This document shows positions 1 to 64,000 of a stretch of 64,000 nt of DNA, one piece after another. Made by a program: the position numbers and the translations under genes. A model generated the notes under the pieces. The model made no database searches. It saw nothing but the letters and a program-made list of their open reading frames with translations, and was not told the DNA's origin. Every line of letters begins with the position of its first letter. Within the stretch, counting starts at the first letter, position 1. The stretch is from Selaginella moellendorffii. Its lineage: Eukaryota; Plantae; Lycopodiophyta. Location: NCBI RefSeq assembly GCF_000143415.4, contig NW_003314262.1, positions 4,164,021-4,228,020 of the forward strand, written 5' to 3'.

Positions 1-1443
1 AACACAGTTATTCCGCAGCCTCCAATCACCCCACTGCTTATCAAGCTAGTCTGCGTCAACTTTCAAGGAGGTTACAATACTAACAGTAAGCTGCTTATGT
101 TTTTGTTTGCATCATCCTTATCAAGTGTTTTGGTTTGAAGTTCCAGCAATCTGCGAGCGGGGAAGTACATCGCGACATTGTGCCTGAGCGAGGAAAACAG
201 AAAGCTCCTTGGTTCCTTGGTGTTCGGCTGCTGCTCAACAATGATGAAAGCCCTCCATGCTCTTTACGATTTTGTGGCGCTCTTTTCTCCGGAACTTGTG
301 TTGAGCTCCAGGCGCCGACTTATCCATCACTAATCGAGCGAGCGTCACTTTATGAACCATATCGTAAGCTGCACTTCAGATTTTCGTTCTTTACGATACT
401 TGACGACAATTGGTTTACACACTCAGCGTCTTGGACGTTCTGGACGCGATTTCATACTGGCAAACCCCAGCATTTGCTGGTTATCGGGGAGCGGAGAGTC
501 ACACAGATGTTTGGGCCCCGGAGGGAGTGCTCGTTTTGTGTCATCGACATCAGCAAGATCACGCTCAAGACAAGTAAGTTTTTTCATTCTTTTTTATAAA
601 ATCATGCCCCTTAGTTTTGTTTTTTACTGTTTTGACAGTGTCGGGGCTTACTTTCCCGTGGCATCGTGCGTTGGAATCAACACTGCCTGATGATCACAAT
701 GCTTATACAGATGTAAGTACTCTTCCAAATTCCTTGTGGATTTTAGCTCTGAATTTATGTGTTGATTGAGCAGGAGGTCTTTGACATGTTTATTAATCTT
801 ATTCACGCGTCAAAAGGTGGCTGGAAATATTCTAATTTACATGTACGTTTGAATTCAATTTTCATTCGATGCTTTTTGGATCTTTTATATTAATTTGCGA
901 ATGCAGGAACTATATGCTGGCTTTAAAGACGCTTGGCTTTTGCGTGGTGGCCAATTTCGGGCTCAGGGACAAGAGCTGCTAAGGCGTGGTGCTCCGCCTT
1001 TTGTAAACTATGAGTGGGAAAGTCACAACATTCTATCTGAGCTAGAAAAACAAGAAGCGGACAGCTTGGATGATCAGTCAGACGACGGTGCTGTTTTGCC
1101 ACCATCCATCCATCAACTTGGAAGCTCTTGCAACTTCTTGGAGGTGATACCGATTGCGGCGGATTGCTCCTTCGAGGATTTGGACCTCCAAGTTCGTGGT
1201 TCAAGACGATCCTGTAGCTCCCACGTAAGTATTCTTTCCGTTTCTCATGGATGTTATACCTGAATATAAGTTATGCAGTTTTCGGATGCCATCTTCAAAG
1301 ACGCAGGAGGAGATTTGATGGGGCACGAGCCAGCTGGAGACCTGGAGAATGGCTGGGAGGAATTTCCGAGCTGCCGATGGAGCGACTTTTCCGAATTGGT
1401 GAGCGATGAGCAAGGAGATAGTGCTGTTTGTGGAGATCCGTGA
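1..1443 (+). CDS. 3' part of an uncharacterised multi-exon gene (5' end outside window)
   Basis: GT-AG joined exons (~140-573, 639-712, ~774-842, 908-1225, 1279-1443) give a continuous frame (…KITLKTMSGLTFPWHRALES…EVFDMFINLIH…ELYAGFKDAW…FSDAIFKD…GDP*). No family recognised. Confidence 0.5.
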
Positions 1444-2752
1444 AGCTGATCAACCTGGGAGCTCAGAGAACGAGGGTGATTTGACGCGTTATGCAGCAGC
1501 AGAACTGCTAGATGCAGTACCAGCGACAATGTTAACAACCTTGACATTCATGGGCGACATTGCGACACCATTGTTTTGTGCCACTTTCTCTTCTCCTTTC
1601 AGCAGCCACTGACACGAACACTTGAACAGGTATAGAGAAGGCGATAAGTGGTGCTATCAGAATAAAACAGAAGGTGTGCTAGCCATTTTCAGCGTATGCA
1701 GCACCTATACAGCGGCAGAGACGATTTTGGCAGCTTGATGGTTGAACGAGGCAAAGGATCTGAATCCAGCGAGCTCTCAGCGCTCTCACTTTCACAGATA
1801 ATTGAAGTTGACACGATGACGATCAGTATGGAGGCACAATTCTATTTTCGTCACGCTGGGGTCCAGATGGAGCGGCTCTTGAAGAAGAAGAAGATAATGT
1901 AATCTATAAAGTGGGCAACAACACCAAAGCATCTTCTGCTTGGAGTTACGCGCGGCTGGACGAGGCTCAGGTGGCTCTCGGAAGTTTTAGAATGCCCGCC
2001 TCAGGGAGGGATGACGAGCGTTGATCCAGACTCCAGCAAGTTGGCTTTTTCCACACAATTGTGCAACAGCAGGGATTGCAAGCTGGTATTTATGAGAACT
2101 CAATACTTGCATTTCTTGCTAAGACCGAAGGAAACGTCCGAACCAAAACACAAGGCAAATGCTGCAAGACGCCATGTAGTCGCCAGCTGAGGCATACACA
2201 TCTAAGAAACGGCCTGGTTTGATTCATCTCCTCCTGCAAGAGACACATTTAGTCCCGAGCTCCATCTTCGATCCGCGGGCCACAACGAAGAAGAATCCTC
2301 CCTAAAGACAGCGCCTTGAACCAGAGCGTACCAAATCCATGCTCCGCAATACGCCGGGCTGCCCATTAAGACTTGCAAGAGCCTAGTTTTGCAAGTAACC
2401 ATGAGATTCTCTTTAGCTCCAAGAAAAACGCGACTCGTCCTTAGCCCTGTGTTTTCCCTTCCCTGATAGTTTGTGCATAAAACACGCTCGTTTTATATTT
2501 TCCAGGAATGCGAAAATCTCCCGCAACTAATTACCTGTAAGTAAGAGCCAATTCCGTAACCTACCTGGAAGTAAGAGCGAAAACTCCGTGTCGCTTTGTT
2601 CATCTTCCAGTTCTTTCCCAAGCCCCATGCATCGATGGCATGCAACTCTAGAGGTGCTAGATCGTCCCAGAACCTCTTTATAAACGCCACCCCATTTCTC
2701 TCTCCGACAGTGCCTTAGGTCAAGGGTAGTTCTTCATCGTTTCTCTCATTCC

Positions 2753-3424
2753 ATGGCAGCAACAATGCTGGCAATTCTCATCTCCATCTTTGTCTTTGCG
2801 TGCTCGCCACCCCCACTCGTCCTTGCTGCTGACGAGGACATGCTCCAGGACGTTTGCGTCGCAGACAACAACAGCACTATCATCATCAATGGCAAGGTGT
2901 GCAAGCCCATGGCAGCGGTGGTGGCCGAGGACTTCAAGTCGGGCGTGCTCAGGAACCCGGGCAACACCAGCAACAGGCTGGGCTCCGCCGTCACCGCTGC
3001 AAACGTTGGCAATTTCCCTGGGCTCAACACTCTGGGCGTCTCGTTTGCACGCCTCGACTTCGCCCCCGGCGGTGTCAACCCCCCACACGTCCACCCCCGG
3101 GGCACCGAGCTCCTCTTCCTCGTCCAGGGAGCTCTCTACGTGGGCTTCGTCACCACCGCACCGGAGAACCGGCTCTTCGCGCAGACCATATATCCCGGCG
3201 AGCTGTTCGTGTTCCCCCGTGGATTGATTCACTTCCAGATCAACGTTTGCAATGAGCCTGCGGTGGCGGTGGCCGGGTTTAACTCGCAGAACCCCGGAGT
3301 CTCCCAGGTTGCCAAGGCCGTGTTTGGCTCAAATCCTCCCATCCTGGACGCCGTCATCGAGAGGACGTTCCAGATCGATGATGCTCTCGTGCAGAGGCTC
3401 AGGGATCTCGTGAGCATGACGTAG
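2753..3424 (+). CDS. Germin-like protein (cupin), single exon
   Basis: Signal peptide, QDVCVAD box A, PGLNTLG, and metal ligands GVNPPHVHPRGTE and FPRGLIHFQ. TATAAA at ~2678. Confidence 0.95.
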   Translation: MAATMLAILISIFVFACSPPPLVLAADEDMLQDVCVADNNSTIIINGKVCKPMAAVVAEDFKSGVLRNPGNTSNRLGSAVTAANVGNFPGLNTLGVSFARLDFAPGGVNPPHVHPRGTELLFLVQGALYVGFVTTAPENRLFAQTIYPGELFVFPRGLIHFQINVCNEPAVAVAGFNSQNPGVSQVAKAVFGSNPPILDAVIERTFQIDDALVQRLRDLVSMT

Positions 3425-6400
3425 AATATCGTTTCTCCATTGGAATAACTTTTTTGATTAATAACTTAAAAATTCTTGCGAGTTCTCTCGAAATCTGCGA
3501 ACGGGTCACTCGAGCAGCTTGAAGTTGTGGCCGCCAAGACTGCTCGCGGGCTCTGGCAATACTCGATCAGAAAGGACGAGCGGCTGGTGTACGTGAGGAG
3601 CCACCCGGTAGCGTCTGTGGTTGCGCTGGGCACGCCAGGGACCGGGAACTCGGGCTTTGTCTCCATGCGCTCCTCCACAAGATGTCTTGATCTAACATCG
3701 ATTCCAGCGAGAAATTCCTCATCTCTGGTTTTCTCTGAAGCAAAAGTACTGGGATCTCATCTTTCTCAAGTTCCACGCATTCAACAAGTTCTACGCCTTC
3801 TACAGGAGTGTTCCACTGATCCTCTTGTAAGAAGGATTCTCTTGTTGTAGATCTTTGCTTTCGAAGGATGCTACTGTTTCAAGCCAGCATCCTTGGTCCT
3901 GCGTACAAGGCCCATCTCGCCAAATACTTGCACAGCATCCCTTTGCAATGCCTTCCACCATGTGATCAAACTCTTCGACGAAAAGGTATGCTGCTGCTTT
4001 GACCAGTTGACTGCCCTTGGATAGTTAATGTTTGTTGTTTACCCAAGGCCCATGGAACCTAATAATCTTTTGTCAAACAAGACAGGAATGAAGAATGTTA
4101 TCAGAAAAACTGAATTTGCAATGTGTGCAATAACTGCAAGAAACTACAATTGAATATAATGCCATAATATTTTAATTAACTTTTTTGAAATTTCTTATGA
4201 AATTTTTTTTGCTGCACGTTGCATGCAACAATGCTTGCTTTGCTTAAAAGTAGTGTCATTGAATAATTCAATTGATCAATAATTAGAAATATGTTTATAA
4301 TTTAGAAATCAAGATTAATTTTATTGCATATTAACCATTAGATAGTAGAACAAAACAGAATATTCTAGGAAGTGTTTAGGAAAGTTTATAAATTATAAAC
4401 ATGCTTATAAATTATAAATACAAGATTATTCCCTTCTTTTGCCATGTTACACCATCATCAATCAAGGAATATATCACTTAAGGATGCTAATATTGCTCAG
4501 TTAGGTCAAATTTTTGGTGTTATAAGGTATGATTATATTGATGCAGTGCCCATTTTTGGTGTATTGCCATCTTTAGCTTTTATAATTACATGACTTCTTC
4601 TATTCTCAATGTTTTGCCATCTCCCGTTGATGTAAAATGTAATCATAACATTGATCGGAAAGTTATGTTGATTCTAGAAAAAGTTTGAGGATTGAATTTA
4701 TAAGAAAATGATGTTTATAAACTCAAATGGATTCTAAATTGTGATAAGAAGCTCAATTATTATGAAGATAATTTTGAAGATGAGTTTGAGATTTTATAGG
4801 GTAGATTTTAATCTTTCAATTTGTCATCTAATTTTTTTCTTTATCTTTCACTTTTACCCAACTTTTCCTCCTCATATTCCTAATGTTTCTTTCTCATCTA
4901 TTGTGTTTCTTTCTCTTAACATGTTATTTATTTATGACTTTTATGATTCTCATTCTTACTTTAGTGTTGAGTTAAGTGTTTTTCTGTCCTCCTCATACTA
5001 ATTTAAATGTTGAGCATGTGTATAAAGTTGAGAATTTTGATTTTGTTTTGTTGGTAAAGTCTTTGATCAATTCTAATATTGAGTATTTTTCTATTCCAAG
5101 GATTGAGTCACTTTAATTAGAGTTTTCGGTTAAATGTATATCCCCACTTATGAGTGTTTTTACGCTTTTACTTTACTATTGTTGTTGAGGAATTTATATA
5201 TTATTTTGAGAGTGTGGACATTTCTATTGATTTTTCCATCCTAAATGTTGAGTTTTGTATTAAAGAGGTTGAGTAATGTGAATCTTTTGTTTATATTGTG
5301 ATGGTTGAAGTATTTAATGATAGAAAGTCCTTATTTTTCCAAGTTTTGAGCATATATCTTTTTTATTTTTTCAATTCTACATTGATAACTAATGAAAATT
5401 CTTCTTCTAATTCTTTATTCACTTTTTTTTTTCTTCCATAATGTTTATCTTTTTTGCCTTGACATTTCAAATTTTTTTTTTTTGGAGGAGGGGGTAAATA
5501 GAATGCATGGGAGTCCAACCTTAACAATGGAATAAGGACAAGTGGATACAATAGTGGGATGAAGATGAATGATATGGATTATAAAGTAAGGATGAGTATA
5601 ACAAATTTGAATGAAATATTTGGTTGTAACATAGTAAGTTTAAATAAATGTGATACTAGAGTTATAAGCGATTAATTTTTCCATTCTACTTTAATCACTT
5701 AACCGCACCTCCGACCACTTGGAGGAGTCTCACTCACAACCTCCATAAATCCTATTCCAGACTTGGGACTTGCTAGCCCTGAGAATGGCATCCATGCCAC
5801 TCATCCTTTGCACTTGGTCCAAGTGCTCCATGTGTCCGGTCCTAAGACCGATACCCCAAGGTACCACCGACATACCAGCCTATTACGCTAAGACCATGCC
5901 CCTTCACCTTGGTCACACCGGTGGTCCAACACCACCTGCATCATAGTCCTGCCTCTCAACGATTGGGCCATCTGTCTAGGAGTGACCATCCAAGATCCAC
6001 TGCTTAGCATCCTTAAGATGCCCGTAGACATGGGGAACCACCTTTCCCAATATCCCTTTTACCGTCCCCACCAAGTCCCTTTTCTATCCATAGTCGAGTA
6101 TGCCTACACTGCCACTGGGACAAGGCCCATAGGACCGGCCATTAAGTCCCACTGTCCTCTAGGACTTCCTCACCATATGACCATATCCTTAGTCACTACA
6201 CTAGAGGATTGCTCCTCCTCCTTTCCCCCATTTGGGACTTCGGGACAATATTTCGGAATATCGTGGCCCTACGCGAGGCCCATGGGTACTCTCCCCACCT
6301 TCTGCCTTTAGGTGCTCTAGCCATGGGCTTAGAGCAAGGTTCTGTTGAGCTACACCAAGTATCCAAGTAGGTAGTGCCACCCACACTTGGACTGGGAGCA

Positions 6401-6659
6401 TTGACCATTCGATCTCCCGGGGGAACTAGAGCCAGCTTTTGAACACTTCACCAAATTACCCCGCTTGTCGGTCCGTATTCACTCTAACTTTGGACTTCCC
6501 AGTGGTTATCCCATCACCCAACACCTGGGTGCAGCCTTTCTGGGCCAAATTGGCCTTTCCTGGCCAAACTAGCTCCACTAGAGTCCTCCCCTTACTATAC
6601 TTTTGGAGCTCACCAAACCCCCCAGAGTCTGGGAGACGAACGCTTTGGGCTTTCACCCT

Positions 6660-7100
6660 CTCAGACTCGAATTTAGACTCGGACTCGGACTCAGGCTTGG
6701 GCTCGGTCTTAGCCTCAGCCTCGGTCTCGGTCCCTGTCTCGGTCTTGATCTCAGTCCCAGTCTCGGTCTCGGTTCCGGTCTCGATCCCGGTCTCGATCTC
6801 GGTCTCGGTCTCAATCTCGGTCTCGGTCTCGGTCTCGACTTCAGACTCCATCTCAGATCCTTCTTGGACTCCATCTTGGATTCCATCTCAGTCCATCTCG
6901 GACTCCATCTCAGGTCCATCTCGGACTCCATCTTGGTCTATCTCGGACTCCATCTTGGGTCCATCTCGGACTCTATATTGGTCCATCTCGGACTCCATCT
7001 CGGTCCATCTCAGACTCTATCTCGGACTCCATCTCGGTCCATCTCAGACTCTATCTCGGACTCCATCTCGGGCTCCATCTCGAGTCCATCTCGGATTCCT
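6660..7100. repeat. LTR-internal tandem 6/12-mer arrays (GACTCG/GTCTCG, CTCCATCTCGGA)
   Basis: Seen directly. Related arrays at 12600-13080 and 60195-60580 (family A) and at 37020-37290, 57065-57310 and 61180-61440 (family B). Confidence 0.9.
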
Positions 7101-10100
7101 CAAGTTAGAGCTTTTAATCCAAATGTGTTATGCTCGTTTGGCTTTCACTTTGGCCACTACCACGTAGCACACTTTTGACTCCACTTTAGGGCTTAGGGAT
7201 TTGTGTCTCACAACTCCACCACTCATAGACGAAGTTCGATATCCTCATCAAATGATAAACTATTTTATAAAGTAATACCAACATGTATTACCCTCCCCAT
7301 CCTTGGCACCTAGCCAATATTTATCAAGGGTCGGACACCGAAGGCTCACCTTGCCTTGTTCATCCTCTAAGAAGTATAGTCTCTTCAACATAGAGACTTA
7401 ATTGACCACTTGTGGTAGTTCTTTCTCTTTTATTGGTTTAGCTCTCGCTAAACCCATTAAAGACACCTTCTCTATCTTAATCCCACTACTCATTCTTGAG
7501 TAGTCACAACTTTTATCAATATAACCACTCTTCTTTGGAACTTTTAGTCTTGACTTCTCAAAGTCAATTTCCTAAGTGTCTCTAACACTTTTCATTGCAC
7601 ATATTATGCAAATTTCACTTCCCCATCCTAGGGAATTCTCTACTTGAGGGCACCCTTTTCCTCTTTTCCATTTTGTGCCACCTTTGGCACTAAGTTCCAG
7701 TTATCGTAAGTTAGAGTTGTCCACAACCCTATCATTTGGCTACTTTACTACTCCCTCTTTTAGAACTTTCACCTTGCTAACTTGGAGCATTTGGGAATCC
7801 ATCCTTGGAAGCACACTTCCTTTTTCACAATCTGTTAGCATCTAACACATTAATGTTCTATGCCTAACTTTGCCATTTGGATTCCTTCTAATGAACTCCA
7901 TGGCCCACCCTTGGCCATTAGTTTTTTCCTTTAGCCGTTGATTGTTGCACTGAGCAACATAGAATCACTACCTCCATTCTTGAGGTATTCTTTTGGTTCC
8001 ATAGCAAATTCTCTACTTTGTTAAGTCTAGAGGGTGCTCACCCCTAGTAGATCTCTTTAGCATTTTCTGCTACAGGCTCCGTCCACGGCCCAACTTTGCG
8101 ACCCTCCCATATGTCTTTCCTAGAAATTACTTCCTTGGACTTACTATACCATCGTATTGGCACAACTAATTTCCCTTTAAGTGTCCTTCCCATTTGGTCA
8201 CCTTGACCAAGCCACACTATTATCAATAGTTCAAATCAACACTTTGAACTAGGAATCATATTTCTTAACCCAAACAAAAACTTTGTCTTTGTTTAGCTAT
8301 AAGATCACTTAGTGATCTCATCTTGACCCCTTAACAGGTCTACCAATAGGAACTAAGTCTTCCAGACCCTTTTAGATTGTTGACTATGACCCCGGGGGCA
8401 TCCCCCACACTTGGCGGTGCGCCCAAGCCAGCCCTTCCGGCCAAGGATCCATAACAACTCAGACTGGGTGTCCCCATCTCATTCACTACGTCTTTGGTGC
8501 CCTTTGCACCAAAGTGTTCAAGTTAAATATGCCGAGCTTTCACTCTAAGCAATCTAACCATGCATCATGACTCCGGAACATCCCCCATTTGGCAGTGTGC
8601 CCAAGCCAGTCTCCTCACTGAGAGTCCATGACCACCGAAATATGAGTGTCCTCATATTCCAAACCATCACCACGCCCTAGTGATTTGGGACTCAAACCCA
8701 AGCACTAGAGGGTCGGGACTCAAACCCAACCTCCGTATATGCATCTACGGATGGCATCACATTAGATGCCTGGCGTGACTCCCCATGTCGGTGCACCAAT
8801 TTATACCCAAAGCATGCTACAGATAATAGCTTAGGAACCTAGTCCCTCCAAGTCCTCTCACTCGACAAGTCTATGATCATGCATGGACTCTTCCATGCTT
8901 GGCCCCATAAACCACCCTTTTTGAAGTTAACACCTTCAACTAAGGGATTTATTCCCCTGACTTGCCACTCTCGCTTAGCAAGTCATCTGACTAATGTAAC
9001 ATGGTTTCATGCATAAGCGTGAAAGTCTTTAACCATCGACTTTCGTTCAAAGCAATCCCTTTGAACACTCAAGAACTACTTCCCTAATTTTGATAGCATT
9101 GCCTCATGGCCAGTTTCAAGACCACGCTTCTGTTGTGCCACTTTAATTTCGCGCGTTGTATAAATCATTTACACTTGGTTTTCTAGGTATTAAACTACCT
9201 AGAATTGTCTTTGGGAACATGAAAGAAATTCTGTCCCTTAGCTTGCTAAGACCTCTCATTTCGCAAACTTTCTAATTGCCATATAGTCTAACATGGTCAA
9301 TTCCATGCTTTATACTCTCCATGGCACCACGGTTGTTAGTAACAACATGCTCGAGCGCCCACTTGATTCTCCACTCCCAACTGACATAACCACCATTGGT
9401 TATGCTCTTCGATTCCTATAGTTTGGTTCTATCCCTTTATTACTTGCCTTTGGCCTCACACATTTCCTTCAATTATTCGCCTCCAAACTAGAAGGATAAC
9501 TTTGCACTTTTTACCATGCCTTAGCAAGTATTCTTAGGAATGAACCTACCCGATAGCCTAGGGAGTGGTTCCTCAATCTGATATGCTCACTTTATAATCC
9601 CACACACCAAGATTAACATTGCTATATATGGGCTTTTATATATCCATCACTAGCCTTGCCAAAATTCCATTTTTAGCTTTATCCAATTCGGGTAGATAGA
9701 CTTTTCCCATCTCCACAACCTTGGACATTTGGATAGCACCTTTTATCTAAGGATTTAGTCCCTTGGGCCTTATTTATTGCCCTCGCGACATCAAACACCA
9801 ACTCTTGGTGCTAAAATGTTTGGGTGTCCCAATGATGGCCTCCTTGACAATAAGCATTCCCTTTACGACATTAACTTATTATATCACAACATAAGTAATT
9901 CATTTTTTATAAAGGTATGTTTACCTTCCTTATCCCAATAAAAAGTCTTAGGTAGTTACCTTCTACCAATTTCATTAATTATTTTGCACCTTTTGCTTAG
10001 TTGCCTCATAAATATCAAGTCCTACAACTCATTGCTGATGCTTCCACACCTCCATCATTATTTGGGTCACCACACTCTACTACATGCCTTCTAGCTTAGG

Positions 10101-10220
10101 CTATGCCATTCCCATTTCCATTAGGATTCCCTTGGCAAGAGGTTCTTATGAACCCACCAACATAACCTCAAGGTATCACACCTTGGCACATTTGGTGTCC
10201 TTATACCATCGGCTCCATGA

Positions 10221-10731
10221 TGTAAGCTCTTGAATTTGGACTTCCTGGGAGGTCACCCAGCCTAGTACTATTCAAATCAAGGACGCTTAACCCCAAATAT
10301 CTCAAGACCCTTAACCAATTGGAAAAGGGGGTGCACTTTTATTCATGGGCCCTTTCCCTCTATGCTCTTGAATTTGGACTTCCCACAGCTCTCCCAAGAG
10401 CCTCGCTCTCTTGACACCCTACCCCTCGGGTCGAGCCCAGGGGGAGCAAATTGGACCAGCCAAATGTCAATTAACATGTGGTGTGATTCCTATAGCCAAT
10501 CAACAGAATCGGACTCGAGACCTTTCTGATACCAAATTGTAAGCTCTTGAATTTGGACTTCTAGGGAGGTCATCCAACCCAGTATTATTCAAACCCAATG
10601 ATGCTTAACCCCAAATATCCCAAGACCCTTAACCGATTGGAAAAGGAGGTGCACTTTTGTTTATGGGCCCTTTCCTTTTATATTTGAACCTCATGGATCG
10701 TCTTTCAAGTCATTCCCTTTGGTTGCTTACA
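10221..10731 (-). mobile_element. Cassandra TRIM (5S-domain LTRs), degenerate, nested in the family A element
   Basis: LTR 10538-10731 plus a truncated/rearranged LTR from 10221. PBS is the reverse of TGGTATCAG. Homologous to the 55378 copy. Flanks CATGA and TACGA can both derive from a CACGA TSD. Confidence 0.85.
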
Positions 10732-13700
10732 TACGAGTCTACCTTTATGACACTTGCACTCGTGTCTAGGTCTTTTGCCAAGACCAACACAGTTGTTTCT
10801 CATACTAACTATCCATTAGCACTTCACCACAGTGTTCTCACATAACTTTGCACCAAAGTTGCTTTTTTCTGGGAACACCTTTCTCATGAGTTTAGTATGG
10901 CACATTCTGCCACCCATGAGATACTCACTGTTCTCATACTTGGATCTTATGATCCTCCCCATCCTCCATGGGGCACAACCACACCTTAGTCTAAATGCTT
11001 CCATTAGTCCTTTAGGACTATTTCATGACTCCACTTAAGTCATTCAGCCTGTTGGACTTTTTCTAATCCCCCAACCTATAAGGTCTTACTTTTGAGGTGT
11101 TAGCTCATTAAAATACAACTTCTTGTATTCATGTCCTACTCATTAGCACCACCATTACAAGTGTTATTCCAACACCTGACTATTTTTCGTTCTTTATGGG
11201 CTACCTTCACCCATTAGGACTATCTGTTTATATAATGAGAACATTGGTTCATCCTTTAATCACACCCCCAACTCCTAGGGTTGTTCCAGCATTTATTCAA
11301 GGTAGCGCCGGCTACCATTTCAAGGACTTATGTCCTTATCTGTTTTTGATATCCCACGGTTATTAAGATCACATCCTTAACTCAATGAGGAAAACCTTAC
11401 ACTATTCTCAAGATCCCAAAGTCGTTCCATTATTGGCCCTTTTCTATCCACCACCTCACTTACAAGTTCACTCTTGAACTGTTGTGGAGAGCCATATCTT
11501 CCTGACTTGCTACTCCTCAAGGATAGGCCCACTCCTAGGATCTTTCAATGCCAACACTAGTGGTGATATATTTCAGCATCAATAAAAGTCAGACTAAGGA
11601 ACAACTTCGATACCAAATTGTAAGTGACTAATTTTTCCATTCTACTTTAGTCAGTTAACCACACCTCTGACCACTTGGAGGAGTCTCACTCACAACCTCC
11701 ATAAATCCTATTCCGGACTTGGGACTTACTAACCCTAAGAATGGCATCCATGCCACTCATCCTTTGCACTTGGTCCAAGTGCTCCACGTGTCCGGTCCTA
11801 AGATCGACACCCTAAGGTACCACTAACATACCAGCCCATTGCGCTAAGGCCATGCCCCTTCACCTTGGTCACACCAGTAGTCCAACACCACCTGCATCGC
11901 AGTCCTGCCTCTCAACAACTGGGCCATCTGTCCAGGAGTGACCATCCAAGATCCATTGCTTAGCATCCTTAAGATGCCCGCAGACATGGGGAACCACCTT
12001 TCCCAATATCCCTTTTACCATCCCCACCAAGTCCCTTTTCTATCTATGGCCGAGCCACTGGGACAAAGCTTATAGGCCCGACCACTAAGTCCCACTGTTC
12101 TGTGGGACTTCCTCACCATGTGACTGTATCCTTAGTCACTACACTAGAGGACTGCTCCTCCTCCTTTCCCCCATTTGGGACTTCAGGACAATATTTCGGA
12201 ACATCGTGGCCCTACGCGAGCCCCATGGGTACTCTCGCAACCTTCCGCCTTTAGGTGCTCTAGCCATGGGCTTAGAGCAAGGTTCCGTTGAGCCACACCA
12301 GGTATCCAAGTAGGTAGTGCCACCCACACTTGGACTGGGAGCATCGACCATTCGATCTCTTGGGGGAACTAGAGCCGAATTTTGAACACTTTACAAGCTA
12401 CCCCGCTTGTCGGTCCGTATTCACTTTAGCTTTGGACTTCCCAGTGGTTATCCCATCACCCAACACCTGGGTGCAGCCTTTTTGGGCCAAACTGGCCTTT
12501 CCTGGCCAAACTGGCTCCACTGGAGTCCTCCCCCTACTATAATTTTGGAGCTCACCAATTGGTCTGGGAGACGAACGCTTTGGGCTTTCATCCTCTCAGA
12601 CTCGAACTTGGACTCGGACTCGAACTCAGACTCGGACTCAGACTCAGACTCGGACTTGGGCTGGGTCTCAGCCTCGGTCCCGGTCTCGGTCCCGGTCTCG
12701 GTCTCGGTCTCAGTCTCGGTCCCAGTCTCAGTCTTAGTCTCGGTCCCGGTCTTAGTCTCAGTCTTGACTTCGGACTCCATCTCGGGTCCTTCTCATACTC
12801 CATCTCAAATTACATCTCAGTCCATCTCGAACTCCATCTCAGGTCCATCTTGGACTCCATCTCGGTCCATCTCAGACTCCATCTCGGACACCATCTCAGA
12901 CTCCATCTCGGTCCATCTCGGACTCCATCTCAAACTCCATCTCAGACTCCATCTCGGACTCCATCTCGAACTCCATCTCAGACACCATCTCAGACTCCAT
13001 CTCGGTCCATCTCGGACTCCATCTTAGACTCCATCTCGGACTCCATATCGGATTCCATCTCGGGTCCATCTCGAACTCCTCAAGTCGGAGCTTTTAGTCC
13101 AAATGTGTTACGTTCATTTGGCTTTCACTTCGGCCACTACCACATGGCACCCTTTTGGCTCTACTTTGTGGATTAGGGATTTGTGTCTCACAAGAGTAAG
13201 GTCGAATATAGATAGTGATGTGAAGATAATCACAATAAGTCCAATTAGAGCCAATGCTTCAGAAAAAAAATTTTCTTGAGAAATGAATAAGGAGGATATG
13301 AAGGATAAATAAAGTGAATTTGACTTTTCATATGCGGTGCTAGACAAGGATGAAAGTCATGAGTTTGAGTTAATACGGGTCTCAAATATTAACCAAAGGG
13401 AAGACGTAAAAGCAAATTTTACTTATGATTATGGGTCTTGATCTTGAAGGATTATCAATGGTCAAATTTAAAGATAGAATGTATTGTTTGTCGCAATTAT
13501 GCTTTATGGATTATAATGGCTCTCAAAATCTTTTATTTCAATTTATAGGTATAGCTTCAATGTTAGTTCTAGCATTTAGCAACTGCATATAAAGTTGCAA
13601 TTGATTCATCAATCAGCAAAAGGCTAAAGCCTTTGTAAGAGTGAGTGGAGGATTCTATAGTCAATTGATATTTATGCCACTATTTTAGATTTTGTTTTAG

Positions 13701-13817
13701 TTATGGTTGTCAGATTCATATGGTAGTCAATTATCACCAAATAGAAGCTTAAAGTGTTCCACTTGAGTTATCATCATTGTCTTTTAATCTTCTAAAGAAG
13801 AAGATGGTATAAGGTGT

Positions 13818-13900
13818 AAATACATATATACATACATATATATGTATATATATATATATGTATATATATATACACACATATATCTGTGTGTATGTGTGTA
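13818..13900. repeat. (TA)n/(TG)n microsatellite
   Basis: Seen directly. Confidence 0.85.
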
Positions 13901-16079
13901 TTACTTTGCCTAGGTAATATACTAATCATAATACTATAGCATATGAACCATCTATTGAGGATTAAATCTAATCCATCCATTCTTGTATATAAGTAAGGGT
14001 TTAAACCTCAATTATGATATATATTCCTATATCCCGAGCACTCACAATTATAACTTTTTTGAATTTATCTTTGATTGAAATTTGGACTTGTCAACAATAT
14101 TTATATTATTGATATATGTATAATGGATTACTTAATATCTCCCTTGTGCTTTTGAAATCTATAAAAGTTATATATAAAACTTAGTACTTTTGCCAAAAGT
14201 ATTTAGCTATAATTTGCAAGACTACTTAGTTGCACTTTCCAAAGACACATTTATAAGGGATGATATGATACTAACAACTGTAATTTTAATATTTGTTGCA
14301 TTGTTATGCTTAATGTTATTGAGAAGTTACATATGAGAAGTTTTTATAAATATTTTAAAGAATACATATTTTAAATTTTCTTTTCTCATGTTAGAAAAAC
14401 TCTATACTATGATCCATTTATACTAACAATTAACCATACAAATCAAATTTGACTAAAGGTAGGTGTTCGAGATATATTGTTTTAATTAACTTAAACTATA
14501 AATTTTAGTTATATGTAAAAAAAATTAAATTTTATTTTTTAATGATTAAAGAATGCTTTTATAAACAGTTATGTATCTTATATTTGTGAGTGTTTTGGAT
14601 TTGGGACTAGATATATTAATCCCAAATGGATGGGTTATATATTATATTACTATAATATCATTTAGACAAAGTAATATAGATTTAATATGAAAAAGTGATA
14701 ATAAGTTAGGTGGATTATCTATTAGAAAATTATAAATTAATAGTTGAAGCTCCTATAGAACCACCAATGTATGACAAATTTTAAATGCTCAAATCAACCT
14801 TAAATCTATAATTATGAACAAAAGAAATGGACTTTTTAAGGCAATATAGTTGTAGAAAATTATAAATTATGTCTTTATATCTGCCTTGTTTTGGCCAACC
14901 TCTAAACCACTGTTAACTTAAAAACTCACAACCATTTCCCTTCAATTTGTAAGCCTCAATCAATATAAAAGTGGGACATATATACAGAATGGATGGATGA
15001 AATTCAGTTCCAAATGAATGGTTTATATATTATAACTATTTTACCTAAGTAGGGTGATTATAAACAACCTAAAAGAACTTGAGATATAATTTATTAGAGT
15101 TCAAATATAAAATTCAAACTTCATGAGGTTACCCATTCAAACTCAATGTCCCAATATTTATTCAAATGTAAAAATGCTTAACTTCAACTTCCCCCAGGAG
15201 CTTACATTATAGGGTCATATACATTCAAGGTCAATTAATAATTTTTTATATTATAATTATTGTAACATTGTTACAATAAAATTAATTTTTTTTAAAAATA
15301 AATTTATGAACTTAATTTAATTGTGAATACTATATATAAAATTATGTACAATTTCTTATATCATATAAAATTTAAAATTAAAATAAAGAATAATAAATTG
15401 CATATCCTTTTATGATTATCAGTCTGAAAATCTTATAATTTTAATTACTCAATTAATGATAAAGGATCTCATAGTTCCAACCAAGTGGTGGGAGGAGCTG
15501 CAGTGCAAGTGGTGGCTGAGAGAGTTCCTTATCTAGATATTGAGGATCGAGAGATAAATAATTTCCTATGCTAAAGGCTGGCAAGGAGTGATCATACAGC
15601 ACATTACTCTGTACTGCTGCTTTGGCTTTGCAATATAAAGGCAAAAATCACGATCTTTGAAGCACAAGACCTAGGAAGAATAAAAATATGTGCTCCATTG
15701 ATCTTCTTGCTAGCATATTTCACACTGCTGTCCCACCACCGAGTCGCCCAGCTGCCCCTGCTCACTAGCACGATCCCATTCCGGATTAATAAGTGTGTTA
15801 TTGCTTCCTCAACTTTTTGGCAAGGATGAATAGTCTTGGTAGCTAGCATTCTTCAGAGGAGTCTTCGCAAATCTTTTTGATTAATTAATTTAAACATAAG
15901 TTCAACCTTAACTTAAGATGGCAAAAAGAACAAACGGAGTCCAAATGAGGATGCTGCGCTGTTTTCCTTTTCAACCATTTGCTCGCGGCACTGCTCTTAG
16001 CGTCCACCACCACCAGTGGGAGTGCTCTAGAAAGTGAGCCGTAAGCTTCTGCAGCCCGCACATCTGCCGAGCACCCGGA

Positions 16080-16820
16080 CTCCTTCATTAGCCGAAGACT
16101 TCATAAACCCCGGCCAAGTTCCTCATGCACTCTGCCTTGCTCGACCGTGTAGCTACTTCCATTTCTCCTTGGATGAAGGAACTAATCAAAGTCCTGATGC
16201 CATTCGTTTGATAAGATAAAATGCTTGCACGACCCTGGCCGAGAAGAGGAGTCACCAAAGTGTTGTAGTTGACAGCAATGGGAACACAGCCTTGTCCAGC
16301 CATCTCCTCCAGGTCCACAGCATGGACCCGGACTCCTCCATTACCAGACGATGTTTCGAACGATCGAGCCTGTGAGCCTGGCACAGCCTGCCTGCGAGCT
16401 TTTTTCCCTTGTCTCCTTGCAAGTCACAGTATTTGGAGAAACTTCCGTCTCTGAAGACTTCAAGTTTCCTGCCTATGATGAAAACAGTCGGTGACGAGAA
16501 GATGTCGGCCAAACGTTGCAATACCATGCCAGCTTGATAGCTTGATGGCGTCCGGAGGTCAGGAGTATCTGTTAGAAGAACTGCACCTCATCCACTCTGC
16601 CTTGCTCGAACAGAGTGTGAATCTTAATATCTGGAGAAAGCCTGTGCCGTCCACAACTTTGAAAGCTCCTTCCAGGATGACCGCACTAGAGTGCCATTCG
16701 TCTGAGAGAAAAGGCTTCCTTGGCACGACCCTGGCTGAGGAGAGCATTCATCGAAGTGTTGTAGGCGACAGAATCAAGAGCACAGCCTTGTCCTGTCATA
16801 TCCTCCTGGAGGTAGTTTGT
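16080..16820 (-). pseudogene. PPR-repeat gene remnant, two related units
   Basis: LEEMAGQGCVPIAVNYNTLVTPLLGQGRA and MTGQGCALDSVAYNTSMNALLSQGRAKEAF match the PPR consensus. Frames are broken. Confidence 0.6.
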
Positions 16821-17344
16821 ATCCTTTGTCAACCTCGTTGTCTCGTGACGACTTTTGGCCGAGGATTCGAAAAGCCATTTCTCTGTAGCCGCCTAAAGCA
16901 TGCCTACCGAGCTACGCTCAGAAGCGATGCGCTTGAAAATTGTGTAAGCAGGACCAAGGATGCTGGCTTTGAGAATGCAGCATGTACCATCCTTCTAAAT
17001 CAAAGAATCCAAGAGAATCCTTCCTACAAGAGGATCAGTAGATGTGATTGTGCCGCTCCTGTAGAAGGCATTGGACGCTTGGAACTTGAGAAGGATGAGA
17101 TCAATGCTTCTTCTGGAGGAGCCCCCAGAAAAACACCGAACAGCGCAACTACAGATGCTTCGTGTCGCTGTGCGTATTCTGTCGCAGCAGCTCCTCACGA
17201 CTCACGTACACCAGTTGTTTTGATCGAGTAGGCCAGTAAGCATTCTTGGCAACCGTGAGAACTTACCATCAAATAGCAGCAGCGTCTTTGAAAATTCTCC
17301 AAGATGCTCGTAGTGTGTGCCGGTGATTGCGCTCGATCTCGTTC

Positions 17345-17440
17345 GCAGATTTCACCTTCCGCACAAGAGCATTGTGGATCTGGAACGTCCTCTCGATGAC
17401 GGTGTCCAAGATGGGTGGGTTCGAGCCTTGGCAACCGGGA
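17345..17440 (-). pseudogene. Fragment of the germin-like gene 3' end
   Basis: GSNPPILDTVIERTFQIHNALVRK versus GSNPPILDAVIERTFQIDDALVQR in the 2753 gene. Confidence 0.8.
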
Positions 17441-17851
17441 AAACTGCAAGTTATACCCGGCTCCGTGTAAACGATGATCTGGAAGTCGGTCATGGAGAGC
17501 TCCATTTTCTCCTCCAGGGCCTTCATCGCTTGCAAGATCGCGAATTTCCAGCTCGGATCGACACGGAGAGCGAGAGAAAGCCAGAAAGTAGGAGAAGATC
17601 CACCGATCCACCGATCCTCCTCAAAATCCTCCGCTAAGAACGCGACTTTAGAGGCTAAGGAAAGCTGACGCATTGATTTCCATAAAACCATGTCAGCTCA
17701 TACTACCGAGAAGACTCTCAAAGACCACAAGGGTCAAAACCACGTATGTTACAAGTTGAGAAATCGTTGGAATAGAAAATAGTGGAATAGAAAGTAACTA
17801 TACGGTTTTTATAAGTTATTCTGGCTTATGTTAAAAAAATTCTCGTTTGCT

Positions 17852-19842
17852 TCATTGAGCGTTCGAGTGACAGTGCTTGGAACAGGTTCTCCGAGCGTTG
17901 ATCGCGTGGAACTTTGGCTCGATTGGAATCGTGAGCTTCTTCGTGGACCTGGCAAGGAAATCAAATATCAGTTCCGGAGTTCTCAAGCTTCATTCTATGG
18001 CGATTACCTTTGAGGCCTGAAAGGCCGATCGAACAATGGCATTCTCACTTGCCTGCGTGTGTCTTTCATGTTTACTGGTTCGCCTGGAAGTGTTTGAGAA
18101 GTGGCCAAGTCCTTGGTGATCATCTGGATTGTGTGGAGTGAGTAATGGTAGTACAAAACCAGCAAAAGTTTGCGAACCTCGATGCTGACTTCTACTGGGC
18201 TTCGATTGTCTTTAGTCCTCGGTGGTGCTCGTTGATGTTTTCTCTTGAGAGGAAAAGCCTGTACAAAACAAAGCTATGCATAGAATGCGGTGTTGGAAGA
18301 CGCCAGAGAAAATTACCTTTGGCTGGCTTGTAGCAGCAGATGGAGGTATTACAACCGAGCCCTCTCTAAGAGCGATGTACTGCTCCATCTTCTTGTTGAA
18401 TTCAATCTCCTTGAGAGCACCTCTTTCCTGTTGGATGGTTTTCAAGGCTTTGAGAAGTTTGAAGTAACGTAGGAGCTACTTACCTCTGTTCTTAGCCTGA
18501 ATGGTTGTGGACAAGTCACTCTTGGTCGCTTTAGCGGAATTGAGAGTGATGGCGGAGGAGAGGGACAAGCGACGGGAGGTATAGCCTGTTAACACACAAG
18601 TCTTAGATTACACGACGCAATGCAAAGCAGGCACTTCACCTTTTTTATGGTCTTCCGTCTCGTGGTCGTCTCTATACTAATTTTCCTGCGAAACAAAAGA
18701 ACATGTGTTTTAACGAAGAGAAAAGAGTGAAGTCTCGCGTACCGCCTTCTTCTTCCAGTTTGCTGTGTGTTTTCCTTACGTGTTGCTTTAAAAGAAAAAG
18801 CTGGCTTGGTTTCCTGGAAGTTACCAGTGTCTATCCGAGATTTGTCCACGGCCAGTTCTTCCGATTTTTTATCTGCGCAGACAGCACCGAGAACTTCCGA
18901 GCAAACTTTGACGGTCTTCTCTTCATCCCCCAGCCTCAGTAGTTTGATCGCAGATTCCAGTATGACCGCCTGCTCGACGACATACTTTGCGGCAGCTTCG
19001 CTATCCCTGCTCGAGTCGCCTTGCTTTTTCTGTGACACTTGCAACTCCGACTGGGCAGCTTCAACTGGTTTTCGAGCCGGAAGCACAGTCGCTTCGTTTT
19101 GAGTCAGAGTTCCTCGATAAGATCCACAGTCTGCTCCGTCTCGAGGGGCGTCTCTCAGTTTTTGGAAAAGCGCCTTCGCTTTGCTGAACGGCTGTTGCTG
19201 CGTAGCTTTTCGAGTTCCAAGAACTTTCTTCTTCTGTGGGACAGTTGCCGGAAAATTCCCTGACAAATACCTGTAGACTTGTGGCACTGGAGAGACCTCT
19301 CCCGGCTTCTGGAGCTTTCTCACACCCTTTGCTGCTGGAGCTAGCTCTTTCTTGAAGATTTCGTTCGTGGCAACCTCGGGAGGTAATTGTCCAACTGGTT
19401 TTACTTGGTTTGGATCCTTGTTCTCTGAGCACTGCTCATACCTTGGCGACTTTGGATCCAACGAAGAACTGTCCTTGATCAAAGATTGTTTCCTGGAAGA
19501 ATGATCTCTCCGATTAAGAGGGTAACGAAACAGCACGCTCAAACCTGGATGCATTGTTTGATCCAGTTTGTAGAATCGATTGGACAGTGCTGTTCACAAG
19601 ATCCTGGCAAGAACAACGGCTGGTCAAGCCCAAAGCCAATATTTCGGGGAAATCCGGCATACCTTGATGTTCTTGGAGGCCAATCCATCGAGGAACCACG
19701 CGTCGGCGTTGCCAGAATCCCTGGGATTGATGAAATCGTAGAACTTGGGCGCCTGGAAGCTCTCGTAAAACTCATCCCGGAAGAACGATATCCCGCTGCT
19801 CATTCCCAGCTCGAAATCGTCCATTACCCTGCCGCCGCTCAC
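17852..19842 (-). CDS. TPX2-like microtubule-associated protein (multi-exon)
   Basis: N-terminal Aurora-binding-like motif EFYESFQAPKFYDF…DAWF. The spliced C-terminus FRPQ/RSTKKLTIPIEPKFH matches the TPX2 C-terminal motif. Stop at 17852-17854. Confidence 0.7.
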
Positions 19843-20091
19843 TGAATCCAGCTTTTCTTTCCAGTCCTAGCCCTAGCCCTTGCCGATGCTCGCTCATCCA
19901 GGAATCCAAGATCACCGAGAGGGCGACAAAGCCGCAAAATGCAATAAATTAGGGTTCTACGGGGTCTTTAGTGACCGTTCGGAGAGCATATACCACGAAT
20001 GTGAGCCGTCCGTGCGCAAGCCGTACAGTTTCGTACGCGTCCGTACGGACGCCCTCGTGCGTGACCGTTTCGCGATTTTAACAGCTCCCTT

Positions 20092-21435
20092 TCATTCTTT
20101 TTTGGCTCGTTGTTGCGCAGTGGCTGCCGGGCTCGCGGTTGGATCGCGGCTGCGTTTTGGAGAACGCCACTTGCTCACAGCCGCCACGAATCCATCCGAC
20201 ATTATAAGACGAACTGCGTCGGCACCACGCTCGTAGCAAACATCAATCTGGAAGAGCCAAAAACGAGAACACGGGAAAAGATCTACCAAGTTAGTGAAAG
20301 TTCTCTCGATCAAACCAAGCTCTCTTTCACCTCAACTTTCTCGCGCTGCGTGAATTTTTGTAGCACGTAGGCTTTTGGATCCATGGCACCCGGGGGCCGT
20401 CCAATCCCTGTCGTAGAAAAGCAACGAAAACGCATTAACCAATGAGTGGATTCTTCGTCCCGTTACCGATGCGCAACCGAGGGATGTTCTTGTTGTCCTT
20501 GAATCTCTCGATGATGTTCCTCATGCTGCGAGAAACGTAGAACATCAGATGATTCGTGAGGTTCGAACGATGTGGAACTTTACCCGTTGTGACCACCCGG
20601 ACCACCCTTGGGAACCATTTTCATTGCTGCTACGTCCAAGTTCATATCGTCGTGAATCTGGAAAAAATGGAACGCCATCGTTCTCGAGCAAGTGAAATCA
20701 AGAGCAGCTTACCACTAGTATGTTGTCGGGCTTGACTCTGTAGTACAAAGCAAGAGGCGAAACCTGGGAAAAAGATTGGCAAAAGAAGTTCTTTCGCAAA
20801 GTGATAATTTCGGCCATACCGCATCGCCACTTAAGTTCATGTATGTCTGTGGTTTAACGAGCAAAACTGGCACACCTTCGATCATGCCTGTAGCAAGCAA
20901 AAAACGAAGAAGGAAAAAAAAATTAAAATTCTCAGCGCTTGTGTGAAAGAAGGATCCAACCTTTTCCAACGAGCGCTTTGCATTGTATCGTGTTGAGCTT
21001 GATGTTTTCCTGAAGAGCCAAGAGATCGATCGCCTCAAAACCAACCTGGAACAAAGCAAAGAACACTCTAAGCGAAGAAAAAAAGCAAAGAGACACACCC
21101 ACACAAACACACACATTGTGACGAGTTCCCACAAATTTGGAGCCCGGATTTCCCAGCCCGACAATCATCCACTTGGAGGCCCTCGGGCGCTTGAAAGGCT
21201 CCTCATTGTCATCCGGATCATCGCTCTCTTCCTCCTGAGACGACGAAGGCCCTTCTCGCCCACCAGCGTTTGCTCTAGTCACAAACGAAATCCTCCAAGC
21301 CAATGCCGGAGGAGCCAACCTGGTGATGAATGCCGGCGCCACGCGAAGAGCTTGCGCAATCCCGGCAGCGCCGCTGGAGCTCCTCGCTACTTGCGGATGG
21401 AATCGGCCAACAGCGGCCGCGTAAGAGAGAATCAT
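20092..21435 (-). CDS. Peptidyl-tRNA hydrolase (organellar, Pth/CRS2-like), multi-exon
   Basis: IVGLGNPG…TRHNVGF, KPQTYMNLSG, GGHNG and GRPPG motifs. N-terminal transit-peptide-like extension. Confidence 0.9.
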
Positions 21436-21499
21436 AGCTCCTGGCCAAGAACCCTAAAATAATTTTAGGGCTCAAACAGAGGAGGAAGAGGAGGAGGCA

Positions 21500-23736
21500 A
21501 TGGCGACGACGAAAGGTACGCAATCCTCCTGAGAGCGCTGCTAGATCTAAGCTCTCTTTTCTAGAGGCCGGATGGTTCTACTTGGACAGCGGCTCCAATC
21601 ATCGAGGTCCTTTCAAGATCGATCAGCTGCGTGGTATGTTTCTTTTCCCTCTTGTTCTTCGCATGTTTAGATGCATTCGCATGGGTATCAAATCTTCGGG
21701 AACCTCTTTTTCATCTTCGTGCTGCTTGATTGTTGCGGATTCTTCCAGTCTTGCACTTAAGAATAGTGGTACTGGATGATGTTTTGATACAGACTCTAAG
21801 GATTTCATCAATGTTCGCATTGTGGTACATGGGTTTTGTCCCCAGACTTATACTCTGCGGGCGACTTAACTGGAAGCTCGATGATTTGGGCCGATGGAAG
21901 AAGTGAATGGAGCCCTCTCTCAGCCATCCCTGACGTCTACGAGAAAGTTGCTGGAGGAACCAAGCCAGGGACTGAAAATGGTAGCGTGGATACGAAAACC
22001 ACTGCTACTACTACGTCGGAAACCACTGCGGAGGACGACGACGACTTTAGAAAGTGGCAAGAGGAGATTCGGAAGGCTGAAGAGGAGGCTGCGATGCTAA
22101 AGTCTGGAAAAGCACCGAGAGCATCCAACCCGTTCAAGAAGCGAAAGGAGGCTGACAAAGATCGTCCGGAAGGATTTCCAGAGGGTGAAGAGCGCTTCAC
22201 TGATGACGATGGAACAATCTACAACTGGGACAAGAGGAACAAAGTCTGGATACCCGAGGTAATTTTCCTTGCTTTCCTGTTTTGGTTTTTGTTTATCATT
22301 TTGCTGGATCTCGACTTCTTCTACTCAGAACGAGGACGCGCCAGCCAGTGCGAACTATGCAGCTGCAGAGGAGAATGCCACTCAAGGAGAACAAACCATG
22401 CCAGCCAGCAACCACGCATCAAAGCAGACCGCACCGCCTCCAGAAGAGAAAGAAAAATCCGTAGAGCACCAGGAGGCTGCAATGCCGACTGGAAAGAAGG
22501 TATGCGTTGTTTCTGTTTAAAAGGCAAAACTTTTTTCTCTCTTTTCATAGGAAGCACAACCAGAGCCCGAGAGCTGGTTTGAGCTGAAAGTTAATACCAA
22601 TGTCTACGTGACCGGGATACCGGAGGATGCTACCGTAGATGAGGTAAATTTTTCAATCGCGTGATAGACGGCTAGCGAAATCGAGTTTTGCAGGTTGTCG
22701 AAGTTTTCTCCAAATGCGGGCTTATTAAAGAGGTCAGTCTTGCGGTCGATAGGTTCTCACTTGCTGGTTTGGTTTCCAGGATTTGGAGACGAAGAAGCCT
22801 CGTGTTAAACTTTATGTCGACAAGGCTACGGGCATGCAGAAGGGGGATGGACTCGTTACATACTTGAAGGTAAATCTATGAACATATCTCTTGTGCCTCT
22901 TAAAATATCATCTCTACCTTAACGAAAAGGAACCATCAGTAGAGCTAGCTATCAAAATCCTGGACGGCACTCCACTGCGACCCGGGGGAACAAAGCTCAT
23001 GACTGTGTCATTGGCGCAGTTTCAACAAAAAGGTACGAAGCATTTCTCCCGTTACCATAAAACGTACCTTTGCTGTTATTTGCAGGCGAGGTTTTCGTCA
23101 AGAAACAGACCAACAGGAACAAGAAGAAAAAGATGAAGCAATTGGAGGAGAAAGCTCTGGGCTGGGGTCAGCTTTTCGTTTGCACTGTTTTAAAAGTTGT
23201 TTGACGCTTACTTTCTTTTCATGCAGCTGGCTCGGATGCAAAGAAAGCACGGCCCATCAGCGTGGTGCTGAAGAACATGTTCTTACCGAAAGAAATCACG
23301 GTACTTTCCATAGATTTGGAGAAAAAGCTCTCACGCGCGTCCTTCCCATGCTTTCAGGATGAACCAACTTTACTTTCCGAGCTGGAAACGGACGTAGGCA
23401 TCGAGTGCTCGAAAATCGGCACGGTGGAAAAGGTCCGTATCTTCGAGAGGCATCCGGAGGGAGTAATCGTGGTGAAGTTCAAGAACCGGGAGGAAGGTCT
23501 CAGTTGCATCAGGCTGATGGACGGTCGCTGGTAAGAAAAAGAAAACCTTTCGTTTTCTCGCTTTGAATTCTTTCTTTTCCAACTCAAAAACTAAACTTCT
23601 CCCTCGCAGGTTTGGAGGTAGACAGATCGAAGCAGCCGAAGACGCTGGATTGGTGGATTACGCGGCGGTGGTGGATCTGGCCGAGGAGGCCGAACGGCTC
23701 GAAAAGTTTGGAGCTGAGCTAGAGGCCGGACTTTAA
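21500..23736 (+). CDS. HTATSF1/CUS2/UAP2-like splicing factor (GYF_2 + RRM + UHM)
   Basis: GPF…QL and IWADGRSEW (GYF_2), [40 protein letters not shown], and VVLKNMF…[10 protein letters not shown]…MDGRWFGGRQ. Confidence 0.9.
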
Positions 23737-24425
23737 GAGCTGGGATGGATATGGATCGATCAAACAGCGATGGTATAATAGCTGCCTTCACAGTTTTTGC
23801 GGAAGAATGTCACACAAAACTGTGTTGTTTTTGTCACCAGAAGTTAATGTGGTGGATCTTCCTGGGATCGCGACTGTCTTCAATACATAGATGATCTTGT
23901 CAAGCGTAAGATCCACTTCAATGAGCCCAAGAGTCAATAGTAGGAAGATCACAACCACTGGTATTTAATCGTTTTGTTTACCCGGTAACGTTCTTATTCC
24001 TGGGATCGACGATCGCAATCGTGCAACGTGGATTTAGTGTCGCGTCGCGCCCGTGGCCGCTGGATGCTCTGTTGTTGTTGGTTTAATTGGAACCGGCCGA
24101 TGCGGACGATCCGGCGGCTGCGAAGCCCTCCCTCCAGCGCTCGATGTTCTCTCTCCACGACCGGGTGAGAGAGAGGCGGGATTAAAACTTTGGTACCGCA
24201 TCAGATCTCTGCAGCTCCTAGGGTTTGTGGATTTGTGGATTTGTGAAGCGCGCCAGCTGAGCGGCTATGGCGCCGATCGATATCAGGCAAGCCGCGGGCG
24301 CGATGGTCGGTCTGGGTGCTCGCGATGGCCGCATTGAGCTGAGATCACCAGTGCGATCGAGGTGAAATTTCTCTGGGGATGTTCTAGGGCGTGGAGAATC
24401 CAGGCGCTCGTCATTGCATGGGAGA

Positions 24426-27400
24426 ATGTCGCTTTTTCGCAGATTTTTCTACCGGAGGCCCCCCGATGGGCTCCTGGAGATATCCGAGAGGGTTTTCGGT
24501 AAGCGCTCGTCCTTGATCCATTTCACATTCATCCATTCTTTCTTGTGCTTCTGTGGATCCAGTCTTTGACTCGTGCTTCTCCACCGACGTCTTCGAGGAG
24601 GAGACTTACAAGCTCTACTTGCGCCAGATCGCTATGCAAATCCACGAGCAGTTCCCCGACTCGTCCTTCCTCGTCTTCAACTTCCGCGAGGGCGAGAGGA
24701 AGAGCCAGCTGACCGAGATGCTATCGCAGTACGAGATGACCGTGATGGACTATCCACGCCAGTACGAGGGCTGCCCGATTCTTCCCATGGAGATGATCCA
24801 CCACTTCTTGCGATCCAGCGATAGCTGGCTCTCGCTCGAGGGGCAGCAAAACATCGTCTTGATGCACTGCGAGAGGGGGGGATGGCCGCTACTGGCGTTC
24901 ATTCTCGCCAGCTTTCTTATCTACAGGAAGATGTACACGGGCGAATTCAAGACGCTCGATATGCTCCACCGCGAGGCTCCAAAGGGATTGATGCAGCTGC
25001 TCACTCCTCTCAACCCGATGCCATCACAGCTAAGATATCTCCAGTACGTTGCTAGGAGGAACAACTCTCCGGAGTGGCCACCCCCGGATCGCTCGCTCAG
25101 CCTCGACTGCCTCATTCTCAGGGTGGTGCCTACTTTCGACGCCGAGGGTGGATGCCGGCCCCTCGTCCGGATTTATGGAAGAGATCCCCGATCAAAAGCA
25201 GGGAACAGGACGACGAGAATGCTCTTTGCCTTGGGAAAGAAGAACAAGTCTGTCCGGCACTATCGACAGGTAAGTTTGTGAACTTGCTGTTTCTTGTTCT
25301 TGCTTTGATCTCTTGTGTAACGCTCTCTTGTGTGTTCCAGACAGATTGTGATGTGGTCAAGATCGACGTACAGTGTGCTGTGCAAGGGGACGTGGTTCTC
25401 GAGTGCATCCACTTGGACTTGGAGTCGGACCGGGAGGAGATGATGTTCCGTGTCATGTTTAACACCGCTTTCATCCGCTCCAACATCCTGATGCTCAACC
25501 GGGACGACATTGACATACTTTGGAACGGGAAGGAGCGCTTCTCCAAGGACTTTCGAGCAGAGGTAAGCAAGCTCAACCAATCGTGGCAAAATTGATCTCT
25601 TCTTTGTTAGGTGCTTTTTGGTGAGACGGATGGATTTTCGTCCCCTGTGGCTCCTGTGCCGTCGCTGATAGAAGATAACAGTGGCTTGCCAATGGAAGCT
25701 TTTGCCAAAGTCCAGGAGCTCTTCAGTAGCGGGGACTGGCTAGACGGTGGCGGAGACGCGGCATTGAAGTTTCTCCAGCAGCTGACCACGGTTGGCAATG
25801 ATAGGAGGTTGACAATGGATCGAGCAGCACTAACAACGGCGGACAATGAGTGGACAATTATACCGAGCACCACCACCACCTCCGCCGCCGCCACCTTACC
25901 CCTAACCGACGACGATCACAACGGGACGAGTCCAACGTCATCGTCCAACTCTAGCTTCGCACCAGGTACTCCTTCGCCACCTCCTCCCCCGCCACTTCCA
26001 TCACCTCCGAGGTTGGCCATTTCGCGTTCTCCACCTCCCGCTCCACCACCACCAGTTTCTGTTACTGGTCGACCCCCTCCTCCGCCACCTCCACCACCTC
26101 CGTTCAAGCTTCCAAGTTCTACTGCTGGAGCTACTGCAAAGCCGCCACCGCCACCTCCACCTCCTCCACCGTTTCCTCGAGGGAATTTAGGTGCCCCACC
26201 AGGAAATTCAGCTGCACCACCACCTCCGCCTCCTCCACCGTTGCCTCGATGGAATTCAGCTGCACCACCTCCGCCTCCTCCACCACTGCCTCGAGGAAAT
26301 TCAGCTGCACCACCGCCTCCGCCTCCCCCACCTCCTCCGTTGCCTCGAGGAGATTCGGCTGCACCACCACCACCACCACCGCCTCCACCACTCCCTCGTG
26401 GCAATGCCGCTCCTCCACCGCCACGTCCAGTCCCTACTGCCCCTCCTCCACCTCCTCTTCCACAAGCTGCGAGGCCTCTAGCTTCATCAAGCTCACCACC
26501 GCCGCCGCCGCCGCCGCCGCCTTTACCGGGAATGCGAGGCACTCCTCCGCCTCCACCTCCGCCTTTGAAAGGACCGCCTCCACCTCCGCCTCCTCCTCTG
26601 GGGACGAAGTCGCCATTGCCTGGTGCACCACCTCCTCCGCCACCTGCATTGGGGAGAGGGCGAGGTAGTAGTCCTTTGACACCTTCGCCTCCTGGTGGTC
26701 GAGGCCGAGGACAGAATACTCTAGAATCTGCTACGCCGAAGAAGACCTCTCTCAAGCCATACCACTGGGTAAAGGTTACACGGGCTATGCAGGGCAGTCT
26801 ATGGGCGGAGCAGAAGCAGTCAAGGTTTTGTCTTGGCTCTTTTTTTCACGTGCTCACATTTTTTTGTGCGTGGTAGGCAACCTGAATTTGACATGAACGA
26901 GCTAGAGAACCTTTTCTCGAACGCTGTTCCAAATGCTGCTGTGGGTGGTGAGAGAGCGGGTGGTCGTCGTGCATCTCTAGTTCCCAAGCAGGAAAAAGTG
27001 CTCCTGGTAAGCTACCTTTCGTAGTAGAGGCGGAGGTCTCACTCTGTTTTATGCAGATTGATCTTAGACGATCGTACAATTGCGAGATAATGCTGACAAA
27101 AGTGAAGATGCCACTGCCTGAAGTTGTTGTAAGTTGCTCTCTACATTATGCAATGTGGTTTTTACTTCCAACCCTCAGAAAGCAATACTAGCGTTGGATG
27201 GGACGGTACTGGATGTTGATCAGGTTGATAATCTGATCAAGTTTTGTCCAACGAAGGAGGAGATGGAAACGCTCAAGGTTTCATTTCCAGACATGTTCTT
27301 GACATCTAGCTTACTCGCTTATCATTTTTCAGAACTACACGGGCGATAAAGAGTGTCTGGGCAAATGTGAGCAGGTTTGTCCCGCTTTGTCCGCCACAGC

Positions 27401-28677
27401 ATCGTTTATTGAGCAACATGTTTGTTTTTGCAGTATTTCCTGGAAATGATGAAAGTTCCTCGGGTGGAGTCCAAATTGAGGGTTTTTTCTTTTAAACTTC
27501 AGTTCACGTCTCAGGTTTGGTCAGCATATATTTTGTCCACGCTTTCAAACATTGATCTTAGGTACTAGATTTACGGGAAAATCTGGTAGTAGTCAATGAA
27601 GCTTCAGCAGAGGTAATCTCCCACTGTTTTTGTAAGTAGCCTGAAGCCGGATTTTTGCAGGTGAAAGAGTCTGCGAAGCTTAAAAGAGTAATGCAAACGG
27701 TTCTATCCTTGGGAAATGCGCTAAACCAAGGAACTGCTAGAGGTAAGACCTGTGCTGGGGAACTTGAGCTAACTATATGTTGAGCTAACATTCCAGGGGC
27801 GGCGATTGGATTCAGGCTCGATAGTCTACTTAAGCTGACAGAGACTCGAGCTCGTAATTCTAAAACTACGTTATTACACTATTTGTGTAAAGTAAGTACC
27901 ATGCAACTGCGTGTTTTTGGCTTTGCTTACACTTGACGTCGGTGGCAGATTGTATCTGAGAAAATGCCCGAAATACTTGATTTTGACAAGGAATTGCTTC
28001 ACCTTGAAGCAGCCACCAAGGTTTCTATCTTTTTGCACTTCAATGTATTTGTCTTGGTTTTCTGACGTGTGTGGCAGATTCAATTGAAAGCCCTTGCAGA
28101 AGAAATGCAAGCCGTAAGCAAAGGCCTGGAAAAGGTTGAGCAGGAATTGACAGCATCTGAAAACGATGGAGCCGTGTCCGATGGGTTTCGGAAGGTGATA
28201 CTGATTATGATCTCTGTCTTGCAAGCATTGTGCTAATAATGTTTTCTTTGCACACACAGAGCTTGAAGAGTTTCCTTGATACAGCGGAGGCGGACGTGAG
28301 AACACTGGCGTCGTTGTACTCTGAAGTGGTAAGAGATGAGCAAGTTTGTTGAAGTGATAAGAAAGCATCACTGTTGTGCAGGGCCGGAATGCTGATTCCC
28401 TGGCACGCTACTTCAACGAAGACCCCGCTCGATGTCCATTTGAGCAAGGTACTTAGCATTTGGTATATAGCGCCTGACTTGAGTTCTCTTGGTTTTTGGT
28501 GCAGCGGTGTCGATCATTTTTAATTTCATCGTGATGTTCAAGCGTGCATTGGAAGAGAATAGCAAGCAAGCGGAGATGGACAGGAAGAAAGCCGAGAAGG
28601 AGGAGAAAGACAAGATTCTCCCGCTGAGAATGGAGCTGGATGGGCTACTCTCGCCCCGGCGAAGCAGGGCGGCGTGA
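24426..28677 (+). CDS. Class II formin (PTEN-like/C2 + FH1 + FH2)
   Basis: Starts MSLFRRFFYRRPPDGLLEISERV. HCERGGWP PTEN-like domain, poly-Pro FH1 at ~25970-26650, and FH2 motifs LKPYHWVKV and LGNALNQGTARG. Many short introns. Confidence 0.95.
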
Positions 28678-31600
28678 CCATTTAAGTTTGGAGATTTGAT
28701 CGAGAGAGAGAGAGAGCGCTTTGTTGGTTGTACATTCATTCTTCCGGATAGATTTCACAAGAAACAAATACTTCAAGAAATTGAAAATTTGGAAAAGAAT
28801 TTTTCGCAAAACCTCATGGGTCGGAATATGACTTATACTTCGAGACACACAGACGGGTCATCAGATGCATACTCTACAACCCAAGAAGTAATGGTAGTGA
28901 AATCGCCGCACCATTTAAATAAAAGACTTTCCATTGCGCTTGGGCATGTGGGATAATTGAGCTTTGCCCTAGACCTAATTGAGTTTAGGGCAGATTAGAA
29001 TAACTCCCTGAAAGAGCGTGTGCCCGAGGTGGCGGGCAACTTGAACGTTTTTAAAAGAAAAAAAGAGCGCGAAACAAGGTGTATCAGGGTTTGCTCCAAG
29101 CCAGAAGAGGAAGCTCGAAAGAATAGTGAGGGAAGCGCATGGAGGTAAGGAGGCTATCTGGCCCCAAACATTTGGCAGAGTAGAGAGTGGCGAAATTTTA
29201 CACCTTTTGAGGTTTTTTCAAGTGAATAGCGACCTAGCTCAGCTGCTCGTCCCACCGCCAAACGAACATCCTCGAGTCACTGATGTGAATGAGCACAAAA
29301 CTCCTGCGAAGCGCAGTGATCGTGGCCTTGATTGAAGTATACCATTGTTTTCGCTTGCTTGTTGTTTGTAAGACGGTGAGAAGAGCTCACTGTGAACTAT
29401 AGTTTGTGTGGTCGTCATGTGTGTTCTTATTAAAATCAAGCATCCGCATCGAGATTTCGTTTTAAGAGAATCATGAGAACCTGAAAAGGAAGCGATTCTT
29501 GAAACTTCCAGGCGCACTGCTCGAATGCACTTGCATCAAGAATCGCTTCATTCATTCTAATTGGAAACGGCCACAAACCGATTGGAGCGATTATCATGAG
29601 GACCCAAGAGAAGAGGAGAAAAGGAATCTAAGTGATCTATTCCAACATTGCAAAGAATTTACGGAGGCAGCCCATCATGCTATGCCGTCTTGGCCGTTTG
29701 GGAGGCTGGCTGCTTTGGCTCGCCCATAGCCGCTTCCAGCAAAAGGGGGGGTATCATGCTGCTCGCGATCATGAGCAGCATCCGCTGCTTACTGTTGGTG
29801 CTACCACCCTCAGATCCTGCACTGGAGCTTCCACGGTTTTACTTAATGCCGAGAGACGTCGATCTCCCCACTCTGATATGGTGGATACCCATCCAGAGAT
29901 GGCGGCGTTGGTGATGGCAGCGAAAACTATCTGTGCCAGACAAACAAAAATGGTCACACAATTAGTCCCAAAAGCATAGCTAGAATAAGCAAGCACTACT
30001 GGCTTACCTTGTGTGTGGGAAGCCCGGCGGGAAGGGGGAGGAGAGAGCTAAATGAGAGTTACTGGCAAAAGGGAAACAGAGTGAGAGAGCCCTGGGGCTG
30101 GGCCTGGGCATATTCCGGGGAATGAGCTTTCTTGGTTTCATTGCTTCAGGCCACGGGCGGCTCTATTCTTTTAGAGTCTGTGAAAACGAGAATTAATAGT
30201 GAAATGAAAGCGGACCGCCAAGGAGTTTTGAATCGTTGATCGTTGCAAGATATTCCATGGGACCTTCGAACGGACGGCTCAGATCGGAGTTTCGCCTCTC
30301 TTTAACGGCGTTTAAGACCTGGGCATCGGAGTGGCAATAGCTCCCGCCAAGATCTCGTCCCTGTTAATCCACTGCTCACTCCCCAGGGGCTGATCGGAAA
30401 CTCGAGAGAATTTGGGAGGTTTCTCTTGGAGAAGTGCGATCAGTCTCCATCCCAGCGCTGGATTGGCAAGATGCCCCAAACTTGCCCAGGGAGGGAATCT
30501 AGACCGATTGACAGGAGCGGTTTCTGGAGGCATCGAAAACTATGAAAATGTATGCAATGCGTCGAAAAACTAATACATCAAGAGATGTTTTTGGAAGGAT
30601 TCCAAATCAAGATCTAAACTCTCGTGCAACAACGGTGTCTGGTGTCTGCATATGCCCATCCCCGGTATCATCTTTGAATAATTGGCGATGGTAGAAGACC
30701 CCGCTCCATGAACTTTGGGAAGGGCGCAAGCGTGGGCTCATAGCATTTCATTGTCCTCCATATATTTTACAAGTTTTGAGATCGAAATTTGGACAAGCTA
30801 TCGAGATGAGAAACGACGTGATGGGATGCTTTCACAACGTCTTATACCTCGATTAGTGCCTCAGAAAGCGAGAAGCAACTGCGGCTGTTCATGGGCTCGT
30901 CAAGGTGACCGAGCGATCCGGAGCGTTTTCTTCCCCTTGGTCCAGGCACCTTCAAAAGAGCCTTCGCTGATCAAGAGCAGTGGTCCTGGAGAAATGGAGA
31001 TGGTGGCATCGAGCTCAGAAATCTGTGGCACCTTGTCACTCAGCTCTATAGCAGAGCATGGGGTGACCAGGCGGCGGGATATCCGTCCGGACATCATACC
31101 ACTCGACTGAATTTCCAGGTCTGTAGCTCCATGTATGCTTGGTTTGCAAATGCCGGGCGGAGCTAGCTACCACGCACATTTTTGGTACTGATCGTCGTTC
31201 TGCAGAGCCCACTGCAAGTTCGTTCCATCCAGATTGATCGCCACATGGTCCCGGTTTGAAGCGGTTCAGAGGATCATATTGAGTCAAGAGCATCTGTCAT
31301 ATGTGATCATCTAAGGTTTGTTTATTTTGCAAAGCTCTTCGAAGTTTTCAAGAGTGTGCACTCACTAGTACCTTGTCCTGGTCAACCTTTTGAGTGCCAA
31401 ACCGGTTACCTTGTTTACAAAGTGAAGTACTTGGTATGAGCAAAAAGTGGATTAGACAAACATGGTTAGTATCATTACCGTTACACTATATCCTTAAGAA
31501 ATCCATGTATTATATAGTTGAAATAAAGTTAAATATACTTTATCGTACTTTAATTAGCCACAATATTGTATTCAGTGATGCATTTGGCCTTCCTTGGTCA

Positions 31601-34499
31601 CTTTAAATTGGTTAAGAAATAAAGTTATGACTAAGCTAGAACATGCTTGGAGGGTAAAGAGCATGAGGGTTAAAACCCATCTTGCTTCACAAACAAAAAT
31701 ATAATAAAGCATGACTACATTCTTAGATTAGGAGATTGAGATAGGACATATAACACTTTATTGATCTTGGCAAGTATGAAATATGTTTTAGAACAATGTC
31801 TTTTGAATTATATGGCAAGTTATAGAAACTAACAATCTTATGTGAAGTAGAATGTACATGCTAAGAGACACAATAGTGACTGCAGTAAAACTTTCTTTTA
31901 TTTTATGATATTTAACTTTCATATAAACTAAAGGTAATCTAGGATCCACTACCAAATGAGCTACATCACAACCAAAATAAATAATGGAAAGCACTATCCA
32001 TACCCTCATAGAGCTAATATTAATATAAAGTTGGTGATAAAACTTAAAATTGGAAATACAACCTCAAAGGACAAACAAATTTTATAAAATTCAAAATTAA
32101 GCTAGGTGGAGAATGGCTATCTGCAATTTCTAAAGGGCTGTTTTAGTTATTGGAGTTGCCATATGTAGTGCTATTGCAATATAGTTTGCAAATGGGATGC
32201 TTTTCACATTTGCTAGTATACATTGCATTGATAAGTTCAAATATAGAAGGTATTGTTCATCCAAGTTTAGCCCAACATGACAGAGTGAAAAATGCTTGAT
32301 TCTGGATTATTGCTATATACTACTCAAAAAAAAAAAAAAAGCATAAGAAACATCATAAAAAGCTAGAACTAAATACTTATGGCAAAGTACCACCTTCATC
32401 ACTATATAAAAACAGTTTAAGCAAGAGTTCAATATATTTGTTGCTTAATATTCTGACTATATTATAAAAACAATAAATATATTAAAGAAATAGAAAGCAT
32501 ATATGTATTGAGATGATCTATAAAGCAAAAAGTTCTATAAATACTTTTCAATCAGTTAAAGGTTTTAGAATATTTAAGGTTAAATATCCTTTAGTTTGAG
32601 TAGTATTGGATTGGATAATTTTCAGGTTAAATGCTCTTGAGTTTAAGTAATATTGGATTAGATGACTTTCGGGAAGTCCAAATTCAAAAGTTTATATGTA
32701 TATTTTTACAATTTTGTGCTCCATTAGTTGAAACAAATTAGTTGGAACATAAGAAGTTTTGAAATATTCATTATTTCAAAATACTCAAACTTCATGGATG
32801 TTTTAAATTGTAACTCAATGTGCAATATTTGGTATATAAAAGCCGCAAGACACAACTCTCTTAAGAGCTTTACTCTCTTGACACTTTACCCTAAACTACT
32901 AAATATTAATCTTAATGCACTTTTATTTATAGGTTTTTTTCTTTTATATTTGAACCTTAACAGATTGTCTTTCGAGTCATTCTCTTTAATTTCTTATAAT
33001 TTACCATGCATTAGATGCATCTATAATGTTAATATCCTCCATTTACTTGAATAATTACTTATAAAATCATATCACTTTTTCATAAAGCTATAGAGATGTT
33101 TAATGTGCAGGAAGAAGAAAACCAAAATTTAGAAAGATTTAAGTGTATATTTTATACTTAGTTTCATGTTGAGATGTCATGGATAAAAAGGCTAACTTAG
33201 GAGGCCCATATTCTATTTATATCCCTCTTCATATTGTTAGCCTCTACTTTAGTGCATGATATCTTCTAATCCATTTTGGTTGGCCAAATTTGCGAATAGC
33301 ATATGAATAAATGTTGAAAATTCTATATGACTGTTTTGTAGTTGATAAATAATGTAATCTACAAATCATTGTATAGACATTTATAATACACTATGAGAGC
33401 AAGGCATGAGATAGTAACATAAAAAAGTTTGAAAACCAAATCAAGTACTTGCAATCCATATAGCATAGTGCATAATACACTTTGTTGGTATATATCTACC
33501 TCTGAATCTTAAACAAGTGCCTTTCTGTGAGCCTTATAAAGTTTTATATAGCTAAAGTGTCACAAATTTGATGCTGGCTAAAATAGTATCTTACTATTTG
33601 ACAGTTGAACAAGCATTCACAATCCCCAATATAGTAAATGATTCATGAGAACATTAGTGTGGACATGATGAAGTATCTCTGATGGTGATATTCTATTATA
33701 AATGACTCTCTAATTTACATAAAAAAACCTCATATATTTGTACAATATTGGCTTTGAAATCTATAGATAAAATACCAAGTAATCCATTGTTTTCGTTTCA
33801 CAAATCTTAAAATGCATTCATAAATAAAAAATAGTTAGATTGCTAGTTTGACATATAGTATATATAGTCAAGTCTAAGAAACATGAGTAAATTTCTATTG
33901 TTAATTTCAAATTTCTTTGTTATACATAACAACATTCTTTTGCTTAAGAATTTTGCCAAGTCTTATAAAAGTGCAAGATGAGAAAAATGGATAGTCTATC
34001 CTATATGATTTAAAGTATTTCTCAACATCTTAGAGTGATAACAAGGAACAGTATATAGAGGTATTTAATTTTCTTAAATTCTTAAGGATCTGATTGTAAA
34101 AATGTCAATATTTCCTAGATTCTTTCCTTATGAATCATGTCATCAAAAGAAAATAAAACTATTTAACTATTTCAATTGTGAATCACTTTGCCATTGCCCT
34201 TGATTTTTCAATACCAATACCCTTAATTTTGGACTCCACCAAGACCCCACTGACAAATAGTCCTCACCTAAAAAATGACCCTAATCAAATGATGAGCAAA
34301 CATATGTCATTAGCATACCATAGTTATGCATAATAGACATGTATGGCTAACATCTCATCATACTAAATGCCCATTGGATGTACATAATAGCAACATAGTT
34401 ATGGTGGGCCAATGAATGTCACCATATGGCAGATGTAATATCATGCAATATGGAATTTTTTCATGTAGCACCGGTTTATGAATACACCATAGTTGTTTG

Positions 34500-34640
34500 T
34501 TTGAGCAAGATATGATTTTTGGTGCAATGGTATTAATTTTATTGTGATGTTCAAGCACGTATTAGAAGAAAACAACAAACAATTAGAGATAGTAAGGAAG
34601 ACAACCGAGAAGGAGGAGAAAGACAAGATTCTCCCGCTGA
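34500..34640 (+). pseudogene. Degenerate copy of the formin last exon
   Basis: GAGAAGGAGGAGAAAGACAAGATTCTCCCGCTGA is identical to the formin 3' end near 28600. The upstream part differs mostly by C>T/G>A changes. Confidence 0.85.
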
Positions 34641-36266
34641 ACTTGTTATTTGTAATTTTGCACAAAAAAAAAGTATGAAAAATAAATTAATGAAGAAATA
34701 CTAATGTGTGCTTTCTTGACCTTTATTATAAACGTTAGTTATAATTGTAAAGTCCACAACTTGTCCAAAAGTGCATTCTTGTTAAAGGAGAATGTCCACC
34801 AAGCTTGCAGTTTCACATGAAAATTGAGAGTAACTATGTGATCAAAGGAATAGAGACAATGCTCACCACCACTTTGAATGGGATTCATCACAAGAAAGCT
34901 AGGCAATGGCTTCATTGGGAACACCACTTTCTAGAAGTATGGTTTCACCTCCATGAAATTTGAAGGTAGTGACTTTTTGGAAGGCCAATGTGACACTACA
35001 CGCAGTGGCCATGGAGGACAATTAGATTCTAGGCCCACGCTTATGTGGAGCAGGGTCTTCTACCATTGCCAAAGATTCAAATATGATACCATGGATGGGC
35101 ATATGCAGACACCATTGCATTGCACTTTGCTTTGAAATCCTTTCAAAAAAATCTCTTAGTGTATTGCTTTGCGACACATTGCATTTCTGGGCATGGGGCA
35201 TCTTGCCAATCCATGGAGACTGATCGCAATTCTCCAAGAGATCCTAGCGGGAGCAATTGCCATTCCGAGACCATTATTAAATGTGTGAATTTTGTTGACT
35301 AAGGAGAAGAAAGTCAGATTTGTGCCGTCCATTTGAAGGAAAATCTTGCAATGATCAAAACTCCTTGGTTACAATGCCAGCCCAATATCTTTTCACTATT
35401 AATTCCCTCTCTTATCATGCAGCAGACTCTAAATTCTTGTTGCCCCGAGTATTCTCTTGTGCCAATAGCTTGTAAGCCACAAAATTTTCCTTTCCAATTT
35501 GCTAGCTTACCTCGTCTATCCGACCACCTCTGCTTTGGCTTGTGCTAAGTTCCCTCGCCAAAGTTCCCGCCTATGGTACCAGCTCCTACTTGGTCCTACT
35601 TGGTTTCAGCTACTTACTGCACGAGTAACGGAGTGTTAGCCATCCATCTACAGATTCCCAAATCTCTCCCAATCCCCCTCCCCGGGTTAGACTGGACTTA
35701 AGGTTCGGCTACACTCCCCGCAGGCACAAGCAGCCAAGCACACCAAGCCTCCAGATTCCTAACACCCCTTGGTACCACAAGACTTGATCATGGGACCCTC
35801 TAAATCCCAAGTCTTGGGTGTAGCACTTGCTTCGGGACGTCAGGCGAAACACTGTGGCCTAACGGCCCGGTATGGGTACCTCTACCCCCCCACTTCCATC
35901 CTGAAGGGAAGGCCCAAGCCCCTAGGAAGGGCGAGGACCAATGAGCCACAAGGTACTCAAGTGGGGCACCACTCCACATGAGCCGGGAGCACCGCAGTCG
36001 GTTTCCCTTTCAGGAGTGGGAGCTGCTCTTGAGCACTTCCTTAGGTGGCCCCTCCGGCACCACTCAAGCCCATGCTCACTCCCACCCAAGGCCCCTCGGC
36101 CCCAGTCTCAACCTCAAGTCAGTTTGGAAGCACCACTGGAGAGTTCCTTCAAGACTGGTTCCTGGACCTCACTATCCCTACTATACTTTTGGAACCCCCT
36201 GCAGCCCCCCCCCCCCCTGGGAGACGCACGCTTTGGGCTTTCACCCCTTGACCTGTATTAGTATTT

Positions 36267-37002
36267 TGTAGCGCACCTTATCTCTCTCCCCTTAAACCAA
36301 CTGGAAAAGGGGCAATTGCTTGATGAGAGAGCCCTTAGTGGCTATTTTATCCCCATTTATCTCCCAAGGTTCCAAGGATCCATGGTGACAGTATATCCAA
36401 ATCTTATCCCATGATCACATGCGCTACACTCACCCCCCCTTTAGAGATGTCAATGTCCTCATTGACTATTGACTAACAACCCCTACTGAGCCAAGGGGAA
36501 CCAACACCTCCATTTCCGCACTCAATCTACCAATCCTTCCATTGTGTAGACTAGCTATTCCATGTGAGGCAACTAGTCATCCACCCGTACCGCAGTCCCA
36601 CGGTGGATACCTTCGTCCGTGGATACTCCACACAAGAGGAAGGACGTACGCATGGATGCCCAATACGTATGGATGTCCAATACATACGATTTTCAAATTT
36701 AGGGGTAAAAATATACCTTGCTCAAGGGTATATTATATTTTAGGTAGCCACTAATCAATGGGAATCGAACCCGTGCCATTTGCTCCGATACCAACTATAG
36801 CGCACCTTATCTCTCTCCCCTTAAGCCAACTGGAAAAGGGGCAATTGCTTGATGAGAGAGCCCTTAGTGGCTATTTTATCCCCATTTATTTGCTTGATGA
36901 GAGAGCCCTAATTGGCTATTTTATCCCCATTTATCTCCCAAGGTTCCAAGGATCCACGGTGACAGTATATCCAAATCTCATCCCATGATCACATGCGCTA
37001 CA
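36267..37002 (-). mobile_element. TRIM (no 5S domain) inserted in the gypsy 3' LTR
   Basis: LTRs 36267-36428 and 36796-37002, the latter with a ~45-bp internal duplication. TSD TATTT, PBS TGGTATCGGAGC and G-rich PPT. The empty site GTATTTGGA is present in the sister LTR at ~57050. Confidence 0.9.
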
Positions 37003-37834
37003 TATTTGGACTTAGTCTCTGGCTCGATCTCGGACCCGATTTCAGATCCGACTTCGGATTCGGTCTCGGACTCGATCTCGGACTCGATCTCGGACCCGAT
37101 CTCGGACCCGACCTCGGACTCGACCTCGGACTCGGTCTCGGACCCGATTTCGGATCTCGGACTTCGTCTCGAACTCGGTCTCGAACTCGGACTCGAACTC
37201 GGTCCCCGAGTCAGTCTTGGACTCGATTCTGGACTCTATCTCGAACTCAGTCCTAGAGTCGGTCTTGGACTCGATCCTCGACTTGGTCCCATCCGATGAA
37301 CTCTTTGTCATTTCGGTCAAGCTTTTGGGGATCCTTTAGCCTACGACATCTTGGGGAGTCGGTTCCTTACAACTCCACCACCCATAGAAGAAGTTTGATG
37401 CCCATATCGAACGTCTCGTTTTATTCTACGACTTGTTGACCATGGCTCCGGGGGCATCCCCCCACTTAGCGGTGTGCCTAAGTTAGCCTCCCCGGCCAAG
37501 AGCCCATGAAAATGGAATATAGGTGTCCCTATACCCCTAACCTCACCACGCCCTAGTATGGGGTCGGGACTTGAACCCAGCCTTGCTTTACTAAGGGGTT
37601 GGGACTCGAACCCAACCTCTGTAGAATACGTCTACGGATTCGACATCCCCACGGGGAGTCGGGCGTAGTGCCCTACGCCTGGTCGACCTATCCAACCCAT
37701 GCTAATTAGCTTACCTTCGGCGCGCCTTCGGGTCCCAACATATGCCACTTGCTCAACTTTGCAAATTGATATTTTTAATTGAATTTTGCATAAGTACATA
37801 GAGTTCTGCCTTGCAGAAATTCCTCCACTAGATC

Positions 37835-38695
37835 TCACGCGTTCGCTAGGTTCTCCTCCGGTTCCCATGTTGCTTCGCAGTGTGGAAATCCTTTCCACTT
37901 CACATGGAACTCTCTCACCTCGTGTCCTTGTCGCTTGCTCTTGCGCGCATTGAGGATGGCCTCGACTTCGTATTCCTCTTCCCCTTGGATAACCTCAGGT
38001 AAAGGTCTCACTTGGTCCTTGCGAAGCGGATCCTCAAAGTACGGCTTGAGTAAGTTCACGTGGAACACTAGGTGCATCTTCCCCATCTCTCGAGGAAGTC
38101 AGAGACGGTAAGCCACTTTACCGATTCGTGCCTCAATCTCGTAAAGCCCCGCGAACCTGCTTAAGGAACTCAAGATCAATTCATTTACAGGAATACATGC
38201 ATCTTTACCTTTGGGTCAACTTTCGGCTGAACCCACTTGGTAGTCTGAGGTTCTTGGTGTTCAGCCACACCTTCTCCCCAGCTTGGAACTCTATATCCCG
38301 ACGCTTTTGGTTTGCGTATTTGGTTTGCCTTTGTTGAGCCCGTTCCAAGGAATCCCTCACTAGATTCCAAATGCTGAGTCTTTCCGCCGTGAATGCCTCC
38401 ACTACGGGCAACTCTCCATGATACTCGGCCACGCCGAGTTCCACAGGACCTTCAATAGCTCGCCCATTGATGACTTCCCATGGACTCACCCCGATACTCG
38501 AATGTGGTGAGTTGTTATAACACATTTCCGCAAGTCCCAAATGACTTACCCAATCGGTCTGGTCTCCCGAGACATAGCATCGCAAATAATCCTCCAGCTG
38601 CCTATTCACCCTTTCCGTTTGTCCGTCTGTCAAGAAGTGTTAGTGCCAACAACTTGACTTAATACCCCATACCTGTCTGTGGGTGATAGGCTGTA
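37835..38695 (-). pseudogene. Gypsy integrase C-terminus plus chromodomain, with two introns
   Basis: TAYHPQT/DGQTERVN, a GPY/F-like region, and chromodomain YEVEAIL…VKWKGF…TWEPEENL. One in-frame stop. Confidence 0.9.
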
Positions 38696-39493
38696 AGCTC
38701 TATTTCGTTAAAGTGGGATTTATTCAGTAAAATGGGATTAGGTACAAATTTTCAAGTATTTGAAAATGACGTGAAATTATATGTTTTTTGTCTAGGGGCT
38801 AGACATATCTGGGGCATGGTGACTAGCGCGGTGACTTTGTGTCCAGACTGAGTCCATTTGGTTGTATAATAAATCTCATTGTCAAGGTGAACAAGCCGAA
38901 TCTGAAGCTAAAGAAGAGCGATGGCATTCGCGCACACACTATTTGTTTGTTCATTGAGCGTGTGGTGAGCTTTCCAAGATGAACGTCATTCCTATTAGCC
39001 AGACATATAACTTAATGGTGAGAACATTTAGATATTATTCAATGTTATCTTTTTCTAACGAATCTAATTGTGAAGGTGTAGCAAGAGGCATTGCTAGTCT
39101 GGAGAAGTCATTTAACTCATTTGACCCTTAGTGTATTTTCATGAAACTAAATAACATTCATATTATTAAGGAATTTCTCTAGTACCTTTTTTTTACGACA
39201 TAGAGGCTTGCATTTCTTTCAAAGGTGATTTAGTAAAAGGCCTGAGGGCACATGCCATTCTATTTCTCAGACCGGTATTAAGATATACTAGTGCAAAGGG
39301 AAAAAGGTATTTGGTGATCAAGTAAATGGCATGAGGGCACACGCCATTATAAGCCTAAGCGCTAGTGGACACCTCCTTTTTGGTGTCACGCCTCACGCCT
39401 CACGCCATCATGCCATGCCATCACGCCTCCTCTGATTCAGATTCGGATTGTTCACCTTGAAATAAAATACATTAGAAACTTAGTAAAGGAATA

Positions 39494-42400
39494 TTAATGA
39501 ATCTCACCTTGAACCCGGGTTATGAATGCTCTTGCTGCATCTCTTGCATGGTCTGGCAAGGTGATGGTGGCACTCTGCTTCCGCATCCAACCATGCACAA
39601 CATTATCCACCGATATGCTCATGCTGGGATCCCTTGGATTCAGCACCCATCTCTTTTCTAGGCAATCCTTCGTATATCCGGAACTTGGCTTGAACCACTC
39701 CACAGTTACATTGAAGGAGTTAGTTTCCGCGTCCTCCTCTGCATCAGTGATGCAGCGCCCCACCCATATCATTTGTTTTTATTACTGGGTCTGACAAGCA
39801 CGACCATTCCTTTGCAAACCTGTACTGGATTGAATGCTGAATCCGGCTTCTTGTTCCTCGGCCCACAATAGTGATCCTCAACATCGTTATCTGTCACTGC
39901 ATTTCCAGAGGACATTGTTCCGCTACTATCTGGTGCTCTGGGTTCTGGCCAAAAGGACTCTTCCAATTCTTCATATACAACCGGCCCATTTTGGATAGCA
40001 GATATAATCTTCTCCCAGTATTCGAGCAAAGGCTTGCACCTCTTAAAATAGGATTCTCCACCAAACACCAACCCCCTCTTCCAGAAGGCAATATGCTGTC
40101 TAATCCCGGCCACTATACTTTCCTGGTCTTTGAGTCCATCTGGGTGCATCGGCCGTGGGGAACCCTGAGGAATCATAGGTTCCCCAGTTATGGGATCTCT
40201 CTTGAAGAGTTCAATGCCATCCACTGGGAGCCACACTGTGTCCCATTCTCTCATCTTGTACCTCATCACTGGAGCACCGTCACGCATGCTGAAATGAAAC
40301 TGAAAAGGCTTGGAGTGGCCAATCAGCGTTTCGGATCCGTCCCTGATGTAGCCTCTTACAAACCCCTTAAAGTCTGGAACCTCTGTCACAAGTGCAGCTT
40401 CAACAGTGCCTTTGATGCAATTTTGGAATTCATCGTAGAGTTGTGGGAGGGTGAGGACATTGGATCGCCGGAGGGACTCTGCCAGGTGACTGAACATGGC
40501 ATCGACGTCTTCATGAGTGTGCCCAACCATGAGAAAGCCAAGTGTAACCGTTTCAAATATGCCTTTGGCAACAAGCATCGCCAAGTACGCGAAGACGTAC
40601 ATATTTTTGTTCTCACTGCCAGCATTGTCTGTTTGGAGCAGAAGATGGGGTGGAAGGCCACATCGGCCGCAAGAACTTCCTTGAGATTCTGCTTCGTTTG
40701 GATGAGGCTGTGCCAGCCTCATTGGAATGGCATGAGGCCTCACGTGATAACCCTACAATCTGACGGCCAACATATTCACTGGGATGGCATGGGGCCCCAT
40801 GCGATACTGCAAGCCTTTGCTCCTCCTCCAGCTGAACCCTGTATGGGGTTCGATCGACAAGGGCCTTATGCAAGGGTTGGCCGTTCAGCTCAGTTTGCGC
40901 ACTTTGCAGAGACCTTAAGTGTTTTGCTAGGGACGCAATCATCATGTTTGCACCCCCGCCACCCCATAGAGGTACAAAGAAGTTCCCATAGTTCTGGGCA
41001 CCATGCCCATGAGCGATTATGCCAAACAGAGACACAGGCAGCTGCATGGATGAAGAGATTGCCTTGGGGGCAGGATTGAGTCGAGGTAAGCACGTCTTTT
41101 TCTGGTCCATTTTGTCGTGGATGATGCAGAGGTAAGAGTCAGGTCTCTCCATGGAGAGAATCCTGTTATGATAATATGCAGTCCTACAGCTTCTTTGCTC
41201 GATGTTGTGGTTGAGCCGCCTTCTAACCAACGTCTCTCGCTCTTGAGCACTGCAAGAATTCTTCGACAAAGCCATTTTGATAGCAGTGCACTCGTCACAC
41301 TTTGAAAAGCTGGAGTACTTTCCTATACTCACATCCCTGAACCTGTTGCTCCACAATCTACTAAATCTAGATTGGCTCAGCTTCCTGTAGCCATTACTCT
41401 GGAGTTCCCGATTCACATCTTCCAATATGGCCCCCTTGGTATACATGGAAGGGAGAACTCGTTGGGTGTCTCGTGTTCCATCTTCCAAGAGGCGGGTTTT
41501 ATGTGGTTGCTGCTTGCTACATGTCTCAACAAACCTCTTGAAGATTGCCTCTCCATATACAACATGACCCCTAGTTTTGTGCGTATCGTCATTCCCATGG
41601 ACTGCCTGTTGAACCCTTTGTTCCTCGAACTTAGTTTTGATTCTGTAGAATGTGCTTCGAGGGACTCCATAAATGATTCTCCATGCCTTCATGCAGACCA
41701 AACCCCTCTGGAAGACCATGCCCCCCACCTGATGTTCTGAAGCATCAACAGATGACTGTAATGCCTCATACACAAAATTGCGAGCTGCCTTCCAGGACAA
41801 TGTCTTGTATCTTGCTCTCTCCTCTTCAATAGCATCCCAATCAGCATGTTGACAGCACCTCCTCTTGCAACAAGCAACTGTCGAGACCATTCGAACCTCC
41901 ATCGCCATTTTCTGCCTTTTCGGTTCGTTGCTCAGATCCCTTTGGCTGCGCTGTAGGAAGGTGTACTTTCTTTTCCCATGAAGAGATGTTCTGTCATCAG
42001 TTGTAGTGGTGTTTGATTGTGAATCCTTTACATTCTCAAACACTAAATGCCTCAATTTCCACCGCACAATGCTTCCAATAGTTAGACTGTTTTCTTCTGT
42101 GTCAACAACCTCTAAAATCGCAACTCCAATATCATCCCAGCCCAATTCTTGATTAGCAACCGCATCTCTTGGATCGACAACTGTGGCTAAGCCCTCAACT
42201 ACCACCTCCCCCTCGGGGTTGTTTAGAAACACCTTTGCCTGAATCCATGTAGCACGGTTCTTAAGATCCACGGAGGGAACATGCGTCGCACTTGCGCTGT
42301 CCCCAACATCTGCTTTCTTCTGCAGATTTTTCAAGGCAACAACAACATTTACCCCGACGACCATCTCTCCTCGTTCAATAGCGACCACATTCCCATCGAA

Positions 42401-42547
42401 GACAGTCTCTACTGATACAGCAGCATTGCCTTCCCCAAGCCTTTGACAGTGTATAACAAAGTTCTGATCCATAGACACAAGGGTCCCTTTTGCAACTCTC
42501 TTCCCACCATTCAAAATGTAAACTTTTTCCCCAACCCTGAAGGCCAT
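39494..42547 (-). CDS. Sola-like DDD transposase (~980 aa; one intron 40807-40708; probable 1-bp frameshift at ~39775)
   Basis: CCKRRCC, VCMKAWRIIYGV, KCDEC, HDKMDQ, QTDNAGSENKN and FLMVGHTHEDVDAMFS motifs. A phase-0 GT-AG join links ORFs 40613-42547 and 39769-40743. Confidence 0.8.
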
Positions 42548-45214
42548 TCTGAAAGTGCAGAAAAGAAGTTAAGACCATACAAAAAATGATTGGAGAATGG
42601 CCTAAATCATAACATACCAAATAGCATGAGGCCACATGCCATTATTCAAACATGTTATTGACACCCACGTGAAATTTCGCATTCACAAAATTGGCATGAG
42701 CCCTCATGCCATTAGTGGTACCACTAATGGCATGAGGCCTCATGCTATTTACTAGTCACACACACAAAAATATATACAGTTGCAGCAAGGCAAAAGGAAT
42801 ATGGCAATAGGCTAGCAGGGGCCAAAGATGGCATGAGGCCTCATGCCATCTTGATATACACACAGCTGCAGGCAAGTAAAAACATACATGACAATACGCT
42901 AGCCATGAAATTGCAAGGGCCCAAGATGGCATGTGGCCTCATGCCATTTCTAAATGTGGTCCTAAGCCATTCCATGGTGAACATACCAGGAAGCACAAGT
43001 GCCGAATATCAAGAGGAAGCGGTAGCCACACCAAAGACAGTGCCGCTCGCAACACCGCAACTACTCGTAGCGCCGCTCGCAACACCGCAACTGCTCGTAG
43101 CGCCGCTTGCACAAACTGCCACTCGCATAAACTGCCACTCGCAATGGCGCTCGCAATGCCGCAACCGCTTGTAGACGCATAAACCACAGCTCACAACGCC
43201 GCTTACACAAGCAGCGCTCACTGCGCTCAGCGGAACCAAGAACACCGCGCACAAAAATGATAGACCTAGGAATGAGTTCGAGAATTCAAAAATAACACAC
43301 GTTTGAATGTCACATCAAATCCTCTGACAAACCAGATCTTATGATTCCTCTGACAAATTTCAAACTGAGTAGCTTCTAGACTTTGCTGTCGGAGGTTGAA
43401 CTTTGTCACATCATGTCCTTGCCTCGATCCAGCTGTGCCATGTCAGTGATTCGAACTTTGCCATGCCGTGTCAGCGATCCGCGCCAAGATTATTCGCCGT
43501 GTAAAGGAATAATTATGCTGTGTGTGTACGTCCATTTATGGCAATATAAGGCCACACGCCATTCAAAGAATAATGCTAGTCGAGCATTTTTTGGTGCATT
43601 TTTGGGTTCAAAATTGCATGAGCCCACACGCTATAAAGTTTACCTGTACCAAAAATAGAAACAGCTTTATTTACTTGCGAATTTAAGTGGTTGAGGCATT
43701 TTTAAACTTACAAACACATGCCCTACTTACATTCCTTTGGTTGCTTAAAATTCAAAAATATATAAACCTTTCTTTTTGCATTTTCAATGTTTTCAATTAT
43801 GGTTTTTGATTTTCGCAAGACCAGCCTAGTAATCTATTTGCATCCCGTCATGTTTATAGCTAGCTTTCGTTTGTCCCCTTCGCTAGCCTGAGATACATCT
43901 GCTCGGCATCTGCCTCTTATAGCATTTGCCCAGAAAGGGCATCTTTCTTCACGCAGCATTTGCCACATGTTTAGGGTTTAGGGTTTAGTGTTTAGCAATT
44001 CAGTAGCTTGATAAACATGCAAATACAGAACTTGATGCAAAATCCTTCGATATGTTACAATGCCCCTAGGACTATAAACACATTTCAATAGAGAGGGTCC
44101 TTTCATTTTATAACTCCTTACGTAGATCTTGGTGAAACCAGAGTTAGTGAAGTTGGTTTCTTGTGATCCCGCATCTGATTGTGATGTCCCTTTGCAGTGT
44201 CGATGGAAAGGTCAATGCACACCAAACTGTAAAATCTTGGAGCAAAATAACAGTCAGATCTATGGCAAATGCCCCTGAAACATTGTAAGGCTTGTGTGGT
44301 CTCATGTGGTGTCCGATCGAGATGCTTCTTTGCAGGGTCATCAAGAAGGACATTGTATACCATTCTGTAAAATCTAGTTGCGATCTAACGGTTGGATCTC
44401 CAGGAAACTCAAAACAATCTCGCGCGTGTCAGAATATTCTAGGAATATACTCCTATGTGCTCCTGAAAATGGCATGCGGCCCCACGCCATTCAAGAGATA
44501 ACGCCAAATGATGCCGAGCATTTTTTGGTGCATGTTTTGGGATCAAAATTGCATAAGCCCACACGCTTGAACATCACATCAAATCCTCTGACAATTTATT
44601 TAGCTGAACATCTGGCATTTTTGGAAATACAAGATGCTTTGGAATATCCAATCATGCATAGTATAAATATAGCAAGGGTATTAAATGATATCCCAATCAT
44701 GATCTTTCTTTTGGATTTCACGTGCATGCAGTCCGAGGAATGATGACGTTGCGGATTGCTTTTGGATTTCACGTATACGCGTGGCGATCCAGAAATTAAT
44801 GGTGGCGCCCAAGTTCGAGGAATGATGACGTGGTGGGATTACCAACCATCGTGACATTTCGCGCGTGTGAGGTTAGGTTTTGCATTTTCCTTCGTACTCG
44901 CGCTCGCATCGCGCTCCCACTCGCGCTCCCACTTCTCTATAGGTTTCTCGTGTGCATCGGCGTCCACTTGCGCTTGCATCACACTCGCGCTCGCATCGCG
45001 CTCGTGTGCATCGGCGTCCACTTCAAGACACACCCAGTTTGTAACTTCGCCGCCAACTCCGCCGCCCACTCCACGCAGCCCACTTGGCGTCCCGGGAGAT
45101 TTCAGCGCCACTCTCCAACTGTAAGTGGTAGAGTAGCCTTGCTGCTACGATTTGCTGCACACACAGTGCACATTCGTCAGCGAGTCCGGTTGTCACGCCT
45201 CCATTCGGCTTCAA

Positions 45215-48200
45215 ATGGTAAGTCTTTTAGGCCAAGTAGAAAATGGCATGAGGCCACATGCCATTCAGTAGCAACATTGGCATGCACCGATTGGGCTCTC
45301 GAGTGCAGTCCGGTTACAGATGGCGTGTAGCCTCACGCCATCTTAGGATGCAGCCTCAAGACATCTGATGCAGTGGTGAATGGCGTGTGGCCTCACGTTA
45401 TTTCCAGTTGTTAGCTTTTCATCTGTCAGCTCTAATTGTTGTGCATTTCTGAACAGGCGAGGAATTGCGTTCTTCTTCTAGCCACTGTCAATGTGGATGC
45501 AGAGAAGGGGGAGGAGCTCACCAGTTGGACTTTTGGGATGGAAGGCGAGGATCTGAGGCTGTACAACACAGATGGTGGGAGAAAAGAATGCATGGGGATC
45601 CTCATCCAAGTGACAGACACTCCATGCAATTCCATGCAAGAATATGGACTGGCACTTGTGGTAGAGACAGCGTCTGCCTTCAAGATCCACCTTGCACATC
45701 CTAGCGGCTTCCCGGAGGGGGGCAGCGGCTATGAGGAATTCCTAGAGGGAGCTAGGGAGAGGTTGTCCAGGAGGCCCACAATTTCAAAGACGCTGCAGGT
45801 CTATGAAGATCACATGGAATCCATGGACTTCACCTACGGCGATGTTCAAAAACTATATTCCAACATTGAGCCGTTGAGAGTGAATCCAGTTCGCGAAGCG
45901 AAGGGGAAGGGGGTCGATCTGGAAACTACCCCGAAGCAGAAAAGGGTGGTCAAGCTCAAGCCGATGTCCGACTCTCCTCCAAAAAAGAAGCTACTCGGTG
46001 ATGCCATTGCCTCGGGTTTGAACACTACACCCACCAAAAAGAAGAGCCGCAAAGAGCAGAAAGAGCAAGAAGAGGCAGCAAAAATTGTCGCAGATAATAG
46101 TACTTATTACTATTCGAACAAAGTATATACAATCGACGTGAGCCGTATTGACATCCAAAGCAAATACAACCACAGGCTAGTATCTGATGAGTGGGTGGAG
46201 AAACTGAAGCAGAAGATGCTGGCAAGTCCAGTAACACCCGACATCGCAAACGTGATCCCCTACTACCGAACAATGAAGGGTGAGACGAGGTTTCCAGACT
46301 TGATCAATAGGAAGGTGTTGGACGATCAGAACATCCGGTTCTATGCCGTCTCCGGGCAGCATTCTAGCTTGGCGATGCAAGAGATAGTTGTGGATATTAT
46401 GGTGGGCGAGGAGGTGAAGAAAGTCTTCAAGACAAGAGTTGTCCGCCTGATAAAAGGCAACTTGCCCCTCCGATCTATCATATACATCTCCCACGCGCAG
46501 AATGTCAAGCAAGAAACGTGCTACAAATCGGGTTTGCACGAGACATTGGCACGAACACGGAAGCTCTAGGTTCAACTGAAGAAGCCACAAAAACCAGGAC
46601 AAGGACGTGCACTAGCAACTAGCGCCTGGCAGGTAAGCCTCGTTGTATGTGGCATAGCATGTGGCCTCACGCCATTTCCATTGCAGGAATTCTCAAGTCT
46701 TCTCTCGAAAACACTGGGGGTCAATGACACACTCAGCATCCATAACATTCTACTTGCGACAAAAGTTGTTTTTGACAAATGGGTAGATGTGCTGAGGAGG
46801 TACCATGATGGGGAGTTGCCAAACTCAATGGGTGTGGAGGACGGCCGGAAGCCCAATGATTTGAAGCTCAACGCTTTGCGTTTCTCGCGGTCTCTAGACG
46901 ACGACGACCTTCTGACAGTGGCTAATGCTCTTCTACGTGGTGAGGTAGTCTTCAACAAGACCAAAATGACTCCCGGCCATATTGTGACATACGAGGACTT
47001 GTGCACGACTCTGAGAGCTCGTGCGCTATTGAAGGATTGGATCTTCAAGCAAGTGGCCGTGGAGAGGGTGAGCATCGACACCACGCAAGAGATGATGGAA
47101 GCGCTGGATTTGTCAGTGCCTGAGGAACTGAAGACGGCTATGGAGCTTTTGAATCCAAAGAAAGCTCCAGGTGCAGCATGGGAAATGCTCAGCTGGGTCT
47201 TCAACGCAATAGCGGGTGGGTCACCTGCTTCCGACTCCAAGGGCAAATGCGTTGTCGAGTACAACTGCGGCGGACTATTCTTTCGAGCCGCACTACTCAA
47301 GGGTGTCCCGTGTGTTGCGGTGACAAACTCCATTGAAGAGGTGACTTCAATGGAGCATATAATTACAGTTGCCAAAGAAAAACAGTATCTTCTCTGCGAA
47401 CCTGGTGAGTACGCACTTTAAGTTTAAATGTTATCTCACAAGCTCTGTATGCAGGAGCGTGGCCACCCCTAGATGCTGAAACGGCGTTAACAGCTACTGT
47501 TGAAGATACCCATGTTGGGCTGAGCTCACAACCTGCACAAGGTAAGGTCACGTGAGGCCTCACGCCATTTTGATTATAGATCGTTGTGAATATTCAGACA
47601 TGAGGACTGAAAAGCGCACTGGTGGCACGTCGAAGAAGGACAAACAGACAAACAATAGGAAAAAAGGAGGTACAAATTATATTTGCAATGGCGTGTGGTC
47701 TCATGCCATTCCTTGCAGGAGACACTTCTTCAAAGGCAAAACAGGAAAGCACCAGCCAAGCTCAAACTGACAGTGGTCATAAAAAGCGAAAGCACGTTGG
47801 ACAGTCGTCGGGATCAGAGGCATTTGATTCGAAAAGGAAGAAGGGCAACGAAAAGATGATAGGTAATGCCTCGCGGTTATGGCGCGTGTGCTCATGCCAT
47901 TCATTGCAGATCAAGGGCTGAGTGAAAGCAGGCAGTCACCACCTCCTGACTCAGATTCCTATGGCGGACTCCCCTTCCCCAATCTCAATGGAGAGGTACA
48001 ATGGATGAGGGATGCTTTTCAAGTCAGGGCCACGTTTTTCTCATCTCGTCGTCTTCGAAGGGTGCAAGAACGTGCAGAAACCATGTTAAGACAGTCGGGT
48101 GAGGATACGGTCCTAGGTCACGCACTAAAACAGGCTATGGATGTCTTGTATTTTGAGATGGAGACTCGGCCAGATGATTTTCCCAAGATGGTCCTGGAAG

Positions 48201-51200
48201 AACAAGCCATCCAGCCTGAGCAGCCTATGGAAGAAATGCAGGAGGGGGATGAGGAGCCAGAGAAAGATAATGAGCAGGAAGAGCAAAAGGACGAAGAGGA
48301 GGACAAAGAAGAGGAGGACGAAGAAGAGGAGGATGAAGAGGACTTGGATGGTCCTCACAATGGTGACGATGTAGCGCACGTGGTTTTGACCCTTTATCCT
48401 ATGGTGATTTACCATAGGATAACACCACGAAGCGGAACCTAAACCCTCTTTGTGCCACGTGACAGATGCCACGTGTCACATGCCACGTGTCCATGCCACG
48501 TGTCCATAGGAACCCGAGGTTCAGGGCCTTGGGCCACTGAACGAAGGAACGGTGCCAAACTCCCAAGCATGACGCCAAGGAGTGATGGAACCGGACCACG
48601 GAGCAACTACCGAGCATATAGCCCAAGGAGCGAAGGGACAGGAGCCCGGAGCGACTTGGAACAGTCCTGGAGCAACCAGCATACCAATGCCAGGACCAGC
48701 ACGCAAAACGGAGCCAAACGGAGTCTGGCGCTATTTCGGCATACCGGTGGCCTAACGTGAGGATATGGGTACTCCACCAGCTAGCATGGAATGGAACTTG
48801 GGCTTAGACCCAAGCCGGACGCAGAACAAGGACAGGCACGCAAGCGGGAGCTAGACTATGCCTCAGGTTGGTCGGCCATGCCCGACCTACCCACTATCCC
48901 TACTATACATTTGGAACCCCCCATAGCCCCCCCCCCCTTGAGGAACACACGCTTTGGGCTTTCACCCCAAGCCTCCCTTAGTATCAGGAGTTAGTTTCTG
49001 GGACAAGCTCGAAACTTACTAAATATGGAATGTCCCTAGATTGCGAATTTGGACACGGGACGAACACCATTGTGTTCAGGCAGATCTCTACATTCCGTAG
49101 ATATGCCAAATGAGCAACACGGTAAGCTATCATGTAGCGATATTGAGGGACTAATCTCAATACGCGAGGGTTCTTGTCACTAGCAAGTGCAAGACAAAAC
49201 GAGATGGGAACTCCTTACCGGGCTAAGTATGCTTAGCTAATAACACGTAGGAATTCCGTCCTTATGCTCGTCCGGTCTAAGTACACTCGAAATGCCCAGT
49301 TAACTCCACTAGCACAAGAGGGACTGATAAAGGGTCCAGCAATACCGACCTCCTGCCATCGTGGCAGTAAGGTAAGAGTGTCCGTAAGGACTAGCCGACA
49401 GGTAACTTTCGATACCTGAAGTCACATTCGCGACAGACGATCACAATAACGACGACGACGATGATGACGACGATGGCCAGCCTGAGGTGGCTAAAGAGCA
49501 GCGGAGGAAGGTCATACAAGACAAACCATCAGGTAAATAATAGTACATCCATTCCTAACCTTTTACCATTTCTAACATTGTCCATGTAGGTCGTAGAGCA
49601 AATGGTAAGTAGAGATTATTCAGTTGAATTAAGATACAAATTCTAGCCTTTAGTGTCGAGGAAGGATAGTGCCAAGCAAGGGTCGAAACGTATGTCCAAT
49701 CCTTCAGAATCAACAGTGCGCCCAAGTGATATCGGTCCTAGTTCCTCAATAGCAGTTGATGGTAAATACAGTATAGTCGATTCAATGTGCTAATGAGTTT
49801 GTTTTTAGTAGCACGGGAGGATACCATCTCAATCGAAGGGAGATATTTGGACATGCATATGGATCCGCCAGTGGACTCTACTTGCCTGCAAGAGTCATCA
49901 GAGCTGGTGGAGGCTACTATCCATATCAACGCCAAGCAAGCTGACCACGCTCCACTTGATGCTGCCCATACCACTGAGTCAATCTTGTCCACGTATCCAA
50001 CTGATGGTGACCAGGCGCCATTGGACCCGCATGAGGCCGCCCTAGCCGCCGAGCCGGTCGTATCCTCATTTCCAACGGACTCAACATGTGCCCAATCGTC
50101 TGACTACGCGCCGTTGGAACCTCCCTACACCGCCCCTGCTGCCTGTTCGGTCATGTCCACTTTGCCAACGGAGGCACCAGCTGAAATGGCGTGTGATCAC
50201 ACGCCATCGGAACCACCCCATGCCACTGTTGAGCCAGTTGTACTAGAGTCTACAGCTAAAATGGCATGTGCCCACACGCCATCGGATGCGATTGACCCCA
50301 CATTGCAGAGGAGAGTATTTCCGCCCTTCACGTTTCCTCGACCAAAACCCTCTCAACGACCATCGGGAGCACCATTTGCTAATATTGTAGATGGTAAAAT
50401 TGACTTGTACCATTTTTTATGCTGATGCATTTCATTTCAGAGTCACGGCGAAGGTACTGTATCATTTTTGATCTGAACAGTGTCCTTTTCTCCCATGAGC
50501 ATGGCTCGTCCTCGAATGTCATTGCACCCTCCAAAGCCTGCGGTCGCAAGTTGGTCAAAAGAGACAGATTCACATTAATCACACGGGAGAAACTGCGGGA
50601 TCTAATAATGACCATGCGACACTTAAAACAGAGGGCCGGGTTCAATTTGCAATTGGGAGTTTGGACATCCATGATGCGCCACAATGCATTAACGTTGCTA
50701 CAGATGATGCACGATCAGACGCGAGTAATATTACCATTTGACTTTCTCCTAATGCAGGAGGATTGCTTGACTATGGTCCATGTGAGGGGTAGCAAGCCCA
50801 TCTTCGTCAAGCCAGAGGCTGTAGTGATGAACCGGACTGCTAGCTCAAGTGAAATCCTCATCATCGATGACTCGCCGATTAAAACTGCAGCGAACACGCA
50901 CACATATGCAGTGCACCCCATCTCTTGCAGTATGGAAACTAGGGAGAAGAAACCGTATGTTCTGGGGGACCTTGCAAAACGGCTTGGAGCGATGGTGATA
51001 GTGAACCGGCCAGTCCAGGAGGTGGTTGCAGAAATCAACCAAATGGCAGATGGAACGGTATATCAGAAGCCATTTGATCAGACAAACACCAGTCATCATT
51101 TATGGCATGTATATTGTCTAGCCAAGCACTATCCGCATCTCCATAATCTGCTCAACCGGATGGGTTCTTCGACCACTGAACATGAGCGTGGACGTATTAG

Positions 51201-51291
51201 AGAAGAGATGGCATTACTATTGGGTTTAAATCCTGATTGGAGAGTGATGAAATTCCAAGATTATTGTATAGGCGTTGGAGGCAAAAAATAA
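45215..51291 (+). CDS. Transposon cargo gene, ~11 exons, ~1,430 aa: ParB/Srx-like domain, acidic linker, FCP1/NIF-like HAD domain. Disrupted by a TAG and a solo LTR
   Basis: ATG at 45215, then in-frame GT-AG introns (45218-45456, 46633-46686, 47405-47454, 47542-47597, 47670-47718, 47863-47909, three at ~49533-49808, and ~50394-50440). Motifs HRLVSDEWVEKL…FYAVSGQHSSLA and IIFDLNSVL…VWTS…QEDC…KPIFVK…LIIDDSPIK. Confidence 0.7.
48370..49435 (-). mobile_element. Solo LTR (third family) inside the cargo gene
   Basis: TGTAGCGC…TCGCGACA with TSD GACGA (48365-48369 and 49436-49440). Removing it restores the frame (…HNGDDHNNDDDD…). It contains the GCTTTGGGCTTTCACCC motif shared with the other LTRs; orientation is inferred from that motif. 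Confidence 0.85.
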
Positions 51292-51745
51292 CAGTCTGAG
51301 ATGGCATGTATTTATTTAAAAATGTAACTTATTATGGCATGGGGTTCCATGCCATTGTATTAATATTAAAAGACAATTCTTTGAGAGGATTTGCATTATA
51401 CTAGAAGTGTTACAGCATGTTATTGGAAGTCTACGAAGTTGTTTTATTAATAAGGGGAAAGTAAAGATTGAATGGGGACTTGGGCTCCACCTAGACTTGG
51501 AGCAACTGAGCCAATATTAAAAGGATGGAAAGAAATTGGACGATGATGACAAGGAGAAGAGAGAGGTGAAGCAGTGGCAGGGGGAGGAGAAGTGATTGAG
51601 TAGACATTTCCTTGTTTAAAATAAAATGGCATGTGCCTCAATGCAGTTGAATTTTGTTATATTTATATACTATATAAAGGTTTGGAAACCTTATTTTACA
51701 AGTGGGATAATGACAATTCCCACTTTAACGAAATAAAGCTACTAA

Positions 51746-54700
51746 GCTGAATTTCAACTTGGTGCGATACTGTTCCAGGAGAGTCCTCCAGAACCTACTG
51801 GTGAAGATCTTATCTCGATCTGAGATGATCTCTTTCGGTCTTCCCCGCACTCGAACCACTTGTTCGAAGAACAGCTTTGCCACACCTTCCGCATCCACCT
51901 CTGTTGTGGTGGGTATGAAGTGTGCCATTTTCGAAAATCGGTCCACCACCACGAATATCGCATCAAACCCCTCGCTTGGGGGGAGTCCCGTGATGAAGTC
52001 CATCGTAAGACATTTCCACGGACGATCTGGAATTGGGATGCTTTGCAACAAGCCCCCACTAGCCTTAGTCACGGCTTTTACCTGCTGACATGTTGGACAT
52101 GTCTTTACATAGTCTTGGACGTCCTTAGCCATATCTGGCCAATGGTACTTCCTTTTGAGTAAGCCCATCGTCTTGGGCACTCCACCGTGTCCCGCAAGAG
52201 GTCCGTCATGACACTCTTCTAAGGCCACCTTCCTTAGTTCCCCTTTTGGAATATACACCCTCGTTTGCTTGTAATAAATGAGTCCGTTGTGTTCCGCATA
52301 GCCCGTTTTCTCTTCCGTTGGCAGCTCACCTCTCTGGTGAGCTTCCCGCGCCTCTAGATTCCTCAGCAACACTTCTTGTGCTAGACCATCATTCTCATAT
52401 GCTGTCCGCACATCGTCCCAGAAGGTTGCTGTTGCGCTGGATATTGCCAACCTCAAGCTCACTTTTTGACTTAGCGCATCCGCCACGATGTTGCTCTTCC
52501 CAGGCTTGTACAGAATTTCGCAATCAAACTCGGCCAAGGCATTGGCCCACCGACCTTGTTTCCCTCTTAGGTCGGGCTGTGACAAGAAGTGTTTTGTTGC
52601 CACATTGTCCGTGTAAACCTTGAAGTGTCTCCCAAGGTAGTGTCGCCATTCCTTGAGCGCCTTGACCACCGCAAACAATTCCTTCTCGTGGGCAGGCCAC
52701 TTACGTTGAGCCTTGTCCAGCTTCTTCGAGAAGAACGCTACCGGATGGTTGTCTTGCTTCAAAACTGCGCCCAACGCAAAGTCCAAAGCATCCGTTTCTA
52801 CCTCAAAGTCCTTACAAAAGTCTGGTAATGCCAATACGGGAGCCTTCCTCAACTTCCCTTTGAGGTGGACGAATGCCGCCTCGCATTCCGCTGTCCACAC
52901 CATCTTCCCTTTTCCTGTTTGGTCCGTTAAGGGCAGGGCTATTCTCGAATAGTGTCTGATAAACTTTCGATAGTAGTTGCATAGCCCTAGGAATGCCCTC
53001 AACTCGTGTACATTGGATGGTCGCTCCCATTCTTGGATCGCTTGGACCTTCTCTGGGTCCACCTTGAGCCCGTCCTGGCCCACCACATGCCCGAGAAACT
53101 TTACCTCTTGTTGAGCAAAGTCACATTTGCTCTCTTTAGCATATAGCTTGTGTTCCCTTAGTTTCTCAAACACTTTCGCCAAGTGTTCGGCATGCTCCTC
53201 TAGCGTCTCGCTATAGATCAGGATGTCGTCGATATAGACGACCACGAAGTGATCCAGATAGGGTACAAAGATGTGGTTCATTAGCGCTGAAAATGTTGCC
53301 GGCGCATTACATAGCCCGAAGGGCATCACCAGAAACTCAAAGCTCCCATACCTCGTTCGACAGGTTGTCTTCTCGACATCTTCCTCGGCTACCCTGATCT
53401 AGTAGTATCCTGACCTTAGGTCAATCCTCGAGAAGTATTTTGCCTTTCCCAACCTATCGAACAGGTCCTCAATCCTTGGCAAAGGGTACTTGTTCTTCTT
53501 TGTATACTTGTTGAGCAACCGGTAGTCTATGCACATGCGCATAGATCCATCTTTCTTTTTCACAAATAACACCGGCGCCCCATACGGTGACTTGCTCAAC
53601 CTAACATACCCTTTGTCCACCAACTCCTCTAGTTGGCACTTGAGCTCCTTGAGTTCTTTTTCGTTCAAACGATAAGGGGGACGAACCACTGCCTCAGCAC
53701 CCTCGACCAGCTCAATCTTATGTTCTATTAGTTGTGCTAGGGGTAGCCCCGCCAGTAGCTCCTCCAGCATGGTATCCTGGAATTGGTTCAACACCCGCTG
53801 GATCACTAAAGGTATTTCTTCCATTCCTGTCTTTTTGTCACTCTTCACCGAGAGTAAGCACAAAAAGGCCGCCTTAGTTCCTTTAGTGAGTTGTCCTCTC
53901 GTGGACACCAAGTTTAAGTAGGAATCTTTGGCCTTGCTTTGCCCTACCTTTAGATCTTGGGCCTCCACCCTAGATTTTCTTCCTTGGGCATTCGCCAGTA
54001 CCACAAGGTTTCTACCTTGTCCATGCAGGGCTACCACGAATCGATTGAACCAGTCCATTCCGAAGATCACGTCAAATCCCGCCATGTCCAACACGGTGAA
54101 ATCTATGTCCACCTTCCAAGTCCCCACTTCGACTCTCGCTTGTCGAAGTACCTCATCGGTGCTTTGGCTACCTTGAACAAACTCTATAGTCCTTGGTTCG
54201 CCTAGCCGCTGCACCGTTAGTCCGGCTTGCCGGACTATGTCTGCAGCCACAAAATTATCCAAAGCACCCGTGTCAATAAGGATCTTAACAAAGCTACCTT
54301 CGAGCTTCCCTCGGAGGGCTAGTAGATGTCGCGAACGACTCTCTACCAAAGTTGCTCGTGTAATGAGTAACTTTGAGTTAGGGACTGGATCACATACCTC
54401 AGTTTGGACTTCACCCAACTTGATGGCCATATTGGCTCTGGCCTTCTTCGGGTAGGGACATTCCCTCGAGAAGTGTCCCGCTTCACCGCAGTTGTAGCAT
54501 ATGTTGTTTCCCACGCTGCTATACGACTTGACCTTTTTATCCGTGGGTTTGTCTCTTTTCGCTTGACTCCCCCATGTACTCGCTCACTGGCCACCGGATC
54601 TGCCTTTCCGGAACCCCGAGGACTCATTCTTAGAGAAACTCTTCTTGAATTTCCCTCTGCTAAACGTTCCCCTTAGTTTGGCCCCTTTGCTAAATGTGGA

Positions 54701-56194
54701 TCCCGACCCCGTCGTGTTCCCCTTTCGCAGGTTATCGTTGAAATGCACCTTGATGGCCGCATCCAACGCTTCCTTGTAGTTGGTCGGGTTCCACCGCATC
54801 ACTTCGCCGCGAGCCCAGGTTTGCAAACCTGATATGAAGGCATGGAACGCATCCATATCCCCCATGTCCGTGACAAGTATTCTCTTTGCCATAAACCCAT
54901 TCACATACTCCTGAATGGTTCCGGTCTGCTTCAGCCTACTCAGCTCGTCCCTTAGATGCAGAGTAGCATTTGGAGGAACGTAAGTTGTGCGGATCCTCGC
55001 CTTCATCATTTCCCAAGTGGCCACCGGTCCTTCGTTGGCCTCTGTCGTTCTCCACCAAGACTTGGCATTATCTGCCAAGTATGGTTTTGCACATGGGACC
55101 TTCTCCGAGCTCGGTAATCGCAACGCTCGGAAGTAGTCCTCCATATCGTAAAACCAATCCTCCACCACCTTATAGTCGTTCACTCCCTTGAAGACTGGTG
55201 GGGGCTTTGGTTTGTACTTGGGAACTGCCTGAGGGACTGATTCCACTTCGGTCTGTTCGACCTTGTCTAGTTTTGCCTCAGTCCCTGCCGAAGGGTCCGC
55301 ACCTTCTGCGCTGCCAGCATCTGCAGTCTTTTGCTTTTTCTTCTGCTTCTCGTCACGCTTTAGCTTGCGTACGAGAGTGTAAGCAACCAAAGAGAATGAC
55401 TTGAGAGACGGTCCATGGGGTTCAAATATAGAGGGAAAGGGCCCATGAATAAGAGTGCACCCCCTTTTCCAATTGGTTAAGGGTCTTGAAATATTTGGGT
55501 TAAGCGTCCTTGGGTTTGAATAGTACTGGGCTGGGTGACCTCCCGGGAAGTCCAAACTCAAGAGCTTACATTTGGTATCAGAGACAGTCTCGGGTCCGAC
55601 TCTGTTGGTTGGCTAGGGGAATCACACCACATGTTGATTGACATCTGGCTGGTCTAGTTTGCTCCCGCTGGGCTCGACCCGAGGGGTAGGGTGTCAAGAG
55701 AGCGGGGCTCTCGGGAGAGCTGCGGCTCTCAGCTTCCGTTCACGAGGGTGTGAACTTGCAGGGAAGCGTGGTGGATTGTAAGCAACCAAAGAGAACGACT
55801 TGAGAGACGGTCCATGGGGTTCAAATATAGAGGGAAAGGGCCCATGAATAAGAGTGCACCCCCTTTTCCAATTGGTTAAGGGTCTTGGGATATTTGGGTT
55901 AAGCGTCCTTGGGTTTGAATAGTACTGGGCTGGGTGACCTCCCGGGAAGTCCAAACTCAAGAGCTTACAGAGAGTCTCTAGCAGGGCATTGGTCTGTGCC
56001 AATTGTCCTTCTAGAACATCCAATCGAGCCTTGGATGACCGAACCTCACCACCAGACTCCTGTTTGGAAGTTGCCTCACTAGAGTCCTCCTCATGCAAGG
56101 ATTCCTCATCCATAGCCTCCTGTTCGACCGGAGGCTCCAGCTCTGGAGGAGGTTCCGTCTCTGCTTGGGTTCGCTTACGTCCTGCCCTTGCCAT
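51746..56194 (-). pseudogene. Gypsy gag-pol (gag, CCHC, PR LIDTGA, RT YIDD, RNase H, IN core)
   Basis: ORFs 55694-56194, 54584-55561, 53399-54514 and 51725-53329. Broken by a Cassandra insertion and by stops at ~54585 and ~53400. Confidence 0.95.
55378..55969 (+). mobile_element. Cassandra TRIM (5S-derived LTR domain), intact, in gypsy gag
   Basis: 193-bp LTRs 55378-55570 and 55777-55969 with about 3 differences. TSD GAGAG and PBS TGGTATCAGAG. Each LTR contains GTTAAGCGTCCTTGGG…AGTACTGGGCTGGGTGACCTCCCGGGAAGTCC (5S A/IE/C boxes). The empty site is seen in the sister element at ~62485. Confidence 0.95.
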
Positions 56195-58339
56195 CTCCCA
56201 GCAATCCGCCTCTATCCTTCGCTAGAACTGAGGAAGAGGCTCCGATACCAAATTGTAAGCCACAAAATTTTCCTTTCCAATTTGCTAGCTTACCTCGTCT
56301 ATCCGACCACCTCTGCCTTGGCTTGTGCTAAGTTCCCTCGCCAAGGTTCCCGCCTATGGTACCAGCTCCTACTTGGTCCTACTTGGTTTCAGCTACTTAC
56401 TGCACGAGCAACGGAGTGTTAGCCATCCATCTACGGATTCCCAAATCTCTCCCAATCCCCCTCCCCGGGTTAGACTGGACTTAAGGTCCGGCTACACTCC
56501 CCGCAGGCACAAGCAGCCAAGCACACCAAGCCTCCAGATTCCTAACACCCCTTGGTACCACAAGACTTGATCATGGGACCCTCTAAATCCCAAGTCTTGG
56601 GTGCAGCACTTGCTTCGGGACGTCGGGCGAAACACCGTGGCCTAACGGCCCGGTATGGGTACCTCTACCCCCCCACTTCCATCCTGAAGGGAAGGCCCAA
56701 GCCCCTAGGAAGGGCAAGGACCAATGAGCCACAAGGTACTCAAGTGGGGCACCACTCCACATGAGCCGGGAGCACCGCAGTCGGTTTCCCTTTCAGGAGT
56801 GGGAGCTGCTCTTGAGCACTTCCCTGGGTGCCCCTCCGGCACCACTCAAGTCCATACTCACTCCCACCCAAGGCCCCTCGGCCCCAGTCTCAACCTAAAG
56901 TCAGTTGGGAAGCACCACTGGAGAGTTCCTTCAAGATTGGTTCCTGGACCTCACTATCCCTACTATACTTTTGGAACCCCCTGCAGCCCCCCCCCCCCCC
57001 CCCCCCGGGAGACACACGCTTTGGGCTTTCACCCCTTGACCCGTATTAGTATTTGGACTTAGTCTCTGGCTCGATCTCGGACCCGATTTCAGATCCGACT
57101 TCGGATTCGGTCTCGGACTCGATCTCGGACCCGATCTCGAACCCGACCTCGGACTCGACCTCGGACTCGGTCTTGGACCCGATTTCGGATCTCGGACTCC
57201 GTCTCGAACTCGGACTAGAACTCAGTCCCCGAGTCGGTCTCGGACTCGATTCCGGACTCTATCTCGAACTCGGTCCTAGAGTCGGTCTTGGACTCGATCC
57301 TCGACTTGGTCCCATCCGATGAACTCTTTGTCATTTCGGTCAAGCTTTTGGGGATCCTTTAGCCTACGACATCTCGGGGAGTCAGTTCCTTACATAGCTC
57401 TCATACAATAAGGTTCCATCTTGGCCATTTGGGACAATGGCTGCTACTTTGGCTTGCCAATACCAGCAAGAGAGGAGGTAAGCACTCAGGATTGCTAGCA
57501 GCATTTTCTGCTGACCTCTTTTGCTGGTAGTTGCTATTGGCAGCAGCCACCACATAGCATGATCTCTTGGCTAAATTTTATTAGATTACTCCCCATTGGC
57601 AAAAAGATAGGATGGATCTCATGATCACGATTGTGAGCAACATGATACCTCCTCTTTTGGTGGCTGCTGCTTTGGCTTGCTAATGGCTACCAGACTAGCA
57701 AGAGCGATCATAAACAAATCATGAGCAACATGATACCTCCTCTCTTGCTGGTAGCTGCTAGGAGTTGCTATTGGTGAGCAGCAGCCAACACAACATGATA
57801 GAGGCCTCTGTAAATTCTTTGCTCATTTCTTGGTATAGATCACTCCCTATTGAGATTCCTCTTCTCCTCTAGAGAAGAGGAATCTCAAAAGGAATCTCAA
57901 TGGGGAGTATGATCTATTCTAGGAGATCTTCTCTTGGGTCTTGGGGTAGGAATTGGTTTGTGGGCTCTTTTCCCATTTCCAGTTTGAACGAATGAAGTGA
58001 TTCTCTCCTGTATCAATCCATTGAGACTTAGAAAGGATTTGGCTCAAGAATCATAGAGTGGGCATTTAGTAGAAACACATTTCTATCTCTCTTGGTTCCA
58101 TTCCATTATGTAGCTTGATGCGAATGCTTGATTTAATGAAAAACACAGGAGGAGCATACGATGAAACACGTGTAAAGGAAAAGTACTGGGCTTGTAGTGA
58201 TACACTAGTTCTTGATTTATATACACATTCTAGTTTCTTTGAATGTGCCTTGATCTCTCTTTGGTTCCAAGACTCCCACTTGATTTGATGTCTTTTAATC
58301 AGATTGTTGCTTCCTTGTGAGACTAGTTTGAGTTGTTGT

Positions 58340-59200
58340 CATAGTCATTCAAACTGTTGGACTTCAATTGTACTGTAAATCTGAAGTCATCTTTGTTATG
58401 GGGATGTATTTCAGCTTGACTTCTTCTCTCTTGATCTGCTCCTTGATAAAGTAATGAAACATTTCAAAGTGTTTATTTAAACCAAATCTTGGTTCTCCCT
58501 CTAGATCCATTATATTAAATATTCCTTCAGGATATTCTTGCCCCACTTGTCAGCCACAAGAATCAAATTGGGCTTTGATACCAATGTTAAAATCCTATCC
58601 CTTACACCCTAAGCCAATTGGCTAAAGGGGTGATCACTTGATTGTAAAGCCCTTTCTTTATCCTATTATCCTGATATAGTGCCTAGCACATGATGCATTG
58701 GATTCATGATCAATTGAAAACATGTTGTGTTGTCATTGTAGACATTCAGTGGTACTTGCATCTCAAAACTGACAAGCGTCAAATCTAAATGCTTTTTTAA
58801 TAGCTTTCATAACAGCATTATACTCTACTTCACAAGTAGACAATGCTACCATCCTTTGTTTCTAGCTGCGCCATGACACAACCTTATTAGAGAATTTGAA
58901 CATGTACCTAATTGTTGATCTCCTATCATCCAAATCATTGACAAGATCACAATCTACCATTCCATATAGTATAAGTGCACCCAATCCAATTTCTCCTCCT
59001 ACCATCCCCTTGTACTTGTGATAAAGCAATTAAGTTTGTAATACATAGTTAAAAATCCACTTTATTGCATACTAATATCTCTTTTTAGGATTTTACATGA
59101 ACTAGCACACTCTAGAAACAGCTGCAGCTATATCTAGTCTGCTTGATGTGACTAAATACATCAACACTCCAACCATGTTTTGATATGGTAGTTTAGCCAT
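58340..59200 (-). pseudogene. Ty1/copia RT-RNase H remnant
   Basis: PYQNMVGVLMYL…DIAAAVS, DDRRST…VSW…VALSTCEVEY and KHFEMFHYFIKE…LKYIP…SD, with stops. Confidence 0.8.
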
Positions 59201-61093
59201 TGTAAGCAACTAAATTTTCCATTCTATTTTAGTCATTTAACCACACTTTTGACCACTTGGAGGAGTCTCACTCACAACCTCCATAAGTCCTATTTTGGAC
59301 TTGGGCTTGCTAGCCCCGAGAATGGCATCTCCGCCACTCAACCTTTGCACTTGGTCCAAGTGCTCCACGTGTCCGATCCCATGACCGACAGCCCAAGGTA
59401 CCATTGACGCATCAGCCCATTACACTAAGGCCATGCCCATTCACCTTGGTCACACCGGTGGTTTGACCCCACCTACACTACAGTCCCGTCTCTCAAAGAC
59501 TGGGCCATCTGTCCATGAGTGATCATCCCAGATCCACTCCTTAGCATCCTTAGGATGCCCATAGACATGGGGAATAGCCTTCCCCAATATCCCCTTTCTG
59601 GTCCCCACCAAATCCCTTTCTACCCATGGCCGTGTTCGCTAACACTGCTACTGGATCAAGGCCCTCAAGCCCGACCACTAAGTCCCACGGTCCTCTGGGA
59701 CTTCCTCACCACACGACTATATCCTTGGTCACTACACCAGAGGACTACTCCTCTTCCTTTCCACATTCTAGGCCTTCGGGACAACATTTCGGAACACCGT
59801 GGCCTTACACAAGCCTCGTGGGTACTCTCCCCGCCTTCCACCTTTGGGTGCTCTAGCCATGGGCTTAGAGCGAGGTTCTGTTGAGCCACGCCTGGTATCC
59901 AAGTAGGTAGTGCCACCCACACTTGGACTGGGAGCATTGGCTAGTCGATCTCTCGGGGGAACTAGAGCTGGCTCTTGAACACTTCACCAAGTTACCCTGC
60001 TTGTCGGTCCATGTTCACTTTAGTCTTGGACTTCCTAGTGGGCAGCTCATCACCCAACACTGGGTACAGCCTTCTTGGGCCAAACTGGCCTTTCCTGGCC
60101 AAACTAGCTCCACTACAGTCCTCCCCCTTACTATACTTTTGGAGCTCACCAAACCCCCTAGGGTCTGGGAGACGAACGCTTTGGGCTTTCACCTCTCAGA
60201 CTTGAACTCGGACTCGGACTCGGGCTCGGGCTCAGACTCAGACTCGGACTCGGACTCGGACTCGGACTCGGACTCAGACTCGGGCTCGGGCTCGATCTCG
60301 GCCTCGGCCTTGGTCTCGATCTCGGTCCCGGTCTCGGTCTCGGTCTTGATTTCGACTTCGGACTCCATCTCAGGTCCATCTTGGACTCCATCTCGGACTC
60401 CATCTCGGGTCCATCTCAGACTCCATCTCGGACTCCATCTCGGGTCCATCTCGAACTCCATCTCGAGTCCGTCTCGGACTCAATCTTGGATCCATCTCAG
60501 GTCCACCTCGGACTCCACCTTAGACTCCATCTTGGACTCCATCTCGGACTCCATCACGGACTCCATCACGGACTCCATCTTAGACACTTCCACATGTCAT
60601 GTGTTGGTCCTTTTGGGTCCCTTTTTAGAGCCTCGCTTATTGCTCGCTTCGTGCTCATTCCTCGAGCACTTTGTTGGGAGTTCCACTCCCACTCTCGACC
60701 TTTCAAGTCGGAGCTTTTAGTCCAAATGTGTTACGCTTGTTTGGCTTTTGCTTCAGCCACTACCACGTGGTGCCCTTCCGGCTCCACTTTGGGGCCTAGG
60801 GATTTTGTGTCTCACAACTCCACCACCCATAGACGAAGTTCGATGTCCTCATCAAACGGTAAACCCCTTTTGTAAAGTAATATTCGCATGTATTACCATT
60901 TCCATCTTTGGCACCTAGCCAATATTTGTCTATGGTTTGACACCAAAGGCTCACCATGCCTTATCCATCTTCTAAGGAGTATAGTCTCTCCAACATAGAG
61001 ACTCACTCGACCACCTGGGGTGGTTTGCTTCTTTTTATTGGTTCAATTCTCGCTAAACCTGTTAGAGACACCCTTTCTAACTCAATTCCACTA
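59201..61093 (-). mobile_element. Second family A element: LTR 59201-60816 plus 3' internal part, inserted in the copia remnant
   Basis: Homologous to 5663-7490. Interrupted at 61094 by a family B element. Confidence 0.9.
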
Positions 61094-64000
61094 TGTAAGG
61101 AACCAACTCCCCGAGATGTCGTAGGCTAAAGGATCCCCAAAAGCTTGACCGAAATGACAAAGAGTTCATCAGATGGGACCAAGTCGAGGATCGAGTCCAA
61201 GACCGACTCTAGGACTGAGTTCGAGATAGAGTTCGGAATCAAGTCTGAGACCGACTCGGGGACCGAGTTTGAGTCCGAGTTCGAGACCGAGTTCGAGACG
61301 GAGTCCGAGATCCGAAATCGGGTCCGAGACCGAGTTCGAGGTCGAGTCCGAGGTCAGGTCCGAGATCAGGTCCGAGATCGAGTTCGAAATCGAGTCCGAG
61401 ACCGAATCCGAAGTCGGATCCGAAATCGGGTCCGAGATCGAGCCCAAAGCGTGCGTCTCCCAGGGGGGGGGGGCTGCAGGGGGTTCCAAAAGTATAGTAG
61501 GGATAGTGAGGTCCAGGAACCAGTTTTGAAGGGACTCTCCAGTTGGGCTTCCAAACCGACTTGAGGTTGAGACTGGGACCGAGGGGCCTTGGGTGGGAGT
61601 GAGCATGGACTTGGCTAGTGCCGGAGGGGCCATCCAAGGAAGTGCTCAAGAGCAGCTCCCACTCCTGAAAGGGAAACCGACTGTGGTGCTCCCGGCTCAG
61701 GTGGAGTGGTGCCCCACTTGAATACCTTGTGGCTCATTGGTCCTCGCCCTTCCGGGGGCTTGAGCCTTCCCTTCGGGATGGAAGAGGGGGGGTAGAGGTA
61801 CCCATACCGGGCCGTTAGGCCACGGTGTTTCGCCCCGACGTCCCAAAGCAAGTGCTGCACCTAAGGCTTGGGATTTAGAGGGTCCCATGATCAAGTCTTG
61901 TGGTACCAAGGGGTGTTAGGAATCTGGAGGCTTGGTGTGCTTGGCTGCTTGTGCCTGCGGGGAGTGTAGCCGAACCTTAAGTCCAGTCTAACCCGGGGAG
62001 GGGGATTGGGAGAGATTTGGGAATCTGTAGATGGATGGCTAACACTCCGTTGCTCGTGCAGTAAGCAGCTGAAACCAAGTAGGACCAAGTAGGAGCTGGT
62101 ACCATAGGCGAGAACCTTGGCGAGGGAACTTAGCACAAGCCAAGGCAGAGTTGGTCGGATAGGCGAGGTAAGCTGGCAAATTGGAAAGGAAAAATTTGTG
62201 GCTTACAATTTGGTATCGGAGCCTCTTCCTCACTTCTAGCGAAGGATAGAGGCGGATTGCTGAGAGAGGGCAAGGGCAGGACGTAAGCGAACCCAGGCAG
62301 AGACGGAACCTCCTCCAGAGCTGGAGCCTCCGGTCGAACAGGAGGCGATGGATGAGGAATCCTTGCATGAGGAGGACTCCAGTGACGCAACTTCCAAACA
62401 GGAGTCTAGTGGTGAGGTTCGGTCATCCAAGGCTCGATTGGATGTTCTAGAAGGACAATTGGCACAGACCAATGCCCTGCTAGAGACTCTCGTACGCAAG
62501 CTAAAGCGTGATGAGAAGCGGAAGAAAAAGCGAAAGACTACGGATGCTGGCAGTGCAGAAGGTGCGGACCCTTTGGCAGGGACTGAGGCAAAACCAAACA
62601 AGGTCGAACAGACCGAAGTGGAATCAGTCCCTCAGGCAGTTCCCAAGTACAAACCAAAGCCCCCACCGGTCTTCAAGGGAGTGAACGACTATAAGGTGGT
62701 GGAGGATTGGTTTTACGATATGGAGGACTACTTCCGAGCGTTGCGATTACCAAGCTCGGAGAAAGTCCCATGTGCAAAACCATACTTGGCAGGATAATGC
62801 CAAGTCTTGGTGGAGAACGACAGAGGCCAACGAAGGACCGGTGGCCACTTGGGAAATGATGAAGGCGAGGATCCGCGCAACTTACGTTCCTCCAAATGCT
62901 ACTCTGCATCTAAGGGACGAGCTGAGTAGGCTGAAGCAGACCGGAACCATTCAGGAGTATGTGAATGGGTTTATGGCAAAGAGAATACTTGTCACGGACA
63001 TGGGGGATATGGATGCGTTCCATGCCTTCATATCAGGTTTGCAAACCTGGGCTCGCGGTGAAGTAATGCGGTGGAACCCGACCAACTACAAAGAAGCGTT
63101 GGATGCGGCCATCAAGGTGCATTTCAACGATAACCTGCGAAAGGGGAACACGACGGGGTCGGGATCCACGTTTAGCAAAGGGGCCAAACCAAGGGGAACG
63201 TTTAGCAGAGGGAAATTCAAGACGAGTTTCTCTAAGAATGAGTCCTCGGGGTTCCGGAAAGGCAGATCCGGTGGCCAGCAAGCGAGTACGTGGGGGAGTC
63301 AAGCGAAAAGAGACAAACCCACGGATAAGAAGGTCAAGTCGTATAGCAGTGTGGGAAACAACGTATGCTACAACTGCGGTGAAGCGGGACACTTCTCGAG
63401 GGAATGTCCCTACCCGAAGAAGGCCAGAGCCAATATGGCCATCAAGTCGGGTGAAGTCCAAACTGAGGTATGTGATCCAGTCCCTAACTCAAAGTTACTC
63501 ATTACACGAGCAACTTTGGTAGAGAGTCGTTTGCGACATCTACTAGCCCTCCGAGGGAAGCTCGGAGGTAGCTTTGTTAAAATCCTTATTGACACGGGTG
63601 CTTCGGATAATTTTGTGGCTGCAGACATAGTCCGGCAAGCCGGACTAACGGTGCAGCGGCTAGGCGAACCAAGGACTATAGAGTTTGTTCAAGGTAGCCA
63701 AAGCACCGATGAGGTACTTCGACAAGCGAGAGTCGAAGTGGGGACTTGGAAGGTGGACATGGACTTCACCGTGTTGGACATGGCGGGATTTGACGTGATC
63801 TTCGAAATGGGCTGGTTCAATCGATTCGTGGTAGCCCTGCATGGACAAGGTAGAAACCTTGTGGTACTGGCGAATGCCCAAGGAAGAAGATCTAGGGTGG
63901 AGGCCCAAGATCTAAAGGTAGGGCAAAGCAAGGCCAAAGATTCCTACTTAAACCTGGTGTCCACAAGAGGACAACTCACTAAAGGAACTAAGGCGGCCTT
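61094..64000 (+). mobile_element. Second family B gypsy (5' LTR 61094-62207, PBS, gag-PR), runs off the window
   Basis: Highly similar to the reverse complement of ~53870-57394 but without the Cassandra. gag ATG changed to AGG and a +1 frameshift at ~62792. Confidence 0.95.

What the first reader, a model, noticed from the sequence alone, without database searches (positions are those of the whole stretch)
38696..51740. Plant DNA transposon encoding a ParB-like protein and carrying ~25 parS-like palindromes
Seen: a TIR-bounded 13 kb unit with two divergent intron-containing genes. A 22-bp palindrome (ATGGCRTGWGGCCWCAYGCCAT) recurs ~25 times from end to end, and I did not notice it outside the TIRs. 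Known: bacterial ParB CTPases load at multiple palindromic parS sites and spread along or bridge DNA. Inference: the cargo protein (or the transposase) binds these sites to coat the element, for example for synapsis, anti-silencing or local chromatin control. Functionally this would resemble VANC/VANDAL motif targeting, but with a ParB-fold protein. I know of no description of this arrangement.
Basis: partly seen in the sequence, partly recalled or inferred. Interest (0 to 1): 0.92.

Follow-up and report, generated by a model that had tools for sequence, protein, structure and literature searches.

The report
Sola1 transposon with ParB-like gene, palindromes
This is a decayed 13-kb Sola1-type DNA transposon whose second gene encodes a ParB-fold protein and which is studded with its own 22-bp palindrome; the pairing recurs with different palindromes in distant relatives, but the same kind of arrangement was already described in algal transposons in 2025.

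Summary
A 26-nt TIR pair bounds a 13,045-bp insertion that splits the integrase of a chromovirus gypsy element. The 22-bp palindrome occurs 20-21 times, plus about 8 half-sites. All lie inside the element and none in the other 51 kb.

The left gene is a Sola1-superfamily transposase (Pfam DUF7869). The right gene encodes a ParB/Srx-fold domain, a degenerate N6/N4-methylase-like domain, an acidic stretch and a NIF/FCP1-like domain with DLN in place of DxD. The ParB fold rests on an AF2 model of a relative (VIA-align Z 9.8 to ParB).

This copy is dead: premature stop, frameshift, 606-bp deletion, C>T decay, almost no RNA.

Relatives in the liverwort Calypogeia fissa and in a metagenomic eukaryote have the same accessory gene. 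Each has its own palindrome, in arrays upstream of that gene and in its introns. This favours cognate binding by an element-encoded protein.

The canonical CTP motif GxxRxxA is absent, so a true ParB clamp is not supported.

The arrangement is not undescribed. An Ectocarpus Sola1 element carries a ParB-methylase gene, and Bostrychia Plavaka PAG3 sits beside inverted-repeat arrays.

Earlier first-stage notes of this scan describe other copies in this genome.

Verdict: a new variant of a known kind. Binding is untested.

The parts
38696..38721 (+). Left terminal inverted repeat. An AARTGGGAT repeat lies inside it and again at 38730.
51715..51740 (-). Right terminal inverted repeat. AAGTGGGAT lies at 51700.
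39494..42547 (-). Sola1-type transposase gene, Pfam DUF7869 core in 39769-40743. About 96-98% identical to P0005 and P0019, and 31-44% identical to 1,074-aa homologues. There is a frameshift or stop near 39770 in this copy.
40708..40837 (-). 130-nt GT-AG, phase-0 intron of the transposase gene. It holds two palindromes (40727, 40784).
   Evidence: read from the sequence
39237..39421 (.). Palindromes and half-sites in the left subterminal / transposase 3' region.
42621..42947 (.). Cluster of five palindromes directly upstream of the transposase start codon.
43546..44560 (.). Intergenic palindromes (43613, 44469) and partial sites, each inside a duplicated unit of about 90 bp.
45218..45456 (+). 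Putative first intron of the accessory gene (ATG|GTAAGT ... AACAG|), with three palindromes (45243, 45320, 45380). It matches intron 1 of the Calypogeia copy, which has five.
   Evidence: inference from the sequence
45215..51291 (+). Accessory (cargo) gene: N-terminal region, ParB/Srx-like domain, helical region, methylase-like Rossmann motif I, acidic stretch, NIF-like domain.
46063..46566 (+). ParB/Srx-like domain (motif RFYAVSGQHSSLA). It ends in a premature TAG at 46567-46569, where another copy has G at 46568 (TGG).
46632..46686 (+). Intron of about 55 nt at a position conserved in relatives (after W-K/Q-V). It consists almost only of one palindrome (46654-46675).
47239..47379 (+). Methylase-like motif I region, homologous to VLDFFSGG of the relatives. 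Another copy has 606 extra bases at 47115/47116.
47547..47900 (.). Three palindromes in the intron that follows the methylase-like exon.
48365..49435 (.). 1,071-bp segment absent from another copy, flanked by GACGAT. Probably a nested repeat or an indel.
50186..50282 (.). Two palindromes just upstream of the NIF-like exon.
50455..50901 (+). NIF/FCP1-like HAD domain (PF03031, 25.3 bits, cut-off 21.8). The catalytic motif reads FDLNS rather than DxDxT.
51301..51633 (.). One degenerate palindrome (51334) and half-sites in the right subterminal region.
51741..53329 (-). Upstream part of the interrupted chromovirus gypsy pol gene (RT, RNaseH, H2C2, rve).
37835..38633 (-). Downstream part of the interrupted gypsy pol gene (integrase C-terminal part, chromodomain).

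Best explanation
What it is: window 38696-51740 is a dead copy of an autonomous-type Sola1-superfamily cut-and-paste transposon, inserted into the integrase of a chromovirus.

Genes: one gene encodes the transposase. The divergent second gene encodes an accessory protein with four parts:
- an N-terminal ParB/Srx-fold domain of the DGQHR-like kind;
- a degenerate beta-class N6/N4-methylase-like domain;
- an acidic stretch;
- a NIF/FCP1-like (RNA polymerase II CTD-phosphatase-like) domain with D-x-N at the active site.

Proposed mechanism: the 22-bp palindromes are cognate binding sites for an element-encoded protein, most likely a dimer of the accessory protein. Sites cluster in the shared promoter region, the introns and the UTRs, so the protein would mark the whole element and only that element.

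Tethering would bring the methylase-like and CTD-phosphatase-like modules to the element's own chromatin. This could control its transcription or silencing. It could also compact the 13-kb DNA so that the distant ends can pair.

Shown: element anatomy, superfamily, the ParB/Srx fold of the family, motif specificity, conservation of the gene-palindrome pairing across lineages, and the decay of this copy.

Inferred: which protein binds the sites, and what the tethered domains do.
For: Anatomy and specificity.

Sola1 membership:
- Pfam DUF7869, E 3e-40.
- The catalytic core Q-x-DN...ENKN-x-Y...TVTL-x-F-x-MVGHTH...D..FS matches the curated Sola1-1_Ec32 transposase printed in the Ectocarpus supplement, about 28 of 57 residues by eye.

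ParB fold:
- phmmer against 1.8 billion proteins links the window domain to a small eukaryotic family (E 6.5e-5 to 7.5e-4).
- AF2 of a family member with 12 sequences gives pLDDT 81.5.
- VIA-align gives Z 9.8 to ParB, and essentially all of the top ~45 Foldseek PDB hits are ParB/Noc/KorB/PadC/Srx/SbnI.
- AlphaFold DB hits include 'DNA methylase N-4/N-6', 'DGQHR' and 'ParB/Sulfiredoxin' proteins.

Conserved pairing:
- Calypogeia fissa locus L007 has the same architecture: divergent DUF7869 transposase, ParB-like domain, weak N6_N4_Mtase match, NIF domain. It has 36 copies of TCRAGAYSRTCTYGA against 0.46 expected, all inside its 13.7-kb element.
- Metagenomic locus L004 has 38 copies of RCRACGCNGCGTYGY against 2.9 expected, in 26-bp-period arrays upstream of the gene and in its introns.
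- Each motif was found essentially only in its own lineage: single <=1-mismatch matches of the L007 motif in L002 and L004 are the only exceptions.
- The intron after the ParB exon carries the lineage's palindrome in 5 of 6 loci.

Separate end signals:
- L007 has a distinct 22-bp-period subterminal repeat, TGGACWTTTGG, 6 copies at the left end and 4 at the right.
- The TIRs are unrelated to the palindromes.

Site placement: 0 of 21 sites (10 clusters) fall in homology-supported coding sequence, which makes up 45% of the element. P is about 0.003 counted by cluster.

Literature proposes the same idea for algal elements.
Against: - No binding data exist.
- In canonical ParB, sequence recognition comes from the HTH domain after the N-domain. 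An HTH was not demonstrated here; the model match covers only the N-domain.
- The ParB-like domain has no Pfam hit, and no PDB hit by sequence.
- The fold was modelled on a relative that is 23% identical to the window's domain. The model of the window's own piece failed (pLDDT 42).
- The transposase also co-varies with the motif, so comparative data alone cannot say which protein binds.
- Both 'effector' domains lack canonical catalytic residues: no [DNS]PP[YFW] motif, and DLN instead of DxD. Their activity is doubtful.
- The AT-rich relative L003 shows no palindromes in its 2 kb.
- The TSD could not be resolved (TAAG or TAAGCT possible).
Confidence: 0.6

Rival explanations
1. The palindromes are transposase-binding sites, like the subterminal repeats of CACTA, Ac or Mutator elements. 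They would help assemble the transpososome, and the accessory protein would do something unrelated.
For: Sites occur near both ends (39237-39421; 51301-51633). The transposase co-varies with the motif as much as the accessory gene does. Palindromes suit a dimeric DNA binder of any kind.
Against: Most sites are internal, up to about 6 kb from either end. In the relatives the densest arrays lie directly upstream of the accessory gene and inside its introns. The TIRs share nothing with the palindrome. The Calypogeia element has a separate, strictly subterminal repeat array of the usual transposase-site kind. In red-algal Plavaka elements, which belong to a different transposase superfamily, inverted-repeat arrays also accompany the ParB-like gene.
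Confidence: 0.2
2. The system is a true ParB/parS analogue. The protein binds CTP, loads at the palindromes as a clamp and slides or spreads along the element, as bacterial ParB, Noc and KorB do.
For: The best structural matches are CTP/CDP-bound ParB N-domains (Z 9.2-9.8). There are many dispersed palindromic sites, as with multiple parS.
Against: The CTP-contacting box GxxRxxA is replaced by SGQHSxxAA in all family members, so the arginines are absent. No ParB_N Pfam match was found. No C-terminal dimerisation domain or ParA partner was seen. The annotated AlphaFold DB matches with the lowest E-values are 'DGQHR domain' proteins.
Confidence: 0.1
3. The palindromes are not protein-binding sites. 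They would be neutral or structural repeats (hairpin or cruciform formers, small-RNA sources, or replication-slippage products) that pile up in non-coding parts of the element.
For: They avoid coding sequence, as any neutral insertion would. In the relatives they form regular tandem arrays, which slippage can expand.
Against: Three unrelated sequences in three lineages are all near-perfect palindromes of 15-22 bp. They sit at equivalent places: upstream of the accessory gene, in intron 1, and in the intron after the ParB exon. In the window they are dispersed singly, not only in tandem. Stems of 7-10 bp are too short for Dicer-type precursors (general knowledge).
Confidence: 0.1

Closest known systems
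Sola1-1_Ec32 of the brown alga Ectocarpus (PMC12477816, Genome Biol 2025)
   Same: Same transposase superfamily: the catalytic-core motifs match. [quoted passage not shown] The authors already propose that it binds and epigenetically modifies its own element.
   Different: The Ectocarpus element is 21.5 kb with 282-bp TIRs. In the passages of the paper that I read (term searches only), no palindrome array and no NIF/FCP1 domain is mentioned. Here the methylase-like domain lacks the catalytic motif, a NIF-like domain is fused, and the palindromes span the element, introns included. Direct alignment of the two accessory proteins was not possible.
PAG3 of Plavaka transposons in the red alga Bostrychia moritziana (bioRxiv 10.1101/2025.02.11.637652; Curr Biol 2025)
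   Same: A transposon accessory protein with an N-terminal ParB-like domain fused to a nucleic-acid or chromatin-modifying domain. Arrays of inverted repeats lie next to the gene. The self-binding hypothesis is stated.
   Different: Different transposase superfamily (Plavaka / CACTA-related). The effector is a 2OG oxygenase rather than methylase-like plus NIF-like domains. The arrays are described as tandem and adjacent to the gene, not dispersed through introns and UTRs.
Chlorophyte and chytrid ParB-HTH + Dam-type N6A methylases (Iyer, Zhang and Aravind, PMC4738411)
   Same: A ParB-type DNA-binding module fused N-terminally to a DNA methylase of prokaryotic or phage origin, in eukaryotes.
   Different: Those are group-2 Dam-type enzymes with intact motifs. 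In the passages I read they are not described with cognate repeats or a transposon context. Here the weak similarity is to PF01555 (beta-class), and only around motif I.
Bacterial ParB / Noc / KorB with parS, NBS or OB sites
   Same: Same N-domain fold (Z 7.7-9.8). Multiple palindromic sites, often close to the protein's own gene.
   Different: No GxxRxxA CTP box, no ParA partner, no demonstrated HTH or C-terminal dimerisation domain. The context is a eukaryotic transposon, and the protein is fused to other domains.
VANC / VANDAL anti-silencing system of Arabidopsis (from general knowledge, not checked here)
   Same: A transposon-encoded accessory protein that recognises short motifs spread over its own family, giving family-specific control.
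   Different: VANC is not a ParB-fold protein. VANDAL elements are Mutator-like. That function (loss of DNA methylation) is demonstrated experimentally; nothing is demonstrated here.

Membership tests
Sola1 group of the Sola superfamily of DNA transposons | Transposase catalytic core homologous to curated Sola1 transposases | tested here: met
   Window ORF 39769-40743(-) has ...QTDNAGSENKNMY...TVTLGFLMVGHTHEDVD..FS. The Sola1-1_Ec32 transposase (Ectocarpus supplement) has ...QVDNTVAENKNNY...TVTLCFMMVGHTHIQID..FS. The comparison is by eye, about half the residues identical over 57. Pfam DUF7869, E 3e-40.
Sola1 group of the Sola superfamily of DNA transposons | 4-bp target-site duplication (4 bp given for Sola1-1_Ec32 in the supplement; for Sola in general, from my memory of Bao et al. 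2009) | tested here: inconclusive
   TAAG (or TAAGCT) is present on both sides, but offset by 4 nt from the right TIR. No empty site was available. In L007 the flanks CATA/TGTG differ only by transitions.
Sola1 group of the Sola superfamily of DNA transposons | Terminal inverted repeats | tested here: met
   26 nt, 92% complementary. The L007 termini are similar in form, GTAGTCATTAAAACTGGA.
ParB/Srx fold superfamily | N-domain fold | tested here: met
   AF2 model of family member P0004:291-492, pLDDT 81.5. VIA-align Z 9.8, rmsd 2.3 A over 95 residues to M. xanthus ParB. Essentially all of the top ~45 Foldseek PDB hits are ParB/Noc/KorB/PadC/Srx/SbnI. The window domain joins this family by phmmer, E 6.5e-5 in 1.8 billion proteins. 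Its own model was poor.
Canonical ParB CTPase clamps (ParB, Noc, KorB) | CTP-binding box GxxRxxA (GERRxRA) | tested here: not met
   The aligned position reads SGQHS-x-x-AA in nearly all family members (P0003 has DGQHT); no arginines.
Canonical ParB CTPase clamps (ParB, Noc, KorB) | HTH domain that reads the palindrome | tested here: inconclusive
   Structural matches cover only the N-domain (chain residues about 37-132). The helical exon that follows (46687 onward) was not modelled.
Canonical ParB CTPase clamps (ParB, Noc, KorB) | ParA-type partner | tested here: not met
   Only two genes lie in the element, and neither has an ATPase domain.
Beta-class N6/N4 DNA methyltransferases (PF01555) | AdoMet motif I, FxGxG | tested here: met
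   VLDFFSGGQ in L007 and VLDFFSGGM in L004. The window has the degenerate VVEYNCGGL.
Beta-class N6/N4 DNA methyltransferases (PF01555) | Catalytic motif IV, [DNS]PP[YFW], and a Pfam score above the gathering cut-off | tested here: not met
   No such motif in the L007 or L004 exons. PF01555 scores 20.7 bits against a cut-off of 26.7, on the motif I region only. In the window, the region where this motif would be expected coincides with the 606-bp deletion (inference).
NIF / FCP1 / SCP CTD-phosphatase-like HAD domain (PF03031) | Profile match above the gathering cut-off | tested here: met
   25.3 bits against 21.8 in the window. 23.1 and 23.6 bits in L007.
NIF / FCP1 / SCP CTD-phosphatase-like HAD domain (PF03031) | Catalytic DxDx(T/V) motif | tested here: not met
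   FDLNS in the window, and LDLNK in L007. In another copy the only change listed at this motif (A>G at 50479) turns the following Ser into Gly, giving FDLNG and leaving Asn in place. The second Asp is therefore Asn in both lineages, which makes it a conserved change and not decay.
ParB-like accessory genes of giant algal transposons (Sola1-1_Ec32 gene; Plavaka PAG3) | An opposite-strand or adjacent accessory gene with an N-terminal ParB-like domain plus a modifying domain, accompanied by inverted-repeat arrays | tested here: met
   Architecture. Arrays. Published descriptions.

The most novel reading that the evidence does not exclude
A eukaryotic transposon lineage found in at least two plant-type genomes (this window's genome and the liverwort Calypogeia fissa), with likely kin in algae, carries a self-addressing system. 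A ParB-fold accessory protein would recognise a fast-evolving, family-specific palindrome seeded through the element's promoter region, introns and UTRs. It would thereby deliver a CTD-phosphatase-like module and a methylase-derived module to the element's own chromatin. This would be a family-private switch for transcription, silencing escape or end-pairing, convergent with VANC/VANDAL but built from a prokaryotic partition fold.
Probability: 0.35. Interest if true: 0.75.

Novelty: new variant of a known kind. Interest (0 to 1): 0.58.

Why it matters
How large DNA transposons tell self from non-self, and how they escape or tune host silencing, is known in mechanism for very few families.

The idea that ParB-like accessory proteins bind repeats in their own element was raised in 2025 for algal elements, from single genomes.

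This window and its relatives add three things:
- A comparative test: three lineages with three different palindromes at equivalent positions.
- Presence in at least one land plant, the liverwort Calypogeia fissa.
- A different effector set: a methylase-like domain without the catalytic motif, and a CTD-phosphatase-like domain with a conserved D-x-N.

The motifs are short and defined, so the hypothesis can be tested directly by DAP-seq or EMSA.

It is not a new category, and this particular copy is a pseudogene.

Tried and rejected
- The word-indexed protein search with the 377-aa ParB ORF found nothing. The length filter probably excludes full-length relatives.
- The exhaustive phmmer search found only 4 weak relatives.
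- The AF2 model of the window's own ParB piece, with 5 sequences, failed (pLDDT 42) and was not used.
- Profile searches against PDB sequences gave no ParB match. The designer-PPR hits (E 1e-8) are repeat artefacts with no significant single stretch.
- Pfam at E<=10 gave no ParB_N or DUF3723 hit for any family member.
- RNA evidence for splicing failed. Two 2026 RNA-seq runs gave 3 and 0 reads, and the older 'RNA?' contigs are unspliced and look like DNA. Intron calls therefore rest on GT-AG ends, reading frame and homology.
- An empty site for the TSD was sought in the window and not found.
- The first look-up for the Calypogeia protein failed. A cluster sibling worked.
- Considered and rejected: chance (shuffles give 0); a genome-wide motif (0 of 51 kb outside); mini-MITE insertions (the sites are 22 bp with no flanks of their own).

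Full report
**1. Observation**

The 22-bp palindrome ATGGCRTGWGGCCWCAYGCCAT has 20 matches at <=3 mismatches, all between 39237 and 50282, against 0 in shuffles. One more degenerate site lies at 51334.

The half-site ATGGCRTG occurs 38 times. 37 are inside the element and one is outside, with 3.6 expected for the window. The 51 kb outside the element has no full site.

A 26-nt TIR pair, 92% complementary, lies at 38696-38721 and 51715-51740.

The unit is a clean nested insertion. The sequence to its right encodes RT, RNaseH, H2C2 and an rve core that breaks off at profile position 97/102 exactly at the junction. The sequence to its left continues the integrase and ends in a chromodomain.

The TSD could not be fixed. 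TAAG or TAAGCT is possible but is offset on the right side, and no empty site was found in the window.

**2. The two genes**

*Transposase, minus strand, 42547->39494.*
- It has Pfam DUF7869 (E 3e-40).
- It is about 96-98% identical to P0005 and P0019, which are probably from the same species. It is 31-44% identical to 1,074-aa homologues.
- The two large ORFs are joined in frame by a 130-nt GT-AG intron (40837-40708), and both palindromes of that region sit in it (read from the sequence).
- The catalytic core matches the curated Sola1-1_Ec32 transposase printed in the Ectocarpus supplement: Q-x-DN...ENKN-x-Y...TVTL-x-F-x-MVGHTH...D..FS. According to the same supplement, that family's best BLAST hit is Repbase Sola1-1_PPa. 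The element is therefore a Sola1.

*Accessory gene, plus strand, about 45215-51291.* From homology with relatives it has:
- an N-terminal region;
- a ParB-like domain (46063-46566);
- a helical exon;
- a Rossmann motif I region;
- an acidic stretch;
- a NIF/FCP1-like domain (PF03031, above the cut-off).

**3. This copy is dead and silent**

Another copy, seen as contigs of a public run, differs from this one in several ways:
- It has G where the window has A at 46568, so the window's TAG stop is TGG there.
- It has 606 extra bases at 47115/47116.
- It lacks 48365-49435.

The differences between the copies are dominated by window-T/other-C and window-A/other-G. This points to C>T decay in the window copy, as expected for methylated DNA. 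The R/Y positions of the palindrome are the same kind of CpG/TpG alternatives.

A frameshift or stop sits near 39770. Two recent RNA-seq runs gave 3 and 0 reads.

**4. Is the domain ParB-like?**

By sequence alone, no. There is no Pfam hit, and no PDB hit by sequence.

An exhaustive phmmer search of 1.8 billion proteins found four weak relatives (E 6.5e-5 to 7.5e-4). A profile search added more, including a protein of the liverwort Calypogeia fissa. The family shares IPV..I..PPA..CYR, P-x-VADLVPY and F-x-AISGQHS..AAK.

The AF2 model of the window's own piece was unusable (pLDDT 42). A family member modelled with 12 sequences gave pLDDT 81.5 and pTM 0.77.
- Foldseek against the PDB returned almost only ParB, Noc, KorB, PadC, sulfiredoxin and SbnI among the top ~45 hits.
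- VIA-align gave Z 9.8, rmsd 2.3 A over 95 residues, to the CTP-binding N-domain of M. xanthus ParB.
- AlphaFold DB clusters gave E down to 4e-7. Hits include proteins named 'DNA methylase N-4/N-6 domain', 'DGQHR domain' and 'ParB/Sulfiredoxin domain'.

The fold claim holds for the family. It extends to the window by homology, at 23% identity to the modelled member.

The ParB CTP box GxxRxxA reads SGQHSxxAA, so membership among CTP clamps is not supported. The structural match covers only the N-domain, and an HTH was not shown.

**5. The other domains**

In the intact Calypogeia exon, PF01555 (N6_N4_Mtase) scores 20.7 bits, below the cut-off, and only over motif I (VLDFFSGGQ). No [DNS]PP[YFW] motif exists in that exon or in L004.

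The NIF domain has D-L-N in the window and in Calypogeia; in another copy of the window's family the only change listed at the motif (A>G at 50479) leaves that Asn in place. This is a conserved loss of the second catalytic Asp.

Both modules may be binding domains or altered enzymes. That is inference.

**6. Relatives: the co-variation test**

*Calypogeia fissa locus L007* holds a 13.7-kb element with the same layout.
- The transposase is at 3972-7367(-). The accessory gene runs from 10001 to 16513(+) and has ParB-like, methylase-like and NIF parts.
- Its palindrome, TCRAGAYSRTCTYGA, occurs 36 times against 0.46 expected. All copies lie inside the element: a dense array between the two genes, five in intron 1, three in the intron after the ParB exon, and more further downstream.
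- It also has a separate subterminal repeat, TGGACWTTTGG, with a 22-bp period: six copies at the left end and four at the right. This looks like the usual transposase-site array.

*Metagenomic eukaryotic contig L004* has RCRACGCNGCGTYGY 38 times against 2.9 expected. The copies form 26-bp-period arrays upstream of the ParB-like gene and in its introns.

Short contigs L001 and L006, of the Calypogeia-like subfamily, carry the TCGAGAC-type site in the intron after the ParB exon.

In a cross-count, each motif is essentially confined to its own lineage; the only exceptions are single one-mismatch matches of the L007 motif in L002 and L004.

In the window, none of the 21 sites (10 clusters) lies in homology-supported coding sequence, which is 45% of the element. 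The ~55-nt intron at the conserved position after the ParB exon is little more than one palindrome.

**7. Mechanism**

The best reading is that the palindromes are cognate sites for an element-encoded dimeric DNA binder, and that this binder is more likely the accessory protein than the transposase. The reasons:
- The sites are mostly internal.
- They are densest at the accessory gene.
- They are unrelated to the TIRs.
- In Calypogeia they coexist with a distinct terminal repeat system.
- Inverted-repeat arrays also accompany a ParB-like gene in Plavaka elements, which have a different transposase.

What tethering achieves is inferred. It could be local control of Pol II or chromatin through the NIF-like and methylase-like modules, or compaction that helps the ends pair.

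**8. Comparison with the literature**

- PMC12477816 describes the 21.5-kb Sola1-1_Ec32. It has an opposite-strand 1,104-aa ParB-like + N4C/N6A-methylase protein, and the paper suggests that such proteins bind and modify their own transposon.
- The Bostrychia genome paper describes Plavaka PAG3 (ParB-like + 2OG oxygenase) with adjacent tandem arrays of inverted repeats, and states the same hypothesis.
- PMC4738411 lists ParB-HTH + Dam fusions in chlorophytes and chytrids.

New here:
- a land-plant lineage, the liverwort Calypogeia fissa, by its record; the window's own species was not identified, and the only plant-type cue I saw in it is a short TTTAGGG-type run at about 43958;
- the NIF-like fusion;
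- the loss of the methylase catalytic motif;
- palindromes through introns and UTRs;
- lineage-specific motifs at equivalent positions.

Earlier first-stage notes of this scan describe several other copies of this family in the same genome. I did not inspect them.

**9. Verdict**

The feature is real and the fold claim is upheld. Cognate binding is plausible and supported by comparison across lineages, but it is untested. The strict ParB/parS clamp analogy is not supported. This is a new variant of a recently described kind.

Noticed in passing
window 48365-49435: A 1,071-bp segment is absent from another copy of the element. It is flanked by the 6-bp repeat GACGAT and is covered at high depth by many short contigs of run X2. 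It is probably a nested repeat or a microhomology indel.
   Followed up: partly
window 47115/47116: Another copy has 606 extra in-frame bases here, beginning with a coding-looking stretch. The window copy has therefore lost about 202 codons of the methylase-like region.
   Followed up: partly
window 45301-51300 versus another copy: Differences between the copies are strongly biased to window-T/other-C and window-A/other-G (for example 36 T>C and 19 A>G against a handful of others). This indicates C>T decay of the window copy. The R/Y positions of the palindrome are CpG/TpG alternatives.
   Followed up: partly
window 43958-43985: A short run of the plant-type telomere repeat (TTTAGGG-like, three units) lies in the intergenic region between the two genes.
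   Followed up: no
window 43546-43634 and 44469-44560: A unit of about 90 bp (palindrome, then ...GAGCATTTTTTGGTGCAT...AAAATTGCATRAGCCCACACGCT) is duplicated in the intergenic region. Some sites therefore spread as parts of a longer repeat.
   Followed up: no
window 38634-38695: The gypsy integrase next to the insertion carries an extra piece of about 48 bp flanked by ACAGAC, which breaks the TDGQTE motif region. Another first-stage note reads it as an intron. I could not make it splice in frame.
   Followed up: partly
Atlas search of window 45436-46569, residues 200-377: The protein-language-model search put fungal DUF3723 clusters first (score 0.96, 196 shared features). DUF3723 is the conserved accessory gene of Starship giant transposons, of unknown function. 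The model of that hit resembles ParB_N proteins. No Pfam DUF3723 hit was found by sequence, so this is a lead that Starship DUF3723 may be a ParB-like accessory protein too.
   Followed up: partly
L007 3560-3679 and 17134-17210: The Calypogeia element has subterminal arrays of TGGACWTTTGG with a 22-bp period, six copies on the left and four on the right, all on the same strand. They are distinct from the internal palindromes.
   Followed up: yes
L007 7754-8084 and 16674-16878: A 164-nt inverted repeat (88% complementary) brackets the whole accessory-gene region inside the Calypogeia element, as if that region were a module of its own.
   Followed up: no
window 42523-42547 region and L007 3972-7367: The N-terminus of both transposases gives a weak match to Pfam Transposase_23 (TNP1/EN/SPM): E 0.042 in the window and 1.7e-4 in L007.
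   Followed up: no
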